From NCBI RefSeq assembly GCF_055900595.2, contig NZ_CM148325.1: a stretch of DNA of 64,000 nucleotides, one strand, 5' to 3'. This document shows positions 1 through 64,000 of this stretch, piece by piece. The notes below the pieces were generated by a model. That model saw nothing but the letters and a program-made list of their open reading frames with translations. It was not told where the DNA came from and did not search any database. How positions within the stretch are numbered: the stretch's first letter is position 1; every line of letters starts with the position of its first letter. Made by a program: the position numbers and the translations under genes.

Positions 1-35
1 TTCCTTGAGAATCAAGACCGCTTTCGGGGGTAATG

Positions 36-515
36 ATGTTTTTACGTCAGGAAGACTTTGCCACGGTAGTGCGCTCCACTCCGCTTGTCTCTCTCGACTT
101 TATTGTCGAGAACAGTCGCGGCGAGTTTCTGCTTGGCAAAAGAACCAACCGCCCGGCGCAGGGTTACTGGTTTGTGCCGGGAGGGCGCGTGCAGAAAGAC
201 GAAACGCTGGAAGCCGCATTTGAGCGGCTGACGATGGCGGAACTGGGGCTGCGTCTGCCGATAACAGCAGGCCAGTTTTACGGTGTCTGGCAGCACTTTT
301 ATGACGATAACTTCTCCGGCACGGATTTCACCACTCACTATGTGGTGCTCGGTTTTCGCTTCAGAGTAGCGGAAGAAGAACTGTTACTGCCGGATGAGCA
401 GCATGACGATTACCACTGGCTGACGCCGGACGCACTGCTCGCCAGTGACAATGTTCACGCTAACAGCCGCGCCTATTTTCTCGCTGAGAAGCGTGCCGGA
501 GTACCCGGATTATGA
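36..515 (+). CDS. gmm: GDP-mannose mannosyl hydrolase (Nudix family), colanic acid cluster
   Basis: ORF 33..515 translation matches my recollection of E. coli Gmm/WcaH ([17 protein letters not shown]...); start taken at the second Met; stop overlaps the wcaI start. Confidence 0.9.
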
Positions 516-1735
516 AAATTCTGGTCTACGGCATTAACTACTCGCCGGAGTTAACCGGCATCGGCAAATACACCGGCGAGATGGTGGAATGGCTGGCGGC
601 ACAAGGTCATGAGGTGCGGGTTATTACCGCACCGCCTTACTACCCGCAGTGGCAGGTGGGCGAGAACTATTCCGCCTGGCGCTACAAACGAGAAGAGGGG
701 GCCGCCACGGTGTGGCGCTGCCCGCTGTACGTGCCAAAACAGCCGAGCACCCTGAAACGCTTGTTGCATCTCGGCAGTTTTGCCGTCAGCAGTTTCTTTC
801 CACTGATGGCGCAACGTCGCTGGAAGCCGGATCGCATTATCGGCGTAGTGCCAACGCTGTTTTGCACGCCGGGAATGCGCCTGCTGGCGAAGCTCTCTGG
901 TGCGCGTACCGTGCTGCATATTCAGGATTACGAAGTGGACGCCATGCTGGGGCTGGGCCTTGCCGGAAAAGGCAAAGGCGGCAAAGTGGCACAGCTGGCG
1001 ACGGCGTTCGAACGTAGCGGACTGCATAACGTCGATAACGTCTCCACGATTTCGCGTTCGATGATGAATAAAGCCATCGAAAAAGGCGTGGCGGCGGATA
1101 ACATCATTTTCTTCCCCAACTGGTCGGAAATCGCCCGTTTTCAGCATGTTGCAGACGCCGATGTTGATGCCCTTCGTAACCAGCTTGGCCTGCCGGATAA
1201 CAAAAAAATCATTCTTTACTCCGGCAATATTGGTGAAAAGCAGGGACTGGAAAACGTTATTGAAGCTGCCGATCGCCTGCGCGATGAACCGCTGATTTTT
1301 GCCATTGTCGGGCAGGGCGGCGGCAAAGCGCGGCTGGAAAAAATGGCGCAGCAGCGTGGACTGCGCAACATGCAATTTTTCCCGCTGCAATCGTATGACG
1401 CTTTACCCGCACTGCTGAAGATGGGCGATTGCCATCTGGTGGTGCAAAAACGCGGCGCGGCAGATGCCGTATTGCCGTCGAAACTGACCAATATTCTGGC
1501 AGTAGGCGGTAACGCGGTGATTACTGCTGAAGCCTACACAGAACTGGGGCAGCTTTGCGAAACCTTTCCGGGCATTGCGGTTTGCGTAGAACCGGAATCG
1601 GTCGAGGCGCTGGTGGCGGGGATTCGTCAGGCGCTTCTGCTACCCAAACACAACACGGTGGCACGTGAATATGCCGAACGCACGCTCGATAAAGAGAACG
1701 TGTTACGTCAATTTATAAATGATATTCGGGGATAA
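512..1735 (+). CDS. wcaI: Colanic acid biosynthesis glycosyltransferase WcaI
   Basis: 407-aa ORF, GT4-like, in the conserved position between gmm and cpsB. Confidence 0.9.
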
Positions 1736-1737
1736 TT

Positions 1738-3174
1738 ATGGCGCAGTCGAAACTCTATCCAGTTGTGATGGCAGGTGGCTCCGGTAGCCGCTTATGGCCG
1801 CTTTCCCGCGTACTTTACCCCAAGCAGTTTTTATGCCTGAAAGGCGATCTCACCATGCTGCAAACCACCATCTGCCGCCTGAACGGTGTGGAGTGCGAAA
1901 GCCCGGTGGTGATTTGCAATGAGCAGCACCGCTTTATTGTCGCGGAACAGCTGCGTCAACTGAACAAACTCACCAAGAACATTATTCTCGAACCGGCAGG
2001 GCGTAACACTGCACCTGCCATTGCGCTGGCGGCGCTGGCGGCAAAACGTCATAGCCCGGAGAGCGACCCGTTAATGCTGGTCTTGGCGGCGGATCATGTG
2101 ATTGCCGATGAAGACGCGTTCCGTGCCGCCGTGCGTAATGCCATGCCGTATGCCAAAGCGGGCAAGCTGGTGACCTTCGGCATTGTGCCGGATCTACCTG
2201 AAACCGGTTATGGCTATATTCGTCGCGGTGAAGTGTCGGAGGGTGAGCAGGATACGGTGGCCTTTGAAGTGGCGCAGTTTGTCGAAAAACCGAATCTGGA
2301 AACCGCTCAGGCCTATGTGGCAAGCGGCGAATATTACTGGAACAGCGGTATGTTCCTGTTCCGCGCCGGACGCTATCTCGAAGAACTGAAAAAATATCGC
2401 CCGGATATTCTCGATGCCTGTGAAAAAGCGATGAGCGCCGTCGATCCGGATCTCGATTTTATTCGTGTGGATGAAGAAGCGTTTCTCGCCTGCCCGGAAG
2501 AGTCGGTGGATTACGCGGTCATGGAACGTACGGCAGATGCCGTTGTGGTGCCGATGGATGCGGGCTGGAGTGATGTCGGTTCTTGGTCTTCATTATGGGA
2601 GATCAGCGCCCACACCGCCGAGGGCAACGTTTGCCACGGCGATGTGATTAATCACAAAACTGAAAACAGCTATGTGTACGCCGAATCTGGCCTGGTCACC
2701 ACCGTCGGGGTGAAAGATTTGGTGGTAGTGCAGACCAAAGATGCAGTGCTGATTGCCGACCGTAACGCGGTGCAGGATGTGAAAAAAGTGGTCGAGCAGA
2801 TCAAAGCCGATGGTCGCCATGAGCATCGGGTACATCGCGAAGTGTATCGTCCGTGGGGCAAATATGACTCTATCGACGCGGGCGACCGCTACCAGGTGAA
2901 ACGCATCACCGTGAAACCGGGCGAGGGCTTGTCGGTACAGATGCACCATCACCGCGCGGAACACTGGGTAGTGGTCGCGGGAACGGCAAAAGTCACTATT
3001 GACGGTGATATCAAACTGCTTGGTGAAAACGAGTCCATTTATATTCCGCTGGGGGCGACGCACTGCCTGGAAAACCCGGGGAAAATTCCGCTCGATTTAA
3101 TTGAAGTGCGGTCCGGCTCTTATCTCGAAGAGGATGATGTGGTGCGCTTCGCGGATCGCTACGGACGGGTGTAA
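1738..3174 (+). CDS. cpsB: Mannose-1-phosphate guanylyltransferase
   Basis: 478-aa ORF with an N-terminal nucleotidyltransferase glycine-rich motif ([15 protein letters not shown]) and a C-terminal cupin-like region; conserved wca gene order. Confidence 0.92.
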
Positions 3175-3177
3175 ACG

Positions 3178-3290
<113 letters not shown>

Positions 3291-3366
3291 CGCGGTGTAA
3301 ATAACGACAAATATAAAATTGGCCGTTTCGGTCAGGGCCAACTATTGCCTGAAAAAGGGTAACGAC

Positions 3367-4737
3367 ATGAAAAAATTAACCTGCTTTAAAGCCTATGATA
3401 TTCGTGGAAAATTAGGCGAAGAACTGAATGAAGATATTGCCTGGCGCATTGGTCGCGCTTATGGCGAATTTCTCAAACCGAAAACCATTGTGTTAGGCGG
3501 TGATGTCCGCCTCACCAGCGAAACCTTAAAACTGGCGCTGGCGAAAGGTTTACAGGATGCGGGCGTCGATGTGCTGGATATTGGCATGTCCGGCACCGAA
3601 GAGATCTATTTCGCCACGTTCCATCTCGGTGTGGATGGCGGCATTGAAGTTACCGCCAGCCATAATCCGATGGATTATAACGGCATGAAGCTGGTGCGCG
3701 AAGGGGCTCGCCCGATCAGCGGTGATACCGGACTGCGCGATGTCCAGCGTCTGGCAGAAGCCAACGACTTTCCTCCCGTTGATGAAACCAAACGCGGTCG
3801 CTATCAGCAAATCAATCTGCGTGACGCTTACGTTGATCACCTGTTCGGTTATATCAACGTCAAAAACCTCACGCCGCTCAAGCTGGTGATCAACTCCGGG
3901 AACGGCGCAGCGGGTCCGGTGGTGGACGCTATCGAAGCCCGCTTTAACGCCCTCGGCGCTCCGGTGGAATTAATCAAAGTGCACAACACGCCGGACGGCA
4001 ATTTCCCCAACGGTATTCCTAACCCGCTGCTGCCGGAATGCCGCGACGACACCCGCAATGCGGTCATCAAACACGGCGCGGATATGGGCATTGCCTTTGA
4101 TGGCGATTTTGACCGCTGCTTCCTGTTTGACGAAAAAGGGCAGTTTATCGAAGGCTACTACATTGTCGGCCTGCTGGCAGAAGCGTTCCTCGAAAAAAAT
4201 CCCGGCGCGAAGATCATCCACGATCCACGTCTCTCCTGGAACACCGTTGATGTGGTGACTGCCGCTGGCGGCACGCCGGTGATGTCGAAAACCGGACACG
4301 CCTTTATTAAAGAACGTATGCGCAAGGAAGACGCCATCTACGGTGGCGAAATGAGCGCCCACCATTACTTCCGTGATTTCGCTTACTGCGACAGCGGCAT
4401 GATCCCGTGGCTGCTGGTCGCCGAACTGGTGTGCCTGAAAGATAAAACGCTGGGCGAACTGGTACGCGACCGGATGGCGGCGTTTCCGGCAAGCGGTGAG
4501 ATCAACAGCAAACTGGCGCAACCCGTTGAGGCGATTAACCGCGTGGAACAGCATTTTAGCCGTGAGGCGCTGGCGGTGGATCGCACCGATGGCATCAGCA
4601 TGACCTTTGCCGACTGGCGCTTTAACCTGCGCTCCTCCAACACCGAACCGGTGGTGCGGTTGAATGTGGAATCGCGCGGTGATGTGCCGCTGATGGAAGC
4701 GCGAACGCGAACTCTGCTGGCGTTGCTGAACGAGTAA
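3367..4737 (+). CDS. cpsG: Phosphomannomutase
   Basis: ORF 3319..4737; start chosen at the internal [14 protein letters not shown]; phosphohexomutase active-site context (TASHNP). Confidence 0.92.
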
Positions 4738-4791
4738 TGTCGGATCTTCCCTTACCCCATTGCGGGTAAGGGGCTAATAACAGGAACAACG

Positions 4792-6186
4792 ATGACAAAT
4801 CTAAAAAAGCGCGAGCGAGCGAAAACCAATGCATCGTTAATCTCTATGGTGCAACGCTTTTCAGATATCACCATCATGTTTGCCGGACTATGGCTGGTTT
4901 GCGAAGTGAGCGGACTGTCATTCCTCTACATGCACCTGTTGGTGGCGCTGATTACGCTGGTGGTGTTCCAGATGCTGGGCGGCATCACCGATTTTTATCG
5001 CTCATGGCGCGGTGTTCGGGCAGCGACAGAATTTGCCCTGTTGCTACAAAACTGGACCTTAAGCGTGATTTTCAGCGCCGGACTGGTGGCGTTCAACAAT
5101 GATTTCGACACGCAACTGAAAATCTGGCTGGCGTGGTATGGGCTGACCAGCATCGGACTGGTGGTTTGCCGTTCATGTATTCGCATTGGGGCGGGCTGGC
5201 TGCGTAATCATGGCTATAACAAGCGCATGGTCGCGGTGGCGGGGGATTTAGCCGCCGGACAAATGCTGATGGAGAGCTTCCGTAATCAGCCGTGGTTAGG
5301 GTTTGAAGTGGTGGGTATATACCACGACCCGAAACCGGGCGGCGTTTCTAACGACTGGGCGGGCAATCTGCAACAGCTGGTCGAGGATGCGAAAGCGGGC
5401 AAGATTCATAACGTCTATATCGCGATGCAAATGTGCGACGGCGCGCGAGTGAAAAAACTGGTCCATCAACTGGCGGACACCACCTGTTCGGTGCTGCTGA
5501 TCCCCGATGTCTTTACCTTCAACATTCTCCATTCACGTCTCGAAGAGATGAACGGCGTTCCGGTGGTGCCGCTTTACGACACGCCGCTTTCCGGGGTTAA
5601 CCGCCTGCTCAAACGTGCGGAAGACATTGTGCTGGCGACGCTTATCCTGCTGCTGATCTCTCCGGTGCTGTGCTGTATTGCGCTGGCGGTGAAACTCAGT
5701 TCACCAGGACCGGTTATTTTCCGCCAGACTCGCTATGGCATGGATGGTAAACCGATCAAAGTGTGGAAGTTTCGTTCCATGAAAGTGATGGAGAACGACA
5801 AAGTCGTGACTCAGGCGACGCAGAACGATCCGCGCGTCACCAAAGTGGGGAACTTTCTGCGCCGCACCTCGCTGGATGAATTGCCGCAGTTTATCAATGT
5901 GCTGACCGGCGGGATGTCGATTGTCGGGCCACGTCCACACGCGGTGGCGCATAACGAACAGTATCGACAGCTCATTGAAGGCTACATGCTGCGCCATAAG
6001 GTGAAACCGGGCATTACCGGCTGGGCGCAGATTAACGGCTGGCGCGGCGAAACCGACACACTGGAGAAAATGGAAAAACGCGTCGAGTTCGACCTTGAGT
6101 ACATCCGCGAATGGAGCGTCTGGTTCGATATCAAAATCGTTTTCCTGACGGTGTTCAAAGGTTTCGTTAACAAAGCGGCATATTGA
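4792..6186 (+). CDS. wcaJ: Undecaprenyl-phosphate glucose phosphotransferase (colanic acid initiating transferase)
   Basis: 464-aa ORF with N-terminal TM segments and a C-terminal sugar-transferase domain (PRPHAV...GWAQING). Confidence 0.92.
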   Translation: MTNLKKRERAKTNASLISMVQRFSDITIMFAGLWLVCEVSGLSFLYMHLLVALITLVVFQMLGGITDFYRSWRGVRAATEFALLLQNWTLSVIFSAGLVAFNNDFDTQLKIWLAWYGLTSIGLVVCRSCIRIGAGWLRNHGYNKRMVAVAGDLAAGQMLMESFRNQPWLGFEVVGIYHDPKPGGVSNDWAGNLQQLVEDAKAGKIHNVYIAMQMCDGARVKKLVHQLADTTCSVLLIPDVFTFNILHSRLEEMNGVPVVPLYDTPLSGVNRLLKRAEDIVLATLILLLISPVLCCIALAVKLSSPGPVIFRQTRYGMDGKPIKVWKFRSMKVMENDKVVTQATQNDPRVTKVGNFLRRTSLDELPQFINVLTGGMSIVGPRPHAVAHNEQYRQLIEGYMLRHKVKPGITGWAQINGWRGETDTLEKMEKRVEFDLEYIREWSVWFDIKIVFLTVFKGFVNKAAY

Positions 6187-6187
6187 T

Positions 6188-7666
6188 ATGAGCTTACGTG
6201 AAAAAACCATCAGCGGCGCGAAGTGGTCGGCGATTGCCACGGTGATCATCATCGGCCTCGGGCTGGTGCAGATGACCGTGCTGGCGCGGATTATCGACAA
6301 CCACCAGTTCGGCTTGCTGACTGTGTCGCTGGTAATCATCGCGCTGGCAGATACGCTTTCTGACTTCGGTATCGCTAACTCCATTATTCAGCGAAAAGAA
6401 ATCAGTCACCTGGAACTTACCACGTTGTACTGGCTGAACGTCGGGCTGGGGCTTGTGGTGTGCGTGGCGGTGTTTTTGTTGAGTGATGCCATTGGTGACG
6501 TGCTGAATAACCCGGACCTAGCACCGTTGATTAAAACATTGTCGCTGGCGTTTGTGGTGATCCCCCACGGGCAGCAGTTCCGCGCGTTGATGCAGAAGGA
6601 GCTGGAGTTCAACAAAATCGGCATGATCGAAACCAGCGCGGTGCTGGCGGGCTTCACTTTTACGGTGGTTAGCGCCCATTTCTGGCCGCTGGCGATGACC
6701 GCGATCCTCGGTTATCTGGTCAATAGTGCGGTGAGAACGCTGCTGTTTGGCTACTTTGGTCGAAAAATTTATCGCCCCGGTCTACATTTCTCGCTGGCGT
6801 CGGTGGCACCGAACTTACGCTTTGGTGCCTGGCTGACGGCGGACAGCATCATCAACTATCTCAACACCAACCTTTCAACGCTGGTGCTGGCGCGTATTCT
6901 CGGCGCGGGCGTGGCAGGGGGCTACAACCTGGCTTACAACGTGGCCGTTGTGCCGCCGATGAAGCTGAACCCCATCATCACCCGCGTGTTATTTCCGGCA
7001 TTCGCCAAAATTCAGGACGACACCGAAAAGCTGCGCGTGAACTTCTACAAGCTGCTGTCGGTGGTGGGGATTATCAACTTTCCGGCGCTGCTCGGGCTGA
7101 TGGTGGTGTCGAATAACTTTGTACCGCTGGTCTTTGGTGAGAAGTGGAACAGCATTATTCCGGTGCTGCAATTGCTGTGTGTGGTGGGTCTGCTGCGTTC
7201 CGTAGGTAACCCGATTGGTTCGCTGCTGATGGCGAAAGCGCGGGTCGATATCAGCTTTAAATTCAACGTATTCAAAACCTTTCTGTTTGTTCCGGCGATT
7301 GTTATTGGTGGGCAGATGGCGGGCGCAATCGGCGTCACGCTCGGTTTCCTGTTGGTGCAGATTATCAACACCATTCTGAGTTACTTCGTGATGATTAAAC
7401 CGGTTCTTGGTTCCAGTTATCGCCAGTACATCCTGAGTTTGTGGCTGCCGTTTTATCTCTCGCTGCCGACGCTGGTGGTCAGTTATGTGCTGGGCATTGT
7501 GCTGAAAGGGCAACTGGCGCTGGGGATGCTGCTGGCGGTGCAAATAGCCGCGGGCGTGCTGGCGTTTGTGGTGATGATTGTGCCGTCGCGCCATCCGCTG
7601 GTGGTGGAAGTGAAGCGTCAGTTTTGTCGCAGCGAAAAAATGAAAATGCTTTTACGGGCGGGGTGA
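6188..7666 (+). CDS. wzxC: Colanic acid flippase (Wzx-type)
   Basis: 492-aa polytopic membrane ORF in the conserved position after wcaJ. Confidence 0.9.
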   Translation: MSLREKTISGAKWSAIATVIIIGLGLVQMTVLARIIDNHQFGLLTVSLVIIALADTLSDFGIANSIIQRKEISHLELTTLYWLNVGLGLVVCVAVFLLSDAIGDVLNNPDLAPLIKTLSLAFVVIPHGQQFRALMQKELEFNKIGMIETSAVLAGFTFTVVSAHFWPLAMTAILGYLVNSAVRTLLFGYFGRKIYRPGLHFSLASVAPNLRFGAWLTADSIINYLNTNLSTLVLARILGAGVAGGYNLAYNVAVVPPMKLNPIITRVLFPAFAKIQDDTEKLRVNFYKLLSVVGIINFPALLGLMVVSNNFVPLVFGEKWNSIIPVLQLLCVVGLLRSVGNPIGSLLMAKARVDISFKFNVFKTFLFVPAIVIGGQMAGAIGVTLGFLLVQIINTILSYFVMIKPVLGSSYRQYILSLWLPFYLSLPTLVVSYVLGIVLKGQLALGMLLAVQIAAGVLAFVVMIVPSRHPLVVEVKRQFCRSEKMKMLLRAG

Positions 7667-7689
7667 GTTGTTGTTTTCGGTTCCGACAA

Positions 7690-8172
7690 CGGTTGCCGGG
7701 TGCAGCGTAAAACGCCTTATCCATCCTACGGTTCTGTGCTCGGGACCTGTAGGCCTGATAAGACGCGTCAGCGTCGCATCAGGCACTGAATGCCGGATGC
7801 GGTGTGAACGCCTTATCCGGCCTACGGTTCAGGGCTTGGATCTTGTAGGCCCGATAAGACGCGCCAGCGTCGCATCAGGCACTGAATGCCGGATGCGGCG
7901 TAAAACGCCTTATCCGGCCTACGGTTCTGTGCTCGGGTCTTGTAGGCCTGATAAGACGCGCCAGCGTCGCATCAGGCACTGAATGCCGGATGCGGCGTGA
8001 ACGCCTTATCCATCCTACGGTTCTGTGCTCGGGACCTGTAGGCCTGATAAGACGCGTCAGCGTCGCATCAGGCACTGAATGCCGGATGCGGCGTGAACGC
8101 CTTATCCGGCCTACGGTTCTGTGCTTGGATCTTGTAGGCCTGATAAGAGGCGTCAGCGTCGCATCAGGCAAA
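7690..8172. repeat. Tandem REP/BIME array, about 5 copies of a unit of roughly 98 bp
   Basis: Repeated gccggatgcggcgtgaacgccttatccggcctacggttctgtgctcggg...tgtaggcctgataagacgcg.cagcgtcgcatcaggcactgaat units seen directly; six-frame ORFs here are repeat artefacts. Confidence 0.8.
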
Positions 8173-8230
8173 AAGCGGCAACGAACAAAACAAACGCAGC
8201 CTCACCTGGCATCAAATTTATGAGGAAAAA

Positions 8231-9511
8231 ATGAAATTACTTATTCTGGGCAACCACACTTGCGGCAATCGTGGCGACAGCGCCATCCTGCGCGGCTTAC
8301 TTGATGCCATCAACATCCTCAATCCACAAGCCGAAGTGGACGTGATGAGCCGCTATCCGGTCAGTTCTTCCTGGCTGCTCAACCGCCCGGTAATGGGTGA
8401 TCCGCTGTTCCTTCAAATGAAACAACACAACAGCGCGGCGGGCGTTGTCGGGCGCGTTAAAAAAGTCCTCCGTCGCCGCTATCAGCACCAGGTACTGCTC
8501 TCGCGCGTCACCGACACTGGCAAGCTGCGTAATATCGCCATCGCCCAGGGATTCACCGACTTCGTGCGCCTGCTGTCAGGTTACGACGCCATTATCCAGG
8601 TCGGCGGATCGTTTTTTGTCGATCTCTATGGCGTGCCGCAGTTTGAACATGCACTTTGCACGTTTATGGCGAAAAAGCCGCTGTTTATGATTGGTCACAG
8701 TGTTGGCCCGTTCCAGGATGAGCAATTTAACCAACTGGCGAACTATGTTTTTGGTCACTGTGACGCGCTGATCCTGCGCGAATCGGTCAGCCTTGATTTG
8801 ATGAAACGCAGCAATATCACCACTGCAAAAGTGGAACATGGCGTCGATACTGCGTGGCTGGTCGATCACCACACCGAAGATTTCACCGCCAGCTATGCCG
8901 TCCAACACTGGCTGGACGTTGCCGCACAACAGAAAACGGTGGCAATTACCCTGCGCGAACTGGCACCGTTCGACAAACGTCTCGGCACCACTCAACAAGC
9001 GTATGAAAAAGCCTTTGCCGGGGTGGTCAATCGCATTCTCGACGAAGGCTATCAGGTTATTGCGCTCTCCACCTGTACGGGTATCGACAGCTATAACAAA
9101 GACGACCGCATGGTGGCGCTCAACCTGCGCCAGCACATCAGCGATCCTGCCCGTTACCACGTAGTGATGGATGAACTCAACGATCTGGAAATGGGCAAAA
9201 TTCTCGGAGCCTGTGAACTCACCGTCGGTACGCGCCTGCACTCCGCCATTATCTCAATGAACTTTGCTACTCCGGCGATTGCCATCAATTATGAACATAA
9301 ATCCGCCGGGATTATGCAGCAGCTGGGACTACCGGAGATGGCAATTGATATCCGTCATTTATTAGACGGCAGCCTGCAAGCGATGGTTGCGGATACCTTA
9401 GGCCAGCTTCCGGCGCTGAACGCACGACTTAGCGAAGCCGTCAGTCGTGAGCGTCAGACGGGAATGCAGATGGTGCAGTCCGTACTGGAACGCATCGGGG
9501 AGGTGAAATGA
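8231..9511 (+). CDS. wcaK: Colanic acid biosynthesis pyruvyl transferase WcaK
   Basis: 426-aa ORF, conserved wca position; stop overlaps the wcaL start. Confidence 0.9.
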   Translation: MKLLILGNHTCGNRGDSAILRGLLDAINILNPQAEVDVMSRYPVSSSWLLNRPVMGDPLFLQMKQHNSAAGVVGRVKKVLRRRYQHQVLLSRVTDTGKLRNIAIAQGFTDFVRLLSGYDAIIQVGGSFFVDLYGVPQFEHALCTFMAKKPLFMIGHSVGPFQDEQFNQLANYVFGHCDALILRESVSLDLMKRSNITTAKVEHGVDTAWLVDHHTEDFTASYAVQHWLDVAAQQKTVAITLRELAPFDKRLGTTQQAYEKAFAGVVNRILDEGYQVIALSTCTGIDSYNKDDRMVALNLRQHISDPARYHVVMDELNDLEMGKILGACELTVGTRLHSAIISMNFATPAIAINYEHKSAGIMQQLGLPEMAIDIRHLLDGSLQAMVADTLGQLPALNARLSEAVSRERQTGMQMVQSVLERIGEVK

Positions 9512-10728
9512 AGGTCGGCTTCTTCTTATTGAAATTTCCGCTGTCGTCAGAAACCTTCGTTCTTAACCAAATCACTGCGTTTATTGATATGGGCTTTGAA
9601 GTGGAGATTGTCGCGCTGCAAAAAGGCGACACACAAAACACCCACGCGGCATGGACGAAATACAACCTTGCCGCCAGAACCCGCTGGTTACAGGACGAAC
9701 CTACGGGCAAAGTGGCGAAACTGCGCCACCGAGCCAGTCAGACCTTGCGCGGCATTCATCGTAAAAATACCTGGCAGGCGCTCAACCTCAAACGCTATGG
9801 TGCCGAGTCGCGGAACCTGATTTTGTCTGCCATTTGCGGTCAGGTCGCAACACCGTTTCGCGCCGATGTGTTCATCGCTCATTTTGGCCCGGCGGGGGTA
9901 ACCGCAGCAAAACTACGCGAACTGGGTGTCATTCGCGGCAAAATTGCCACTATTTTCCACGGCATTGATATTTCCAGTCGGGAAGTGCTCAACCATTACA
10001 CTCCCGAATATCAACAACTGTTTCGACGTGGCGACCTGATGTTACCGATAAGCGATCTGTGGGCCGGAAGGCTGCAAAAAATGGGCTGCCCGAGGGAAAA
10101 AATCGCCGTATCGCGCATGGGCGTAGATATGACGCGCTTTAGCCCGCGTCCGGTGAAAGCGCCCGCAACACCGCTGGAGATTATTTCCGTCGCACGCTTA
10201 ACCGAGAAAAAAGGCCTGCATGTGGCGATTGAAGCCTGCCGTCAGTTGAAAGAGCAGGGCGTGGCATTTCGCTATCGCATCCTCGGCATTGGCCCGTGGG
10301 AACGACGCCTGCGTACCCTCATCGAACAATATCAACTGGAAGATGTGGTAGAGATGCCTGGCTTTAAACCGAGCCATGAAGTGAAAGCGATGCTCGACGA
10401 CGCGGATGTCTTCCTGTTGCCATCGGTAACGGGCGCGGATGGTGATATGGAAGGCATTCCGGTAGCGCTCATGGAAGCGATGGCGGTCGGCATTCCAGTA
10501 GTTTCCACTCTGCATAGCGGAATACCGGAACTGGTGGAGGCCGATAAATCCGGCTGGCTGGTGCCTGAGAACGATGCTCGCGCACTGGCACAACGTCTGG
10601 CGGCATTTAGCCAACTGGACACTGACGAACTGGCTCCGGTTGTCAAAAGTGCGCGCGAAAAAGTCGAACACGATTTTAACCAGCAGGTGATCAATCGAGA
10701 ACTCGCCAGCTTGCTGCAGGCTTTATAG
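9508..10728 (+). CDS. wcaL: Colanic acid biosynthesis glycosyltransferase WcaL
   Basis: 406-aa GT4-type ORF (C-terminal [20 protein letters not shown]). Confidence 0.9.
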
Positions 10729-10738
10729 AGGAGAACGC

Positions 10739-12133
10739 ATGCCATTTAAAACACTCTCCCGACGCACCTTCCTGACGGCAAGCTCGGCGCTTGCCTTCCT
10801 CCATACCCCTTTCGCTCGCGCACTTCCCGCCCGACAAAGCGTTAACATTAACGACTACAACCCTCACGACTGGATCGCCTCATTTAAACAAGCCTTCAGC
10901 GAAGGGCAAACGGTCGTCGTGCCTGCTGGATTCGTTTGTGACAATATCAACACCGGCATCTTCATCCCTCCCGGCAAAACGTTACACATCCTTGGAAGCC
11001 TGCGCGGCAACGGCAGAGGGCGATTTGTCTTACAGGACGGCAGCCAGGTGACAGGGGAGGAGGGCGGCAGTATGCATAACATCACCCTGGATGTGCGTGG
11101 TTCTGACTGCACCATCAAAGGGCTGGCGATGAGCGGCTTTGGCCCGGTAACGCAGATTTATATCGGCGGCAAAAACAAACGGGTCATGCGCAACCTGACC
11201 ATCGATAACCTCACTGTCAGCCACGCTAATTACGCCATCTTACGCCAGGGATTTCATAACCAGATAATCGGTGCCAACATCACCAACTGTAAATTTAGTG
11301 ATTTACAGGGCGACGCCATTGAATGGAACGTGGCGATTAACGACCGTGATATTTTGATATCTGACCATGTCATCGAGCGCATCAACTGTACTAATGGCAA
11401 AATCAACTGGGGCATTGGCATAGGCCTTGCTGGAAGCACTTATGATAATAATTACCCGGAAGACCAGACAGTGAAAAACTTTGTCGTGGCGAATATCACG
11501 GGATCGGATTGTCGGCAGTTGATCCATGTTGAAAATGGCAAACATTTTGTTATCCGTAATATCAAAGCCCGCAATATCACGCCGGATTTCAGTAAGAAAG
11601 CAGGTATTGATAACGCGACGGTCGCTATTTACGGTTGTGACAATTTTGTGATTGATAATATTGAAATGATTAATAGCGCCGGAATGTTAATCGGCTATGG
11701 GGTAATTAAAGGCAAATATCTCTCGATACCGCAAAATTTCAGAGTGAATAATATTCAACTGGATAATACCCACCTTGCTTACAAATTGCGCGGCATCCAA
11801 ATCTCTGCCGGGAATGCCGTCTCCTTTGTGGCACTGACTAACATTGAGATGAAGCGTGCGTCGCTGGAGTTACACAACAAACCGCAACATCTTTTTATGC
11901 GTAATATCAAGGTGATGCAGGAATCCTCAATTGGACCCGCATTGAGCATGAACTTCGACATGCGCAAAGACGTTCGCGGCGTCTTTATGGCGAAAAAAGA
12001 AACACTGCTGTCACTTGCAAATGTTCATGCGGTGAATGAAAGAGGGCAAAGCTCCGTCGATATCGACAGGATTAATCACCATATTGTTAATGTGGAAAAG
12101 ATTAACTTTAGATTGCCGGAACGGAGAGAGTAG
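10739..12133 (+). CDS. wcaM: Colanic acid biosynthesis protein WcaM
   Basis: 464-aa ORF with a signal-like N-terminus (Tat-like [12 protein letters not shown]); last gene of the wca cluster. Confidence 0.88.
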
Positions 12134-12307
12134 ATTTGCGACCATTCCTGGAAAAATGGAGCCATACTTAGGAACAATGCTACTGCAATCCACAACGAAG
12201 CGGCGTAACATCACAAGTAATTCAGTAATCAATTCAGGGTAATTGATGCTGGCGAAAAAAATCGAACAAGCTATAATTCAGCAACCATTTTACAGGTGGA
12301 TGAAATA

Positions 12308-13201
12308 ATGACGAATTTAAAAGCAGTTATTCCTGTAGCGGGTCTTGGGATGCATATGTTGCCTGCCACTAAGGCGATTCCCAAAGAGATGCTACCGATC
12401 GTCGACAAGCCAATGATTCAGTACATTGTTGACGAGATTGTGGCTGCAGGGATCAAAGAAATCCTCCTGGTAACTCACGCGTCCAAGAACGCGGTCGAAA
12501 ACCACTTCGACACCTCTTATGAATTAGAATCTCTTCTTGAGCAGCGCGTGAAGCGTCAACTGCTTGCGGAAGTGCAGTCCATCTGTCCACCGGGCGTGAC
12601 CATTATGAACGTGCGTCAGGGCGAACCTTTAGGTTTAGGCCACTCCATTTTATGTGCACGACCCGCCATTGGTGACAATCCATTTGTCGTGGTGCTGCCA
12701 GACGTTGTGATCGACGACGCCAGCGCCGACCCGCTGCGCTACAACCTTGCTGCCATGATTGCACGATTCAACGAAACGGGTCGTAGCCAGGTGCTGGCAA
12801 AACGTATGCCGGGTGACCTCTCTGAATACTCGGTCATCCAGACCAAAGAACCACTGGACCGTGAAGGTAAAGTCAGCCGCATTGTTGAATTTATCGAAAA
12901 ACCGGATCAGCCGCAGACGTTGGACTCAGACATCATGGCCGTTGGTCGCTATGTGCTTTCTGCCGATATTTGGCCGGAACTTGAATGCACGCAGCCAGGT
13001 GCATGGGGGCGTATTCAGCTGACTGATGCCATCGCTGAACTGGCGAAAAAACAGTCCGTTGATGCCATGCTGATGACAGGTGACAGCTACGACTGCGGTA
13101 AAAAAATGGGTTATATGCAGGCATTTGTGAAGTATGGACTACGCAACCTGAAAGAAGGGGCGAAGTTCCGTAAAGGGATTGAGAAGCTGTTAAGCGAATA
13201 A
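12308..13201 (+). CDS. galF: UTP-glucose-1-phosphate uridylyltransferase regulatory paralogue GalF
   Basis: ORF 12296..13201; start taken at [14 protein letters not shown]; conserved left flank of O-antigen loci. Confidence 0.92.
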
Positions 13202-13485
13202 TGAAATCTGACCGGATGTAACGGTTGATAAGAAAATTATAACGGCAGTGAAGATTCGTGGCGAAAGTAATTTGTTGCGAATATTCCTGCCGTTGTTTTA
13301 TATAAACAATCAGAATAACAACGAGTTAGCAATAGGATTTTAGTCAAAGTTTTCCAGGATTTTCCTTGTTTCCAGAGCGGATTGGTAAGACAATTAGCGT
13401 TTGAATTTTTCGAGCTAAGCGCGAGTGGGTAACGCTCGTCACATCGTAGACATGCATGCAGTGCACTGGTAGCTGTAAAGCCTGG

Positions 13486-13497
13486 GGCGGTAGCGTG
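13486..13497 (+). promoter_or_regulatory. ops element (GGCGGTAGCGTG) within a JUMPstart-like region upstream of the O-antigen operon
   Basis: Exact ggcggtagcgtg seen in the galF-distal intergenic region; the known RfaH recruitment site of polysaccharide operons. Confidence 0.65.
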
Positions 13498-13649
13498 TCT
13501 AGGGGCAGGGAAAGATTATCAGAAGTACACTTTTTGTACTAAATAATTCGCATTTTATGTTCAAAAATTGAGATATCCCTCATTACCTAAAACTGTTTTT
13601 CACAGCTTATATATGATCAAATACTCCTTGCTTAAATAAGGAGAACAAA

Positions 13650-14786
13650 ATGGAACTTAAAAAATTGATGGAACATATTTCTGTTATTCCCGATTACAGA
13701 CAAGCCTGGAAAGTGGAATATAATTTGTCGGATATTCTACTGTTGACTATTTGTGCCGTCATTTCTGGTGCAGAAGGCTGGGAAGATATAGAGGATTTTG
13801 GGGAAACACATCTCGATTTTTTGAAGCAATATGGTGATTTTGAAAATGGTATTCCTGTTCACGATACCATTGCCAGAGTTGTATCCTGTATCAGTCCTGC
13901 AAAATTTCACGAGTGCTTTATTAACTGGATGCGTGACTGCCATTCTTCAGATGATAAAGACGTCATTGCAATTGATGGAAAAACGCTCCGGCACTCTTAT
14001 GACAAGAGTCGCCGCAGGGGAGCGATTCATGTCATTAGTGCGTTCTCAACAATGCACAGTCTGGTCATCGGACAGATCAGGACGGATGAGAAATCCAATG
14101 AGATTACAGCTATCCCTGAACTTATTAACATGCTGGATATTAAAGGAAAAATCATCACAACTGATGCGATGGGTTGCCAGAAAGATATTGCAGAGAAGAT
14201 ACAAAAACAGGGAGGTGATTATTTATTCGCTGTAAAAGGAAACCAGGGGCGGCTAAATAAAGCCTTTGAGGAAAAATTTCCGCTGAAAGAATTAAATAAT
14301 CCAGAGCATGACAGTTACGCAATGAGTGAAAAGAGTCACGGCAGAGAAGAAATCCGTCTTCATATTGTTTGCGATGTCCCTGATGAACTTATTGATTTCA
14401 CGTTTGAATGGAAAGGACTGAAAAAATTATGTGTGGCAGCCTCCTTTCGGTCAATAATAGCAGAACAAAAGAAAGAGCCAGAAATGACGGTCAGATATTA
14501 TATCAGTTCTGCTGATTTAACCGCAGAGAAGTTCGCCACAGCAATCCGAAACCACTGGCACGTGGAGAATAAGCTGCACTGGCGTCTGGACGTGGTAATG
14601 AATGAAGACGACTGCAAAATAAGAAGAGGAAATGCAGCAGAATTATTTTCAGGGATACGGCACATCGCTATTAATATTTTGACGAATGATAAGGTATTCA
14701 AGGCAGGGTTAAGACGTAAGATGCGAAAAGCAGCCATGGACAGAAACTATCTGGCGTCAGTCCTTGCGGGGAGCGGGCTTTCGTAA
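13650..14786 (+). CDS. ISAs1-family transposase (Rhs H-repeat-associated protein)
   Basis: 378-aa ORF with the H-repeat/ISAs1 transposase signature as I recall it (…[10 protein letters not shown]…, …AVKGNQGRL…, …[15 protein letters not shown]…); GC lower than flanking core. Confidence 0.85.
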
Positions 14787-14864
14787 TCTTGCCCTGAATA
14801 AACAACTTATTGATTCATGTGAATAAGTTACTCGAATGATATCTGTTGTATATGGGGCACTTCA

Positions 14865-16109
14865 TTGAGCAAAACTAAACTAAATGTTCTTTACCTTGCA
14901 ATAAGTCAGGGTGCCAATTACCTACTGCCATTATTAATTTTTCCTTATCTTGTTAGAGTCATTGGTGTATCGAATTTTGGTGATCTGAGTTTTTCATTGA
15001 TAACTATACAAGTGTTGTTAATGGTTGTTGAATATGGTTTTGGATATAGTGGGACAAGAGAAATAGCACTAAATAACGATAAAAAATACCATTCTGAATT
15101 TTTTTGCGGTGTGGTGCTTGCTCGTTTTATATTAATGCTAATTGCAGCTATTATACTCATAATACTCTGTTTTTTTTATGTTTTTAACGACGTTAAGTAT
15201 TTGTTATGTGTTGGTTTTCTGTCCGTAATTGCAGGTGTTTTCAATCCAAATTGGTTTTTGCAAGGTAAGGAAATGATGAGTGTGATGGCTGTGCTGTCAC
15301 TATTTTCACGAGGCATAGCAGTCGTTGCAGTTTATCTAATTATAAAACCCGCAACGCCGATGTACATCAGTGCCTTATTATTGAGCATGCCATATATTTT
15401 GTATTCATTCTGTGGCGTTGCCTACTTACTTATTATCAAGGAGATTTTTTTATGTAGGCCACCGATAAAGAAAATTCAAGTAATTTTAAAAAATGGATTT
15501 CATTTTTTTTGTTCAACACTTGCGACTAGTGCATACACAATGTTGACCCCTCTTGTATTGGGTGGCGTATCTGGAAAGTTTGATGTAGGCATCTTTAACT
15601 CAGCTAACATGATCAAACAAGGTTTGGCTGGACTTGCATCACCATTAGTCCAAGCTTTTTATCCAAGAATTAACATTTTGCAAAGAGAGAATCCATATAT
15701 TGCAAACTTAAAATCTAGAATGATTCTTAAATACTTGCTTGTTTTTTACATGGCTTTAGCAATGCCATTTTTACTTTTTGCCAACCAATTATCATTATTA
15801 ATATTCGGCATGAAAGGTGAAGTAATTGCAGGTGCAATGCAATTAATGACATTGCTTCCTATATTCATAGGTTTTAATACAGTTGTCGGGTTACTTGTAT
15901 TAGTACCTAATGGGATGCAAAAACAGTATTTCAAATCTATTTTCCTAGGAACTATTACTTGTTTAAGCATAGTTTATCCAGCATGTAAATATTATGGAGC
16001 AACGGGTGCGATTGTGAGTCTTATTGTAGCTGAAATTTTCGTTGGCATGGGAATGCTTAAACAATTCATTAAAGTAAATAAAACTGTATGTAGGCCTCAT
16101 AAATTATGA
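14865..16109 (+). CDS. wzx: O-antigen flippase Wzx
   Basis: 414-aa, about 12-TM protein with a typical Wzx N-terminus; first gene of a low-GC cluster. Confidence 0.8.
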   Translation: MSKTKLNVLYLAISQGANYLLPLLIFPYLVRVIGVSNFGDLSFSLITIQVLLMVVEYGFGYSGTREIALNNDKKYHSEFFCGVVLARFILMLIAAIILIILCFFYVFNDVKYLLCVGFLSVIAGVFNPNWFLQGKEMMSVMAVLSLFSRGIAVVAVYLIIKPATPMYISALLLSMPYILYSFCGVAYLLIIKEIFLCRPPIKKIQVILKNGFHFFCSTLATSAYTMLTPLVLGGVSGKFDVGIFNSANMIKQGLAGLASPLVQAFYPRINILQRENPYIANLKSRMILKYLLVFYMALAMPFLLFANQLSLLIFGMKGEVIAGAMQLMTLLPIFIGFNTVVGLLVLVPNGMQKQYFKSIFLGTITCLSIVYPACKYYGATGAIVSLIVAEIFVGMGMLKQFIKVNKTVCRPHKL

Positions 16110-17092
16110 ATATCTCGGTAATAATATCTGTTTGGAAACGCCCAGTTCAATTAGAATTGATTCTCTCTGAGCTCGATTCTCAGGCTAAAGACAATAGTCT
16201 ACACCTAGAAGTAATTGTTTCCGATAGTCATAGTGGTAAAGAAATTGATGATGTAGTTGCTGATAATATTCATAAAAAGAAAAATATTAATATTATCCAT
16301 CAACATACTAAAAATATACTCTCCGCTAAGCGCAATTTCGGAGCATCCCTAGCCCATGGGGATTATTTAATATTTCTTGATGATGATTGTATACCCGCAA
16401 GTGGATATATATCATCGTTGCTGAACTATTTAAAAAAAATGAATAGTAAAAGCGTATTATGTGGGGAAGTTAGATTCGAAAATGAACTCATTGAGACCAG
16501 CAATTACTATCGCTACAGGAACTCTTTACACCCTAAGTTTAGTGATAGTCATGATATCTCTATGAATGCCTGGACTTTTGTCGCAATGAATTGTGTTCTT
16601 GATAGAAAGGCATTTTCATCAGGTATAGTTTCATATAATGAAAATTTTATTGGTTATGGTTGTGAAGATCATGAGTTTGGGTGGCAACTTGAAAAAAATG
16701 ACTTCAAAATTATTTTTGCTGATTTTAAAATATTACATCACGAATACAGTGGCGATATAGAAGGATATACAAAAAAAATTCGTGCTACAGCACGTGATGG
16801 TATGAATGTATTAAGCAAAGTAAGACCTGAAATGTTTTCTACTAATAAAAAATTATTCCTGGTTGAGAAAATATTTAGTAAACACAAAACGTTTAGTAAA
16901 ATATGCCAATCAATATTTTTCAATAAATTTATTTTTAAAAAAATAATACAATTTTTAAAAAAAACAGATGCAAATAAAAAACTCTATTTCCCAATTCTTT
17001 ACAGATATGTGTTGATTTCGGCATATATACATGGTATTGGAGAGCGTGGCACCTCAAAAACAGATGAATTGCTTAAGAACTGGTATATATAG
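16106..17092 (+). CDS. Glycosyltransferase family 2 (O-antigen)
   Basis: 328-aa ORF with a GT2-type acidic motif (YLIFLDDDCIP); start overlaps the wzx stop. Confidence 0.8.
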   Translation: MNISVIISVWKRPVQLELILSELDSQAKDNSLHLEVIVSDSHSGKEIDDVVADNIHKKKNINIIHQHTKNILSAKRNFGASLAHGDYLIFLDDDCIPASGYISSLLNYLKKMNSKSVLCGEVRFENELIETSNYYRYRNSLHPKFSDSHDISMNAWTFVAMNCVLDRKAFSSGIVSYNENFIGYGCEDHEFGWQLEKNDFKIIFADFKILHHEYSGDIEGYTKKIRATARDGMNVLSKVRPEMFSTNKKLFLVEKIFSKHKTFSKICQSIFFNKFIFKKIIQFLKKTDANKKLYFPILYRYVLISAYIHGIGERGTSKTDELLKNWYI

Positions 17093-17141
17093 ATGATGCT
17101 ATCTTCATTTATTAAGACATTTGTATGGAAGGTAAAAGACA

Positions 17142-18320
17142 ATGAAGTATAATGCATTGATGGCTTTTTTATTATTTTTTGTTGTTTTTTTTAGATTGTC
17201 GCTGATAATACCTTTCTTATATTTGGCATTTATTCCTGCATTTTTTGGTATTATGTATTTAGTGCGTAATTTTATGATTACTATGGGCAATGGATTGGTA
17301 TCTATAGATCGTAAAAATTTGTTGCTGTTATCTATATTCATAATTATTTTTTTATTTTGTATGGTTTTCGATTCGTTTCAAAAAAGCCAATCTTTTCAAA
17401 GCTATTTCACCGTTAGATTATTTATGTTGTTTTTATTTTCATTTGTTCCTGCGTATTATTTAGTAAATAGATTCATAAAGGGTGACTTGAAATTAATGGA
17501 GCGAATATTAGTGTATTCTCTCTGGGTTCAAATAGTTATTTTTTTTGGTATGTATATAAGTCCAGAGTTAAAAAGATTGTTATATACTTTCTTTGGTATG
17601 TCTGACTCAGTTAATCTTTGGGAACAAAATGCTAAAGTAAGAGGATTTGGGTTGTCGGGTGAAATAAATTTCATGACACCATTTTTGATGATCTATATGT
17701 CATTTTTTATGATGAAAAGGCGTTATGCTTTAATTACTTTAATTTGTCTTACTCAAATCGTAAATTCTAACATGGCTGTGATTGCAGCCATTATTGGTAT
17801 CGGTTGCTCTAGACTTAATATTAATATAAAAATTGCAACAGTATTGGTTTTGGGAGTTTTAGTTTATAGCTTAGGAGCGGTGTTCTTCCCTCGATTTTAT
17901 GATGAGTTCGTTTCTGGAGATGGCACAAGAACTCTGGATATCTTATTACAGCAACATGTGTTTGTTGTAGGTAATTTAGATTTTTTTAATATTATATTTG
18001 GATTACAGCAAAACATATCTTCATCAATCCCCGATATTAAACAAAGTTCGGATATGGGCTGGGTTATACTGTTTAATTACGGTGGGTTAACATTTATTAC
18101 ACTCTTTTTATTTTTAATCTTTACTATTTCTATTGCGACATTTGGAATGACATATCAAGCAATTATATGGATGTTAATTGGGATAATTTTCAATACCAAA
18201 GGTTTAGTTTTAGGATCTAACGGCTATTTCTTTCTATCTTTTATATATATGTTTTTGAATAGAGTAACACTTAGTGGACAGAGTTCAATTACTAATAAGT
18301 TAGGCCAAGTAAGTAAATAG
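17142..18320 (+). CDS. wzy: O-antigen polymerase Wzy (putative)
   Basis: 392-aa very hydrophobic multi-TM protein, very AT-rich, between a GT and the sugar-pathway genes. Confidence 0.7.
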   Translation: MKYNALMAFLLFFVVFFRLSLIIPFLYLAFIPAFFGIMYLVRNFMITMGNGLVSIDRKNLLLLSIFIIIFLFCMVFDSFQKSQSFQSYFTVRLFMLFLFSFVPAYYLVNRFIKGDLKLMERILVYSLWVQIVIFFGMYISPELKRLLYTFFGMSDSVNLWEQNAKVRGFGLSGEINFMTPFLMIYMSFFMMKRRYALITLICLTQIVNSNMAVIAAIIGIGCSRLNINIKIATVLVLGVLVYSLGAVFFPRFYDEFVSGDGTRTLDILLQQHVFVVGNLDFFNIIFGLQQNISSSIPDIKQSSDMGWVILFNYGGLTFITLFLFLIFTISIATFGMTYQAIIWMLIGIIFNTKGLVLGSNGYFFLSFIYMFLNRVTLSGQSSITNKLGQVSK

Positions 18321-18361
18321 CTTCCAGAGTATATTTGTCAATAATTTGAGGTTCGGTTATT

Positions 18362-19396
18362 ATGTTTTCATCTAAAACACTGTTAATTACTGGTGGTACT
18401 GGCTCTTTCGGGAATGCTGTATTAAATAGATTTCTTGATACAGATATTGCAGAAATCCGTATATTTAGTCGTGATGAAAAAAAACAAGATGATATGCGGA
18501 AAAAATACAATAATCAAAAATTAAAGTTCTATATTGGTGATGTCAGAGATTACCGTAGTATTTTGAATGCGACTCGCGGTGTTGATTTTATATATCATGC
18601 AGCGGCACTTAAGCAAGTTCCATCATGTGAATTTCATCCTATGGAAGCCGTTAAAACTAATATCCTTGGTACGGAAAATGTTCTTGAAGCAGCTATAGCG
18701 AATGAAGTGAAGAGGGTTGTATGCCTAAGTACTGATAAAGCTGTATACCCGATTAACGCAATGGGTATTTCAAAAGCTATGATGGAAAAGGTCATGGTCG
18801 CGAAATCCCGTAATGTTGATCGCAATAAAACAGTAATATGTGGTACCCGTTATGGGAATGTTATGGCATCTCGCGGTTCAGTTATTCCATTATTTGTTGA
18901 TCTTATTAGAGCGGGCAAGCCACTCACAATAACTGATCCTAATATGACCCGCTTTATGATGACTCTTGAGGATGCGGTAGATTTAGTTCTTTATGCGTTT
19001 GAACATGGTAATAATGGTGATATCTTTGTGCAAAAAGCACCTGCAGCAACTATTGACACATTAGCTATTGCTTTAAAGGAATTACTAAATGTTCCAGACC
19101 ATCCGGTAAATGTCATTGGAACGCGTCATGGCGAGAAATTATATGAAGCTCTACTTAGTCGTGAGGAAATGATCGCTGCTATAGATATGGGTGATTATTA
19201 CCGTGTCCCGCCAGATCTTCGTGACCTTAATTATGGCAAATATGTTGAGCAAGGTGATAGCCGAATATCTGAAATAGAAGATTATAACTCTCATAATACT
19301 CAACGGTTAGATGTTGAAGGCATGAAAGAGCTCTTGCTAAAATTAGCCTTTATTCGAGCAATTCGTGCTGGTGAAAAATATAATCTGGATTCATGA
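18362..19396 (+). CDS. fnlA: UDP-GlcNAc 4,6-dehydratase/5-epimerase (FnlA/CapE/WbjB-like)
   Basis: 344-aa SDR-type ORF (LITGGTGSFG, extended SDR); first of a three-gene L-FucNAc-type pathway. Confidence 0.85.
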   Translation: MFSSKTLLITGGTGSFGNAVLNRFLDTDIAEIRIFSRDEKKQDDMRKKYNNQKLKFYIGDVRDYRSILNATRGVDFIYHAAALKQVPSCEFHPMEAVKTNILGTENVLEAAIANEVKRVVCLSTDKAVYPINAMGISKAMMEKVMVAKSRNVDRNKTVICGTRYGNVMASRGSVIPLFVDLIRAGKPLTITDPNMTRFMMTLEDAVDLVLYAFEHGNNGDIFVQKAPAATIDTLAIALKELLNVPDHPVNVIGTRHGEKLYEALLSREEMIAAIDMGDYYRVPPDLRDLNYGKYVEQGDSRISEIEDYNSHNTQRLDVEGMKELLLKLAFIRAIRAGEKYNLDS

Positions 19397-19397
19397 T

Positions 19398-20501
19398 ATG
19401 AAAATATTAGTTACTGGTGCAAATGGTTTTATTGGTCGTAATTTATGTTTGAGGCTTGAGGAACTTGGTTATAAAGATCTTATTAGAATCGATCGAGAAT
19501 CAACGAAGCAAGATCTTGAACAAGGCTTACAGGATGCCGATTTTATTTATCACTTAGCTGGTATCAATAGACCTAAGACTGATGATGAGTTTATTTCTGG
19601 AAACAGTGATTTAACAAAGCATATAGTTGAGTATCTCCTTTCTATTGGTAAGAATACACCAATTATGCTAAGTTCTTCGATACAAGCTGAACTTAATAAT
19701 GCTTATGGGGTTAGCAAAGCTGTAGCTGAAAGCTATGTCCAAAAATATGCTGCTGCTAGTGGTTCTTCGTATTATATTTTCAGATATCCAAACGTTTTTG
19801 GTAAATGGTGTAAGCCAAACTATAATTCTTTTATAGCAACTTTTTGCTACAATATTTCCAATGATATTGAGATTACTATCAATGATGCATCAGCGCCAGT
19901 CAAACTGGTCTATATTGATGATGTTTGTACTGATGCTATAGCTCTTCTCTCTGGGACGGTTGAAAGCGGATATAAAGTTGTTGCACCAATTTATTCAACA
20001 ACAGTTGGTGAAGTTGCAGAATTAATTTATAGCTTCAAAAATAGCCGTTCCACCCTGATCACAGAGGCTGTCGGGGCGGGATTTACCCGTGCATTGTATT
20101 CTACATGGCTGAGTTATTTACCAGCAGAGAAGTTTGCGTACAAGGTACCTTTTTATGGGGATGCCCGCGGAGTCTTTTGTGAGATGTTGAAAACGCCTTC
20201 AGCGGGGCAGTTTTCATTTTTTACTGCTCACCCTGGTATTACGCGTGGCGGACATTACCATCACAGTAAAAATGAGAAGTTTTTGGTCATTCGAGGTCAG
20301 GCATGCTTTAAATTTGAACATGTGATTACCGGTGAGCGATATGAACTGCAAGTTTCATCGGGTGAGTTTAAGATTGTTGAAACAGTTCCTGGTTGGACAC
20401 ATGACATTACAAATATTGGAACTGATGAATTAATAGTCATGCTCTGGGCAAATGAAATTTTCAACCGTGATGAGCCCGATACTATTGCGAGACCTCTATA
20501 A
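19398..20501 (+). CDS. fnlB: Bifunctional reductase/epimerase (FnlB/CapF-like)
   Basis: ORF 19365..20501; start taken at MKILVTGANGFIGRNL; N-terminal SDR plus C-terminal cupin-like region, as in CapF. Confidence 0.8.
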   Translation: MKILVTGANGFIGRNLCLRLEELGYKDLIRIDRESTKQDLEQGLQDADFIYHLAGINRPKTDDEFISGNSDLTKHIVEYLLSIGKNTPIMLSSSIQAELNNAYGVSKAVAESYVQKYAAASGSSYYIFRYPNVFGKWCKPNYNSFIATFCYNISNDIEITINDASAPVKLVYIDDVCTDAIALLSGTVESGYKVVAPIYSTTVGEVAELIYSFKNSRSTLITEAVGAGFTRALYSTWLSYLPAEKFAYKVPFYGDARGVFCEMLKTPSAGQFSFFTAHPGITRGGHYHHSKNEKFLVIRGQACFKFEHVITGERYELQVSSGEFKIVETVPGWTHDITNIGTDELIVMLWANEIFNRDEPDTIARPL

Positions 20502-21631
20502 TGAAAAAATTAAAAGTTATGTCTGTTGTTGGAACCCGTCCTGAGATTATCCGTTTGTCGAGGGTTCTTGCTAAGTTTGATGAATACTGCGAGCATATTA
20601 TTGTCCATACTGGTCAAAATTATGATTACGAATTAAATGAAGTGTTCTTCAATGACTTGGGTGTTCGAAAACCTGATTATTTTTTAAATGCAGCGGGTAA
20701 AAATGCGGCGGAAACCATTGGCCAGGTTATTATTAAGGTAGATGAAGTATTAGAAATCGAAAAACCTGAAGCAATACTGGTATTGGGCGATACGAATTCA
20801 TGTATTTCTGCCATTCCGGCCAAACGCCGTAAAGTGCCTATATTTCATATGGAAGCAGGTAACCGGTGTTTCGATCAACGCGTGCCTGAAGAAACCAACA
20901 GACGTATTGTTGACCATACGGCTGATATCAATATGACCTACAGTGATATTGCTCGTGAATATCTCTTGGCTGAAGGTATCCCAGCTGATCGGATCATAAA
21001 AACTGGTAGCCCTATGTTTGAGGTTCTTTCATATTATATGCCCCAAATTGATGGTTCAGATGTGCTATCGCGTTTGAATCTACAGTCTGGTGAGTTTTTT
21101 GTAGTAAGTGCGCATCGTGAAGAGAATGTTGATTCGCCAAAACAGCTCGTAAAGCTTGCGAACATTCTAAATACTGTTGCTGAAAAATATAATCTTCCAG
21201 TTATTGTCTCCACACACCCAAGGACACGTAACCGAATCCGTGAGCAAGGAATTGAATTTCATTCAAATATAAATCTACTAAAACCATTGGGTTTCCATGA
21301 TTATAACCACTTGCAGAAGAACTCACGAGCTGTGCTTTCAGATAGCGGTACTATCACTGAAGAGTCATCCATCATGAATTTCCCAGCGGTAAACATCCGG
21401 GAAGCGCATGAGCGTCCGGAAGGCTTTGAGGAAGCATCCGTCATGATGGTGGGGTTAGAGTGTGAACGCGTATTACAAGCGCTGGATATTCTGGCAACAC
21501 AACCGAGAGGTGAAGTCCGTCTTTTACGTCAGGTTAGTGATTACAGCATGCCAAATGTGTCGGATAAAGTTGTCAGAATTGTTCACTCTTACACAGATTA
21601 TGTTAAGAGAGTCGTCTGGAAAGAATATTGA
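20501..21631 (+). CDS. fnlC: UDP-N-acetylglucosamine 2-epimerase, non-hydrolysing (FnlC/CapG-like)
   Basis: 376-aa ORF with the 2-epimerase N-terminus (MSVVGTRPEIIRLS). Confidence 0.85.
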   Translation: MKKLKVMSVVGTRPEIIRLSRVLAKFDEYCEHIIVHTGQNYDYELNEVFFNDLGVRKPDYFLNAAGKNAAETIGQVIIKVDEVLEIEKPEAILVLGDTNSCISAIPAKRRKVPIFHMEAGNRCFDQRVPEETNRRIVDHTADINMTYSDIAREYLLAEGIPADRIIKTGSPMFEVLSYYMPQIDGSDVLSRLNLQSGEFFVVSAHREENVDSPKQLVKLANILNTVAEKYNLPVIVSTHPRTRNRIREQGIEFHSNINLLKPLGFHDYNHLQKNSRAVLSDSGTITEESSIMNFPAVNIREAHERPEGFEEASVMMVGLECERVLQALDILATQPRGEVRLLRQVSDYSMPNVSDKVVRIVHSYTDYVKRVVWKEY

Positions 21632-22842
21632 TGAAACTTGCTTTAATCATAGATGATTACCTGCCCAACAGTACTCGTGTTGGTGCAAAAATGTTTCATG
21701 AACTTGCTCAAGAATTTATCCAGCGTGGGCACGATGTTACGGTAATTACTCCTGGTACGGGCATGCAAGAAGAGATTTCTTTTGATACCTTTCAGGGGGT
21801 AAAAACATGGCGTTTTAAAAGCGGGCCGCTCAAGGATGTAAGTAAAATTCAGCGAGCGATCAATGAAACGCTTTTGTCCTATCGGGCGTGGAAAGCCATC
21901 AAAAAATGGGTAAAAAAAGAGACCTTTGAGGGGGTGATTTATTATTCACCTTCCATATTCTGGGGGCATTTAGTTAAAAAAATTAAAGCTCGTTGCCAAT
22001 GTCCTGCTTATCTTATTTTAAGAGATATGTTTCCACAATGGGTAATTGATGCAGGAATGCTTAATGCTGGTTCCCCAATAGAACGCTACTTTCGTCTTTT
22101 TGAAAAAATATCTTATCGTCAGGCAAATTTTATTGGACTTATGTCTGATAAGAATCTTGATGTTTTTCGGAAAGATAATAAAGGCTATCCGTGCGAAGTT
22201 TTGCGTAATTGGGCCTCCCTAACACCAACGATCATACCCAAGGATTATATACCACTACGTAAGCGACTTGGCCTAGAGGATAAAACCATTTTCTTCTATG
22301 GTGGAAACATAGGTCATGCACAGGACATGACAAACTTGATGCGACTTGTGAGAAACATGGCAGCATATCCTCAAGCTCATTTCCTATTTATTGGCCAGGG
22401 GGATGAAGTTGAATTAATTAATTCATTAGCCTCTGAGTGGGCATTGACGAATTTCACCTATTTGCCCTCGGTTAATCAGGATGAATTTAAGTTCATTTTG
22501 TCGGAAATGGATATCGGCTTGTTTTCTCTTTCCGCTAGACACTCTTCCCATAATTTTCCTGGTAAGTTATTAGGCTATATGGTTCAGTCGCTACCTATTT
22601 TAGGTAGCGTAAATGCCGGAAATGATTTGCTCGACATTGTCAATCAAAATAATGCCGGATTAATCCATGTCAATGGTGAGGATGATAAATTATGTCAATC
22701 TGCGCTATTAATGTTGCATGATATTGATGTGCGCCGGCAACTTGGTTCGGGGGCGAATATATTGTTGAAAGAACAATTCTCCGTTGAGTCTGCGGCACAG
22801 ACGATAGAAATGAGGTTGGAGGCATGCAATGCGATTAATTGA
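21628..22842 (+). CDS. wbuB: Glycosyltransferase family 4 (WbuB-like, putative L-FucNAc transferase)
   Basis: 404-aa GT4-type ORF directly after fnlC; the gene name is by positional analogy and is uncertain. Confidence 0.65.
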   Translation: MMKLALIIDDYLPNSTRVGAKMFHELAQEFIQRGHDVTVITPGTGMQEEISFDTFQGVKTWRFKSGPLKDVSKIQRAINETLLSYRAWKAIKKWVKKETFEGVIYYSPSIFWGHLVKKIKARCQCPAYLILRDMFPQWVIDAGMLNAGSPIERYFRLFEKISYRQANFIGLMSDKNLDVFRKDNKGYPCEVLRNWASLTPTIIPKDYIPLRKRLGLEDKTIFFYGGNIGHAQDMTNLMRLVRNMAAYPQAHFLFIGQGDEVELINSLASEWALTNFTYLPSVNQDEFKFILSEMDIGLFSLSARHSSHNFPGKLLGYMVQSLPILGSVNAGNDLLDIVNQNNAGLIHVNGEDDKLCQSALLMLHDIDVRRQLGSGANILLKEQFSVESAAQTIEMRLEACNAIN

Positions 22843-23227
22843 TAATGACCAACTCGACGAATTATATGATCAAGCCGGGCAATCGGAACGTTTACGTTCC
22901 CACCTTATGATGCACGGCTCGCATCAAGAAAAGGTACAGCGTTTACTTATTGCATTAGTAAAGGGCAGCTATGTTGAACCGCATTATCACGAACTTCCTC
23001 ATCAGTGGGAAATGTTCATTGTTATGGAGGGGCAACTTAAGGTTTGTTTATATGGTAGAAATGGTGAGGTTATAAAGCAATTTATAGCAGGAGATAATAC
23101 TGGAATAAGCATTGTGGAGTTTTCTCCGGGCGATATACACAGTGTCGAATGCCTATCTCCGCGTGCTCTTATGGTGGAAGTTAAGGAGGGGCCATTTGAC
23201 CCTTCTTTTGCAAAATCGTTCGTGTGA
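22829..23227 (+). CDS. Small cupin-like protein (WbuC-like), unknown function
   Basis: 132-aa ORF overlapping the GT4 stop; last low-GC gene before gnd. Confidence 0.55.
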   Translation: MRLIDNDQLDELYDQAGQSERLRSHLMMHGSHQEKVQRLLIALVKGSYVEPHYHELPHQWEMFIVMEGQLKVCLYGRNGEVIKQFIAGDNTGISIVEFSPGDIHSVECLSPRALMVEVKEGPFDPSFAKSFV

Positions 23228-23343
23228 TGCTTGTCTAAAGTACATCTTCTGCTATCTACCCAAGCTAAACCTGAGTTAACATCCATACCATATTTCAAGC
23301 TGCGCATATCTTGCGCGGTGACCACCCCTGACAGGAGTAAACA

Positions 23344-24750
23344 ATGTCAAAGCAACAGATCGGCGTCGTCGGTATGGCAGTGATGGGGCGCAATCTTGCG
23401 CTTAACATCGAAAGCCGTGGTTATACCGTCTCTATTTTCAACCGTTCCCGTGAAAAGACGGAAGAAGTGATTGCCGAAAATCCAGGCAAAAAACTGGTTC
23501 CTTACTATACGGTGAAAGAGTTCGTTGAATCTCTGGAAACGCCTCGTCGCATCCTGTTAATGGTTAAAGCAGGTGCAGGCACGGATGCTGCTATTGATTC
23601 CCTCAAACCATATCTCGATAAAGGTGACATCATCATTGATGGTGGTAACACCTTCTTCCAGGACACTATTCGTCGTAACCGTGAGCTTTCTGCAGAAGGC
23701 TTTAACTTCATCGGTACCGGTGTTTCCGGCGGTGAAGAGGGGGCGCTGAAAGGGCCTTCCATTATGCCTGGTGGGCAGAAAGAAGCCTATGAACTGGTTG
23801 CTCCGATCCTGACCAAAATCGCCGCCGTTGCTGAAGATGGCGAACCGTGCGTTACCTATATTGGTGCCGATGGCGCGGGTCACTATGTGAAGATGGTTCA
23901 CAACGGTATTGAATACGGTGATATGCAACTGATTGCTGAAGCCTATTCTCTGCTTAAAGGTGGCCTGAATCTTTCCAACGAAGAACTGGCGCAGACGTTT
24001 ACCGAGTGGAATAACGGTGAACTGAGCAGCTACCTGATCGACATCACCAAAGACATCTTCACTAAAAAAGATGAAGACGGTAACTACCTGGTTGATGTGA
24101 TCCTGGATGAAGCGGCTAACAAAGGTACCGGTAAATGGACCAGCCAGAGCGCGCTTGATCTCGGCGAACCGCTGTCGCTGATTACCGAGTCTGTGTTTGC
24201 ACGATACATCTCTTCTCTGAAAGAGCAGCGTGTTGCCGCATCTAAAGTTCTTTCTGGTCCGCAAGCGCAGCCTGCTGGCGACAAAGGTGAATTCATCGAA
24301 AAAGTTCGCCGTGCGCTGTATCTGGGTAAAATCGTTTCTTACGCTCAGGGCTTCTCTCAGCTACGCGCTGCGTCTGAAGAGTACAACTGGGATCTGAACT
24401 ACGGTGAAATCGCGAAGATTTTCCGTGCTGGCTGCATCATCCGTGCGCAGTTCCTGCAGAAAATCACCGATGCTTATGCCGAAAATCCGCAGATCGCTAA
24501 CCTGTTGCTGGCTCCTTACTTCAAGCAAATTGCCGATGACTACCAGCAGGCGCTGCGCGATGTCGTCGCTTACGCAGTACAGAACGGTATCCCGGTGCCG
24601 ACCTTCGCCGCTGCTGTTGCCTATTACGACAGCTACCGCGCCGCTGTTCTGCCTGCGAACCTGATCCAGGCACAGCGTGACTATTTCGGTGCGCATACTT
24701 ATAAGCGCATTGATAAAGAAGGTGTGTTCCATACTGAATGGCTGGATTAA
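23344..24750 (+). CDS. gnd: 6-phosphogluconate dehydrogenase, decarboxylating
   Basis: 468-aa ORF; N-terminal Rossmann motif [15 protein letters not shown]; conserved right flank of O-antigen loci. Confidence 0.96.
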
Positions 24751-24774
24751 TCTGATTTAACCAACAATAAAATT

Positions 24775-24809
24775 GAGGCCCGGCGTATATTGCACCGGGC
24801 TTTTTTTTG
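24775..24809 (+). terminator. Rho-independent terminator after gnd
   Basis: GC hairpin (gcccgg...ccgggc) followed by a T8 run. Confidence 0.6.
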
Positions 24810-24989
24810 CCAATTATCTTATAGACTAAATTTCACTGCTTAATATTAACTTAATAAATATCAGCTATTCTTATAAAGAAAATCTGAATTGTTTTTCGTT
24901 GCGTTGACCATCGAACAACGTAGCGTTAAAACTTTTAGCTCTTATCAGGATGCTAAAAACATCATGATTCACAGTTAAGTTAATTCTGA

Positions 24990-26165
<1,176 letters not shown>

Positions 26166-26310
26166 CATCTTGTTATCAGGGCTATTTACGCCCTGATTGT
26201 CTTTTGTTACCTCCGCAATAATTCATTATTTTTATCGCTTATCCTATAGCATTCACGGGGATTATCGCTAAACTATGTGGACTTGGAAATTTCCGTCAGT
26301 TAGGGTAATG

Positions 26311-27288
26311 ATGAGAGTAGAAAATAATAATGTTTCTGGGCAAAACCATGACCCGGAACAGATTGATTTGATTGATTTACTAGTGCAGTTGTGGCGTGGC
26401 AAGATGACAATCATCATTTCCGTCATTGTGGCTATTGCCCTGGCTATTGGATATTTGGCAGTAGCGAAGGAGAAATGGACGTCAACAGCAATTATCACTC
26501 AGCCCGACGTGGGGCAAATTGCTGGCTATAACAATGCCATGAATGTTATCTATGGTCAGGCTGCGCCGAAAGTATCGGATTTACAGGAAACGTTGATTGG
26601 TCGCTTCAGTTCTGCCTTCTCTGCATTAGCAGAAACGCTGGATAATCAGGAAGAGCCAGAAAAGCTTACCATCGAACCTTCTGTTAAGAACCAGCAATTA
26701 CCATTGACTGTTTCTTATGTTGGGCAAACTGCAGAGGGCGCACAAATGAAGTTGGCCCAATACATTCAGCAAGTTGACGATAAAGTGAATCAAGAGCTAG
26801 AAAAGGATCTCAAGGACAACATTGCTCTGGGACGGAAAAACTTGCAGGACTCTTTAAGAACGCAGGAAGTGGTTGCGCAGGAGCAGAAAGATCTGCGTAT
26901 CCGTCAGATTCAGGAAGCGTTGCAGTATGCGAATCAGGCGCAGGTGACAAAGCCGCAGATTCAGCAGACACAGGACGTAACCCAAGATACTATGTTCCTT
27001 TTGGGGAGCGAAGCGCTGGAGTCGATGATTAAGCACGAGGCGACTCGTCCGTTGGTGTTCTCATCAAACTACTATCAGACTCGTCAAAACCTGCTGGATA
27101 TCGAAAGCTTAAAAGTTGATGATCTTGATATTCATGCTTACCGCTATGTGATGAAACCGACGTTACCTATTCGTCGCGATAGCCCGAAAAAGGCAATTAC
27201 CTTGATTCTGGCGGTGCTGCTGGGCGGCATGGTTGGCGCGGGGATTGTGTTGGGGCGTAATGCTCTGCGTAATTACAACGCGAAGTAA
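26311..27288 (+). CDS. wzzB: O-antigen chain-length determinant Wzz
   Basis: ORF 26275..27288; start taken at MRVENNNVSG; two TM segments flanking a coiled periplasmic region. Confidence 0.9.
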   Translation: MRVENNNVSGQNHDPEQIDLIDLLVQLWRGKMTIIISVIVAIALAIGYLAVAKEKWTSTAIITQPDVGQIAGYNNAMNVIYGQAAPKVSDLQETLIGRFSSAFSALAETLDNQEEPEKLTIEPSVKNQQLPLTVSYVGQTAEGAQMKLAQYIQQVDDKVNQELEKDLKDNIALGRKNLQDSLRTQEVVAQEQKDLRIRQIQEALQYANQAQVTKPQIQQTQDVTQDTMFLLGSEALESMIKHEATRPLVFSSNYYQTRQNLLDIESLKVDDLDIHAYRYVMKPTLPIRRDSPKKAITLILAVLLGGMVGAGIVLGRNALRNYNAK

Positions 27289-27304
27289 TCTTTGCAGCTT
27301 TAAA

Positions 27305-27343
27305 GAAAACGGGCAGGGTGGTGACACCTTGCCCGTTTTTTTT
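27305..27343. terminator. Bidirectional rho-independent terminator between wzzB and hisI
   Basis: aaaacgggcaggg...ccttgcccgtttttttt hairpin flanked by A and T runs. Confidence 0.7.
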
Positions 27344-27384
27344 GCCGGATGCGACAACAACATCGCATCCGCTTACCCCGCAAC

Positions 27385-27989
27385 TCACTGATGCCGTTTA
27401 CGCAGGTTCTCAATTACTGTCGTTAAATCCAGATCCTGATCCTGCAACAGCACCAGCAGGTGATACATCAAATCAGATGCCTCGTTGGTCAGCTCAAAGC
27501 GGTCATGTACAGTCGCGGCCAGTGCGGTTTCCACGCCTTCTTCGCCCACTTTCTGCGCAATGCGTTTGGTGCCGCTGGCATACAGTTTGGCAGTGTAAGA
27601 GGTTTCCGGGTCGGCAGATTTGCGTTCGGCGAGCAGTTGTTCCAGTTGATAAAGGAACAGCCACTGGTGAGCGGTGTCGCCGAAGCAGCTGCTGGTGCCT
27701 TTGTGGCAGGTCGGGCCGATGGGATTCGCCAGCAACAGTAACGTGTCGTTGTCGCAGTCCGGCGTAATATTTACTACGTTGAGGAAATTGCCCGACGTTT
27801 CGCCTTTGGTCCACAGTCGCTGTTTAGTGCGCGAGAAGAAGGTGACTTTGCCGCTTTCGATGGTTTTATCTAAGGCTTCCGGGTTCATATAGCCCAGCAT
27901 TAACACTTCACCGGATACCGCGTGTTGCACAATCACCGGCATAAGTCCGTCGGTTTTTTCCCAGTCCAGTTCGCGGCGTTGTTGTTCTG

Positions 27990-27996
<7 letters not shown>
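27385..27996 (-). CDS. hisI: Bifunctional phosphoribosyl-AMP cyclohydrolase / phosphoribosyl-ATP pyrophosphatase
   Basis: 203-aa ORF; last gene of the his operon. Confidence 0.95.
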
Positions 27997-30074
<2,078 letters not shown>

Positions 30075-30075
<1 letters not shown>

Positions 30076-31141
30076 TACAGCACTCCTTTCGACGAGGGCA
30101 GGGTGTCGCCTTCCACGCGGATGGCCTGGCGCAGGGTGCGACCAAAGGCTTTGAACAGGCTCTCTACACGGTGATGATCGTTTTTACCTTTGGTTTTCAG
30201 GTGCAGGGTCACGCCCATGGTGTATGAGAGCGAACGGAAGAAGTGCTCGATCATCTCGGTGCTGAGATCGCCCACGCGCTGGTAGGTAAATTCAGCTTTA
30301 TATTCCAGGTGCGGGCGACCAGATATATCCAGCGCGCAGCGGGCAAGGCATTCGTCCATCGGCAGCACAAAACCAAAGCGGCAAATACCGCGTTTGTCGC
30401 CGAGGGCGATTTTTAACGCTTCGCCCAGCGCCAGGCCGGTATCTTCGACGGTGTGGTGATCGTCGATATAGAGGTCGCCTTTGACGTTGATTTCCATGCG
30501 GAAACCGCCGTGGGTGGCGATCTGATCCAGCATGTGATCAAAGAAGCCAACGCCGGTATTAATCTTGCTGCCACCTTCACGATCCAGCCACACCTGGACG
30601 TCAATTTGCGTCTCTTTGGTGTTGCGCACTACATGGGCGTAACGGTCTCGTTTAGTGAGTTGCTCGCCAATCATCGGCCAGTTCAGGGTTTCGCGGTCGT
30701 AGCGTAAACCATTAATGCCCATGTTTTCCGCCAGTTGAATGTCGGTCGCGCGATCGCCAATCACATAACTGTTAGCGCGATCCATCGCTTGCTCAGCGAG
30801 ATAACGCTCCACCAGTTTTACTTTCGGCTTACGGCAGTCGCACTCATCGGCGGGCAGGTGCGGACAAATCAGCACTTCATCAAACTGTACGCCTTGCGAG
30901 GTGAAGATCTGCATCATCAGGTTGTGCGGGCCATCGAAATCCGCCTGTGGGAAACTTTGTGTTCCCAGACCATCCTGATTAGTGATCATCACCAGCTTGT
31001 AGCCCGCTTTTTGCAGCTTCAGCAGTTCCGGGATCACGCCCGGTTCAAAGGCGAGTTTGTCAAAACGGTCCACCTGAAAATCACTCGGCGGTTCGCTAAT
31101 CAGGGTTCCATCGCGATCGATAAAAAGATACTTCTGACTCA

Positions 31142-31142
<1 letters not shown>
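30075..31142 (-). CDS. hisB: Bifunctional histidinol-phosphatase / imidazoleglycerol-phosphate dehydratase
   Basis: ORF 30075..31145; start at [15 protein letters not shown]. Confidence 0.95.
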
Positions 31143-33513
<2,371 letters not shown>

Positions 33514-33518
33514 GGCGA

Positions 33519-34418
33519 TCACTCCATCATCTTCTCAATCGGCAGGACCAGGATTGAACTGGCACCCAGCGCTTTCAGTTTTTCCATGGTTTCCCAGAAC
33601 AGGGTTTCGCTGCTGACCATGTGCATCGCTACGCGTTGTTGGTCACCCGCCAGCGGCAGAATAGTTGGGCGTTCGGCACCTGGCAGCAGGGCGATGACTT
33701 CATCCAGACGTTCGGTCGGTGCGTGCATCATGATGTATTTTGATTCGCGCGCCTGGATCACACCCTGAATACGGGTCAGCAGTGTGTCGATCAGTTGCTG
33801 TTTGGATTCTTCCATTTCGCCATCGCGTTGTATCAGGCAGGCTTTCGAGCGATAGATAACTTCGACTTCGCGCAGGCCGTTAGCTTCCAGCGTGGCACCG
33901 GTGGAAACCAGATCGCAAATCGCATCCGCCAGTCCGGCACGCGGGGCGACTTCAACAGAACCGTTCAGTAAGCAGGATTTAAAAGAGATACCTTTCTGGT
34001 CGAGATAACGCTTGAGCAGGTGAGGATAAGAGGTGGCGATACGTTTACCGTTTAAGGAGAGCGGGCCATCCCAGGCTTCATCAACCGGCGTTGCCAGTGA
34101 AAGTCGGCAGCCGCCGAAATCCAGACGACGCAGGGTAAAGTAGCGTGGATCTTCACCCTGGGCGCGGCGGTTAAGCAGCTCTTCTTCCAGCACGTTTTCG
34201 CCGATAATCCCAAGGTCTACCACGCCGTCCATTACCAGACCGGGAATGTCGTCGTCACGCACGCGCAGAATATCAATCGGCATGTTTTCTGCCATCGCGA
34301 TCAGGCGCTGGGTGTGAAGATTGATTTTAATGCCACAGCGCGCCAGCAATTCGCGTGAGTCATCACTTAAACGGCCGGATTTCTGCATAGCTATGCGTAA
34401 ACGAGTGTTGTCTGTCAT
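33519..34418 (-). CDS. hisG: ATP phosphoribosyltransferase
   Basis: ORF 33519..34457; start taken at [17 protein letters not shown] (299 aa). Confidence 0.95.
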
Positions 34419-34465
34419 TTTCTTATTCCTCTTTAAACCTGTCTGAACCGTTATCAACCGCGCAA

Positions 34466-34502
34466 TAAAAAAGCCCCCGGAAGGTGATCTTCCGGGGGCT
34501 TT
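34466..34502 (-). terminator. his attenuator terminator
   Basis: Strong GC hairpin (gcccccggaag...cttccgggggc) with a U-run on the minus strand, between hisL and hisG. Confidence 0.8.
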
Positions 34503-34563
34503 CTCATGCGTTCATGCACCACTGGAAGATCTGAATGTCTTCCAGCACACATCGCCTGAAAGA

Positions 34564-34614
34564 CTAGTCAGGATGATGGTGATGATGGTGGTGTTTAAAT
34601 TGAACGCGTGTCAT
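34564..34614 (-). CDS. hisL: his operon leader peptide
   Basis: Minus-strand mini-ORF translating to MTRVQFKHHHHHHHPD with seven consecutive His codons; below the ORF-track size cutoff, found by reading the sequence. Confidence 0.9.
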   Translation of the reverse strand: MTRVQFKHHHHHHHPD

Positions 34615-34835
34615 AAAAGTCTCTGTGAATGTTTATTCAACTGATGTCTTTTAACCTAAACCACTTTCACGTTAGAAAGCAAGGGCTTTTTTATATATTT
34701 TATGGCGATGGATTTGTTTAATGAATGAGCGGGGAAAGGAGGGGCCTGGAGTGACTATGTTAGAAAAGTAATCGTGAAAATATGTCTTTAAAATCCTCAA
34801 GAACATTGTGTTCTGTAACTAAAGTGGGCTTTGTT

Positions 34836-34932
34836 CCTGCCGGATGCGGCGTGAATGCCTTATCAGGTCTACAAATGTTGCCTAAATTCAATATATTGAT
34901 GTTTTGTAGGACTGATAAGCGGAGCGCATCAG
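34836..34932. repeat. REP/BIME palindromic elements between the his leader and yeeZ
   Basis: gccggatgcggcgtgaatgccttatcagg and cctgatgcgctccgcttatcag type motifs in inverted orientation. Confidence 0.6.
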
Positions 34933-35038
34933 GCAATGGTATATTTGCTAACAGTTTCGATTTCATTCATAGAATGAATTGTCAGTTTTGATACGCTAGC
35001 GTAGCCTTATAGATCTAAGGTGTATCAGGAGATAACGG

Positions 35039-35863
35039 ATGAAAAAGGTCGCAATTGTCGGGTTAGGGTGGTTAGGCATGCCGCTGGCGATGTCACTTTC
35101 AGCGCGAGGCTGGCAAGTCACCGGGAGTAAAACCACACAAGATGGTGTCGAAGCGGCCCGAATGAGTGGCATTGATAGCTATCTGCTTCGCATGGAGCCT
35201 GAGTTAGTTTGCGATTCTGACGATCTGGATGCCCTGATGGATGCCGACGCGCTGGTCATTACGCTTCCGGCACGTCGTAGCGGCCCCGGCGATGAGTTCT
35301 ATTTACAAGCGGTACAAGAGTTAGTGGATAGCGCGCTGGCCCATCGTATTCCCCGAATTATTTTTACCAGCTCAACGTCTGTCTATGGCGACGCGCAAGG
35401 CACGGTGAAAGAAACCACCCCGCGTAATCCGGTAACCAACAGTGGACGAGTATTAGAAGAACTCGAAGACTGGCTGCACAATTTACCCGGTACTTCGGTC
35501 GATATTCTGCGTCTTGCGGGGCTGGTCGGACCGGGACGTCATCCCGGACGCTTCTTTGCCGGAAAAACCGCGCCTGATGGTGAACATGGTGTTAATTTAG
35601 TCCATTTAGAAGATGTTATTGGCGCTATCACTCTGTTGTTACAGGCACCTAAAGGCGGACACATCTATAATATATGTGCGCCAGCTCACCCTGCGCGTAA
35701 TGTTTTCTATCCGCAGATGGCCCGTTTACTGGGGCTGGAACCTCCGCAGTTCAGAAATAGTCTGGACAGCGGCAAAGGTAAGATTATTGATGGCAGTCGG
35801 ATTTGTAATGAACTGGGGTTTGAATACCAGTATCCCGATCCGCTGGTAATGCCGCTGGAGTAA
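35039..35863 (+). CDS. yeeZ: NAD-dependent epimerase/dehydratase family protein
   Basis: 274-aa ORF; conserved neighbour of the his operon. Confidence 0.9.
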   Translation: MKKVAIVGLGWLGMPLAMSLSARGWQVTGSKTTQDGVEAARMSGIDSYLLRMEPELVCDSDDLDALMDADALVITLPARRSGPGDEFYLQAVQELVDSALAHRIPRIIFTSSTSVYGDAQGTVKETTPRNPVTNSGRVLEELEDWLHNLPGTSVDILRLAGLVGPGRHPGRFFAGKTAPDGEHGVNLVHLEDVIGAITLLLQAPKGGHIYNICAPAHPARNVFYPQMARLLGLEPPQFRNSLDSGKGKIIDGSRICNELGFEYQYPDPLVMPLE

Positions 35864-35908
35864 ACGATCACGCCAGCAGGACGCCGCATGCACTGCAAGG
35901 GGGCGTGT

Positions 35909-36838
35909 ATGAAACCACTGCTGGATGTGTTGATGATCCTCGATGCCTTAGAAAAAGAAGGCAGTTTTGCGGCGGCGTCAGCCAAACTCTACAAGACGCC
36001 GTCCGCTCTGAGTTACACCGTTCACAAGCTGGAAAGCGACCTTAATATTCAATTGCTTGATCGTAGCGGTCACCGCGCTAAATTCACCCGCACCGGAAAA
36101 ATGTTATTAGAGAAAGGGCGGGAAGTTCTGCATACCGTGCGGGAACTGGAAAAGCAGGCGATCAAACTGCATGAAGGCTGGGAAAACGAGCTGGTGATTG
36201 GCGTGGACGACACGTTTCCTTTTTCTCTGCTTGCGCCACTGATTGAAGCTTTTTATCAACATCATAGCGTGACGCGCCTGAAGTTTATCAATGGCGTACT
36301 CGGTGGTTCCTGGGATGCCCTGACTCAGGGGCGAGCGGATATTATTGTTGGCGCGATGCATGAGCCACCATCTTCCAGTGAGTTTGGTTTCTCGCGGTTG
36401 GGCGATCTGGAACAAGTCTTTGCGGTAGCGCCTCATCATCCGTTAGCCCTGGAAGAAGAACCGTTAAACCGTCGTATCATTAAGCGATATCGGGCGATTG
36501 TGGTGGGGGACACTGCGCAGGCCGGCGCTTCTACGGCCTCACAACTTCTCGACGAACAAGAAGCCATTACCGTCTTCGATTTTAAAACCAAGCTAGAGCT
36601 GCAAATTAGCGGCCTCGGCTGCGGCTATTTACCCCGTTATCTGGCGCAACGTTTTCTCGATAGTGGCGCGTTAATCGAGAAGAAAGTGGTCGCCCAAACT
36701 CTCTTTGAATCCGTCTGGATTGGCTGGAACGAACAGACCGCAGGGCTTGCCAGCGGCTGGTGGCGAGATGAAATTTTAGCAAATAGTGCGATCGCCGGTG
36801 TTTATGCAAAATCTGATGACGAAAAATCAGCCATTTAA
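35909..36838 (+). CDS. yeeY: LysR-family transcriptional regulator
   Basis: ORF 35888..36838; start taken at MKPLLDVLMILDA; N-terminal LysR HTH. Confidence 0.88.
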   Translation: MKPLLDVLMILDALEKEGSFAAASAKLYKTPSALSYTVHKLESDLNIQLLDRSGHRAKFTRTGKMLLEKGREVLHTVRELEKQAIKLHEGWENELVIGVDDTFPFSLLAPLIEAFYQHHSVTRLKFINGVLGGSWDALTQGRADIIVGAMHEPPSSSEFGFSRLGDLEQVFAVAPHHPLALEEEPLNRRIIKRYRAIVVGDTAQAGASTASQLLDEQEAITVFDFKTKLELQISGLGCGYLPRYLAQRFLDSGALIEKKVVAQTLFESVWIGWNEQTAGLASGWWRDEILANSAIAGVYAKSDDEKSAI

Positions 36839-36920
36839 AGAAAAATTATTATGACAAGCCTCTCATTCTCTTGTCATTTCCCCCCCATTTAGGCACAATG
36901 CGCCGCTGTCAAAAAATGAC

Positions 36921-36957
36921 TAAAAACCGACGTTTCATCAGCGTCGGTTATTTTTTG
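36921..36957 (+). terminator. Rho-independent terminator after yeeY
   Basis: accgacg...cgtcggt hairpin followed by a T-run. Confidence 0.6.
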
Positions 36958-37104
36958 CTTCAAACCAATCATTCATACCAAGAGGCCGGGCTTCGTACCG
37001 GATAGATATTTACTAAAAATCGACAGTTGTTGTCGCTGAGGAATCCAAAAAAATGGGGCAATTTTTTGCTTACGCGACGGTTATCACCGTAAAGGAGAAT
37101 GACC

Positions 37105-38463
37105 ATGTCGCATAACGTTACTCCAAACACCTCTCGCGTGGAATTGCGTAAAACGCTTACGTTAGTTCCGGTTGTAATGATGGGTCTTGCCTATATGCAG
37201 CCGATGACGCTGTTTGATACTTTTGGTATCGTTTCAGGCCTCACGGATGGTCATGTGCCGACAGCCTATGCGTTCGCATTGATTGCGATCCTGTTTACGG
37301 CTCTGAGCTACGGGAAGCTGGTTCGCCGCTATCCTTCTGCTGGCTCTGCATATACTTACGCCCAGAAATCCATTAGCCCGACTGTCGGCTTTATGGTGGG
37401 TTGGTCTTCTCTGCTCGACTATCTGTTCGCGCCGATGATCAACATTCTGCTGGCGAAAATCTATTTTGAAGCTCTGGTGCCTTCCATCCCATCGTGGATG
37501 TTTGTGGTGGCGCTGGTGGCCTTTATGACCGCCTTTAACCTGCGTAGTCTGAAATCCGTAGCGAACTTCAACACTGTAATCGTCGTGTTGCAGGTAGTGC
37601 TGATCGCGGTGATTCTGGGCATGGTTGTTTATGGCGTATTTGAAGGTGAAGGCGCTGGTACGCTGGCGAGCACTCGTCCGTTCTGGTCTGGCGATGCGCA
37701 TGTTATCCCGATGATTACCGGGGCGACAATCCTGTGCTTCTCCTTTACCGGCTTTGACGGCATCAGCAACCTGTCGGAAGAAACCAAAGATGCAGAGCGC
37801 GTGATCCCGCGTGCGATTTTCCTGACCGCGCTGATTGGCGGCATGATCTTCATCTTTGCAACTTACTTCCTGCAGCTGTACTTCCCGGATATCTCTCGCT
37901 TTAAAGATCCGGATGCGTCACAGCCTGAAATCATGCTGTACGTGGCAGGTAAAGCATTCCAGGTTGGTGCGCTGATCTTCTCCACCATTACCGTACTGGC
38001 GTCCGGTATGGCGGCGCACGCAGGTGTTGCGCGTCTGATGTACGTAATGGGTCGTGACGGCGTGTTCCCGAAAAGCTTCTTCGGTTATGTACACCCGAAA
38101 TGGCGTACTCCGGCGATGAACATCATCCTGGTTGGCGCGATTGCCCTGCTGGCAATCAACTTCGACCTGGTAATGGCTACGGCGCTGATTAACTTTGGTG
38201 CGTTGGTGGCGTTCACCTTCGTTAACCTGTCGGTCATCTCGCAGTTCTGGATCCGTGAGAAGCGTAACAAGACGCTGAAAGATCACTTCCAGTATCTGTT
38301 CCTGCCGATGTGTGGTGCGCTGACCGTTGGTGCGCTGTGGGTTAACCTGGAAGAAAGCTCAATGGTTCTGGGTCTGATCTGGGCGGCTATCGGTCTGATT
38401 TACCTGGCTTGCGTCACCAAGAGTTTCCGTAACCCGGTTCCGCAGTACGAAGACGTAGCGTAA
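37105..38463 (+). CDS. plaP: Putrescine importer (APC-family permease)
   Basis: ORF 37099..38463; start at [10 protein letters not shown]; polytopic amino-acid/polyamine permease. Confidence 0.9.
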
Positions 38464-38482
38464 TCATCTTTTGTAATAATAA

Positions 38483-38518
38483 ACCGGAGTCGAATGAATA
38501 TTTGGCTCCGGTTTTTTT
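38483..38518 (+). terminator. Rho-independent terminator after plaP
   Basis: ccggagtc...ggctccgg hairpin followed by a T7 run. Confidence 0.65.
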
Positions 38519-38641
38519 ATTCTTTTTTATCGACATCCTCATTAATAACCATTTGTTCTAATTTAGAGAATTTGGTTATTGGTCTGCATTCCACCAGTCA
38601 TGAATAATTTCCCTATTAACATTCATCTGGTTAATTAATTT

Positions 38642-39700
38642 ATGTTTTCAATGATATTAAGCGGGCTAATTTGTGGTGCTCTGCTGGGATTTGTCATGCA
38701 GCGTGGGCGTTTTTGCCTGACAGGTGGTTTTCGCGATATGTATCTCGCGAAAAATAATCGCATGTTTTACGCCTTGCTGATTGCAATTTCGGTACAAAGT
38801 GTGGGGGTTTTTGCGTTAATTCAGGCGGGCCTACTGACTTACGAAGCCGGGGCGTTCCCGTGGCTTGGTACTGTTATAGGTGGGTATATCTTCGGGCTGG
38901 GAATTGTTCTGGCGGGTGGATGTGCCACCGGGACCTGGTATCGCGCGGGTGAGGGATTGATCGGCAGTTGGATCGCGCTTTTCACTTATATGGTGATGAG
39001 TGCGGTGATGCGTTCTCCACATGCCAGTGGTTTAAATCAAACCTTGCAGCACTACAGTACTGAACATAACTCTATTGCTGAGACTTTTAATTTGTCTGTG
39101 TGGCCGTTGGTTGCCGTTTTGCTGGTGATAACGCTCTGGGTGGTGATGAAAGAGTTGAAGAAGCCAAAACTCAAAGTCGCGACCTTACCGCCGCGCCGAA
39201 CCGGGATCGCTCATATTCTGTTTGAAAAACGCTGGCATCCCTTTGTCACTGCTGTACTCATCGGTTTGATTGCGCTTTTAGCCTGGCCCCTGAGTGAAGC
39301 AACCGGACGCATGTTTGGGTTAGGAATCACTTCCCCAACGGCCAATATTCTGCAATTTCTGGTCGCGGGTGACGTGAAATACATTAACTGGGGCGTTTTC
39401 CTGGTGTTAGGGATCTTCGTGGGGTCATTTATTGCAGCCAAAGCGAGCCGTGAGTTCCGCGTTCGCGCAGCTGATGCACAAACAACATTACGTAGCGGGT
39501 TAGGTGGTGTACTGATGGGCTTCGGTGCCAGTATTGCAGGTGGTTGCTCTATCGGTAATGGACTGGTTATGACTGCAATGATGACCTGGCAGGGCTGGAT
39601 TGGCCTTGTATTTATGATTCTCGGAGTCTGGACTGCGTCCTGGCTTGTGTATGTTCGACCGCAGCGTAAGGCGCGACTGGCAACTGCTGCGGCAAATTAA
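38642..39700 (+). CDS. yeeE: YeeE/YedE-family inner membrane protein (putative thiosulfate transporter)
   Basis: 352-aa polytopic ORF with a conserved Cys-containing N-terminal motif. Confidence 0.9.
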   Translation: MFSMILSGLICGALLGFVMQRGRFCLTGGFRDMYLAKNNRMFYALLIAISVQSVGVFALIQAGLLTYEAGAFPWLGTVIGGYIFGLGIVLAGGCATGTWYRAGEGLIGSWIALFTYMVMSAVMRSPHASGLNQTLQHYSTEHNSIAETFNLSVWPLVAVLLVITLWVVMKELKKPKLKVATLPPRRTGIAHILFEKRWHPFVTAVLIGLIALLAWPLSEATGRMFGLGITSPTANILQFLVAGDVKYINWGVFLVLGIFVGSFIAAKASREFRVRAADAQTTLRSGLGGVLMGFGASIAGGCSIGNGLVMTAMMTWQGWIGLVFMILGVWTASWLVYVRPQRKARLATAAAN

Positions 39701-39713
39701 GTAAGGTGTAAAG

Positions 39714-39941
39714 ATGGCGATTAAAAAGCTGGATGTGGTGACGCAGGTCTGTCCGTTTCCACTCATAGAAGCAAAAGCAGCACTGGCAGAAATGGCCAGC
39801 GGCGATGAGTTGGTAATTGAGTTTGATTGCACCCAGGCAACTGAAGCAATCCCACAGTGGGCGGCAGAAGAAGGACATGCCATCACCGATTATCAGCAGA
39901 TTGGCGATGCAGCGTGGAGCATCACCGTTCAAAAAGCCTGA
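39714..39941 (+). CDS. yeeD: TusA-like sulfurtransferase
   Basis: 75-aa ORF with a CPFP motif, directly after yeeE. Confidence 0.9.
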   Translation: MAIKKLDVVTQVCPFPLIEAKAALAEMASGDELVIEFDCTQATEAIPQWAAEEGHAITDYQQIGDAAWSITVQKA

Positions 39942-39983
39942 CTCAACATTGTCCTCCGCCGTACCAGCGGCGGAGGCTTCAAA

Positions 39984-41411
39984 TTAGACGATCTCTTCCG
40001 CGTACTGCCAAAGCGCTTTTAACAGTGCCACTTTCTCTTTGTCATCGGCATATTGTTGTGCCAGCATCTGCAATTCATCTGCATAACCCTGTAAAAACTC
40101 TGGCGTGAAGACCTGGCGGCGGTGCTCCAGCCAGCGTTGCTGCTCGGCATAATCCAGCGTCCCCGGGAAGTTGCGCGCCCGATAATTGAACAACAGCTTT
40201 TCAATCCGTTTATCGACAAAAGTGATATCCAGTGCCGGTAAATTACGCGGCTCGGTTTCCAGCACAATTTTCATTGCTGCACGATCGGCGTCACTGAAAA
40301 AGCCGTTATAAAGCTGTGCATCCACGTTATCTGAAGGCGTAAACGGTTCGGCTTCCGCGAATATCGCCACCACTTTTTCGCGCACTTGCGGATTTTCACG
40401 CAGAATTTTCAGGTTATTGAGGCAATGCTGACGATTAATTCCCAGTCGGTCGGCATCTTCCGGGCGTAGCGTATTCGCCTGGGCCAGCACCGGACATTTA
40501 TTGATATGCACCAGCTTAACCGGAACGGCGGCGTTATCGCCAAGATCGGTTTTTGCGGTATATAAACGCTCGCGCAATGTGTCGCTATCCAGTTCCAGTA
40601 ATGGCGAAATGTCTCCTGCCAAATCCACCATAATTACGGCATTGCGATTTTCAGGATGCCACGCCAGCGGTGCCACCCAGCTGGTATTGCCGCGCCATGC
40701 CCCAAACATTCCGGAAACGTGCACCAGGGGTTTCATCTGCGGAACATCAATCAACGCCATCAGTTTGTGTTTATTACGATGGGTAAAGAGATATTCAAAC
40801 AGGCGTGGCTGACGCGTTTTTACCAGTTTCGCCATCGCAATAGTGGCGTACACATCAGCCATCGCATCGTGGGCGTTGCTATGTTCAATTCCATTCGCTT
40901 TGGTTAAATGCTCAAGGCGAAAGCTCGGTAGACCGTCATCATTTTCAGGCCAGTTTATTCCTTCCGGGCGCAGGGCATAACAGGCACGCATAACATCCAG
41001 TAAATCCCAGCGCGAGTTATCATGCTGCCAGCTCCAGGCGTAAGGATCGTAGAAATTACGATAAAAAACGTTGCGTGTGACTTCGTCGTCGAAACGCACA
41101 TTGTTGTAGCCCAGAATACAGGTCTTCGGTACGTTAAAAAGCGAGTGAATACGGGCGGCAAACGCGGCTTCGTTTTCTCCTTTCGCCCGTGCTTCCTGCG
41201 GGGTAATACCGGTAATTAATACTGCTCCAGGCTGGGGCAAATAGTCATCCGCGGGCTTGCAGTAAAAGACTTCGGGTTCGCCGATGACATTGAATTCGCT
41301 ATCGGTGCGAATGGCTGCGAACTGTGCAGGGCGATCTAACGCGGGGTGCGTGCCAAAGGTTTCGTAATCGTGAAACAAAAAGGTAGATTGTTGCTTACCG
41401 TCATTCATCAT
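39984..41411 (-). CDS. sbcB: Exodeoxyribonuclease I
   Basis: ORF 39984..41483; start taken at MMNDGKQQSTFLFHDYETFG (DnaQ-like exonuclease motif). Confidence 0.92.
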   Translation of the reverse strand: MMNDGKQQSTFLFHDYETFGTHPALDRPAQFAAIRTDSEFNVIGEPEVFYCKPADDYLPQPGAVLITGITPQEARAKGENEAAFAARIHSLFNVPKTCILGYNNVRFDDEVTRNVFYRNFYDPYAWSWQHDNSRWDLLDVMRACYALRPEGINWPENDDGLPSFRLEHLTKANGIEHSNAHDAMADVYATIAMAKLVKTRQPRLFEYLFTHRNKHKLMALIDVPQMKPLVHVSGMFGAWRGNTSWVAPLAWHPENRNAVIMVDLAGDISPLLELDSDTLRERLYTAKTDLGDNAAVPVKLVHINKCPVLAQANTLRPEDADRLGINRQHCLNNLKILRENPQVREKVVAIFAEAEPFTPSDNVDAQLYNGFFSDADRAAMKIVLETEPRNLPALDITFVDKRIEKLLFNYRARNFPGTLDYAEQQRWLEHRRQVFTPEFLQGYADELQMLAQQYADDKEKVALLKALWQYAEEIV

Positions 41412-41619
41412 TAGGTTAAATCCGTTATTTCTGCTGTCTGCCAGAGTATCAAATATCACCGTGCTAATCAGCTTTAGCGCCACAATTTGGCAGCTAGTGG
41501 CAACAGATCATGTCAGATAAAAATGAGAGGGTAGTCACATTTTCTTGCACTTTATTCCAGCCAGTTCATAAGTATTTCCGTAAAAAGAACAGCTATTTGA
41601 AACTCCTGAGGGTTTGCTG

Positions 41620-42786
41620 TTGAAACGCCGTCTTATTATTGCTGCTTCTTTGTTCGTTTTTAACTTATCGTCTGGTTTTGCGGCGGAAAACATTCCTTTT
41701 TCACCTCAGCCTCCAGAGATTCATGCCGGGTCCTGGGTACTGATGGATTACACCACCGGACAGATCCTCACCGCGGGTAATGAGCATCAACAGCGCAATC
41801 CCGCCAGCCTGACAAAGCTGATGACGGGCTATGTCGTGGATCGCGCTATCGATAGTCATCGCATTACGCCAGACGATATTGTCACCGTAGGGCGCGATGC
41901 GTGGGCGAAAGATAATCCGGTGTTTGTCGGTTCTTCACTGATGTTTTTGAAAGAGGGCGATCGCGTATCGGTACGTGATTTAAGCCGTGGTTTAATTGTG
42001 GATTCCGGAAATGACGCTTGTGTTGCTCTGGCTGACTATATTGCCGGTGGGCAACGGCAGTTTGTTGAAATGATGAACAACTATGCCGAGAAGCTGCATC
42101 TCAAGGATACGCATTTTGAAACAGTGCATGGTCTGGATGCACCTGGCCAGCATAGCTCGGCTTATGATTTAGCTGTGCTTTCTCGCGCTATCATCCACGG
42201 CGAGCCCGAGTTTTATCATATGTACAGTGAGAAAAGTCTCACCTGGAACGGTATCACCCAGCAAAACCGTAACGGATTATTGTGGGATAAAACCATGAAT
42301 GTTGACGGCCTGAAAACGGGTCATACTTCTGGTGCCGGGTTTAATCTCATTGCTTCGGCTGTAGATGGGCAGCATCGTCTCATTGCAGTGATAATGGGGG
42401 CTGACAGTGCAAAAGGTCGTGAGGAAGAGGCAAGAAAATTACTGCGTTGGGGGCAACAAAACTTTACTACGGTGCAAATTTTGCACCGTGGGAAAAAGGT
42501 CGGAACGGAACGCATCTGGTATGGCGATAAAGAAAATATCGACCTGGGAACGGAACAAGAGTTCTGGATGGTGCTACCGAAAGCCGAAATTCCACATATC
42601 AAAGCCAAATATACCCTTGATGGTAAAGAACTCACCGCGCCAATTAGCGCCCATCAGCGGGTAGGGGAAATTGAACTTTACGACCGTGATAAACAGGTGG
42701 CGCACTGGCCGCTGGTTACCCTGGAATCTGTCGGGGAAGGCAGCATGTTTTCTCGCCTGAGTGATTATTTCCACCATAAGGCCTGA
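41620..42786 (+). CDS. dacD: D-alanyl-D-alanine carboxypeptidase (PBP6b)
   Basis: ORF 41614..42786; likely TTG start at MKRRLIIAAS; SxxK motif (SLTKLMT) and SGN motif present. Confidence 0.9.
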   Translation: MKRRLIIAASLFVFNLSSGFAAENIPFSPQPPEIHAGSWVLMDYTTGQILTAGNEHQQRNPASLTKLMTGYVVDRAIDSHRITPDDIVTVGRDAWAKDNPVFVGSSLMFLKEGDRVSVRDLSRGLIVDSGNDACVALADYIAGGQRQFVEMMNNYAEKLHLKDTHFETVHGLDAPGQHSSAYDLAVLSRAIIHGEPEFYHMYSEKSLTWNGITQQNRNGLLWDKTMNVDGLKTGHTSGAGFNLIASAVDGQHRLIAVIMGADSAKGREEEARKLLRWGQQNFTTVQILHRGKKVGTERIWYGDKENIDLGTEQEFWMVLPKAEIPHIKAKYTLDGKELTAPISAHQRVGEIELYDRDKQVAHWPLVTLESVGEGSMFSRLSDYFHHKA

Positions 42787-42904
42787 CCTTTCTTTTGCAG
42801 CAGACTGGCAGGAGTGCGAGTCTGCTCGCATAATCAACACTCATTCCTTGTGGTTTTAATATTGCAACTATACTGTATATAAAAACAGTAATAATGGAGG
42901 CGTC

Positions 42905-43378
42905 ATGAACTACGAGATTAAGCAGGAAGATAAACGTACCGTTGCAGGTTTCCATCTCGTTGGCCCGTGGGAACAGACGGTAAAGAAAGGTTTTGAGCAG
43001 TTGATGATGTGGGTAGATAGCAAAAATATTGTGCCGAAGGAGTGGGTTGCTGTCTATTACGACAATCCGGATGAAACACCCGCCGAAAAATTACGCTGCG
43101 ACACCGTCGTGACGGTACCGAATAACTTTACGCTCCCCGAAAACAGTGAGGGCGTCATTCTGACAGAAATTTCAGGTGGTCAATATGCGGTGGCGGTGGC
43201 TCGTGTAGTCGGTGATGATTTTGCTAAACCCTGGTATCAGTTCTTTAATAGCCTCTTGCAGGACAGTGCTTATGAAATGTTACCAAAGCCCTGCTTCGAG
43301 GTTTACTTGAACAATGGCGCGGAAGATGGGTACTGGGATATCGAAATGTATGTTGCGGTGCAGCCAAAACATCACTAA
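42905..43378 (+). CDS. sbmC: DNA gyrase inhibitor
   Basis: 157-aa [28 protein letters not shown]; GyrI-like. Confidence 0.92.
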
Positions 43379-43575
43379 TTCATCTCAGGGCGGTGTGTTG
43401 ACGCGAAGACCACTCTTTTTTTGAAAGCGAAAAGAGTAAGATGCGCCTTTCAATTTTTTCGCTCCTGCCGGGAAATTACACTGTTCCCGGTTTGTCCGTC
43501 GGATAATTCAGAGGCGCGCCTTCTGGCCGACAGATGAGTTATGAGCGCTTTTAATCTTCATTACGGAGTTTCTGC

Positions 43576-44634
43576 GTGCGTGCCGATAAGTCATTAAGCC
43601 CGTTTGAAATCCGGGTATACCGCCATTACCGCATTGTGCATGGTACTCGGGTCGCGCTGGCATTCCTGCTCACTTTTCTCATTATCCGCCTGTTTACTAT
43701 CCCGGAAAGCACCTGGCCGCTGGTCACCATGGTGGTGATTATGGGGCCAATCTCGTTCTGGGGGAACGTTGTCCCTCGCGCATTCGAACGTATTGGCGGT
43801 ACGGTGTTGGGGTCGATTTTAGGTCTTATCGCTCTGCAACTGGAGTTAATCTCGTTACCGCTGATGTTAGTCTGGTGCGCGGCGGCTATGTTTCTTTGCG
43901 GTTGGCTGGCGCTGGGCAAGAAACCGTATCAAGGTTTATTGATTGGGGTGACGCTGGCAATTGTTGTTGGTTCCCCGACAGGTGAAATTAATACGGCGTT
44001 ATGGCGAAGCGGCGATGTGATCCTCGGCTCTTTACTGGCAATGTTGTTTACCGGTATCTGGCCACAACGGGCGTTCATCCACTGGCGCATTCAACTGGCA
44101 AAAAGTCTGACCGAGTATAATCGGGTCTATCAATCTGCATTCTCACCGAACTTACTCGAACGCCCGCGTCTGGAAAGCCATCTACAAAAACTCCTGACCG
44201 ATGCCGTGAAAATGCGTGGGCTGATTGCGCCCGCCAGCAAAGAAACCCGTATTCCAAAATCGATATATGAAGGTATCCAGACCATTAATCGCAATCTGGT
44301 TTGTATGCTGGAGTTGCAAATCAATGCGTACTGGGCCACGCGCCCCAGCCATTTCGTGTTATTGAACGCGCAAAAACTTCGTGATACCCAGCATATGATG
44401 CAGCAAATACTGCTGAGCCTTGTTCATGCGCTGTACGAAGGTAATCCGCAGCCGGTTTTTGCCAATACGGAAAAATTGAACGATGCTGTGGAAGAGCTGC
44501 GTCAGTTGCTGAATAACCACCATGACCTGAAGGTTGTGGAAACACCAATCTATGGTTATGTGTGGCTGAACATGGAAACGGCACATCAGCTTGAGTTGCT
44601 ATCGAATCTGATTTGCCGGGCCTTGCGCAAATAA
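43576..44634 (+). CDS. yeeA: FUSC-family inner membrane protein
   Basis: 352-aa ORF in the conserved core position. Confidence 0.88.
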   Translation: MRADKSLSPFEIRVYRHYRIVHGTRVALAFLLTFLIIRLFTIPESTWPLVTMVVIMGPISFWGNVVPRAFERIGGTVLGSILGLIALQLELISLPLMLVWCAAAMFLCGWLALGKKPYQGLLIGVTLAIVVGSPTGEINTALWRSGDVILGSLLAMLFTGIWPQRAFIHWRIQLAKSLTEYNRVYQSAFSPNLLERPRLESHLQKLLTDAVKMRGLIAPASKETRIPKSIYEGIQTINRNLVCMLELQINAYWATRPSHFVLLNAQKLRDTQHMMQQILLSLVHALYEGNPQPVFANTEKLNDAVEELRQLLNNHHDLKVVETPIYGYVWLNMETAHQLELLSNLICRALRK

Positions 44635-44805
44635 TTCCTGAACTTCAGAATCATCTTGCTGCTGCTTCGATTCAGCAAGGATAAAGGGTATGATAGTGAA
44701 AAGGGATAAAAGCATTGTCATCTGCGGCAGCTATGAGTAATGTTGGCCCTAACGAATAGCGGTTGCTTAAACGAATCCGACTCTCACATTATCAGGGGTA
44801 TAAAA

Positions 44806-45135
44806 ATGGAAACTACCAAGCCTTCATTCCAGGACGTACTGGAATTTGTTCGTCTGTTCCGTCGTAAGAACAAACTGCAACGTGAAATTCAGGACGTTGA
44901 GAAAAAGATCCGTGACAACCAGAAGCGCGTCCTGTTGCTGGACAACCTGAGCGATTACATCAAGCCAGGGATGAGCGTTGAAGCAATCCAGGGCATCATC
45001 GCCAGCATGAAAGGTGACTATGAAGATCGCGTTGACGATTACATCATCAAAAATGCCGAGCTCTCCAAAGAACGCCGCGATATCTCCAAAAAGCTGAAAG
45101 CTATGGGCGAAATGAAAAACGGCGAAGCGAAGTAA
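44806..45135 (+). CDS. yeeX: UPF0265 family protein YeeX
   Basis: ORF 44740..45135; start taken at [14 protein letters not shown] (109 aa). Confidence 0.88.
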
Positions 45136-45235
45136 TTCCCGTTTTATTCAATGAGGGTTGCTCGGCAACCCTCATTGCTCATTGATTCTTATCTGTGTAT
45201 CACCGTCATCATTCTCATCTGAGAACCAATCGAAA

Positions 45236-45418
45236 TTAACAACAGCCTTCTTCTGTATGCAGCAAGGCAAAAAGTTCTGTAACTCCATTGTTATTAACTG
45301 CACTGGTTACTAACACGTTGTGCGCTCCAGCTTCCCGTAACCAACTTTTCACCAAAGATATTTGTTCCATGCTGGCTAAATCTGCTTTGGTTACTACTCC
45401 AATGACCGGGTGATTCAT
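45236..45418 (-). pseudogene. Putative EutP/PduV-like GTPase C-terminal fragment
   Basis: The C-terminal 60 aa of ORF 45236..45592 (MNHPVIGVVTKADLA...GVTELFALL) resemble a EutP/PduV C-terminus; the N-terminal part of that ORF is antisense to an IS remnant and is likely spurious. Confidence 0.35.
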
Positions 45419-45474
45419 GGCCCGGTAGGGCGTTTTTACCTCTAATTCCTGCTTCAGCGCTGAGATTCCTGCTT

Positions 45475-45648
45475 GTTGCCGGAAAAGCAGGCACCTGCCG
45501 TCTGAACGGTATCGATCCGGAAGCGTATCTGCGCCATATTCTGAGCATACTGCCGGAATGGCCCTCCAACCGTGTTGACGAACTCCTGCCATGGAACGTA
45601 GTTCTCACCAATAAATAAGCGTCAATACGGTGCTCCGTTGACGCTTAC
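45475..45648 (+). mobile_element. IS66-family element remnant (3-prime end: transposase C-terminal fragment plus terminal inverted repeat)
   Basis: Plus-strand translation ...CRLNGIDPEAYLRHILSILPEWPSNRVDELLPWNVVLTNK* parallels the C-terminus of the intact IS66 transposase at 56160..57731 (…[30 protein letters not shown]…); terminus ...accgtattgac...cgcttac matches the IS66 end at 56130. Confidence 0.6.
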
Positions 45649-46032
45649 TTTAATCCGTTTTCTGAGCTTAGATTTTTCTGTTCCTACCCAGACCGTGGAT
45701 TTGGAATTCATTTTTTGTCAGGTCAATGCTAATCGTTAAAACGGCCATAACGCACCTCCACTGGAAGGTTTATCAGTAATATCCTACCGTTGCTTCATGG
45801 TCGGGGCGTCCATTCCATTATTATCGGTTTTCCTTTCTGTTTATAAATGAAAACGCCAGCTGTATTCAGGCTGGCGTCAGGGGAAATGAAGCCTGTTGAG
45901 TGAGATTCACCGCTTCTGGTGCAGAAGCTGCAGATGGCGCAGGGTAAGGACATCTTCTCTTGCCTGCTTAATACAGGACAACAGTGCTGTTTCTGTGGTT
46001 AATGGCACTATACCCTGCATCACTGCATTGTC

Positions 46033-46227
46033 TTACAGCAACTGGTGAGGGCTGGCATAAGTTGCCGGTGTTTCGGTAGAGTCACGGTCATCCACCACGC
46101 GGAGTGAATAACCTTTTTCAGCGGCCTTATTAATCAGTTCAGTGATATTAACACCATCAATGTCAACGACAATGTGCCCCATATCCAGCGCCTGTACGTT
46201 AACGCTGTCGGCTTCCAGTGTCATCAT
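46033..46227 (-). CDS. yeeW: CP4-44-type island protein YeeW
   Basis: 64-aa ORF MMTLEADSVNVQALDMGH...; start overlaps the cbtA stop (ATGA). Confidence 0.75.
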   Translation of the reverse strand: MMTLEADSVNVQALDMGHIVVDIDGVNITELINKAAEKGYSLRVVDDRDSTETPATYASPHQLL

Positions 46228-46597
46228 TTCGCCTCCGGATACTTACCCAGGGTAATGTTATTTACCGTTCTGTAATTGTCGCGGGTCATCAGGCCGGTCG
46301 CCCTGCGAGCCCGGAGGATATCGATGCTGTTTATTAACTGAGAGCGGGTACAGGCGCTGAATCCCGGCTGGTCGGTAGCACCAGCGCGTATTTTTCCACG
46401 AGAAAGTTCACCGCATCACACAGTGAAATGCCTGCCTCAATATGCTGCTCAATCACACGTTCATCGGCAAAAGGTGTGTCATTCAGTGTGAGGCCATAGT
46501 GCTGGTCCAGCAGTCGGGACAGCAGTATCTGCCAGATTTCAACAGGAGACGGGCGAGAACTGGTCGCCTGCCCGGGTAATACAGGTAATGTTTTCAT
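46224..46597 (-). pseudogene. cbtA: CbtA (YeeV) type IV toxin, frameshifted
   Basis: N-terminal 73 aa in ORF 46334..46597 ([10 protein letters not shown]...VEKYALV); the C-terminal part (…LMTRDNYRTVNNITLGKYPEAK*) is readable in another frame; total span is 374 nt, not a multiple of 3; apparent 1-bp deletion near 46377. Confidence 0.7.
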
Positions 46598-46685
46598 ACT
46601 GAAGATTTTCCTGATATGCAGATATAAAAATGGAAAAGTGGCGTGGTGAAAACACCAGGCCGTAGCAGAAGGCTATTCTGGAGAG

Positions 46686-47054
46686 TTAATTTTTCATTTC
46701 GGGCGTCGGATAAACAGCCAGATAAACGTAACCACAACTGCTGAGGGTATCGGCTTTGCAGGTCAGCCCTTTTGCATACAGCGTGACGGTATGCTGATGG
46801 CGGGGATTCAGTTCACCGCTGGTGAGCATGAGTTCCAGTTGTTTCATCAGCAGCGGAAAGGCCTGGTCCAGGTGGTACGCATCTGCATCGCTGAACAGGC
46901 CTCTGATACCGGCGCGGTCGGCAAGGTAATGCAACCGGTTACCCTCCTGCACCAGACGTGCCCCGAAACAGGGCGTCACGGTGCAGGGCAGCCCCCACCA
47001 GGGGCGGTCGTGATTGTCGTCGGGAAGTGTTGTCCCGGGGAGTGTGTCTGACAC
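46686..47054 (-). CDS. cbeA: CbeA (YeeU) antitoxin of the CbtA/CbeA system
   Basis: 122-aa ORF MSDTLPGTTLPDDNHDRPWWGLPCTVTPCFGARLVQEG...; apparently intact. Confidence 0.88.
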   Translation of the reverse strand: MSDTLPGTTLPDDNHDRPWWGLPCTVTPCFGARLVQEGNRLHYLADRAGIRGLFSDADAYHLDQAFPLLMKQLELMLTSGELNPRHQHTVTLYAKGLTCKADTLSSCGYVYLAVYPTPEMKN

Positions 47055-47127
47055 GATAAAATCCTTACAGAAAATCGGCTAAGAATGGTCCGGTAGTGGC
47101 GATAATTCTGCTCATCAGAATTCCCAC

Positions 47128-47349
47128 TCAGTTCAGGGTGACGCTCATCAGCCGGACATACGGACCAAAACTGTCCTTACGGCGTTCAGCAAACACGGCC
47201 AGCACACCGGGAATATCCTGCACTTCACGACCGGTATACGCTTCAGCACTGCCGTGCCAGCGGTATTTACCGGTACAGAACGGAAAAAGACGGGATGTCG
47301 GATGTTGTTGGTGAATACGCATGGCTTCACCACGGGTGATAATTTTCAT
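47128..47349 (-). CDS. yeeT: DUF987-family island protein YeeT
   Basis: 73-aa ORF in conserved order upstream of cbeA. Confidence 0.8.
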   Translation of the reverse strand: MKIITRGEAMRIHQQHPTSRLFPFCTGKYRWHGSAEAYTGREVQDIPGVLAVFAERRKDSFGPYVRLMSVTLN

Positions 47350-47411
47350 AATGGGATACCTCTGAAGACAGAAGATAAAAGTGAAAACAGGTGTGATGTG
47401 GTTGTGAAGGG

Positions 47412-47888
47412 TTAAAGCAGACCATGTTCGGCAAAGGAGAAAACCTGGTTGCCACCGACTATCAGATGGTCCGGCACCCGGATATCCACCAGGCCCAGTG
47501 CCTGTACCAGACGTTCCGTGATAAGGCGGTCTGCCTTACTGGGTGTGACTTCACCGGAGGGGTGATTGTGTGCCAGCACCACGGCAGCGGCATTGTGGTA
47601 CAGGGCGCGTTTAATCACTTCCCGGGGATGGACTTCCGTGCGGTTGATGGTGCCGGTAAAGAGGGTTTCACCGGCAATCAGTTGATTCTGGTTATTCAGA
47701 TACAGCACCCGGAATTCTTCACGCTCCAGTCCCGCCATGTTCAGAATCAGCCATTCCCGTGCTGCACGGGTGGAGGTGAAGGCCACGCCGGGTTCATGAA
47801 GATGGCGGTCCAGGGTTTTCAGGGCCCGTTGAATGAGGCTGCGCTCGCCGGGCGTCATCTCTCCGGGCAGAAAGGAAAGTTGTTGCAT
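47412..47888 (-). CDS. yeeS: RadC-like JAB-domain protein YeeS
   Basis: ORF 47412..47903; JAMM-like motif HNHPSG; start position uncertain. Confidence 0.82.
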   Translation of the reverse strand: MQQLSFLPGEMTPGERSLIQRALKTLDRHLHEPGVAFTSTRAAREWLILNMAGLEREEFRVLYLNNQNQLIAGETLFTGTINRTEVHPREVIKRALYHNAAAVVLAHNHPSGEVTPSKADRLITERLVQALGLVDIRVPDHLIVGGNQVFSFAEHGLL

Positions 47889-47903
47889 TGTGCTTCTCTC
47901 CAT

Positions 47904-48383
47904 TCAGTCGATGATGCGCATAATGGCGCTGCATTCCGGATGCTGCAGGGCGTAATCCCGCAACCGGTAATAATGGACCGTCATGGCATAATTCTCCGTA
48001 CGACAGGCATGATGACTGTACGTCATCAGACAGGCGGCAATACCGGCGGCTTCCGGGCTCATTTCTGCGCGGTTACCGTTCATGGCATTGAACAGTACCC
48101 ATGTTTCGTCATCATCGTCATCCGGTTCGGGTGCCATAAATGCCCCGCCGTTGTTCAGGGTGTACAGATTCCAGATACCACCGCAGTAGTCTTCGCACAG
48201 ACGGTCCATCCAGCCGAAGACACGGGGCTCCAGGGTCACCCACTGTGGAATGAGGCCAAAATGCTGCGGCCAGAAGCTGATGCGCTGTTCATCAGGGACG
48301 AGGCTGGCAACCAACTGAGGCGGATTATTCTCTGGTGTTGTAGCTGAATAAATTGTGGGGGTATTCTGAGAAACGGTTTTCAT
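47904..48383 (-). CDS. Antirestriction protein (ArdB/KlcA-like; YfjX/YafX family)
   Basis: 159-aa ORF with an acidic stretch (EPDDDDDETW), in the position typical for antirestriction genes of CP4-like islands. Confidence 0.75.
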   Translation of the reverse strand: MKTVSQNTPTIYSATTPENNPPQLVASLVPDEQRISFWPQHFGLIPQWVTLEPRVFGWMDRLCEDYCGGIWNLYTLNNGGAFMAPEPDDDDDETWVLFNAMNGNRAEMSPEAAGIAACLMTYSHHACRTENYAMTVHYYRLRDYALQHPECSAIMRIID

Positions 48384-48464
48384 GAGATAACTCTTTAAAT
48401 AACAAATAAATGTGTGTTTTTCAGGAACGAAAGCTGAATGATTCCCTCACTCAGGGAAACGGCA

Positions 48465-49286
48465 TCAGCGCAGGCTCTCCAGCATCGTTTCTGCCATCAC
48501 CCACAATGCGCGATTGAGCTTAATGTCGGTATCAATGCTGTGAATGGCCCGGGTATGGATACGTTTTCCTTTTGCACTGCGACCGGAAATCCCGCCTTTC
48601 AGCATATTCTCCTGGATGGTCTGATATGCGCTCCACAGGTCCTTACCGTAATCCTCCCGGCGTCGCGGCGTCAGAATGTCGGCGGTGGTGACGGGCTGAT
48701 GTTCGTCACCATAACGGTAAGTCAGTGCCGCCTGTGCCAGCGCCTGGCGTGCCGGTGGCGGCAGGACCAGAGACTGCATGGCATCACGCTTCTCCTCTAT
48801 CCGGTCAAACACGCCCACCACCTCGTAAGCCCCTTCGATAACTTTCTCCACTACATTTCCCCGGTGTGGAACACGCACTTCCCCCAGAGACTGGCCACAG
48901 ACGCACCCGTTCTGGCAGACGAACCTGAAGTAACCCGGCAGCATCTGGTAGCTGGAGGTACCGTCATGAGAGTTGAGCAGAATAATTTCAGGGACATGTT
49001 CTCCGTTTATCTCTCCGGCCCGCCGCAGACGCAGCATGTGTTTTGTGTATCCCCGGCGGCCCGGGTCGCGCACACGGGTCTGGCAGGCGAAGAACGGCTG
49101 AAAGCCTTCCCGCTGCAGATTTTCCAGGACGGTAATGGTGGGAATGTACGCATACCGTTCACTGCGGGAGGTGTGCCGGTCTTCCCCAAAAATACTGGGT
49201 ACATGGCGTATCAGTTCTTCATGTGTCAGCGGACGGTCACGGCGTATCTGGTTTGCAGCATAACCAAAACGACTTGCTAATCGCAT
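48465..49286 (-). CDS. DUF932-family protein (YafZ/YfjQ-like)
   Basis: 273-aa ORF typical of CP4-type islands. Confidence 0.7.
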   Translation of the reverse strand: MRLASRFGYAANQIRRDRPLTHEELIRHVPSIFGEDRHTSRSERYAYIPTITVLENLQREGFQPFFACQTRVRDPGRRGYTKHMLRLRRAGEINGEHVPEIILLNSHDGTSSYQMLPGYFRFVCQNGCVCGQSLGEVRVPHRGNVVEKVIEGAYEVVGVFDRIEEKRDAMQSLVLPPPARQALAQAALTYRYGDEHQPVTTADILTPRRREDYGKDLWSAYQTIQENMLKGGISGRSAKGKRIHTRAIHSIDTDIKLNRALWVMAETMLESLR

Positions 49287-49331
49287 ACTTTGCTCCTTAT
49301 CGGTGGTTAAGATTTACTGGTGCAATAAATG

Positions 49332-49368
49332 AAAAAAGCCGCGTCTCCCGGAGAAGACGCGGCCTGAC
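49332..49368 (-). terminator. Rho-independent terminator downstream of the minus-strand secreted-protein genes
   Basis: gccgcgtct...agacgcggc hairpin with a U-run on the minus strand. Confidence 0.55.
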
Positions 49369-49506
49369 GGGTGAAATGAATAAGGTTTATTGTCTGAGAG
49401 GCCTTTCACTGGCGAGCCACGCATTAAGCGGCTTTCCGGTAACAATGGCTGGGGCTGTATTTACCTTTGATATTAATAATGTGCAGAGAAACGCATGGTT
49501 TACTCC

Positions 49507-49917
49507 TTAGATTTTAAGTTTGTCCTGGGCTACAACGACAGGTTTTCCGGATGTGTCGATGACTCCTACCGTCGGTACGCCATTTTTGATTTCGAAGAAC
49601 GGTTTGTTGCTACCTGAGCACAGTTGATTGTCCCCGTATTCAATCATTTGTGCTTTCCCGGTTTTCAGGTTAACTACCGAGACAGTGTAGTCGTAGCACC
49701 AGGCACCACCACGTTCAAGCACGAAAACATAGCTGTTATCTTTATAGTTGAACTGATTCTTTGTCTGGCAATTCATACCGTCAATTTCGGTACAGGAAAA
49801 CGCTTCTGTAGTATTAACGTATTTGATGTTATTTGGCAGTTTTACTTGTTTCGCAGTAGCGAAGACAGAGAACAGAATAGTTACAGCAACGAGTAAAGTT
49901 TTGATAAAAGTTTTCAT
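49507..49917 (-). CDS. Small secreted Cys-containing protein, unknown function
   Basis: 136-aa ORF with a clear signal peptide (MKTFIKTLLVAVTILFSVFATA); low-GC gene. Confidence 0.6.
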   Translation of the reverse strand: MKTFIKTLLVAVTILFSVFATAKQVKLPNNIKYVNTTEAFSCTEIDGMNCQTKNQFNYKDNSYVFVLERGGAWCYDYTVSVVNLKTGKAQMIEYGDNQLCSGSNKPFFEIKNGVPTVGVIDTSGKPVVVAQDKLKI

Positions 49918-49932
49918 GATAGACTCCTTAAA

Positions 49933-50421
49933 TTAGTTAACCGCAGCTACGTAGTTTTTCACCAGATACGCGAATTCATGCACGCCAATTTCACCGAACC
50001 AAACCAGGTAGGCCGGGTCATCTAAACCAAAGTAACGGTAGCCAACAACTTCATGGGTTTTTGGGTTATAGAGTGTTACGATAAAGTCCCAGCCGCAGGT
50101 ATTGGCTTTGCAACCGTCGCCCTGGAACCAGACTGTACCGTTAATGTTTACTGGCGTGATACCTCCACCAGGGCCATCCATATAGCCGCCTTTACCGAAC
50201 ATGCCGCTCAGTCCGACCGGTTTTAATGCTTTGTCGATAGCGGCTTTGTAGGTAGCGTCACCTTCGTACAACTCGTACGTTGATGGACACGCTCCAGGTT
50301 GTTCAGCCCAGGCTTCCGGGTTACAACTAAGAGCTTGTTTTACGGTAGCCGCTTCTGCGTTAAAGTTAAAGCCCGTGAACAGAACCGCCAGAAATAACAT
50401 AAGGGTATGTAAACGTTTCAT
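49933..50421 (-). CDS. Secreted Cys-rich protein, unknown function (C-terminal part of ORF 49933..50724)
   Basis: Internal Met followed by a signal peptide (MKRLHTLMLFLAVLFTGFNFNAEA) with an SD-like ggaag upstream; the upstream in-frame 101 codons encode another signal-like segment. Confidence 0.5.
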   Translation of the reverse strand: MKRLHTLMLFLAVLFTGFNFNAEAATVKQALSCNPEAWAEQPGACPSTYELYEGDATYKAAIDKALKPVGLSGMFGKGGYMDGPGGGITPVNINGTVWFQGDGCKANTCGWDFIVTLYNPKTHEVVGYRYFGLDDPAYLVWFGEIGVHEFAYLVKNYVAAVN

Positions 50422-50751
50422 TGTAAATATTCTTCCGTTGTAAATGGCGCTGGAAAATTTCTCATCAGTGAAACCTTCCGGAAGTTTCCCCCCCTTGTAT
50501 GATGTATATCGCCAGTATTTTATTTCATCCCGGCTGTAATTTTTATATTCCCCGGCACGTGCAATAACGCTGACCAGAGATATAAGGCTCATTAATAACT
50601 TTACAGGTAATTTCATAATTAAATTTCCAGTGAGTGAATTGACAGGTGAGGGGTAAAACTTTCTCTCAGGTAATATATATCTGAAAATATTTTCAATAAC
50701 ACCAGACAGGAAAAACACCACCACAGGCGGTGGCGTTTCTTTGGGGCGTCT

Positions 50752-51822
50752 TTATTTAATCCGGGCCATCGCGTTTCTCAGTGCCAAATCTGCCTCTTCC
50801 GTTATATCCAGGCTTTTCTGCAATACCGCCTCTGACCGGGTCAGTGCCTGACGTGCTGCCAGCGGTTTCCGGATATGCTCCATCGCCAGCATCGTGTCTT
50901 CATAGCCCTGCTGACGCCAGGCGTCGGTATGTGCCGATGTAAAACTGAGCAGACCGCCGCTGTTGCCACCATCACCTGCATATTTCAGCCTTTTCCGGGG
51001 ACGGATCTCAAGGATTGTGGTGTCCGGAAAAGCCTGGCGATCCCATAAAGAACCGTCACTCAGATGCGTCACAATCACCATATTGCATCCGGCATCGACC
51101 AGAGGTGTCACAGGGGTATTTCCCTGCATATTTCGCCATCCTCCCATACCACCATCACCGAACATTGTCCCCTGAACCTCACGGGGACGGAACAGCAGGG
51201 GCAGCGCGGCTGACGCAAGCAGAGCCTCTTTCTGCTGTCCGCGGGGCAGGCTCTGGATATGCTGAAAAACGGCGTTTTTCGTGGTTCCGACACCCAGTTC
51301 AGCACGAATGCAGTCAATAATATCCTGCATGCCCCCTTCTGTGGGGTACAGCGACACATACAGCGGTAGCCCGTCTGCCAGAGCATCAGTATCAAGATAA
51401 TGATCCATCAGCGCTGTCAGGGGTTCATCTGACAACAACGGCTGAGCCATCAGATTGTCAAACCCGTTGATTGTCGATATATGGCGAAGAAGCGTCGTAA
51501 GCAGTGCTCCTGCACGTCCGGGGATCTGGCAGAGGTTCATTGCCTGGAACAATTTTTTCAGCAATGAAAAGTAAACCAATCTGTTTACCGACAGCACCTG
51601 ATTATTCCCCAGATGATCCCAGAGCGCCTCCAGGCGTACGGCAGCTTCTGACAGATCGGGAGAGGCCACGATAATGGCACCATTGAATGCGCCAATGCTG
51701 GCCCCTGAAACCATGCTGATCTGTGTACCACACTCTGCCAGTGCCTTAACCACTCCCGCCTGATAAGCGCCCACCGCCCCGCCACCGGACAGCACCAGCC
51801 CCGTTTTCATTTCTGTACTCAT
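50752..51822 (-). CDS. Patatin-like phospholipase
   Basis: 356-aa ORF with a Gly-rich oxyanion motif (SGGGAVGAYQAG), GxSxG nucleophile (GASIG) and DGG catalytic Asp motif (FGDGGMGG); start overlaps the upstream gene stop. Confidence 0.85.
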   Translation of the reverse strand: MSTEMKTGLVLSGGGAVGAYQAGVVKALAECGTQISMVSGASIGAFNGAIIVASPDLSEAAVRLEALWDHLGNNQVLSVNRLVYFSLLKKLFQAMNLCQIPGRAGALLTTLLRHISTINGFDNLMAQPLLSDEPLTALMDHYLDTDALADGLPLYVSLYPTEGGMQDIIDCIRAELGVGTTKNAVFQHIQSLPRGQQKEALLASAALPLLFRPREVQGTMFGDGGMGGWRNMQGNTPVTPLVDAGCNMVIVTHLSDGSLWDRQAFPDTTILEIRPRKRLKYAGDGGNSGGLLSFTSAHTDAWRQQGYEDTMLAMEHIRKPLAARQALTRSEAVLQKSLDITEEADLALRNAMARIK

Positions 51823-52724
51823 GCAGCCCCCTTCTGAAATATTTCATCGACCATACTTTCAGAGAGGCGTTCTGCAGAGCAGAGGCGAGGCATGCGAACC
51901 GGTAAGTGTTCTGCAGCCTGCGTGGTTGACCAGATCACCGGATGCTGCTCTTCACTGCACCAGTCTCCCAGCCAGTTAATCGCGTCATGCCACTCGTTAT
52001 CTGCCTGCTCCCGGCCCTGACCACCAAGCCAGTCCAGAGTGTTCAGACGCACGGTTGCACTACCGCCACTCTCCTGTGCCATCTGCGTTAATGCTTTATG
52101 TCTGAGAATATCCAGTAGCTGGTTAACCTGGCCTGTTTCGCTCTGACGTATCACATCACCAAACGCGCCCCAGCGAAGCTCTTCAAGTGCCACATAACAA
52201 CGTCCGGCAGGGGAAAATGACGCATATCGCCCGGCGCTCCACCATGAGAATATCTGCTCAAGATGTAACTGCGCCCGCTGAACCTGGTCAACACGGTGGA
52301 GTTTTTCTTCAAGATGATTCAGTTTATGGTGAACCTGATCGGCCAGGGTGAGTAACTGCTCCCGCGTATCTGCGGAATAATGCGCCAGCCTGGCTGTATC
52401 ACTGACCAGTGAACTGACCCTGTCGTTTACCCGGGTAATCGCGTAGTTTGTGGTGGCAAGTGACGTTGTCATCTCCGTCAGCCAGCGCAGGGACGCCTCA
52501 ACGCCCTGTGCAAGCGACGCATTGATGGCATTCTGCCGTGCAGCGCCTTCGCCGGTCAGCCCCTCTTTTAAACGCCGGAAGAACGTGCGCTCTCCGGCCG
52601 TGCGGATATGCTCCTGTGCAACATCGATTCCGTTTGCGAAATCAACCACAAATTTTTCAGGAAGACAGGTGAGTACCTGACATACCCGGTTATCAGCAAT
52701 TTGTTGAATAAATGGTGAAGTCAC
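51819..52724 (-). CDS. Hypothetical protein, predicted helical, no recognisable domain
   Basis: 301-aa ORF whose start and stop overlap the dynamin-like and patatin-like genes by 4 bp each. Confidence 0.7.
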   Translation of the reverse strand: MTSPFIQQIADNRVCQVLTCLPEKFVVDFANGIDVAQEHIRTAGERTFFRRLKEGLTGEGAARQNAINASLAQGVEASLRWLTEMTTSLATTNYAITRVNDRVSSLVSDTARLAHYSADTREQLLTLADQVHHKLNHLEEKLHRVDQVQRAQLHLEQIFSWWSAGRYASFSPAGRCYVALEELRWGAFGDVIRQSETGQVNQLLDILRHKALTQMAQESGGSATVRLNTLDWLGGQGREQADNEWHDAINWLGDWCSEEQHPVIWSTTQAAEHLPVRMPRLCSAERLSESMVDEIFQKGAA

Positions 52725-55117
52725 AGCATTGTCTCCAGCTCTTCCCTCAGCGCCTTACTGTCAGTAATGAGCTCAGGAACCCTTTCATTTAATGCCTGAA
52801 GTCGCCCGGTAAGTCGTTCCTGCGCCTGCTGATCGCGTTTATGATCTTCAGAGCTCTGAATCAGCGTGTTACGCAGTTGTTCAACTTTCTCCCTGAATGC
52901 GCAGAAAAAGGCATCGATTTCCTGGCGGACGGGCTGGTTAATATCCTGCTCAATGGATGCCTGCAGCTCCCCGAAATATGCCCGGGTCAGTGACATAACT
53001 TCCTCTCTGACCTTGTTGATATTGATCACGCTGCGACTCACATCCTCGTCATAGTTTTCCCAGCCCAGGTCACTGGTGCCAAACCATCGACAAACGGTTC
53101 CCCATACGCCACTCTGCCGACGGCGACGGGTGACGGTCTCCGTTCTTTCCTCCATAAGCGCACTCAGATTTATTTTTACCGCGAGCCGGGTCTGTAACTG
53201 GCTGACTGCCGGAAAACTGATTTTTACGGTAAAGCCCTCATCCTCCAGGCGGGCATTGATGCGACCGGCAATGTTTTCTGTGGCGTACAGGGCCGTGCCA
53301 CGAAAACCTGTTTCAATCCCGCTGACGATTTTCTCCAGCTCAGGCCGGAACTGTGCTTCAGCCTCACGGTGCAGGCTGGTCACGGTCGATTCGATTTGCG
53401 TCATCAGTTCAAGGGCTTCCCTGCGATCACTGAATTTTATTTCGGGGCTGTCCGGGGCAAAATCTCGTTTCCTGTAATCCTCCCGGCCCTGGTTGTTGAT
53501 ACCGGACCATTGAGAAATTTTCCCCCATAATCCGGACTGAGACCTTCGTTGTTCTGCGTCTTCTTCCTCCAGCATTTGCTGTTCTTTGCGTTTACCGCTT
53601 CTGAAATAGTCATTCAGCTCCTCTTCCAGTGAGGTGCAGACCCCCGTCAGTAATTCCCGGGTTTTAGTATCGATCTCCTCCATGGCCATTCTGACATCAG
53701 TGGTCATCTGCTCCTGACAGTCCGCGATTTCCCGGATATCCGCAAGCAGGCTGGTGATATGCGACTGCAGTGACTGAATGCTTTGCTGTAGCCCCTGATG
53801 GCGTAACAACAGGTATTCACTGATATTTTCTGCATTCTGCATCAGTTTTGCGGCGGCAGAGTCAACCGCCAGTGCCGCAGCTCTGGAATGTGAGCTCTGT
53901 ATGACTTCCGTTATCAGTTGATCGATAAGTGAGCCTTCCCACAGGTCTGTCGCCCCTTCAGTTGCCAGTTCACTGTCTTTACAGACGTATTCTTTTTTCA
54001 TGCAACCGAAGGCACCTCTGATAAAATCATCGACCCAGGCTTCATCAACAGGAAGGGTTCCGTTTTTCCGTAACTCATGAAGCGCACGGTTAGCCAGGTA
54101 TGCCTGGCGTGAGGATCCGGGATAAACGCGGGAGGCGGGCAGCACATTGCTGTTCAGCATTGCCGGAACTTTCTGGCGTACGGCATCTGCCCCATCGCCA
54201 TTGCGGTCTTTCTCATCAAATTTATTGACCAGTACAAACAGGCGGCCGGCTGATACGTCAGCAATGGCATTAAGCTCTTTACGGACGTCTTCATCCGCTT
54301 TTGAGTTCATCTGTGTGTAATCCATCACAGCCAGAACCGCAGAGGCTTTCTGCAGTTGATCCCGCATCATCACTTCCATCTGCGGTTGTCCGGCCTCATT
54401 AGGGCCGGGGGTATCCAGCAGTGTGAGTGTTCCCTGGCATGCATCCATCCCCACCAGATGGCTGAATTCCACGTCGATCACCGGCAGTTTCTGCACTTCT
54501 GCGTATTCATCAAAAGGAAATTCAGTCCCCATTGCCGCAGCAAGACGAACCAGATCGTTTAACGATGCCAGTCCGGTAAAGATTTCCTCCTCCCCGTGGT
54601 ATTCATTTTTGAGCCAGCCATCATCCGTCAGAATATCCAGCAGTTCGCGGGTATCCCCGGTTTGCTGCAGGGTCTGTGCGACCTGCTGTCCTGCCGGGGT
54701 GGCGAGTTTTTCCTGCAGTGTGATTAATAAATTGCGGACAGGCTGAATATGTTCCAGATGGAGAACCGGCTCAGTTTTTCCGGGAACGTGGCGGATGAGC
54801 GTCGGTACAGAGGTCATGGGGCGGTTACGGTTAGGCAGAATTTCCTGCCCCACAATGGCGTTGATGGTGGTTGATTTGCCTGCTTTCATCGTGCCGACAA
54901 CAGCCAGCACCATCTCCCTGCGGGCGGTTTTGATTTGTTCGCCCTCCAGCTCCTCAATTCTTTTCAGTGCTTTCTGTTTATCAAAAAGCAGTCTGTTTTC
55001 GTTCTTACTGTCAGATAACACATCTGGCTCCTCAACCATTTGCCGGAGCAGATTAATGTTCAGTTGCAAAAGTCGGTCGGCTTCATCACAAAGCAGGGCG
55101 ATGTTCTTTTCGTGCAT
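52721..55117 (-). CDS. Bacterial dynamin-like large GTPase
   Basis: 798-aa ORF with G1 P-loop GTMKAGKST (aa 75-83), G3 DTPG (aa 235-238), G4 NKFD (aa 298-301), and a long helical C-terminal half with two repeated RxQSG.WG...W motifs. Confidence 0.85.
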   Translation of the reverse strand: MHEKNIALLCDEADRLLQLNINLLRQMVEEPDVLSDSKNENRLLFDKQKALKRIEELEGEQIKTARREMVLAVVGTMKAGKSTTINAIVGQEILPNRNRPMTSVPTLIRHVPGKTEPVLHLEHIQPVRNLLITLQEKLATPAGQQVAQTLQQTGDTRELLDILTDDGWLKNEYHGEEEIFTGLASLNDLVRLAAAMGTEFPFDEYAEVQKLPVIDVEFSHLVGMDACQGTLTLLDTPGPNEAGQPQMEVMMRDQLQKASAVLAVMDYTQMNSKADEDVRKELNAIADVSAGRLFVLVNKFDEKDRNGDGADAVRQKVPAMLNSNVLPASRVYPGSSRQAYLANRALHELRKNGTLPVDEAWVDDFIRGAFGCMKKEYVCKDSELATEGATDLWEGSLIDQLITEVIQSSHSRAAALAVDSAAAKLMQNAENISEYLLLRHQGLQQSIQSLQSHITSLLADIREIADCQEQMTTDVRMAMEEIDTKTRELLTGVCTSLEEELNDYFRSGKRKEQQMLEEEDAEQRRSQSGLWGKISQWSGINNQGREDYRKRDFAPDSPEIKFSDRREALELMTQIESTVTSLHREAEAQFRPELEKIVSGIETGFRGTALYATENIAGRINARLEDEGFTVKISFPAVSQLQTRLAVKINLSALMEERTETVTRRRRQSGVWGTVCRWFGTSDLGWENYDEDVSRSVININKVREEVMSLTRAYFGELQASIEQDINQPVRQEIDAFFCAFREKVEQLRNTLIQSSEDHKRDQQAQERLTGRLQALNERVPELITDSKALREELETML

Positions 55118-55379
55118 TATTTAACCTTCCTAAGACGCATTTTCATGACAACCACGGAGGAGGTCATTTACTACAAACGATCGTTTATAACGATCGATAT
55201 GATAGTAACGATCGATGTATTCTATTAACTTGAGAAACACAACGCAAGGGGACAACCCGGGTATGGCTGCGTTTGCATAGTGTTTTCATGGAGTTAAAAA
55301 TCTGTAACAACAGCCTGGTACATCACCACCGGGTTCAGAAGAAAATCCAGTTCCATACCGCGCGGGCAACAGAGACCAC

Positions 55380-56129
55380 CTAGTCACGGACGGCGCGCAG
55401 AACCGTGCGTGCAACAGAGGCAATGCAGACGCTCTCCGCCGTGTCAAATATCCGGTCCACCGCACCGGTAAACTGTTCACGGGCCTGAGACCGGACAGAC
55501 TCCGTGCGCAGCTCGTCCTGCAGGCGGGTCATCAGGGGACTGGCGGCATGGTCGGGAAGTGCTGTCATGAGCGCACTGACCAGCGTATCCAGTTCCCAGC
55601 CGGTGCGGGCCGATACGGCAACAACCCGATGTACGGGCCGGAACAGACGGAATACCGCCTCCGTTTTTTCGCGAATGTTCTGTGCCTGTGCGGGAGAAGG
55701 CTGAATACCGGCCATATCCCATTCATGGCAGGGCTCCGTTTTATCGGCCTGCATCACCACAAACAGTACCCGCTGATGTCCCCGGTGCAGGATGTGTCGC
55801 CAGAAATACTCATCCACAGACAGGGCACGGTCATCGGCTTTAATCAGCCACAGTACCAGGTCCAGTTCGAGCAGAATGTCACGGTACAGGGCTTCATACT
55901 CTGCATCCCTGTCCCGGCTCTCGCCCACCCCGGGCAGGTCAGTGATAACCATGCTGTGACCATGGCCATTCAGACGGAAGCGCTGCACTTCCCGGGGGCC
56001 GGCGTGAACATCACTGACCGGGGTGACCTCCCCCTGAAACAGCGCATTACAGAGTGAGGATTTACCGGCCCCGCTTTTACCCATAATGCCAGGCACGGGT
56101 TCGTGACTGGTGAGTTTGCGCAGATGTTC
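55380..56129 (-). pseudogene. YeeP/YfjP/YkfA-type small GTPase, 3-prime portion, disrupted by IS66 insertion
   Basis: ORF 55380..56096 (P-loop GIMGKSGAGKSSL, DLPG); the reading frame continues upstream to the IS boundary; the 5-prime portion lies beyond the IS. Confidence 0.75.
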
Positions 56130-56159
56130 GTAAGCGACTCGTCAGAACCGTATTGATAT

Positions 56160-57731
56160 TTACTGAGAGCTCAGATCAACTTTCCAGGGCAACAGATCGC
56201 GTACCCGGTTTGCCGGCCAGTCCTGGATATGTTCAATGACGTAACGCAGCCACTTTTCTGGCTCCACATTGTTCAGACGGCATGTGCCGATCAGCGAGTA
56301 CAACACCGCCGCATGTTCACCACCGCTGTCGGAACCCGCGAACATCCAGTTTTTCCGGCCTACGGCCACTCCCCGTAAGGCGTTCTCTGCGATGTTGTTG
56401 TCGATTTCCACCCAGCCATTACTGCAGTACACGTTCAGTGCATCCCACTGTTTCAGCAGGTATGCGAACGCTTTTGCCGTATCTGAGTGACGCGACAGTG
56501 TTTTCATCTGTTGCTGTATCCAGTCATACAGTGACTGCATCAGTGGCGCGGCTCTGGCTTTTCTTGCCGCCAGACGCTGTTCTGCTGAACAGCCCCGGAC
56601 CTCTGCCTCGATGGCATACAGTTCACCGATACGCTGCAGGGCTTCCGTGGTGATGTAGGTGGGCGCTCTTGCATGCACATCGTGGATTTTTCTCCGGGCA
56701 TGAGCCATACACGCGGCTTCCGTTATTCTGCCGGATTCGTATAACGCCCGGTAACCACCGTAAGCATCGGCCTGAAGCACACCGCTGTAACCGGCCAGGT
56801 GATTTTGTGGATGGATACCTTTCCGGTCCGGACTGTACGCGAACCAGACCGCCGGGGGCATCTGTGAACCGGCGTTACGGTCATCACGGACGTAGACCCA
56901 CAGCCGGGCTGTCCGGGTTTTACCGCTGCCCGGCTCCTGGACCGGGACGGGGATATCATCAGCATGGACTTTACCGGGCATCAGCACATACTGGCGCAGG
57001 ACGTCATACAGCGGCTCCAGCAGTTCAGCAACAGCACCTGTCCAGCGCCCCAGTGTGGCACGGCTCAGCTCCACTCCCTGACGACGGTATATTTCTGACT
57101 GGCGGTATAACGGCAGATGGTCTGCATATTTCCCGGTGACAACATGGGCCAGAAGCCCCGCTCCGGCATAACTGCGTGCAATGGGTTTTGAAGGTACTGG
57201 TGCCTGCACGATATGGTCGCACCGGCAACAGGCCTGTTTCGGACGTTGTGTTTCGATAACCTTAAAGGCGCTGCTGATAAGCTCCAGTTGCTCTGACACA
57301 TCACATCCCAGAGAACTGAGTTCACCACCACAGGCAGGACAGCATTCCTCTTCCGGCCGGATAACCCGGGTTTCACGGGGAAGTGAGGCCGGTAACGGTT
57401 TACGGGCTGAAGACTGGCGCAGGGCGGATGGCAGTACCGGGTCATATTGCTCACCCAGCGTTTCCGCCATTTCTTCCTGAAGTGCGCTGATTCGCTCCTG
57501 TGCTTCCTGTATCTGCCGTTCGGTTTTTGCACGAAGTTTTTCTGAGCTTTTACCGAACTGCATACGTTGCAGTTTCGCAACCAGCGCCTTCAGCCGGTTG
57601 ATTTCGGAAGCATAAGCCGCCACCCGCTGTGAGAGCAGGCGGTTGTATTCAGCCATCTGGCGGATGGTGTCCTGTTGCGTCTGCAACAGTGCCCGCAGGC
57701 GGGCGTTCTCATGAGCAAGTGAGGTGTCCAT
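56160..57731 (-). CDS. IS66-family transposase (orfC)
   Basis: 523-aa ORF with N-terminal coiled coil, zinc-finger-like CxxC pair and the typical C-terminus. Confidence 0.88.
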
Positions 57732-57750
57732 ATCCTCACTTTACAACGGG

Positions 57751-58098
57751 TTATATGCGGATTCCAGCGCGTTCCGTTCGTTTCGGGTGCTTCCAGTTGA
57801 TACCTTCAAGAAGCATGGATAACTGAGCCGGAGTAAGGTGCACCTTGCCGTCACGGGTGACTGGCCAGACGAAGCGGCCCCGCTCCAGGCGTTTGGTGAA
57901 GAGGCACAGTCCGTCACTGTCAGCCCACAACACTTTTATCTGGTCACCCCGGCGTCCGCGGAAGATGAACAGGTGTCCGGAGAACGGGTCATCCTTCAGG
58001 ACGTTCTGAACTTTTGATGCCAGGCCGTTAAAGCCATTTCGCATATCGGTGATACCTGCAACCAGCCAGATACGCGAACCTGCAGGGAGAGATATCAT
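57751..58098 (-). CDS. IS66-family accessory protein TnpB (orfB)
   Basis: 115-aa ORF directly upstream of orfC. Confidence 0.85.
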   Translation of the reverse strand: MISLPAGSRIWLVAGITDMRNGFNGLASKVQNVLKDDPFSGHLFIFRGRRGDQIKVLWADSDGLCLFTKRLERGRFVWPVTRDGKVHLTPAQLSMLLEGINWKHPKRTERAGIRI

Positions 58099-58775
58099 CA
58101 GTGGCTGCTCCCTTTTATTTCGCGGATAAGTGTCTGTAATAACGCCGGCGTCAGTTTACCTTTAAGCCTGAGAGTTCCGGCCGGCAGAACCAGCTCACAA
58201 CACAGACTGTCGGACGGTGTATTTATCCGCTCTGGTTCCTGTGCGGGGGCCGGGATTTTATTATCCGGCTCCGGCGTTAACGTCACGGGAAGCAGTGCCG
58301 GCATATTTTTTCCGGAAGGCAGCAGGCCACCTTTCCGGTATTGATGGCGCCAGTTGAAGAGCAGGTTATCGTTGATTCCGTTTTCCCGGGCGATCTGCGC
58401 CACACAGGCTCCGGGCTGCAGTGACTGCTCCACTAAGGCGATTTTAAACTCATAAGGGAAGTTGGGCCGCCGGGGACGTTTTTTTACCACGGGGGCTTCG
58501 GATATAACGGTGCTTTCAGGACGTACGACTGGTACCGTGGAAAATTGTCCGTAAAGGCAGGCATCAAGTTCCTGCTCCGACATGCCTGCGGGCAAAGGCC
58601 ACGAAAGGCCAGCTCTCCGAAAGCGCACGAACATACTACAAACTGTTGATTTTGGTACACCCAGGCGACGCCCGGCCACAACCCGGGGTAAATGTTCTTC
58701 AAAGTGAAGACGTAAAGCTTCAGTGATCCAGGTCCGGTGTTTCATACGATAGTGTCCATTAAAAATGATGGACAT
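58098..58775 (-). CDS. IS66-family orfA (HTH protein), possibly with an N-terminal extension
   Basis: 225-aa ORF; the C-terminal two thirds resemble IS66 orfA; true start may be internal. Confidence 0.7.
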   Translation of the reverse strand: MSIIFNGHYRMKHRTWITEALRLHFEEHLPRVVAGRRLGVPKSTVCSMFVRFRRAGLSWPLPAGMSEQELDACLYGQFSTVPVVRPESTVISEAPVVKKRPRRPNFPYEFKIALVEQSLQPGACVAQIARENGINDNLLFNWRHQYRKGGLLPSGKNMPALLPVTLTPEPDNKIPAPAQEPERINTPSDSLCCELVLPAGTLRLKGKLTPALLQTLIREIKGSSH

Positions 58776-58826
58776 TATTTTTGTAGAGCCGGAGGAAACA
58801 GACCAGACGGTTTAAATGAGCCGGTT

Positions 58827-58914
58827 ACAGATGTTCCAGGATGTGACGGGAAAGTGAGTAAGGCAGGGAGGAGAGCGGTTTTTCAATTGCCTCAATGGCA
58901 TCAGACGGATTCAT
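58827..58914 (-). pseudogene. YeeP/YfjP-type small GTPase, 5-prime portion (N-terminal about 29 codons)
   Basis: Minus-strand reading MNPSDAIEAIEKPLSSLPYSLSRHILEHL runs into the IS66 target duplication and continues in frame after the IS (RKLTSHEPVPGIMGKSGAGKS...). Confidence 0.5.
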
Positions 58915-58997
58915 ACATGTATTCCCGGTGAAAAAAGACAAAACCCCGCGCACCGGAAAGGTGGCGGGGGATTCACGGAAATAATATCTGTCTGAAA

Positions 58998-60161
58998 TTA
59001 TCTGGAATCGATTTGGCTGTTCTGCCTGGTTGCCACCAAATCATGGTACGCCTGCTCAATCATTTCATTCAGCAGTTTTTTTGGGAGGACACCACGACTT
59101 CGGGCAATACTTTCAAGCTGTTTGTGGATTTTTCCGGACAGTTTCAGAGGGACGGAACCATCAGCACGTTCATCACGCCTTTTTTGTTGCTCCCGGGCAC
59201 TTTTCAGCTCATCAAGAAGAATCGCTTTATGCTGAATCCTGGGGGCCTGGAAGGAGACCTGCGTAAACTTCGCTCTGTTCCGTCTGGGATTACTTTCCAG
59301 TAAAAACTGTACCTGTTGCTCATTCCAGCCCTCCCAGTTATCAAACGTGGCGCAGGCAAACCAGTATTTCTGCTCCGGGGTAAGGGGATTCAGCGGGGTT
59401 CCCACACACCGGACCTGCATGGCGTTCCATAACCAGTCACACTGTTCACTGTCCCTGCTGTCCACCCACGAAAAGGGGGAGGGGTAATCATTGTTTATGC
59501 TGGCCCATTCAGAGAATACTGAGTTGATAATCGTCCTCGTAGCCTCTGGTCCGGATTTCAGCAGGTAACTGGAGCAGAACCATATAATTTCACGGTAGAT
59601 TTTATCCGGATGCACGGTGCGCATCGGCTTTTCTCTGGGACCGGCAATCTTCGGTTGCGATGGAAACCCCGTGGCAAACCGCAGATGTTCCGGGGGCATT
59701 CCTGAACGTTTTTCAGGAATGGGTGTGAGTCCTGCGTTTCTGGTCTTTTCCGCTTGTCCGGTATTGCCTCCGGCCGGAGTGTTGTCGGGAGTATCTTCCG
59801 GAGGCGAGGTGTTTTCATTAGTTGGGGGAACAACAGCAGAACTGTCCATCTCCGGAATGGGTTGAGGGGCATAATCACTGTGGTAGCCAGGGGAAAGCGT
59901 TAAGTCCCGAAGGGTGACATCAGGTTCCGGGCAGTGAGTGCCACCGGGAGTGAACGGGAGTTGTTGCTTTTGGGAGAAAAATGTATTGTGAATGCGGGTA
60001 TACAGCTGGAACAGAAAAAAATAAGATGCCCGTGGTTCTTTTTTTAACCACTGTGTATATTCCTCTATGGCACCGAGCTGTTGTTTGTGCCGTTTTACAG
60101 CATCGATATACGGACAGCTGGTGCAGATATCATCCAGTTCCTTTCCCACAATACACCTCAC
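58998..60161 (-). CDS. Hypothetical island protein
   Basis: 387-aa ORF with a Pro/Thr-rich low-complexity centre and a basic C-terminus; start uncertain. Confidence 0.45.
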   Translation of the reverse strand: MRCIVGKELDDICTSCPYIDAVKRHKQQLGAIEEYTQWLKKEPRASYFFLFQLYTRIHNTFFSQKQQLPFTPGGTHCPEPDVTLRDLTLSPGYHSDYAPQPIPEMDSSAVVPPTNENTSPPEDTPDNTPAGGNTGQAEKTRNAGLTPIPEKRSGMPPEHLRFATGFPSQPKIAGPREKPMRTVHPDKIYREIIWFCSSYLLKSGPEATRTIINSVFSEWASINNDYPSPFSWVDSRDSEQCDWLWNAMQVRCVGTPLNPLTPEQKYWFACATFDNWEGWNEQQVQFLLESNPRRNRAKFTQVSFQAPRIQHKAILLDELKSAREQQKRRDERADGSVPLKLSGKIHKQLESIARSRGVLPKKLLNEMIEQAYHDLVATRQNSQIDSR

Positions 60162-61680
60162 CTGCTTTTCTCACATTTGCAGATTTTAAAAAAGCAAACA
60201 AAAACCTCCGTACATGATGTACAGAACAATCTACCAGGTAGTGGCGTCAGAAAACCCCCGGGCCGCCTGCACTTTCCGGAATGCGCCGGTTATGAAAAAC
60301 CGGAAATTCAGTCTCTGTTGTAAGATGTACCCTCTGATACTACGTTTTCTCTGTGTATTTAACTCACTGTATTTATTGTCTTTTTAAGCTTGACTGATAT
60401 TCTCCGGTCATAGTGTGCCGGATATACATCCCGTAAACTTCTCATTTTTATATAAAAATACCTGCACTCTCTTCAGCGCATCTGTCTCCTTTAAGTAAAA
60501 AATGTTTTCACGTATTGCTGTAAATTCATTTTAAATCAGTATATTACCTTGATATTGCTGTCTCCTGGTTTGATGCGTAATCGTTCTGCCTTTCTGGATG
60601 ATTCTGGTGCTTCCGGGTGCATTCTCCTCTGCACATGCAACAGTTCGTCATCGCCACGCTCCCAAAAAGCATATAAAAACGAATCGAATTTGATATTTTT
60701 TTCAATCGTTTTTCATAGGAATTTCGTAGGGTATTCTCCGCTATAACCTCCATATTTGCTGCCTTTTTCTCCATAAATCGTATGCAATATAGCCTGTCTG
60801 TCAAGACCTCTTCTCTGCTGTTGAGGAGACGATCTCATTTTTGGTCTTTTCCGGGAGAGAGGCTGTCAGATGAGCGAGCCGGATATACTGTCAGAGGTAC
60901 ACCCCGTAGCAGACCTGTGCTCCCATTTCCGCGATCCGGAACCAACAACACCCTACGGTTAATACCATTTGAAGCGTCAGGTACTGCAGGAAGTTCCCCC
61001 CTGCGCGGACATCGGTTCCTGCCGACATCTCACAATACGGCCAGACTGTCATGCAGTAACACCCGCATGCGGTCTGCGGTTTTAAGCGCACTCTCCCGTT
61101 TTCAGTGCACCGATAATGCGTCATAGTAAGTCTGGGGGAAGTTACGGAATGCCTGTTAAGTGGTGCCGTGGGTGGAGACAGCTTACTTTTCTACAGCAAC
61201 TGCAGTCATTCAGGATGATCAGGAGATATTCTGTCAATGTCACGATCCTGCCATTTTCGTACCCGCTAAGATACTTCCGTTACTGATGCTGTCCGCTTTT
61301 CACCATTTCATCCTCACTGACAGGCGTTGCGTTTTGGGTCATCACCACAGCTTTACGTTTCTCTTTTAACCGGTAACGCTCTCCTTTGATATTCAGCGTG
61401 GTTGAGTGATGCAGCAGTCAATCCAGGAGCGCTGTTGTCCGGCAACCACCATATCAACTTCTTCCCGGGTGTGGCGGAGAGGTGGTATCCTGGCTGAGTT
61501 TCGAAGCGAACCGTTCTTTTTGACGGGCGCATTTTACGTCCGGGCTGAATGTAGTAACGCGGCATGGAACGTCGGCCCGTATACCATTGCCTTAATCTCC
61601 GCAAAGATAACCTCGTCATTCCGGACATTCTCTGCCAGGCATATGTCGATGTAATCCATAAACGATTTCAGCTTACCCCT

Positions 61681-63638
<1,958 letters not shown>

Positions 63639-64000
63639 TTTGTGGCCAGTCTTTCTGGCTGGCGGTTCAGGGGATGTTTTCTGGTTATCGTGTACCACAA
63701 AGCAGGGATATTGCCCCGATAGTCACATTTCAGATTGATCGCGGTCTGAAGATGTGGCACTGAGGTAACGTGCTGGTGTCACTGGTATTGCTGAAGTTAT
63801 GGTTTTTCGGGGTCAGGTGAGCCTGTTGTGTGTATGCTTTTTGTTCAGGTCAGAGGGGGACTGTGTGGACAGCGGCTTTTGTCTCCGGGCATTCACGCCT
63901 GAACGATGAATGCGATTTTCAGCAATATTTGTCTTTGTGACACTCTCTGGTTGAGAAGCTAATGCGCGCCCCTGTTTCCACAGAGAATGAGGCTTGCCAT

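Follow-up and report, generated by a model that had tools for sequence, protein, structure and literature searches.

A probable deletion relic reads in frame into a predicted Ivy-family gene on an Escherichia coli island

Does a run of seven G inside a long open reading frame (ORF) of an E. coli island mark a phase-variable switch, a sequencing or assembly slip, or two genes fused by loss of a stop codon? These options were raised in an earlier note on the window, by which we mean the whole 64,000-nucleotide stretch of contig NZ_CM148325.1 (assembly GCF_055900595.2) that was analyzed. The long ORF (49933..50724, minus strand) encodes 263 amino acids from a GTG start; its first ATG, at 50616 (hereafter ATG1), gives the 227-residue PGAP model WP_000775500.1. 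Read from ATG1, MKLPVKLLMSLISLVSVIARA... continues in frame, with no stop in between, into a second Met codon at 50421 (ATG2; MKRLHTLMLFLAVLF...), just as the note had described. Judged by eye, each segment is laid out like a Sec signal peptide, with n, h, and c regions and an A-x-A cleavage site (ARA↓G and AEA↓A, respectively). Ca. 42% of finished E. coli genomes, among them O157:H7, O104:H4, ST131, and Nissle 1917, carry WP_000775500.1 or one of its alleles. A literature search with the WP accessions of the small proteins at this locus found no papers, and scanning the 227-, 162-, and 136-amino acid proteins against Pfam, NCBIfam, and PADLOC returned nothing usable. The features of the locus are collected in Table 1.

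Table 1. Features of the fusion locus and its surroundings, in window coordinates.
Feature	Position	Strand	Basis or remark
Variable cargo slot, holding the fusion and the 136-aa gene in the window	49420..50667	-	Strain alignments; boundaries approximate, within ca. 10 nt
Intrinsic terminator directly after the patatin stop codon	50716..50732	-	7-bp stem with 5 GC pairs, then T run
Relic of a 180-aa secreted-protein gene (5' fragment, 65 codons)	50422..50616	-	BLASTP against L007:4098-4637
Signal peptide of the relic, MKLPVKLLMSLISLVSVIARA	50554-50616	-	Within the relic
G7 homopolymer, AAG GGG GGG AAA (KGGK)	50488-50494	-	Inside the relic
Deletion junction	50422..50436	-	Local alignments; ambiguous within ca. 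14 nt of microhomology
Predicted Ivy-family periplasmic protein gene, 162 aa plus stop	49933..50421	-	Homologues, profile, AF2, Foldseek
Predicted Ivy-like signal peptide, MKRLHTLMLFLAVLFTGFNFNAEA↓A	50350-50421	-	Read from the sequence
Predicted disulfide-bounded loop C-K-A-N-T-C, residues 104-109	50095..50112	-	HMM alignment to 1gpq; alignment A3
Predicted 136-aa secreted all-beta protein gene, 4 Cys	49507..49917	-	Own signal peptide ATA↓K; strong Shine-Dalgarno
Strong intrinsic terminator closing the two-gene unit	49336..49365	-	13-bp stem with 8 GC pairs, then T run

The leader between the two Met codons is homologous to the N-terminus of a 180-amino acid protein encoded in another E. coli locus, L007. 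The BLASTP alignment starts at residue 1 of both sequences and has no gaps (E=4e-18, 31/63 identical). At 49% identity, this is the nearest intact relative of the window's leader; no closer full-length parent of this allele was found among 5.8 billion proteins or, at megablast sensitivity, in E. coli genomes. In local alignments, homology to the 180-aa gene stops at ...GGAAGAATA, and the TTTACA-ATG that follows matches the leader of an Ivy-like gene, described below. The deletion took ca. 117 codons of the 180-aa gene, together with the gene that followed it, so that codon 63 is now followed directly by sequence that starts two codons ahead of the Ivy-like ATG, with the frame kept. An intact 180-aa gene occupies the same position past the same patatin terminator in loci L007-L010. 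In L007 the next genes are one of 128 aa, which has decayed, and an Ivy-like one of 160 aa, and loci L011 and L014 hold intact genes in the order 128/161/136. The decayed gene of L007 and the order in L011 and L014 thus show that the ancestral arrangement was 180-aa gene, 128-aa gene, 160-aa Ivy-like gene, as kept in E. coli L007. N-terminal homology, a discrete junction, and a parent arrangement elsewhere, the three marks of gene fusion by deletion, were therefore all found in comparisons with P0082, P0083, P0085, and L007: two genes were indeed fused, as the earlier note had allowed, with a deletion rather than the loss of a stop as the cause. A 111-nt query across the junction was covered to at least 80% in all 2284 matching records and the leader itself occurs in 2285, which points to a single event; one junction is shared by all of the ca. 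2284 of 5426 complete E. coli genomes (42%) that carry the leader. We are fairly confident that a single ancient deletion created the 227/263-residue ORF as a chimera.

Among its three alleles, the leader has accumulated seven nonsynonymous changes to one synonymous change (pS at most 0.024), so it shows no purifying selection. The leader is also young (at most 4% divergence), and both its lack of stop codons and its nonsynonymous excess therefore rest on only eight substitutions. The upstream 65 codons would, on this evidence, be a decaying relic. An RNA element was considered as the reason why leader and upstream region are near-identical in otherwise diverged alleles, and rejected, as there was no Rfam match at E≤1 and the fold was unremarkable (z-score -1.5). 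The alleles form a mosaic because the leader has a recent common origin and recombination breakpoints lie inside the second signal peptide.

The suggestion that a miscounted homopolymer had joined two separate genes in frame, i.e., that the fusion is a sequencing or assembly error, has virtually no chance of being right for the window. Long-read assemblies do often miscount homopolymers, and a control G7 run is recorded as G6 in 1.2% of cases, but the in-frame G7 is the majority state at our locus, with the same sequence in ca. 1260 independent complete genomes. Moreover, the fusion is independent of the run, because the upstream ORF has no separate 3' end, the remainder of its gene having been deleted. 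The G7 census and the junction census have thus already refuted this explanation.

The part of the ORF that begins at ATG2 lies on a mobile island and appears to encode a divergent member of the Ivy family that had gone unrecognised. Alone, the 162-aa protein has no Pfam match at E<0.1 and falls below every Pfam threshold. Of ten homologues scanned (E 1e-16 to 1e-6), eight match PF08816 above the 21-bit cutoff, and a family profile, built on alignment A3, retrieves only Ivy chains among 177,635 PDB sequences (E 7e-8 to 5e-7). An AF2 model of the protein (pLDDT 88.5, pTM 0.79) has the predicted Ivy fold: Foldseek ranks 1-8 are all Ivy structures (4ps6, 1uuz, 1gpq, 1xs0), with probability 1.00 and TM 0.63-0.73, and the next hits have probability <0.1. 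Because the match runs through homologues and the A3 profile, not through the protein itself, we place the 162-aa protein in a distant PF08816 subfamily. A literature search for island-borne Ivy homologues found nothing, and tblastn gave no match to the gene in 50,697 phage records.

The predicted protein resembles Ivy (inhibitor of vertebrate lysozyme; YkfE of E. coli, PA3902 of Pseudomonas aeruginosa) in its predicted N-terminal Sec signal peptide, its modelled fold, its profile-level homology (E ca. 7e-8), and an invariant Cys-x4-Cys-Gly loop at the position of the inhibitory CKPHDCG loop. Unlike Ivy, to which it is only 16-20% identical, it misses the Pfam model, has an extra N-terminal helical segment and a second conserved Cys pair (C33/C45), and is encoded within a CP4-type island, in its cargo slot, not at the ykfE locus. 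The two loop cysteines, C104 and C109, are invariant in alignment A3, but the residues between them vary: CKANTC in the window, CKAHAC or CKSNAC in other alleles, and mostly CEAHNC in remote homologues. In the structures of Ivy with hen egg-white lysozyme (HEWL), the central His of the loop reportedly enters the lysozyme active site. The window allele has Asn in place of this His, which most relatives and canonical Ivy keep, so that its inhibitor activity and its target are things we infer from the family. Ivy is a periplasmic inhibitor of c-type lysozymes and lytic transglycosylases (PMC2267010 and, through Clarke et al. 2010, PMC3660660), and the CKPHDC motif has been described for it (PMC3660660). 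By analogy, the island protein would act in the periplasm, inhibiting a peptidoglycan-cleaving enzyme (lysozyme or lytic transglycosylase) by way of its disulfide-bounded CKANTC loop. If so, E. coli often carries a second Ivy-type candidate inhibitor of peptidoglycan hydrolases. Alleles vary precisely in the loop by which Ivy acts as an inhibitor, a concrete, testable lead toward lysozyme tolerance, lytic transglycosylase control, or immunity to muramidase toxins. Less probably, the island proteins, which have Asn, His, or Asp at the His position, could provide immunity against muramidase toxins or phage lysins, not host lysozyme.

Which of the two start codons is used matters for the annotation. 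In eight divergent homologues of 160-161 amino acids, and in all remote homologues, the signal peptide begins at the Met of ATG2; the n/h/c signal ending in AEA↓A, apparently common to all homologues, would be internal in the fused reading. Comparison of ORF boundaries across homologous loci, a check that the earlier note had called for, found no N-terminal extension in any homologue outside the single junction. The Ivy-like part is under purifying selection (dN/dS ca. 0.2, at pS 0.19-0.46), and the IS1-truncated locus L018, which lacks ATG1, keeps the ATG2 ORF. Shine-Dalgarno pairing in the window is -3.3 kcal/mol before ATG1 and -3.5 kcal/mol before ATG2, compared with -5.7 to -8.8 kcal/mol in intact relatives and -8.8 kcal/mol for the intact 180-aa gene. 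Because both sites are weak, their strength is uninformative for choosing a start; the deletion weakened the Ivy-like gene's own ribosome-binding site. A consensus scan of the minus strand upstream of ATG1 found no convincing sigma-70 promoter, and a TTGAAA...TATATT pair noticed there by eye has a spacer of just 13 nt. We conclude that the 162-aa frame from ATG2 is probably the real coding unit, and that WP_000775500.1 is probably over-extended by 65 residues. The functional product would then be the 162-aa protein, exported by its own signal peptide.

PGAP favors the long model, which counts against a start at ATG2, and the 227-aa protein could instead be a genuine bipartite exported product whose 44-residue N-terminal module adds a function or a membrane tether. 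We consider this unlikely. The open frame is retained in ca. 2100 genomes and in three alleles, the residues after ATG1 form a textbook signal peptide, the Shine-Dalgarno of ATG2 is no stronger than that of ATG1, and the fusion is far commoner than the unfused arrangement. An in-frame join has a prior of one in three, however, so selection is not needed to account for it, and a leader that changes mostly at nonsynonymous sites, that persists in frameshifted and IS-truncated forms beside an intact ATG2 ORF, and that is absent from all homologues outside one junction is hardly that of a functional module. Furthermore, an internal signal following a cleaved one would be either a stop-transfer segment, leaving the 4-Cys domain in the cytoplasm, or an uncleaved hydrophobic insert, an argument that draws on Sec topology rules. 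Any ribosomes that start at ATG1 would place one more signal peptide, which is cleaved, and a tail of 44 residues before the internal signal, and their product would probably be mislocalised. The situation resembles known annotation over-extensions, in which a relic is read through into a neighboring gene: a deletion leaves a 5' fragment in frame with the next gene, the pipeline takes the longest ORF, and variants of plus or minus one base are then labelled as frameshifted. The locus is called a "frameshifted" pseudogene in ca. 70 genomes, and in nine of nine such loci that were read, the conserved ORF is intact. Unlike the usual over-extension, the fusion here has reached 42% of finished E. 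coli genomes, and the relic brings with it a complete, plausible signal peptide and an ATG, which keeps a long product conceivable.

The G run lies in the relic part of the ORF. The earlier note had its strand and its KGGK coding right but placed it 10 nt away, at 50478-50484. There are two G7 runs in the window, compared with 6.1 expected from shuffles. The homologous codon is TGG (Trp) both in the intact 180-aa proteins (NGW; AAC GGC TGG) and in the allele of L003/P0005 (KGW; GGGGTGG), and in a third allele, that of L002, a substitution of A to G has produced an in-frame G8. The run thus appears to have arisen by a recent TGG to GGG (Trp to Gly) substitution in the relic, of which it would be an accident. 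A census of consensus assemblies of complete genomes counted ca. 1260 records with G7, 21-27 with G6 (the count of 27 may include partial matches), and 41 with G8 (the full-length matches among 43 listed); the bands of at least 99% identity include a few short partial matches, with at most six records never covering 80% of the query. Among genomes with the G7 allele, therefore, ca. 95% keep G7 and ca. 5% differ by one G (G6 ca. 2%, G8 ca. 3%). The G6 and G8 variants each occur on at least two haplotypes, and G8 recurs and is inherited within sets of clonal strains. At the control G7 run, G6 makes up 1.2% and G8 0.05% (2 of 4127); many of the control G6 hits are CDC-series assemblies, which we take to be PacBio-only. 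G8 is thus about 60 times more frequent at our locus (41 of ca. 1330 records) than at the control, which means that the run is not wholly inert. For the in-frame G8 allele, which is longer and has 791 records, a ninth G was gained in only five. In the G6 variant, the upstream ORF stops in an ATGA overlap with ATG2, and in G8 it stops 45 nt upstream. All nine variant loci read (G6, G8, and IS-truncated) have an intact ATG2 ORF, and plus or minus one variants would be tolerated because they leave it untouched. Length variants of the kind the note proposed to look for thus do exist, but they are rare and clonally inherited, without high-frequency variation. The G run behaves as an ordinary, rarely slipping homopolymer, and its variants are very probably stable mutations or assembly errors, not phase variation.

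The phase-variable switch that the note had put forward would make the run a contingency tract, in which slippage toggles fused (G7) and out-of-frame states and so switches the amount or location of the Ivy-like protein; the short upstream ORF of G6 would couple translation into ATG2, and that of G8 would stop early. The locus does share with the contingency loci of Neisseria, Haemophilus, Campylobacter, and Helicobacter a G homopolymer near the 5' end of an ORF and strains that differ by one base, with a shift in reading frame. In addition to the G6 and G8 variants in finished genomes, the 60-fold excess of G8 over the control and the neat stop/start overlap produced by G6 speak for this possibility. 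Nevertheless, we think it very improbable. In an enterobacterium proficient in mismatch repair, seven G would make a short contingency tract. Nearly all G7-allele genomes keep their length, G6 is close to its control frequency, and the rarity of gains in the 791-record G8 allele is the opposite of length-dependent hypermutability. Unlike a contingency tract, the run derives from a point substitution at a Trp codon in a relic, and related sequences have it interrupted or lengthened in frame (GGGGTGG, in-frame G8, AAC GGC TGG); G7 runs are not enriched in the window; and, in the assemblies counted, lengths do not change at high frequency, including within clonal lineages, where G8 is inherited. 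A change of frame affects only the relic, leaving the ORF of the downstream protein as it was, so that no functional product would be toggled. A related idea, to which we give an equally slim chance, is that evolution has turned the relic leader into a new switch that controls translation of a periplasmic muramidase inhibitor. In the G7 state, ribosomes that initiate at ATG1 may pass ATG2, yielding an Ivy-like protein with two signals that is mislocalised or tethered; with G6, a 65-codon upstream ORF whose TGA overlaps ATG2 may couple translation to the properly exported form; and with G8, translation may be uncoupled. If that were true, the heritable G8 excess over the control run would reflect selection on the expression state. 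Returning to the reading we prefer, that of an ordinary homopolymer in a relic, the locus offers no new biological principle. It does illustrate that a homopolymer within an ORF is insufficient for calling phase variation, and that exact-length variant counts in thousands of finished genomes, combined with a control run of the same length, can separate assembly error, inherited mutation, and switching.

The fusion and the 136-aa gene fill a slot whose flanks are conserved between strains and whose content differs in strain alignments: ca. 150 nt in FORC_028, three other signal-peptide genes in M8, and the 180-, 128-, and 160-aa series in L007. The slot past the patatin terminator thus carries arrays of small genes for predicted Sec-exported proteins. 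In keeping with the earlier note, the 136-aa and 162-aa parts have four Cys each and signal peptides that can be read from the sequence. The small genes lie downstream of the patatin gene in the same orientation, as the note had observed, but the two terminators of Table 1 bound them as a unit of their own that is not part of the patatin operon; the first is kept in FORC_028, M8, and L007, and the second in FORC_028 and L007. The 136-aa gene begins 16 nt past the Ivy-like stop, and the two genes would be co-transcribed. The GC content is 0.39-0.44 over 49550-50150 and 50300-50750, compared with ca. 0.55 in the patatin operon; the low GC that the note had attributed to the small genes is nevertheless patchy, not uniform, because the middle of the 162-aa gene is at 0.49-0.51. 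Acquisition separate from the high-GC operon, also proposed in the note, is supported, since the small genes sit in a variable slot and are independently distributed.

The note further suggested that the secreted proteins might neutralise the patatin lipase. It is highly improbable that the pair serve the patatin phospholipase, or the dynamin/RdcB-like operon, as dedicated antidotes or partners, even though they are adjacent to patatin and in the same orientation in ca. 1880 genomes. A terminator separates patatin from the small genes, and elsewhere the slot next to the patatin operon is empty (FORC_028) or filled with other cargo (M8, L007). Conversely, L011 and L014 have both small genes but no patatin gene, and in L004 and L018 the two lie beside IS elements. 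Thus, neither the obligatory co-occurrence nor the co-transcription expected of a toxin and its antidote was found. In addition, the patatin protein has no signal peptide, whereas the small proteins are predicted to be exported, and an Ivy fold points to peptidoglycan hydrolases, not lipases. On the dynamin-YjcZ-patatin operon, we found nothing in the literature beyond the RdcA/RdcB paper (PMC6510439).

The backbone of the window's island includes DUF932, antirestriction, YeeS/T/U, and CbtA genes, and a yeeP-like GTPase gene is shown in the 100%-identical locus L001. Arrays of the YfjT type, on E. coli islands like CP4-57 and CP4-44, offer the closest comparison for the slot: L011 and L014 hold Ivy-like and 136-aa genes head-to-tail, along with two YfjT (PF27224) genes and further genes for proteins with signal peptides, and a Pfam scan of the neighbors in the L011 array gave no match. 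Unlike these arrays, the window keeps just two array members and a stump.

The long ORF downstream of the patatin gene, which PGAP models from its first ATG (ATG1) as a 684-nt gene for the hypothetical protein WP_000775500.1, carries two signal-peptide-like segments: MKLPVKLLMSLISLVSVIARA, followed by G, at ATG1, and MKRLHTLMLFLAVLFTGFNFNAEA, followed by A, at an internal ATG (ATG2). A 12-nt gap with a strong Shine-Dalgarno sequence separates its stop codon from the ATG of the 136-aa ORF, whose all-beta product has four Cys, is predicted to be exported and is nearly restricted to E. coli; a structure search with this protein gave no informative match. GC content is 0.39-0.44 at either end of the two-gene unit and ca. 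0.5 midway through the long ORF. The unit lies on an E. coli CP4-44-type island with the gene order GTPase, dynamin/CrfC-like, YjcZ/RdcB-like, patatin, the two small genes, DUF932, antirestriction, YeeS/T/U and CbtA, and a 1.5-kb query of the locus was covered to at least 80% in 1879 of 5426 complete E. coli genomes.

Features of the locus and of the control homopolymer, in window coordinates
Feature	Position	Strand	Remark
Patatin operon	50752-55117	minus	stop and start codons overlap
Patatin gene	50752-51822	minus	
Intrinsic terminator	50716-50732	minus	hairpin and T run, 3' of patatin gene
Long ORF	stop 49933	minus	263 aa open from GTG 50724; 227 aa from first ATG, 50616
Internal ATG (ATG2)	50421	minus	
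Ivy-like loop	50095-50112	minus	
136-aa ORF	49507-49917	minus	
Second terminator	49336-49365	minus	strong
Cargo slot	49420-50667		flanks approximate
Control G7 run	36880-36886	minus	intergenic

The long ORF joins the remnant of one gene, in frame, to an unrecognised gene of the Ivy family, whose annotated model is probably too long as a result. Divergent homologues, which share 56-81% identity with this ORF, have a length of 160-161 aa and start exactly at the second Met (MKRL...). In four E. coli loci (L007-L010), an intact gene for a 180-aa secreted protein follows the patatin stop, terminator and ca. 60-nt spacer seen in the window, and behind it lie a decayed 128-aa gene copy and a 160-aa gene, in this order; in two metagenome loci (L011 and L014), genes of 128, 161 and 136 aa stand in intact order inside an array of signal-peptide genes. 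Codons 1-63 of the window ORF align without a gap, from Met1, to residues 1-63 of the 180-aa protein (31 of 63 identical; BLASTP E=4e-18), and three more members of the 180-aa family share this N-terminus. In local alignments, homology to the 180-aa gene stops at ...GGAAGAATA, and the nine bases after it, TTTACA-ATG, are those of the 160-aa gene leader. A single deletion therefore took ca. 117 codons from the 180-aa gene, eliminated the entire 128-aa gene and placed the 180-aa stump two codons 5' of the next gene's ATG, in frame, an outcome with a chance of one in three. All 2284 records matching a junction-spanning 111-nt query cover it to at least 80%, and leader carriers equal them in number; the fusion therefore arose once and is now in 42% of finished E. 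coli genomes. Of the readings offered in the earlier note, two fused genes was thus right in substance, with a deletion as the cause according to the alignments of the leader with the 180-aa gene; an assembly slip finds no support.

Comparison of three alleles, those of the window, L002 (95% identity) and L003 (89%), separates the two parts of the ORF. The leader has seven nonsynonymous changes versus one synonymous change (pS ≤0.024), and the 145 nt 5' of ATG1 are near-identical; in the 162-codon downstream part, pS is 0.19-0.46 and dN/dS is 0.17-0.21, with divergence beginning within the second signal peptide. Because the leader and the 145 nt upstream are near-identical and the 162-codon part is diverged, the locus is a mosaic in which a young 5' region, common to the alleles, precedes old and diverged versions of the real gene. 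Recent common descent explains the conserved 5' region; an RNA element was considered and rejected, as no Rfam family was found and the fold (z = -1.5) is not unusual. Shine-Dalgarno pairing is weak at both ATG1 (-3.3 kcal/mol) and ATG2 (-3.5 kcal/mol), compared with -5.7 to -8.8 kcal/mol in intact relatives, and the choice of start site is therefore unreadable from sequence.

The G7 run in the leader, raised earlier as a possible phase-variable switch, does exist (AAG GGG GGG AAA), at 50488-50494 on the minus strand and not at 50478-50484. The window has two such runs where 6.1 are expected, so they are not enriched. The residues homologous to its codons are N-G-W in intact 180-aa proteins, K-G-W (GGG TGG) in the L003/P0005 allele and K-G-G (GGG GGG) in the window; the relic's TGG codon therefore mutated to GGG, which created G7. 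The L002/ST131 allele has an in-frame G8, through an A to G substitution. We counted tract lengths by exact matches to 76-78-nt queries in the 5426 complete genomes, where the window's sole other G7 run, which served as the control, is present in 5416.

Tract lengths in complete genomes (number of records)
Run	G6	G7	G8	G9
Leader, window-type allele	≤27	1266	41 full-length (+1 frameshift)	
Leader, L002/ST131-type allele			791 (in frame)	5
Control, core intergenic	48 (1.2%)	4077	2 (0.05%)	

The G6 and G8 counts of the control run help to gauge how often finished genomes under-call homopolymers, and the census yields, as a by-product, a calibrated way of testing homopolymer claims with such genomes. 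Because leader G6 (ca. 2%) is near the control's frequency and many control G6 records look like CDC long-read assemblies, by accession series, much of the G6 signal may be under-calling. Leader G8 is in clear excess, occurs on at least two haplotypes and recurs in clonally related strain sets from different isolation years; these variants are neutral mutations that are stably inherited, rather than states of a flickering switch. Gain of a further base by the longer, in-frame G8 allele is very rare. G6 leaves a 65-codon upstream ORF whose TGA overlaps ATG2 (ATGA) and G8 a 50-codon one, and the ATG2 ORF was intact in all nine G6, G8 or IS-truncated loci read, which PGAP still calls 'frameshifted'. 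Stable inheritance of G8, the rarity of base gain and the intact ATG2 ORF thus leave a phase switch unsupported; a regulatory effect of the G6 and G8 states is possible, and no population data call for one. Two records gave 79-nt matches to a 78-nt query, suggesting G9 on the window-type allele in strain KE58 (NZ_CP141075.1) and G10 on the ST131-type allele in strain GmM077 (NZ_CM183654.1).

A HMMER search with the part downstream of ATG2, across 1.84 billion representative proteins, returned remote homologues of 150-320 aa (E 1e-16 to 1e-6), and Pfam PF08816 (Ivy) was above its gathering score in 8 of the 10 scanned. Four Cys are conserved throughout a 21-sequence alignment, whose members all have a signal peptide at the N-terminus and no upstream extension. 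The profile of this alignment matched only the four Ivy sequences in the PDB (E 7e-8 to 5e-7), aligning the C-x4-C-G loop with Ivy CKPHDCG. Foldseek with the AF2 model (pLDDT 88.5) placed Ivy chains in all eight best positions (probability 1.00, TM 0.63-0.73), with nothing beyond Ivy chains above probability 0.1. In the periplasm, Ivy inhibits c-type lysozymes (PMC2267010); PMC3660660 describes its conserved CKPHDC motif and notes, citing Clarke et al. 2010, that it also restrains lytic transglycosylases. The loop reads CKANTC in the window allele, CKAHAC or CKSNAC in sister alleles and mostly CEAHNC in remote relatives, so the position of the key His in Ivy varies here. We infer that the protein is a candidate periplasmic inhibitor of a peptidoglycan-cleaving enzyme; the analysis yields a corrected gene model for an Ivy-family gene and, on an island that is widespread in E. 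coli, a second candidate inhibitor of the Ivy type. Among E. coli alleles (protein alignments A2 and A3), the loop is CKANTC, CKANAC, CKAHAC, CKSNAC or CKSDAC with the flanking Cys and Gly fixed, which may reflect diversification of a contact loop. Damage seen in single strains comprises a stop codon within the Ivy-like part (2014C-4423, L003:1684-2361), ISEc12 inside the gene (Ecol_656, L004:4000-4350) and IS1 removing ATG1 (300709, L018:416-1798).

The two small genes occupy a cargo slot of variable content, with the patatin terminator on one side and the DUF932 gene on the other; the flanks of the slot are sharply conserved. The slot is nearly empty (ca. 150 nt) in FORC_028 (L005:3050-3390), contains three other signal-peptide genes, of 155, 209 and 150 aa, in M8 (L006:3050-5700), and holds the 180-aa gene, the 128-aa relic and the 160-aa gene in L007 (3990-5800). 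The 128-aa signal-peptide gene copy in L007 (4660-4975) is frameshifted and internally deleted, showing that gene decay in the slot is also ongoing in other lineages. The two small genes are also found far from patatin (L011, L014) or by IS elements (L004, L018). Because a terminator intervenes, the small genes occur without patatin and the patatin slot occurs with other content, a dedicated antidote role of the small genes towards the patatin is unsupported. At L011:3598-6309 and L014:4106-6309, head-to-tail arrays of six and five small genes, respectively, each with a Sec signal peptide, run in the order YfjT/PF27224 (two genes in L011, one in L014), 128 aa, 161-aa Ivy-like, 136 aa and 129 aa, upstream of a gene for an 834-aa SMC_N protein and with no patatin operon there; array members other than the YfjT/PF27224 and Ivy-like ones had no Pfam match.

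The patatin operon encodes a dynamin-family GTPase of 798 aa (CrfC is its best NCBIfam match, at 556 bits, under cutoff), a YjcZ/RdcB-family protein of 301 aa and a patatin-like phospholipase of 356 aa. It seems to be a paralogue of the RdcA/RdcB GTPase system (PMC6510439) that is carried on the island and includes an added lipase. Its PADLOC matches were limited to weak ones, effector and LeoBC, and the operon may act in defence or abortive infection. In strain LHM10-1, IS3 truncates the patatin gene (L024:1-1278).

Follow-up and report, generated by a model that had tools for sequence, protein, structure and literature searches.

What would a dynamin-like GTPase and a patatin-like phospholipase do together, encoded with a third protein in an island slot that in K-12 is held by flu? 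The question is raised by three overlapping genes in the window (the whole 64,000-nt stretch of DNA analysed), which an earlier note had read as a GTP-driven membrane-remodelling module that delivers or activates a phospholipase.

Gene structure and protein families

ORF analysis of the window confirmed the three-gene operon, with all three minus-strand ORFs recovered exactly where they had been placed (Table 1), and RefSeq has the same CDSs annotated in strain M160133, which is 100% identical. The products match Pfam Dynamin_N (1.6e-17), YjcZ (4.7e-70) and Patatin (3e-23), and the ORFs are therefore real genes rather than chance reading frames. Both junctions are 4-bp overlaps; the earlier note gave each as ATGA, which is right for the YjcZ-like stop and patatin start (51819-51822) but not for the dynamin stop and YjcZ-like start (52721-52724), which reads GTGA because the 301-aa gene begins with GTG. 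The operon is flanked by a YeeP-type GTPase gene on one side and by DUF932/antirestriction/yeeS/yeeT/cbeA-cbtA genes on the other, in the chromosomal location that CP4-44 has in K-12 and in the slot of flu, which bears out the island placement proposed from the sequence.

Table 1. Features of the operon and its flanks, in window coordinates
Feature	Position	Strand	Details
Strong intrinsic terminator	49336..49365	(-)	13-bp stem, 8 GC pairs, then T run
Two small ORFs (low GC, signal peptides)	49507..50616	(-)	227 aa and 136 aa
Weak terminator-like hairpin	50716..50732	(-)	7-bp stem then T run (consensus scan); just past patatin stop
Patatin-like phospholipase gene	50752-51822	(-)	356 aa; ATG start; without signal peptide
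RdcB/YjcZ-family gene	51819-52724	(-)	301 aa; GTG start
Dynamin-like GTPase gene	52721-55117	(-)	798 aa; RdcA/CrfC/YjdA paralogue by sequence; predicted BDLP/mitofusin-class fold
5' UTR, inferred	55118..55213	(-)	~95 nt; SD AGGAAGG (sequence and alignment)
Predicted OxyR operator with three Dam GATC sites	55180..55216	(-)	Homologous to agn43/flu phase-variation switch
Sigma-70 promoter, inferred	55219..55247	(-)	-35 TTGCGT 55242-55247; 17-nt spacer; -10 TAGAAT 55219-55224

All motifs first quoted for the GTPase and the lipase were located in the translations. In the GTPase, G1 (GTMKAGKST) spans residues 75-83, G3 (DTPG) 235-238 and G4 (NKFD) 298-301, and G1-G4 are kept in 26/26 triad-type dynamin copies. 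The best Foldseek matches of its AF2 model (pLDDT 81) are BDLP (2j69, E=3.5e-13), SynDLP, IniA and mitofusins; Pfam, the alignment and the model together describe a protein of the BDLP class, with a Dynamin_N GTPase domain bearing G1-G4 and a long helical stalk. Relative to RdcA, triad-type dynamins have an additional hydrophobic insertion (~70 aa) and a Trp-rich tip loop of greater hydrophobicity; both map between the long stalk helices in the AF2 secondary-structure layout, and we read them as the putative distal end of the stalk.

The 301-aa protein, previously said to have no recognisable motif, is by its Pfam match a clear member of the YjcZ/RdcB family and is 30% identical to K-12 RdcB (YjcZ). 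Triad-type and pair-type YjcZ clades are reciprocally monophyletic and 113/123 full-length YjcZ representatives are triad-type; triad-type proteins are thus the bulk of the family and RdcAB a narrow offshoot, a view that is new here.

In K-12, RdcA and RdcB activate the diguanylate cyclase DgcE by acting on its MASE1 domain, raising c-di-GMP; GTP counteracts this, the complex docking on DgcE when it carries no nucleotide (PMC6510439). The triad shares with this pair the two protein families, their gene order, a 4-bp overlap (also present between K-12 rdcA and rdcB) and identical GTPase motifs, catalytic G2 Thr included. It differs in its third gene, the lipase, and in setting, RdcA/RdcB being core and of the flagellar regulon, whereas the triad is mobile, island-borne and placed behind an agn43 switch. 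Orthology is ruled out by the score of the GTPase against the NCBIfam CrfC model (556 bits, below the equivalog cutoff of 1146), by full-length identity of 33% to K-12 RdcA alongside the 30% of its partner, and by the separate clades; on sequence the GTPase is a paralogue, not an orthologue, of RdcA/CrfC.

In the lipase, GASIG lies at residues 40-44 and DGG at 223-225, and the dyad that had been called apparently intact, Ser42 (GxSxG) and Asp223 (DGG), is kept in 29/29 orthologues. A check for degenerate catalytic motifs thus found both the GTPase motifs and the dyad intact in all copies. The oxyanion motif GGGx[K/R]G reads GGGAVG in the window copy, with Val for the Lys/Arg of most patatins; the position is K/R in 21/29 orthologues and V, I or M in 8/29.

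Conservation and genomic context

The dynamin-YjcZ-patatin order is constant in every triad-clade locus examined, in both gamma- and beta-proteobacteria, and this synteny is maintained across ~40 independent loci. A genome scan of 79 YjcZ loci gave 28/79 with the three genes overlapping in the same order and 51/79 rdcAB pairs; the triad was also present in 8/8 patatin-seeded contexts and in three of the four distant YjcZ representatives. In the fourth, YjcZ is fused to DUF3944 and adjoins a patatin gene without a dynamin, a variant that is new here. Distance matrices of the three proteins correlate, most strongly for YjcZ and patatin (r=0.82), and together with the synteny this upholds the view of the genes as one conserved functional unit. 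Of complete E. coli genomes ~45% carry the triad, as do some IncF plasmids, conjugative plasmids being among the carriers; none was found in sequenced phages.

Frequent neighbours are BREX, BrxR/WYL regulators, McrB, type I RM with Mrr, JukA-like, IetA-like and DndB/TGT genes. This placement beside known defence genes recurs in unrelated genomes (as judged from a listing of neighbours) and agrees with the suggestion that such slots often hold defence cargo; a defence role for the triad itself would follow from the neighbourhood, which makes it a candidate phage-defence module. In some contexts no defence genes were found, a Yersinia locus and the parE-parC locus among them.

The suspicion that no described system couples the two enzymes held in the searched literature, where the trio has passing mentions only, in two papers of 2026, and no defence experiment was found. 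PADLOC-DB v2 has no YjcZ-like model and gave marginal matches only for dynamin and lipase, and a name for the triad was found neither among PADLOC models nor in PDB entries or papers. To our knowledge, the trio is not among the systems reported from published defence selections on the E. coli pangenome.

Two named systems were considered and rejected. Eleos/LeoABC resembles the triad in that a mobile island carries a bacterial dynamin-like GTPase, and LeoA is a distant structural match; however, the triad has a single dynamin gene and no tandem paralogues, Eleos has no YjcZ partner or lipase, LeoA gave no match and the LeoBC PADLOC model was marginal (19.8 bits, no passing stretch), so that a LeoABC orthologue, raised earlier as a possibility, is not what is encoded here. 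What the triad has in common with CapV-bearing CBASS is a patatin-like phospholipase that is cytoplasmic and probably the effector that degrades membranes, but it lacks a cyclase or nucleotide-second-messenger gene, its presumed activator being a protein GTPase complex; the NCBIfam CBASS_lipase model (CapV equivalog) scored 16.2 bits (cutoff 200), and no cyclase is among the annotated neighbours.

Regulatory region and transcription unit

Upstream of the operon, the sequence can be aligned to the regions that precede flu in K-12 (yeeP-flu) and cah in O157, and the CTTG and TAATAGAATA blocks, on which the predicted sigma-70 promoter is placed, stay unchanged in all three. The predicted operator, with GATC sites at 55210-55213, 55192-55195 and 55179-55182, matches the OxyR tetramer consensus at 16/20 specified positions, against 14/20 for K-12 agn43 and a mean of 11.3 (maximum 14) in 200 shuffled controls; E. 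coli M160133, Nissle 1917 and E. albertii carry the motif unchanged. This retained flu regulatory switch ahead of the operon was overlooked in the first reading. In K-12 the leader RNA isrC has its 5' end at GATC-I, and a transcription start at about GATC-I (55213) is predicted here as well.

With the agn43 (flu)/cah switch the triad region has in common a homologous promoter, three GATC in an OxyR-consensus site and a position after yeeP; it differs in driving the triad rather than an autotransporter, in having lost the isrC/flu leader hairpin of K-12, absent from the aligned 5' UTR, and in a GATC-I to GATC-II spacing of 18 nt instead of 19, because of which OxyR/Dam behaviour could differ. 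The junction of switch and triad occurs in 1978 E. coli genomes. In most E. coli the triad takes the place of flu and has the flu promoter in front of it; in O157:H7 the same switch is followed first by cah and then directly by the triad. By homology the operon in Escherichia is directly behind the agn43 Dam/OxyR switch, a placement new here, and its expression may switch accordingly between ON and OFF. The switch is found at the triad only in Escherichia; other genera have different upstream regions, often with WYL regulators.

Downstream, the two small ORFs (GC ~0.45) have no NCBIfam or PADLOC match, are missing in O157:H7 and in other genera, and are replaced by other ORFs in Nissle 1917; they are probably co-transcribed passengers outside the conserved module, and the strong terminator beyond them is the likely end of the transcription unit. 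In strain MP1 the five-gene cluster is co-regulated and is the strongest differential locus between clones, in either medium.

Proposed function and alternatives

Paralogy to RdcA/RdcB shifts the likely mechanism from membrane-remodelling delivery to nucleotide-state gating of a partner enzyme; of the original proposal, delivery by remodelling accordingly loses ground, and GTPase-linked gating of the lipase is retained as a proposal. The triad would be a mobile module in which the dynamin-class GTPase and its YjcZ-like partner serve as sensor and gate and the cytoplasmic lipase as effector. On the model of RdcA/RdcB, partner binding by the GTPase-adaptor complex may depend on nucleotide state, the partner here being the co-encoded lipase, contacted most directly through the YjcZ-like protein. 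A GTP drop or membrane perturbation during infection might act as trigger; the lipase, freed or activated at the inner membrane, would then degrade phospholipids, leading to cell arrest or death and so to an abortive-infection type of defence on islands and plasmids.

Legionella VipD, a patatin-like lipase, is activated by the host Rab5 GTPase. The proposed triad mechanism resembles it in that a lipase is turned on by GTPase binding in a given nucleotide state, but VipD is secreted and uses a host small GTPase, whereas the triad partners are both bacterial and co-encoded, with a GTPase of the dynamin class. We favour a GTPase-gated phospholipase of abortive-infection phage defence, with a confidence that falls somewhat short of even. 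The marginal PADLOC matches, the contexts without defence genes, the Val in the oxyanion motif, the 18-nt spacing and the absence of the trio from pangenome defence selections weigh against this reading.

Unlikely, though the best placed of the rivals, is a non-suicidal role in membrane maintenance, in which the dynamin would close or reshape damaged stretches of inner membrane and the lipase would clear or rework damaged lipids, so that cells withstand phage lysis, pore-formers or envelope stress. The predicted fold in the BDLP/mitofusin fusion class, the hydrophobic, Trp-rich stalk tip and the B. subtilis precedent of DynA as a membrane-sealing dynamin (cited in PMC12922286) would suit it, but RdcA, the closest characterised relative, is a soluble regulator and no membrane remodeller, one variant retains YjcZ-patatin without any dynamin, and strict phospholipase coupling and WYL/BrxR-type regulators are typical of effector-bearing defence systems.

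A role in signalling or surface lifestyle would explain the paralogy to a c-di-GMP pair and the co-regulation with the adhesin Cah in O157:H7 just as well. Such a module would report GTP or growth state to lipid turnover or c-di-GMP enzymes and, with the Ag43/Cah adhesins, set biofilm formation or aggregation in the ON subpopulation, as the flu position and promoter in most E. coli would also allow. We nevertheless consider it improbable: the agn43 switch is confined to Escherichia, the triad travels on islands and plasmids among defence genes, and no diguanylate cyclase gene was called directly beside it in the examined loci, the nearest of that type being a MASE2-GGDEF gene ~9 kb downstream in the Yersinia locus.

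An addiction module, in which the GTPase/YjcZ pair restrains a lipase toxin and the whole mainly stabilises its island or plasmid, would account for tight translational coupling and for carriage beside cbtA/cbeA toxin-antitoxin genes and on IncF plasmids. The proteins are nonetheless large and enzymatically complex, unlike typical toxin-antitoxin pairs, and one plasmid with an IS-truncated dynamin gene and a still intact lipase gene, together with the common truncated lipase alleles, argues against obligate toxin neutralisation; we hold this for quite improbable. A virulence phospholipase aimed at host cells or at other bacteria, after the pattern of ExoU, VipD or the Tle effectors, suggested by the nearest solved relatives (PlpD, VipD and ExoU), carriage on pathogenicity-type islands and Hcp/VgrG genes ~5 kb away in one Plesiomonas locus, is very improbable for a protein without signal peptide, with no secretion system consistently nearby across ~40 loci, and present in commensals such as Nissle 1917 and environmental beta-proteobacteria.

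To return to abortive infection, in Escherichia the antigen-43-type promoter would restrict the operon to a heritable subpopulation of expressing cells, because its OxyR operator carries three Dam sites. A broader version can be put forward only tentatively: the trio may be a widespread unnamed abortive-infection system in which a dynamin-class GTPase senses infection by GTP loss or membrane perturbation and, through YjcZ, turns the lipase on the cell's own membrane, the K-12 biofilm regulators RdcA/RdcB would be a domesticated offshoot, now without the lipase and redirected to DgcE, and expression in Escherichia would be bistable through the Ag43 switch. If this is true, the cost of the system would be borne by part of the population only.

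A dynamin-YjcZ-patatin operon at the CP4-44 position

The three minus-strand genes of the operon (see the table) were confirmed where the earlier note had placed them, and the same coding sequences are found in the RefSeq annotation of E. coli M160133, to which the window is 100% identical across 41363-56129. As had been proposed, they occupy an island slot between a YeeP-type GTPase gene and a set of DUF932, antirestriction, yeeS, yeeT and cbeA-cbtA genes, at the chromosomal position of K-12 CP4-44. Every motif quoted in the earlier note is found in the sequence, and the observation stands with two corrections, while the interpretation placed on it is in part supported. Coupling by ATGA overlaps, claimed for both junctions, holds at the second, between the 301-aa and lipase genes, whereas the first is a GTGA overlap because the 301-aa gene begins with GTG. 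Moreover, the 301-aa protein, described as devoid of recognizable motifs, is a clear member of the YjcZ/RdcB family. Relative to the otherwise identical M160133, a 2.7-kb IS66-family element interrupts the 5' part of the YeeP-like GTPase gene, with flanks sharing a 9-bp overlap consistent with a target-site duplication.

Features of the window and of the comparison loci (prefix L; own coordinates) discussed in the text
Feature	Coordinates	Strand	Support or remark
Dynamin-like GTPase gene, 798 aa	52721-55117	minus	Pfam Dynamin_N, 1.6e-17
YjcZ/RdcB-family gene, 301 aa, GTG start	51819-52724	minus	Pfam YjcZ, 4.7e-70
Patatin-like phospholipase gene, 356 aa	50752-51822	minus	Pfam Patatin, 3e-23
agn43/flu-type promoter and predicted OxyR operator	55179-55247	minus	alignment; upstream of the dynamin gene
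Dam GATC sites	55210-55213, 55192-55195, 55179-55182		three sites in the predicted operator
Two low-GC ORFs with signal peptides, 227 and 136 aa	49507-50616		between the lipase gene and the strong terminator
Strong terminator	49336-49365		
IS66-family element	56130-58827		tnpC 56160-57731; tnpB 57751-58098
Dynamin-less variant: 532-aa DUF3944-YjcZ fusion, overlapping patatin gene next	L099:7001-9630		metagenome contig, after parE-parC
JukA-like genes after the lipase gene	L007:9090-9428; L012:8034-8840; L022:7993-8730; L042:8004-8828		L012: PADLOC JukA, 6.7e-36

The first two genes of the triad reproduce the order and the 4-bp overlap of K-12 rdcA-rdcB, and their products align over their full length with RdcA (YjdA/CrfC; 33% identity) and RdcB (30% identity), respectively. 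On the CrfC equivalog model, whose cutoff is 1146 bits, the GTPase reaches 556, which makes it a paralogue of RdcA and not an orthologue. In a neighbour-joining tree, the YjcZ proteins of triads and those of pairs form reciprocally monophyletic groups. The module is best described as a variant of the RdcA/RdcB GTPase-partner system equipped with a phospholipase effector. PDB sequence searches returned no solved relative of RdcA, RdcB or YjcZ.

Scanning PADLOC-DB v2 gave only marginal matches for the dynamin (LeoBC, 19.8 bits) and the lipase (phospholipase effector, 17.5 bits), none for the YjcZ-like protein and no system-level match for the triad, ruling out a PADLOC system named as of 2023. 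Identity of the lipase with CapV of CBASS (16 bits against a cutoff of 200) or with RssA (31 against 272) is also excluded. The searched literature names no system for the trio and mentions it only in passing: one study (PMC12922286, 2026), whose authors found no literature linking phospholipases to bacterial dynamins, and another (PMC13182975, 2026) that lists the genes as 'membrane modeling genes'.

Downstream, a weak hairpin lies 3' of the lipase stop and a strong terminator follows two low-GC ORFs for which NCBIfam and PADLOC scans gave no match. These two ORFs are missing from O157:H7 and elsewhere, and different small ORFs take their place in Nissle 1917; they are probably passengers that are co-transcribed with the module without belonging to it.

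Conservation of the triad and its place in the YjcZ family

Of 5426 complete E. coli genomes, 2444 carry the triad by megablast at a coverage of at least 80%, with as many as five places in a single genome; Nissle 1917 and O157:H7 both have it. Plasmids of Klebsiella, Enterobacter and E. coli carry a version about 62% identical, among them a conjugative IncF plasmid on which IS elements flank it. On the K. pneumoniae IncF plasmid p1512-dfrA, IS1 and IS30-family elements lie on both sides of the triad, whose dynamin gene is short at the 5' end (2232 versus 2397 bp) and whose lipase gene is intact. A phage-borne origin was rejected, as tblastn found no match among 50,697 phage records.

Co-conservation of the three genes, which the earlier note had called for checking, is borne out. 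A YjcZ profile scan of one genome per species returned 79 loci, 28 of which encode dynamin, YjcZ and patatin in that order in overlapping or abutting genes, with hosts including Escherichia albertii, Pantoea, Erwinia, Serratia, Budvicia, Pseudomonas, Marinospirillum, Allochromatium, Thiodictyon, Gallionella, Macromonas, Aquaspirillum and Comamonadaceae; the remaining 51 lack a lipase and are core rdcAB pairs of enterobacteria. The triad was also found in all eight further contexts that were seeded with homologues of the lipase (Pectobacterium, Vibrio vulnificus, Pseudomonas, Yersinia, Plesiomonas, Providencia and two metagenomes). The pairwise distance matrices of these proteins are correlated (r = 0.82 for YjcZ-patatin, 0.71 for YjcZ-dynamin and 0.66 for dynamin-patatin), which indicates inheritance as one unit, and no sampled locus showed effector swapping, that is, a YjcZ/dynamin pair with a non-patatin third gene. 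The module is real, conserved and widespread, as well as unnamed and uncharacterized.

An exhaustive profile search resolves the YjcZ family into 483 clusters at 50% identity. Among 123 full-length representatives drawn from the best 150 of these, the triad-type profile fits better in 113 and the RdcB type in 10. Three of four distant representatives checked belong to dynamin-YjcZ-patatin triads, in one of which the contig ends within the lipase gene with GGGAKG and GASIG still visible; in the fourth, a DUF3944-YjcZ fusion is followed by patatin with no dynamin. Profile counts and distant loci together make the triad the main form of the family, and the predominance of triad-like representatives makes RdcA/RdcB look like a narrow, derived, lipase-less branch of a mobile triad. 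YjcZ-patatin is the most constant core of the family, and the dynamin-less variant suggests that this pair is also the minimal core of the module.

The catalytic motifs, too, proved intact on alignment. All 26 triad-type and all 54 pair-type GTPases keep G1 to G4, and with them the G2 threonine, an essential residue of RdcA, and the lipase serine (GxSxG) and aspartate (DGG) are kept in 29/29 orthologues; the oxyanion motif reads GGGAKG in 21 of these 29, and GGGAVG in E. coli. Many E. coli clusters, some with hundreds of members, contain shortened lipase proteins of about 200-295 aa, in some cases misnamed 'ferredoxin reductase', and in one E. coli strain the triad is broken by an ISEc12 insertion; both suggest that the lipase gene decays frequently.

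Triad-type GTPases differ from all 54 RdcA-type proteins by an inserted stretch of about 70 residues that includes a short hydrophobic segment, and their Trp-rich loop (SGVWGTVCRWF.T.DWGWE) is more hydrophobic than that of RdcA (VRETFSRWLN..WGW). In the AF2 secondary-structure layout, both elements lie between the long stalk helices, around a β-hairpin, a position that we take to correspond in space to the distal stalk tip. BDLP-class proteins carry their membrane paddle at the distal tip.

An antigen 43-type switch upstream of the Escherichia operon

From the 3' end of the yeeP-like gene through the next ~200 nt, the sequence aligns with the K-12 yeeP-flu region and with the region upstream of O157:H7 cah. 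What is kept of the antigen 43 Dam/OxyR switch comprises the -35 (CTTG) and -10 (TAGAAT) elements and the three GATC sites, with a GATC-I to GATC-II spacing of 18 nt compared to 19 in agn43. A 37-nt stretch spanning the GATC sites matches 16 of the 20 specified positions of the OxyR tetramer consensus, versus 14 for K-12 agn43 itself and a maximum of 14 in 200 shuffles. In K-12 the leader RNA isrC begins at GATC-I, which would place the operator at the transcript start, as expected for a repressor site. Homology to flu stops just after the operator, with the triad ATG ~60 nt further on.

The junction between switch and dynamin gene is found in 1978 of 2463 E. coli genomes having the dynamin 5' end, and M160133, Nissle 1917 and E. 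albertii have an exact copy of the switch motif, though its flanks carry substitutions; upstream of the triad in other genera the GATC cluster is absent. O157:H7 (E. coli FWSEC0004) has the order GTPase, switch, cah, 110 bp and intact triad, so that cah, which keeps its Dam/OxyR switch, and the triad may be co-transcribed or co-phase-varied. From the retained switch, the Escherichia operon is predicted to be phase-variable, with clone-to-clone ON/OFF expression, whatever its function; no link of the triad genes to phase variation was found in the searched literature.

Switching of agn43 occurs at ~10^-3 per generation, and picking single colonies randomizes its ON/OFF state in expression studies (PMC3764049). 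In E. coli MP1, the five-gene dynamin cluster is reported as the most 'up-regulated' locus in Kapi1 lysogens (PMC12922286); the comparison used two colonies per genotype, and the level of the cluster does not track the lytic-lysogenic decision. Clonal ON/OFF phase state is a simple alternative that could explain this up-regulation. The predicted phase variation also calls for caution in transcriptomics and in defence screens, in which a clone in the OFF phase would appear negative.

Genomic neighbourhood and proposed role

Neighbour clustering found no conserved fourth gene. Recurring neighbours, each in a minority of loci, are WYL regulators, YeeP-type GTPases, JukA-like genes, integrases and transposases, with about a dozen of 30 loci having WYL/BrxR-type regulators, in some cases immediately upstream of the triad, and JukA-like genes directly 3' of the lipase gene in four unrelated loci. 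BREX brxL/pglZ, McrB, type I RM with Mrr, a restriction endonuclease, an IetA-like ATPase and DndB/TGT also occur among the neighbours. Read from these genes, the defence-island signal appears clear, with no defence genes in the Yersinia locus or the parE-parC locus.

In K-12, RdcA dimerizes and binds RdcB, and together they activate the diguanylate cyclase DgcE by docking on its membrane-embedded MASE1 domain (PMC6510439). GTP hydrolysis is required, and the P-loop variant K82A is fully active, making nucleotide-free RdcA the activator and GTP the inhibitor; RdcB may be a GAP or a nucleotide-release factor (PMC6510439). By analogy, the island-borne GTPase/YjcZ pair would gate the co-encoded lipase by its nucleotide state, possibly with membrane contact as a further input, and the activated lipase would break down inner-membrane phospholipids in abortive-infection defence. 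Lipases of the patatin class commonly depend on an activator, either a protein or a nucleotide: VipD needs Rab5-GTP, ExoU ubiquitin and CapV cGAMP. Such dependence is in line with a gated effector. The abortive-infection role is suggested by the module's mobility, its neighbourhood and the WYL-type regulators, and we tentatively favour such a gated defence lipase at a shade under even confidence.

Non-suicidal membrane maintenance by the triad is an unlikely alternative. A signalling or lifestyle role, in which the operon would be co-regulated with Ag43/Cah, appears improbable, and an addiction module slightly more so. That the triad encodes a virulence lipase is very improbable.

In summary, the triad is a candidate defence system, placed in Escherichia behind what reads as an antigen 43 epigenetic switch. 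If the gated-lipase model is true, nearly half of complete E. coli genomes, Nissle 1917 and O157:H7 included, would carry an uncharacterized immune or cell-death module, as would IncF plasmids of Klebsiella and Enterobacter. In this module a dynamin-class GTPase would act as the sensor, and the gating of a patatin lipase by a protein GTPase would constitute a new sensor-effector logic, while the module would also supply an evolutionary origin for the RdcA/RdcB-DgcE signalling pathway.

Follow-up and report, generated by a model that had tools for sequence, protein, structure and literature searches.

Two unequal copies of a Trp-containing motif in an RdcA/CrfC-like dynamin form a candidate membrane-contacting tip

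In a stretch of DNA of 64,000 nucleotides (the window), a 798-aa dynamin-like GTPase was found to carry two similar motifs of about 25 aa in its C-terminal half. The similarity is statistically solid; the two copies are not equivalent, as motif 2 is an ancient signature of the protein family and motif 1 is an allele-specific cassette. We consider it somewhat probable, from the sequence and the structural models, that the two motifs make up a two-part, paddle-like membrane-contacting tip of a BDLP/mitofusin-type GTPase. The positions of all features are listed in Table 1.

Table 1. Features of the dynamin-like gene and its operon, with positions in the window
Feature	Position	Strand	Basis
Dynamin-like GTPase, 798 aa, by sequence a paralog of RdcA/CrfC (YjdA)	52721..55117	-	Pfam, NCBIfam, AF2, Foldseek
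GTPase domain, aa 71-299	54221..54907	-	Pfam and motif search
Hypervariable cassette, aa 516-556; holds motif 1, with the family-conserved DF(D/A)P as its last residues	53450..53572	-	Allele comparison
Motif 1, RRSQSGLWGKISQWSGINNQGREDY, aa 524-548	53474..53548	-	Self-alignment, HMM
Predicted short β-strand EIKF, aa 559-562, at the end of the motif-1 loop	53432..53443	-	DSSP, full-length model
Predicted β-hairpin, aa 656-699, with motif 2 at the turn	53021..53152	-	Two AF2 models, pLDDT about 63-80
Motif 2, RRRQSGVWGTVCRWFGTSDLGWENY, aa 665-689	53051..53125	-	Family signature; consensus RRRRQDGLWGGICRWFGTDDWGWEEY from HMM
RdcB/YjcZ-family partner gene, 301 aa	51819..52724	-	Pfam YjcZ PF13990, 236.7 bits
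Patatin-like phospholipase, 356 aa, with intact GGGAVG, GASIG, and DGG	50752..51822	-	Pfam Patatin, 84.7 bits

The repeat and the unequal distribution of its copies

The initial annotation had pointed to an internal duplicated motif in the C-terminal half of the protein, and both strings were indeed present in the translated minus-strand ORF. The span given for the pair in the window (53051-53551) was correct, whereas each amino acid start was off by one (the true starts are 524 and 665, a spacing of 141 aa). Aligned without gaps, the two motifs share 12 of 25 residues (BLOSUM62 score, 74). The self-alignment that had been proposed as a check bore the repeat out: local alignment of aa 481 to 655 with aa 656 to 798 scored 84, compared to a mean of 33.9 for shuffled sequences (standard deviation [SD], 5.9; maximum, 62), and none of 1,000 shuffles reached this score. 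The motif pair was also the top off-diagonal self-alignment of the whole protein (score, 86, compared to a mean of 44.8, an SD of 7.2, and a maximum of 67 for 150 whole-protein shuffles), and a motif-2 profile hidden Markov model (HMM) built solely from other members of the family, leaving out the query, detected motif 1 in the query (13.0 bits; independent E value, 5e-4). Extension of the alignment into the flanks gained only about 10 score units; therefore, the repeat unit is the motif of about 25 aa, and a duplicated domain of about 140 aa was rejected. At the DNA level, the copies are identical at 45 of 75 positions and use different synonymous codons (Ser TCC versus AGT; Arg CGA/AGG versus CGC/CGT), and the repeat is therefore neither a recent duplication nor an assembly artifact. 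Comparison of motif 1 with motif 2 of any allele (52 to 58% nucleotide identity) likewise led us to reject recent duplication or gene conversion.

What did not stand was the equivalence of the copies. By sequence, motif 2 is a signature of the whole RdcA/CrfC-like dynamin family: among 113 homologs, its columns are conserved at R666 (69%), W672 (58%), G673 (64%), F679 (69%), W684 (76%), G685 (87%), E687 (64%), and Y689 (58%). A second copy detectable with the motif-2 HMM (>5 bits) was restricted to the query lineage, E. albertii, and one metagenomic lineage (P0150/L004); motif 1 occurs only in some E. coli and E. albertii alleles, and most relatives, as well as K-12 RdcA/CrfC, lack it. A weak likeness between the motif-1 and motif-2 regions was nevertheless measurable across the family (mean z = 0.52 versus -0.05 for the control; Wilcoxon P = 0.001), and two other lineages showed a motif-1/motif-2 resemblance of their own (P0251, z = 6.7; P0203, z = 4.9).

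Predicted fold and candidate membrane tip

Pfam Dynamin_N matched the ORF with 66.9 bits (cutoff, 27). The NCBIfam model for CrfC (NF007368) aligned over the full length with 556.4 bits, below its cutoff of 1146, and by this score the protein is a paralog outside the CrfC/RdcA equivalog; identity to K-12 RdcA is 33% over the full length. The G motifs G1 (GTMKAGKS, aa 75 to 82), G3 (DTPG, aa 235 to 238), and G4 (NKFD, aa 298 to 301) are present, and T102, taken as the G2 Thr, is invariant in the family alignment. The full-length AF2 model (mean pLDDT, 86.4; pTM, 0.79) had its best Foldseek matches in BDLP (2j69; 5.8e-14), SynDLP (7zw6; 1.6e-12), and IniA (6j72; 6.6e-12), and mitofusins were also matched. 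With these G domain motifs and a modeled helical neck and trunk, the protein has the predicted hallmarks of the dynamin superfamily, BDLP/mitofusin type. A search of solved structures with the family profile gave a match limited to the G domain part of BDLP, and a fold search with the C-terminal half gave nothing significant (top match, a designed helical bundle; E = 6e-3). The pore-forming toxins ClyA, NheA, and MakB appeared in the latter search with E values of 0.08 to 0.7 and probabilities of at most 0.13; their "helical bundle plus hydrophobic β-tongue" architecture is suggestive as an analogy only.

In the model, a helix (aa 447 to 507) is followed by the motif-1 loop, a second helix (aa 565 to 626), an extended segment, the motif-2 hairpin, and a third helix (aa 700 to 759). 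The two AF2 models agree on the hairpin elements (strand, aa 656 to 667; helix, aa 671 to 678, VWGTVCRW; strand, aa 686 to 699), and the prediction for motif 2 is thus a long β-hairpin whose turn holds a short amphipathic helix. Motif 1 was modeled with a pLDDT of <50 at aa 532 to 549 in the full-length model and with a short helix (aa 532 to 537) at low confidence in the model of the C-terminal half. The strand that closes its loop persisted in the model of aa 400 to 798 alone; since it survives without the G domain and the only other strands in the C-terminal half are those of the motif-2 hairpin, it would pair with that hairpin. Structure prediction, the other check that had been proposed, placed the motifs at turnarounds between helices. 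Together with the BDLP-like fold, the secondary structure and topology of the two models suggest that both segments lie, exposed to solvent, at the same stalk tip, the part with which known bacterial dynamins contact lipid.

The 15 best 11-residue Wimley-White interfacial windows of the protein all fell in motif 2 or motif 1, with the best in motif 2 (-3.95 kcal/mol) and the second best in motif 1 (-3.03 kcal/mol). Motif 2 was the most interfacially hydrophobic stretch (rank P ≤ 0.05) in 75% of the 113 homologs; the motif-1 position reached this threshold in 21%, compared to 0 to 7% for control regions. Furthermore, the two motifs share one amphipathic helical register, which follows RR or RRRR. 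The initial annotation had named the segments as candidates for membrane-insertion paddles or partner-binding sites. The paddle candidacy gains from the stalk-tip placement suggested by the secondary structure of the BDLP-like fold, from the top hydrophobicity windows, from the helical register behind Arg residues, and from a presence that tracks a phospholipase gene (see below), with membrane binding itself being a prediction. Partner binding is not favored as far as the operon partners are concerned, which have no matching variable patch.

We propose that the dynamin acts in a three-gene module with the RdcB-like partner and the patatin-like phospholipase. Motif 2 would be the ancient, structured half of the tip, in which an Arg-rich strand leads into the short amphipathic helix; the bilayer interface would seat the face formed by V671/W672/V675/C676/W678/F679, and the chain would return via the conserved DWGWExY strand. 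Motif 1 would represent a second, weaker copy of the Arg-plus-amphipathic-Trp element, held in a flexible loop that links long stalk helices one and two at the stalk end shared with motif 2, where it could add avidity and would probably fold only on the membrane. The motif-1 loop may evolve fast and by exchangeable cassettes because only its physicochemical character is constrained. The dynamin may also recruit or activate the phospholipase.

Operon context, allelic variation, and competing explanations

The RdcB-like gene overlaps the dynamin stop codon by 4 nt, and its product is 30% identical to K-12 RdcB; a structure search found no solved relative of this protein. An RdcB/YjcZ-family gene lies directly downstream of the dynamin gene in 74 of the 78 relatives classified, and 29 relatives (among them members of Pantoea, Pseudomonas, Gallionella, and Paraburkholderia) have the patatin gene conserved in third position. 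These 29 dynamins have a motif-1 loop of 30 to 53 aa (median Wimley-White minimum, -2.6) and a motif-2 helix of the GxWGxxCxWF type (median, -3.68), compared to a loop of 1 to 17 aa (+2.14) and a helix of the MRETVSRWL type (+0.99) in the 49 YjcZ-only dynamins, while the DWGWExY strand is retained in both groups. Among the 78 relatives, the aromatic motif 2 and the long hydrophobic motif-1 loop go with the patatin gene and are lost in the two-gene chromosomal rdcAB type. Because all 49 dynamins without patatin come from one or two clades of Enterobacterales, this correlation could trace back to just one or two events in evolution. About 45% of complete E. coli genomes carry the patatin-linked operon, and the module resides on mobile islands beside TA/WYL genes. 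A 2026 paper termed the operon a putative defense system induced in lysogens (PMC12922286). Our literature search found no description of the two motifs. A CBASS CapV-type patatin was rejected (NF041079, 16.2 bits compared to a cutoff of 200; no cyclase in the neighborhood).

Both motifs are hot spots of divergence. Compared to an allele that is 93% identical overall, 27 of 55 differences fell within aa 520 to 554 and 8 within motif 2, and the motif-1 region is rich in indels across the family. E. coli alleles displayed at least four motif-1 cassette types and at least four motif-2 types, which assort independently, and the motif-1 cassettes of other alleles of about 93% identity are unrelated to that of the query. 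The cassette pN was 0.28 to 0.42 in five of six pairs with different cassettes and 0.12 in the closest pair (query versus P0043); outside the cassette, pN was at most 0.046. Two deeply diverged cassettes are both common (1,185 and 1,425 of 5,426 complete genomes). This cassette-like hypervariability exceeds the needs of a simple lipid anchor, and the age of the repeat at the DNA level, together with a "G(R/W)E(D/N)Y" half that motif 1 has not lost, suggests that more than generic amphipathicity is preserved.

The two tip loops could instead be specificity determinants for a variable foreign protein (e.g., a phage component) in an antiviral module under diversifying or balancing selection, which we regard as unlikely. 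The divergence pattern, the independent assortment, and the coexistence of the two common cassettes are in line with this idea, as are the island location next to TA/WYL genes and the induction in lysogens. Moreover, we sought a cassette-matching variable patch in the RdcB-like and patatin proteins across alleles and found none; between alleles with unrelated cassettes, these partners are 97 to 99% and 95 to 97% identical, respectively, and carry no compensating change. Motif-2 pN/pS values were 0.44 to 1.57, compared to 0.03 to 0.45 in most backbone comparisons (one small-count backbone value was 1.48); however, no ratio with adequate counts was clearly above 1, and the value of 1.57 rests on 2 synonymous differences. 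The very high motif-1 pS (0.5 to 0.85) fits old, recombining, weakly constrained sequence equally well, some of the "alleles" are in fact paralogs located on different islands, and the PADLOC match to LeoBC amounted to just 19.8 bits. An extended version, in which the three genes form an anti-phage or membrane-damage immune system, the tip loops are exchangeable specificity cassettes kept alike within each lineage by recurrent intragenic conversion, and balancing selection keeps the polymorphism, appears improbable to us.

It is distinctly unlikely, in our judgment, that the motifs serve as protein-protein contacts, either by letting the dynamin self-assemble tip to tip or by offering a docking site to the RdcB-like protein, the patatin, or a membrane protein. 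Precedents exist: Cj-DLP2 without its trunk tip loses back-to-back dimerization (PMC6104087), secondary contacts of the BDLP trunk tips are seen in the lipid tube (PMC2862293), and RdcA binds RdcB and MASE1, with K-12 RdcA docking on the MASE1 domain of DgcE (PMC6510439). In addition, conservation of the DWGWExY half extends to the soluble RdcA type, and this half therefore has a role independent of the aromatic helix. However, the near-identity of both partners between alleles with unrelated cassettes does not fit docking, RdcA binds RdcB without motif 1 or an aromatic helix, and unrelated cassettes would not be expected on a self-association surface. We consider it very improbable that motif 1 is a functionless by-product, a motif-2 stretch that intragenic conversion once placed in a tolerant linker and that has drifted since, with only motif 2 mattering: it is missing from most relatives and many E. 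coli alleles, lies in a low-confidence loop, and has counterparts in P0251 and P0203 such as recurrent conversion would give, but 12 to 14 of 27 amino acids are kept at 55 to 58% nucleotide identity with non-synonymous-path codon differences, hydrophobic sequence is more frequent at its position than in control regions family-wide, and all 29 dynamins with a patatin gene keep the long loop, which the others have lost.

Significance and comparison with known systems

Bacterial dynamins are poorly understood, and in published descriptions of the RdcA/CrfC family, the C-terminal half is uncharacterized and a membrane-binding motif is lacking. With the membrane-tip reading, the C-terminal half gains a testable anatomy, consisting of a conserved Trp-rich hairpin-helix signature at the predicted stalk tip and a variable second copy. 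The family would split into a patatin-linked type with a hydrophobic tip and a soluble signaling type (rdcAB), and W531/W537, W672/W678/F679, and the natural cassette swaps offer handles on the possible membrane action of the operon and on phage defense.

The closest known system, RdcA/CrfC with RdcB (YjcZ) of E. coli K-12, shares the family, the gene pair, and the G domain with G1 to G4. K-12 RdcA retains the DWG part of motif 2 (DWGRGNE), and most other RdcA-type proteins have the full DWGWExY; in contrast to the query, the motif-1 region is essentially deleted, the motif-2 helix is nonaromatic (GVVRETFSRWL), and no patatin gene follows in what is a chromosomal core locus regulated by FlhDC. 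K-12 RdcA, of the YjcZ-only type, was reported to be soluble (PMC6510439). In place of the N-terminal β-clamp-binding motif of CrfC (41-QLALP), the query reads NRLLF at aa 41 to 45, and this region is not conserved across the family.

The tips of BDLP1 (Nostoc), Cj-DLP2, B. subtilis DynA, and IniA belong to proteins of a similar fold class. Known elements are the BDLP paddle residues L576/L577/F583 (PMC2862293), the DynA paddle K360-FFF-K367 (PMC12998192), and the Cj-DLP2 trunk tip, which is built from two distant segments (aa 348 to 401 and 509 to 542), the second bearing the lipid-binding FVLF (PMC6104087). Bacterial dynamin-like protein tips share with the query a hydrophobic or aromatic patch with basic flanks at the far end of the stalk, contributed by segments distant in sequence, with the placement in the query being a prediction. 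The tip sequences are not similar, and the known proteins have a helical paddle, whereas the query is predicted to have a β-hairpin with a Trp/Cys/Phe helix and a second copy in a flexible loop.

Eleos (LeoA/LeoBC) likewise comprises dynamin-family GTPases on E. coli islands, for which an anti-phage role has been proposed. Its operon differs in that a LeoA-type second dynamin is missing from the query operon, where the partners are a YjcZ-family protein and a patatin. Membership in Eleos/LeoBC was rejected, as the PADLOC match to LeoBC (E = 8.8e-5) contained no significant stretch and no LeoA was found. On a eukaryotic dynamin-like GTPase, the stalk loop L4 of MxA is a disordered, rapidly evolving loop for which positive selection and target binding have been demonstrated. 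The query resembles it in having a predicted disordered, fast-evolving loop on the stalk, with selection and target binding being a proposal by analogy. If the immune-module reading were true, bacteria would have an arms-race loop comparable to L4 of MxA, here linked to a lipase effector.

The GTPase and its operon

Pfam Dynamin_N (66.9 bits) identified a dynamin-type G domain in the protein carrying the two motifs, and the G1, G3 and G4 motifs were all found. It scored 556 bits against the CrfC equivalog model (cut-off, 1146) and shares 33% identity with RdcA/CrfC (YjdA) of E. coli K-12; judged by sequence, it is a full-length paralogue of that protein, new to the RdcA/CrfC dynamin family. 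At aa 41 to 45 (window 54983-54997), NRLLF occupies the same position as the β-clamp-binding 41-QLALP of K-12 CrfC; it is similar to the clamp-binding consensus QLxLF but lacks the Gln, and this region was not conserved across the family.

The GTPase, YjcZ/RdcB-family and patatin genes form a module in a CP4-44-type island, flanked by a YeeP-like GTPase gene and by DUF932, antirestriction, yeeS and cbtA genes. At least 80% of the length of the 5.4-kb region was present in 2434 of 5426 complete E. coli genomes. The same gene order recurred in relatives at only 35 to 58% identity and was seen in Pantoea, Erwinia, Pseudomonas, Gallionella, Paraburkholderia, Allochromatium and others. Two E. coli islands with this operon were spotted in a 2026 transcriptome paper, where the operon was induced in lysogens and labeled a putative defence system (PMC12922286). 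PADLOC returned only a marginal LeoBC match for the module.

The YeeP-like ORF has an IS66-family element (window 55380-58775; transposase, 56160-57731; TnpB-like, 57751-58098; another ORF, 58098-58775) immediately upstream and may have been truncated by the insertion, since it encodes 238 aa here and 275 aa in NZ_CP022164. The patatin gene is closely followed by genes for two hypothetical proteins (49507-49917 and 49933-50724) whose N termini resemble signal peptides and for which Pfam gave no match; both also adjoin the operon in two other loci (L001 and L005). On a metagenomic contig (L004, 7123-10674), the module is followed by two more dynamin-family genes, a multi-dynamin cluster that differs from the E. 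coli locus. Elsewhere, window positions ~14000-22000 combine low GC (0.30-0.41; surroundings, ~0.50-0.55) with same-strand ORFs, a composition suggestive of a polysaccharide (O-antigen-type) cluster gained by horizontal transfer.

Positions of the genes, the two motifs and the predicted stalk elements
Feature	Position	Strand	Remarks
Dynamin-like GTPase ORF	52721..55117	minus	798 aa
YjcZ/RdcB-family gene	51819-52724		next after dynamin; 236.7 bits; 30% identical to K-12 RdcB
Patatin-like phospholipase gene	50752-51822		third in order; GGGAVG, GASIG, DGG motifs intact
Motif 1	aa 524-548, window 53474-53548	minus	RRSQSGLWGKISQWSGINNQGREDY
Motif 2	aa 665-689, window 53051-53125	minus	RRRQSGVWGTVCRWFGTSDLGWENY
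Neck helix	aa 413-444		AF2 model
Stalk helix	aa 447-507 plus 510-527		AF2 model
Loop holding motif 1	after helix 510-527		AF2 model; low confidence, pLDDT <50 at aa 532-549
Four-residue strand	aa 559-562		AF2 model
Stalk helix	aa 565-626		AF2 model; then extended, low-confidence segment
Hairpin, motif 2 at turn	strand 656-667, helix 671-678, strand 686-699		AF2 model; helix VWGTVCRW
Stalk helix	aa 700-759		AF2 model; then terminal helices

An unequal repeat

The initial annotation had proposed an internal duplicated motif, its two segments about 140 aa apart. Both strings were found, 141 aa apart, with 12 of 25 residues identical (ungapped BLOSUM62 score, 74), and self-alignment placed their similarity far above that of shuffled sequences. 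Local alignment of the two halves scored 84 (shuffle mean, 33.9; maximum, 62; equaled in 0 of 1000 shuffles), and the motif pair was the top off-diagonal self-match in the whole protein (86 versus 44.8 ± 7.2, maximum 67, in 150 shuffles). Motif 1 was also picked up, at 13.0 bits, by a motif-2 profile made from other family members only. Since the flanks added almost nothing to the alignment score, the repeat is a motif of ~25 aa, and a domain-scale duplication was ruled out. The motifs share 60% nucleotide identity and differ in synonymous codons; the copy is therefore old.

The copies are unequal, motif 2 being family-wide and motif 1 lineage-limited. Among 113 full-length homologues (≤41% identity), motif 2 (consensus, RRRRQDGLWGGICRWFGTDDWGWEEY) was among the most strongly conserved parts of the protein beyond the G domain, with column conservation of 69% for R666, 58% for W672, 64% for G673, 69% for F679, 76% for W684, 87% for G685, 64% for E687 and 58% for Y689. 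The motif-1 segment, closed by a conserved DFDP, is indel-rich and unalignable family-wide; a recognisable second copy occurred only in the query lineage, E. albertii and one metagenomic lineage (P0150 in L004). Unlike the query, K-12 RdcA lacks the motif-1 segment wholly and has only a degenerate motif 2 (STRLGVVRETFSRWLNQPDWGRG). One homologue subgroup (P0207, P0215, P0216, P0223, P0224, P0239, P0242, P0268 and P0269) has an alternative, shorter motif 2, R(K/R)WYTLWL..., without the DWGW strand.

When motif-1 regions were compared with motif 2 of the same protein (Smith-Waterman z-scores), values were 15.5 for the query, 6.7 for homologue P0251 (LGPQFLSWL versus LGARFLNWL) and 4.9 for P0203 (GTISQV versus GTISRV); the family averaged 0.52 and a control helix -0.05 (Wilcoxon p = 0.001). 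This within-protein likeness points to recurrent intragenic copying or to adaptation of both loops to the same target.

A predicted stalk tip and its link to the patatin gene

The full-length AF2 model (90-sequence alignment; pLDDT, 86.4; pTM, 0.79) had BDLP (5.8e-14), SynDLP, IniA and mitofusins as Foldseek neighbours. When aa 400-798 were modelled alone, strand 559-562 and the hairpin were retained, and aa 532-537 of motif 1 turned, at low confidence, into a short helix. Because this model lacked the G domain, the predicted partner of the strand can only be the motif-2 hairpin; given this pairing and the helix connectivity, we infer that both motifs probably share the distal stalk end. The earlier proposal that the segments are candidates for membrane-insertion paddles was borne out in part, with a BDLP-like fold class from Foldseek and a shared stalk end suggested by secondary structure; the motif-1 loop was modelled at low confidence.

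The amphipathic aromatic-basic character ascribed to the segments agreed with a helical wheel. V671, W672, V675, C676, W678 and F679 fall inside one 160-degree arc, opposite G670, G673, T674 and R677; L530, W531, I534 and W537 of motif 1 share this register, and Arg residues precede both helices. All of the best 15 Wimley-White interfacial windows (11 residues) of the protein fell in motif 2 or motif 1 (best, -3.95 and -3.03 kcal/mol, respectively), and motif 2 ranked highest for interfacial preference in 75% of homologues (rank-p ≤ 0.05).

For the operon survey, 100,044 species genomes were scanned and neighbouring genes were annotated with jackhmmer. Homologues with YjcZ and patatin genes downstream (n = 29) had a motif-1 loop of 30 to 53 aa (median, 44; median best Wimley-White value, -2.6) and a GxWGxxCxWF motif-2 helix (median, -3.68); those with YjcZ only (n = 49) had a loop of 1 to 17 aa (median, 13; +2.14) and a (M/V)R(E/G)TV(S/A)RWL helix (+0.99). 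The DWGWExY strand was retained in both groups. Therefore, the aromatic helix and long hydrophobic loop go with the lipase, in few independent events because the patatin-less set comes from one or two clades of Enterobacterales; the hairpin scaffold is common to both groups. K-12 RdcA, of the patatin-less group, has been described as soluble (PMC6510439). The amphipathic motif-2 helix has a central Cys (query aa 676, window 53090-53092) in 26 of the 29 patatin-linked homologues; rdcAB-type proteins carry Ala or Ser instead, and the corresponding residue of motif 1 is Ser.

The best-supported reading, which we favour with some reserve, is that the two motifs are the two parts of a paddle-like tip that binds membranes. 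Motif 2 would be its structured, conserved element and motif 1 a flexible, fast-evolving auxiliary copy; the tip would take the GTPase and its RdcB-like partner to the inner membrane, and the phospholipase too, directly or indirectly.

Cassette variation, alternatives and known dynamins

The common 794-aa E. coli allele and the query share 93% identity; of the 55 differences, 27 fall in aa 520-554, 8 in aa 671-690 and none in residues 1-323. At least four motif-1 cassettes occur in E. coli, among them QPRERNAFAFFHDIFGTGNQHD and that of homologue P0043, RRSQSGLWGKMSRLYGINNPGWENY, which resembles motif 2 even more closely; at least four motif-2 variants were found, and the types occur in differing combinations. 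The query-type cassette was present in 1185 complete genomes and the FAFF-type in 1425. Some genomes hold two operon copies on different islands, so the "allelic" variation is partly paralogous. By Nei-Gojobori counts, motif-1 pN was 0.28 to 0.42 in five of six pairs of different cassettes (0.12 for query versus P0043) and motif-2 pN was 0.10 to 0.27 wherever the type differed, against ≤0.046 outside the motifs. pN/pS was 0.44 to 1.57 for motif 2, 0.5 to 0.64 for motif 1, where pS was mostly saturated, and mostly 0.03 to 0.45 for the backbone (one small-count value, 1.48).

A defence-system role in which the motifs act as a hypervariable surface for recognising targets appears unlikely. Somewhat more doubtful is a protein interface inside the system; the RdcB-like and patatin partners of the same loci differ at 3 to 10 and 11 to 19 positions, respectively, which are scattered. 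It is improbable that motif 1 is a copied linker without function; its position reached rank-p ≤ 0.05 for interfacial preference in 21% of homologues versus 0 to 7% for four control regions.

For the proposed membrane-binding tip, no earlier description was found in the literature searched of the Trp-rich hairpin-helix signature, of the duplicated, cassette-like companion loop or of the way both go together with a patatin gene. The aa 400-798 model (md6dccf287087) gave weak, non-significant Foldseek matches (E = 0.08-0.7) to the alpha-pore-forming toxins ClyA/HlyE, NheA and MakB. Such toxins consist of long bundled helices tipped by a hydrophobic beta-hairpin, and the resemblance is an analogy of architecture only. 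A lipid-binding stalk tip is already a known feature of bacterial dynamins. Lipid binding was lost in BDLP L576E/L577E and F583E mutants (PMC2862293), and the membrane-binding site of DynA is K360-FFF-K367, a segment needed for phage defence (PMC12998192); the query motifs follow the same basic-plus-aromatic logic. The trunk tip of Cj-DLP2 is built from aa 348-401 and 509-542, the second segment bearing the lipid-binding FVLF (PMC6104087), and thus offers a direct precedent for a tip made from two distant segments, as would be the case in the query.

Follow-up and report, generated by a model that had tools for sequence, protein, structure and literature searches.

The window analysed here, a 64,000-nucleotide stretch of an Escherichia coli genome, carries a CP4-44-type island next to yeeA and tmaR, and in this island a gene for a P-loop GTPase is split in two by an insertion sequence. 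The inserted element is a complete 2,699-bp copy of ISCro1, a member of the IS66 family, at positions 56130-58828 on the minus strand. It is the sole copy of ISCro1 in the window, and its genes run in the same direction as the interrupted GTPase gene. ISCro1 was first catalogued in Citrobacter rodentium ICC168 and occurs widely in E. coli, on chromosomes and on plasmids.

The initial annotation had described an IS66-type element with three open reading frames, and profile searches bore this out, with all three predicted proteins scoring above the curated NCBIfam cut-offs. On the minus strand, tnpA (58098-58775) encodes a 225-aa IS66 accessory protein (NF038385, IS66_access_TnpA; 294.5 bits, cut-off 150), tnpB (57751-58098) a 115-aa IS66 accessory protein (NF033819, IS66_TnpB; 128.9 bits, cut-off 50), and tnpC (56160-57731) a 523-aa IS66-family DDE transposase (NF033517, transpos_IS66; 477.9 bits, cut-off 180). 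The match to TnpC spans profile positions 5-386 of 387; that to TnpA begins only at residue 13, and RefSeq annotates an identical 678-nt tnpA coding sequence in other genomes. The genes follow the IS66 order of tnpA, tnpB and tnpC on one strand, and the tnpB start overlaps the tnpA stop by 1 base (ATGA).

The termini of the element are imperfect inverted repeats. The tnpC-distal end (56130-56150), GTAAGCGACTCGTCAGAACCG, matches the reverse complement of the opposite, tnpA-proximal end (58808-58828), GTAACCGGCTCATTTAAACCG, at 15 of 21 positions, and both arms begin with GTAA. The tnpA-proximal boundary was drawn from this comparison and from full-length copies elsewhere. The element aligns from position 1 to 2699, at 100% identity, with many E. 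coli copies that carry the RefSeq label 'IS66-like element ISCro1 family', and since such copies sit in unrelated contexts (a porin gene, traU, plasmids), the ends are fixed independently of the site studied here. Approximately 1,492 of 5,426 genomes have a place that covers 80% or more of the IS query, a count that possibly includes related IS66-family elements.

Indirect evidence, namely the RefSeq/PGAP annotation of identical copies and a length that matches the published 2,699 bp, allows the element to be named ISCro1. A 2,699-bp ISCro1 with an 8-bp target-site duplication has been described on an IncHI1 plasmid (PMC12115866), and one paper gives the EC958 copy as 2,824 bp (PMC8764528). 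A search with the exact right-end 20-mer through species-representative genomes, a collection that may or may not include C. rodentium, returned no C. rodentium contig, and the E. coli element may be identical to the type copy or slightly different from it.

ISCro1 splits a full-length allele of yeeP

The interrupted gene is a full-length allele of K-12 yeeP. This follows from both sequence and position: the island is flanked by yeeS...yeeW, tmaR and yeeA, as is CP4-44, and the K-12 pseudogene, which has the same place in the chromosome, is 96.2% identical at the nucleotide level over its 3' 505 nt, in keeping with the earlier description of the gene as a YeeP-type GTPase. The reconstructed protein contains, as a YeeP/YkfA/YfjP-type island GTPase should, a P-loop GTPase domain at residues 40-148 (PF01926, MMR_HSR1; 4.6e-12), and its NCBIfam matches to Era, MnmE and Der are weak and below cut-off.

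ISCro1 is bounded by two copies of the octamer AGATGTTC, at 56122-56129 and 58829-58836, each of which directly abuts the element. The octamer occurs three times on the plus strand of the window, including these two, and the chance of the same octamer standing at both ends is 4^-8, or approximately 1.5e-5. The initial annotation had rightly proposed an intact 8-bp duplication and had located its first copy correctly, whereas it had put the second at 58819-58826, which is 10 bases too low. When the IS and one octamer are taken out, a continuous 275-codon frame (MNPSD...RAVRD*) results, as had also been predicted; the repeats adjoin the IS termini and the rebuilt frame is open throughout, the two points on which that earlier reading had been made to depend. 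The rebuilt empty site matches natural sites in many E. coli genomes at 100% over 1,148-1,150 bp, which agrees with the precise insertion that had been suggested, and annotation treats the gene at these natural sites as intact, under the name "GTPase family protein". In 2,941 of 5,426 genomes, a place was found that covers 80% or more of the empty-site query.

Together, the mapped ends, the 8-bp duplication, the empty site and a near-identical strain without the insertion show that ISCro1 has split yeeP, and no evidence was met against the insertion itself. We assign a probability of roughly 0.95 to the explanation as a whole, namely that ISCro1 transposed into the octamer AGATGTTC of a full-length yeeP allele. 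By analogy with what is known of DDE transposases, staggered cuts would have been made in the target 8 bp apart, and repair of the gaps would then have produced the duplication.

The split lies after codon 29, 12 codons before the P-loop. The 5' fragment (58829-58914, minus strand; codons 1-29) belongs to an open reading frame at 58825-58953 that ends ...RHILEHL; the third base of its Leu29 codon (CTG) is supplied by the IS end at 58828, and its translation ends at a TAA within the IS terminus (58825-58827). The 3' fragment (55380-56129, minus strand) extends from codons 27-29, which are duplicated, through to the stop and holds the P-loop, GKSGAGKS. It has no promoter, ribosome-binding site or ATG of its own, the earliest possible start being a GTG at 56096 without a Shine-Dalgarno sequence, and two stop codons part it from tnpC, which lies in the same frame. 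Since the break precedes the P-loop, the 5' piece is closed by the TAA, and the 3' piece lacks initiation signals and follows two stops after tnpC, the native GTPase is predicted not to be made. A 238-aa, N-terminally truncated protein might conceivably be produced from the GTG at 56096, and in a few genomes RefSeq calls such 3' fragments 'GTPase family protein' coding sequences.

The allele carries a second lesion, a premature TAG at 55380-55382 on the minus strand (S276*, TCG to TAG; G to T at 55381 on the plus strand), identified by comparison with other loci. The usual YeeP-type protein has 290 aa, of which S276* removes the last 15 residues. Codon 276 is TCG in S88 and nine other loci, and the TAG is shared with M160133, a strain with an empty site; the nonsense codon is older than the IS insertion. 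On the other side of the element, a consensus scan placed a terminator-like hairpin with a T-run at 58944-58958 (minus strand), between an upstream 387-aa open reading frame and the GTPase start. An Rfam search of positions 44000-64000 at the gathering score, in which isrC as in K-12 was considered, gave no known RNA.

Repeated insertions around the 5' end of yeeP

In the interval 1604-1982 of the reference, ISCro1 or a close relative has entered no fewer than 11 distinct octamers, in both orientations. The region hit, approximately 370 bp in length, comprises the first 223 bp of yeeP and the preceding 150 bp. Ten of the octamers were mapped at both junctions and are perfectly duplicated; the eleventh (~1759-1766) holds an older relative and was mapped at one junction. 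All nine mapped octamers that lie inside the 873-bp gene fall in its 5'-most 223 bp, and a further insertion near position 1320 is indicated by its span only. Apart from the insertion in the window, every fully mapped ISCro1 insertion in or beside yeeP-type loci (16 of 16) has a perfect 8-bp duplication; the seventeenth case, in CRE1540, is an older IS66 relative for which one junction only was mapped.

The octamer AGATGTTC is itself occupied on a different haplotype, in the same orientation, in one complete genome, DSM 103246, and in the opposite orientation in TB354 and CDE6306; it has been used two or three times. Thirty-two genomes considered as sharers of the window's insertion were rejected as such, their sites being different: site and orientation are common only to DSM 103246. 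By orientation, approximately 12 insertion positions agree with yeeP and approximately 8 oppose it. An orientation bias, through selection for read-out transcription, had been suggested by the first nine occupied loci, all co-directional, and was discarded when a query for the opposite orientation added 11 genomes; the apparent bias was an artefact, because the query had been built for one orientation.

One explanation of this clustering, to which we give nearly even odds, is target choice, with a regional hot spot determined by the local structure of the DNA, by a bound protein or by transcription; the insertion in the window would then be a further hit of the same kind. The number of octamers used in both orientations within so short an interval, the confinement of the intragenic ones to the 5' end, and the reuse of the window octamer all argue for it, as does a control search in which the flank of the downstream dynamin gene yielded 1 genome and the yeeP flank 19 (same orientation). 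Furthermore, ISCro1 does show a target sequence preference: 32 independent sites gave a weak, palindromic consensus, C-N-[G-N-W-N-N-W-N-C]-N-G, and most observed sites rank high in a weight matrix built from them. However, this consensus fails to explain the cluster, because the hot region is not enriched in high-scoring sites, and the window octamer scores at the 59th percentile. Nor was any mimic of an IS end found within 1 kb of the target at up to 4 mismatches over 15 specified positions, and the GC content around the target is ordinary. The insertion counts, moreover, rest on a single best place for each genome of one collection and are not a genome-wide census, the control was searched in one orientation, and the strains counted are not phylogenetically independent samples of opportunity.

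The alternative that insertions are distributed by selection or tolerance has, in our estimate, rather less than an even chance of being right. Under this explanation, null alleles at the 5' or promoter-proximal end would be neutral or favoured, and insertions in 3' yeeP, whose products would be truncated P-loop proteins, would be lost, as would those in the dynamin operon. The gene decays often: besides the 5'-truncated pseudogene of K-12 and S276* in the window allele, internal stops or frameshifts are found in yeeP of ETEC1730 and DSM 103246, and other types of IS interrupt it in EC4, MS 119-7 and an O121 strain. The occurrence of both orientations is likewise what would be expected if disruption alone matters. 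However, two insertions, at reference positions 1869 and 1975, are situated before the start of the coding sequence, which remains intact, and selection alone does not predict the reuse of one octamer.

Returning to targeted insertion, we propose tentatively that the 5' end of yeeP-type genes (approximately 220 bp of coding sequence and 150 bp upstream) may be a true ISCro1 hot spot, with AGATGTTC used independently two or three times and the cluster left unexplained by the consensus. If this is true, it points to an unknown cue for target selection in the IS66 family, for which a bound protein, the structure of the DNA or its state of transcription would be candidates. A literature search on IS66-family target preference or YeeP function found nothing specific, and the repeated hits within approximately 370 bp, with the derived consensus, offer a starting point for the study of target choice in this poorly understood family.

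Age of the insertion and the downstream genes

With the IS removed, the window aligns to the empty-site strain M160133 over 13,915 bp with a single gap and no mismatch. This and the complete identity of the IS to copies elsewhere agree with the recent insertion proposed in the initial annotation; judged by these comparisons, the insertion is very recent, which shows that ISCro1 is currently active in the lineage of the window strain. That the occupied site is instead ancestral, the empty genomes having lost the element by precise excision, is extremely improbable: IS excision does occur at low frequency and nothing specific supports it here, whereas most matching genomes have the uninterrupted sequence, a single complete genome shares site and orientation, the IS and the flanks show the identities just given, and every such excision would have had to take out exactly one octamer as well.

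Downstream of yeeP lie genes for a dynamin (CrfC/RdcA-like), an RdcB-like protein and a patatin. The insertion may alter their expression, as the initial annotation had suggested, whether by a polar or an activating effect. They probably keep a promoter of their own within the 262 bp that separate the GTPase stop from the start of the dynamin gene, where a promoter-like site at 55199-55228 (minus strand) agrees with the consensus hexamers at 9 of 12 positions, a match that is not functional evidence. An outward promoter in the IS end was also considered, and a consensus scan showed no promoter-like site pointing out of the element. The single published test of ISCro1 placed upstream of a gene recorded a fall in transcription (PMC8764528). 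M160133 and the window strain, with the site empty in one and occupied in the other and no mismatch over 13.9 kb, form a clean natural pair in which to study the effect of ISCro1 on adjacent genes.

The GTPase, dynamin, RdcB-like and patatin proteins gave no significant defence-system match against the PADLOC models. A known anti-phage defence system was rejected as a candidate, the matches being to LeoBC at approximately 20-22 bits (GTPase, dynamin) and, faintly, to a phospholipase effector (patatin protein).

Comparison with known systems

That a known 2.7-kb mobile element has entered an E. coli GTPase gene near its start, in a prophage island, is an ordinary event, already known in kind. 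It is a textbook case of IS insertion turning an accessory-island gene into a pseudogene, of a sort that annotation pipelines already flag, and is of little importance alone; the recurrent hits by ISCro1 in the same short region of yeeP are a mildly interesting side result.

As an ISCro1, the element shows no structural difference from the known one, sharing its 2,699 bp, its tnpA-tnpB-tnpC order, its imperfect repeats beginning with GTAA and its 8-bp duplication. IS66 and IS679, the prototypes of the family, as reportedly set out by Han et al. in 2001, have three genes with tnpA and tnpB overlapping, a DDE transposase in TnpC and an 8-bp duplication; the organisation here is the same, although the element is a different member of the family and its TnpA is long (225 aa).

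The gene occupies the same locus as K-12 yeeP (b1999) of the cryptic prophage CP4-44, within yeeS-yeeT-cbeA-cbtA-yeeW ... tmaR-yeeA, and both copies are inactivated P-loop GTPase genes. The K-12 copy, however, is truncated at its 5' end and followed by isrC and flu (Ag43), whereas the window copy, but for the IS and S276*, is full-length and is followed by the dynamin, RdcB-like and patatin genes rather than flu.

A further parallel is found in E. coli ST131, where ISCro1 lies in the regulatory region of afa/dr, at a site described by the authors as a hot spot of IS integration, and where the insertion lowered afaA transcription by approximately 2.5 log2-fold (PMC8764528). In both cases the same element sits just upstream of an accessory operon; the afa/dr insertion is intergenic and its effect on expression was measured, whereas that in yeeP is intragenic and known from sequence.

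Structure and identity of the inserted element

Reading of window positions 55200-59400 revealed three co-directional minus-strand ORFs sandwiched between two pieces of one reading frame: tnpA (225 aa, 58098-58775), tnpB (115 aa, 57751-58098, overlapping tnpA by 1 base in ATGA) and the IS66 transposase gene (523 aa, 56160-57731). A script search placed copies of AGATGTTC at 56122-56129 and 58829-58836, both abutting a 2,699-bp segment (56130-58828) whose termini are imperfect inverted repeats (GTAAGCGACTCGTCAGAACCG / GTAACCGGCTCATTTAAACCG, 15 of 21 positions matching). The initial annotation had thus located the first octamer correctly and rightly described direct repeats at the IS ends, having set the second copy 10 bases too low, at 58819-58826. 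An additional copy at 59683 is unrelated to the insertion. Deletion of the segment and one octamer leaves an unbroken 275-codon frame (MNPSD...RAVRD*), as the initial annotation had proposed.

The proposal of a complete IS66-type element is borne out by all three proteins, which exceed their NCBIfam equivalog cut-offs (TnpA, 294.5 versus 150 bits; TnpB, 128.9 versus 50; transposase, 477.9 versus 180), and every defining family feature tested was present. Copies 100% identical over the full 2,699 bp occur in many complete E. coli genomes and plasmids. Their surroundings are unrelated (a porin gene and traU, for example), which fixes the termini independently of the duplication. RefSeq labels all of these copies 'IS66-like element ISCro1 family', and a 2,699-bp ISCro1 generating an 8-bp duplication has been described on an IncHI1 plasmid (PMC12115866). 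We therefore call the element ISCro1, a name that rests on the annotation of identical copies and the published length rather than on an ISfinder alignment. In Citrobacter rodentium, where ISCro1 was first catalogued, it is the most expanded IS (PMC3072379). The window holds this one copy only; at least 80% of the IS query was covered at one place in about 1,492 of 5,426 genomes, a figure in which related IS66-family elements may be counted too.

An exact search of species-representative genomes with the right-end 20-mer returned 27 contig ends of the Escherichia sp. draft MOD1-EC7003 (L019-L045), in which the element is expanded, and three gut MAG contigs (L017, L018 and L046, labelled Segatella copri, Collinsella sp. 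and Lachnospiraceae). The latter are short contigs in MAGs of unrelated phyla, and seem more likely to be mis-binned Enterobacteriaceae contigs than real occurrences.

The interrupted gene and recency of the insertion

Comparison with strains carrying the uninterrupted gene agreed with the proposed event. The rebuilt junction (750 bp left, 400 bp right) matches natural empty sites at 100% over 1,148-1,150 bp in many E. coli genomes, where RefSeq annotates an intact 'GTPase family protein'. In the empty-site reference S88 the gene order is yeeA, tmaR, yeeW, cbtA, cbeA, yeeT, yeeS, an antirestriction gene, a DUF932 gene, then patatin-like, RdcB-family, dynamin-family, GTPase and 387-aa hypothetical genes. 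The reconstructed protein contains an MMR_HSR1 P-loop GTPase domain (Pfam, 4.6e-12). Because the K-12 yeeP pseudogene (b1999, CP4-44) occupies the same chromosomal place with 96.2% identity over its 505 nt, the designation 'YeeP-type' was correct, and the gene is a full-length yeeP allele.

The usual GTPase protein has 290 aa. Codon 276 of the window gene is TAG in place of the usual TCG (S276*; 55380-55382, G to T at 55381), removing the last 15 residues; TCG is kept in S88 and nine other loci. The near-identical strain M160133 (NZ_CP022164) has an empty site and the same TAG allele, and aligns to the window minus the IS and one octamer over 13,915 bp with 0 mismatches and 1 gap. The nonsense mutation therefore preceded the IS, which entered once the lineage had separated from an M160133-like ancestor. 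Together with the 100% identity of the IS to copies elsewhere, these flanks support well the earlier description of the insertion as recent and precise.

Two plus-strand ORFs (340 and 260 aa) at 61771-63572, upstream of the 387-aa hypothetical gene, are the positional counterpart of IS100 istA/istB (IS21 family) in M160133 and WCHEC040047; this synteny, rather than direct alignment, suggests that the island contains a second IS.

Recurrent insertion around the yeeP start

With the whole occupied locus as query, 32 genomes gave at least 80% coverage. These do not represent one event, since fetched loci map to different sites on the S88 empty site. In the S88 frame (L001:11001-15000; GTPase CDS 954-1826, minus strand, ATG at 1826), ISCro1 lies opposite to yeeP at 1604-1611 (mapped in VTB96933v, with three more genomes by identical span), 1645-1652, 1741-1748 (mapped in TB354, with CDE6306 by identical span) and 1748-1755. 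It lies in the same orientation as yeeP at 1678-1685, 1741-1748 (the window and DSM 103246), 1810-1817, 1820-1827, 1869-1876 (mapped in ETEC1730, with three more pig ETEC and possibly AR_0006 by identical span) and 1975-1982, as do a degenerate IS at 1722-1729 and an older IS66 relative at about 1759-1766, for which a single junction was mapped and the duplication is unconfirmed. Every fully mapped site carries a perfect 8-bp duplication. Around the yeeP start, a stretch of about 380 bp (window ~55990-59070; L001:12604-12982) thus holds at least 11 distinct octamers that have received ISCro1 or a close relative, in both orientations. All nine mapped octamers within the 873-bp GTPase gene fall in its 5'-most 223 bp; a further insertion near reference 1320 is placed from span only. 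Four insertions farther upstream, one in a dynamin-linked island and three in Ag43-linked paralogous islands, were verified with perfect duplications.

These counts come from locus and flank searches rather than a genome-wide census. An apparent restriction to the orientation of yeeP was a query artefact: the same-orientation query found 19 genomes and the opposite-orientation query 11 more, corresponding to about 12 and 8 positions, several with offsets from alignment span only. A control query that joined this IS end to a 700-bp flank from inside the dynamin gene, run in a single orientation, found 1 genome versus 19.

DSM 103246 shares the site and orientation of the window on a different haplotype: its flanks show seven differences, of which the closest to the IS is 61 bp away, its IS copy shows two more, and the TAG allele is absent. 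Given this haplotype and the empty site of M160133, an independent insertion is the most economical reading. Since this octamer is occupied in the opposite orientation in TB354, the insertions at AGATGTTC number at least two and probably three.

Target preference and the cause of clustering

Target preference was derived from 32 flanks independent of the yeeP region, with L019-L045 and window 58829-58848 as named sources. These display a weak palindromic preference, C-N-[G-N-W-N-N-W-N-C]-N-G, in which brackets mark the duplicated octamer. Octamer position 6 is A/T in 30 of 32 flanks and position 3 in 26; G stands two positions beyond the octamer in 23, and at position 1 in 15 (binomial p = 0.007). 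We found no published statement of this preference in the literature searched. Under a symmetrised weight matrix, 8 of 11 yeeP-region sites score above the 82nd percentile, indicating that the preference is real.

The clustering itself could reflect selection and tolerance, given the frequent decay of yeeP and the other IS types inside the gene body. In some genomes ISEc12, ISEc62 or IS21 interrupts the GTPase locus or its ISCro1 copy, and in EC4 (L009) the 3' portion of the GTPase gene holds ISEc12, all of which fits such decay. Regional targeting by some other cue could also underlie the cluster. The target consensus is rejected as its cause: the density of high-scoring sites in the hot region does not exceed that elsewhere, the window's octamer ranks at the 59th percentile, and no mimic of the IS ends or unusual composition was found around the target, so that the clustering is not accounted for by these features.

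The ISCro1 insertion in yeeP was described correctly and well by the initial annotation and belongs to a familiar, ordinary class of event; what is modestly new is the repeated entry of ISCro1 into the yeeP 5' region, together with the target consensus.

Consequences for yeeP and the downstream genes

On the coding strand the duplication, GAACATCT, runs through codons E27 and H28 into L29, of which it includes the first two bases. Residues 1-29 are encoded by the 5' fragment, whose TAA stop (58825-58827) is supplied by the end of the IS. The 3' fragment keeps the P-loop GKSGAGKS and is in frame with tnpC, with two stop codons between them (...VDLSSQ* ISIRF* RVAYEHLRKL...); the earliest codon from which it could start, GTG at 56096, lacks a Shine-Dalgarno sequence. 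Judged from this arrangement, the native protein would be lost, in line with the proposed inactivation, and a truncated YeeP product might conceivably still be made weakly. A terminator-like hairpin and T-run at 58944-58958 (minus strand) precedes the GTPase ATG (58914) by only about 30 bp, so that a dedicated yeeP promoter would have little space.

Downstream of the GTPase stop, a 262-bp spacer leads to the dynamin-family gene, which is followed by the RdcB-family and patatin-like genes (50752-55117, minus strand). The 798-aa dynamin-family protein is CrfC/RdcA-like (556 bits, below the equivalog cut-off); the RdcB-family gene (301 aa) is named from S88 RefSeq annotation, and the patatin-like phospholipase gene encodes 356 aa. 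PADLOC returned no defence-system match for this operon beyond faint LeoBC hits, and no Rfam RNA was found in 44000-64000. A consensus scan identified one promoter-like site in the spacer (55228-55199, a consensus match only) and none pointing out of the IS end. As the initial annotation suggested, expression of the downstream operon may be altered by the insertion. In the one published test, ISCro1 upstream of afaA decreased transcription by about 2.5 log2-fold (PMC8764528). In K-12 CP4-44 the place of the dynamin-family, RdcB-family and patatin-like genes of this island is taken by flu (Ag43)/yeeR genes.
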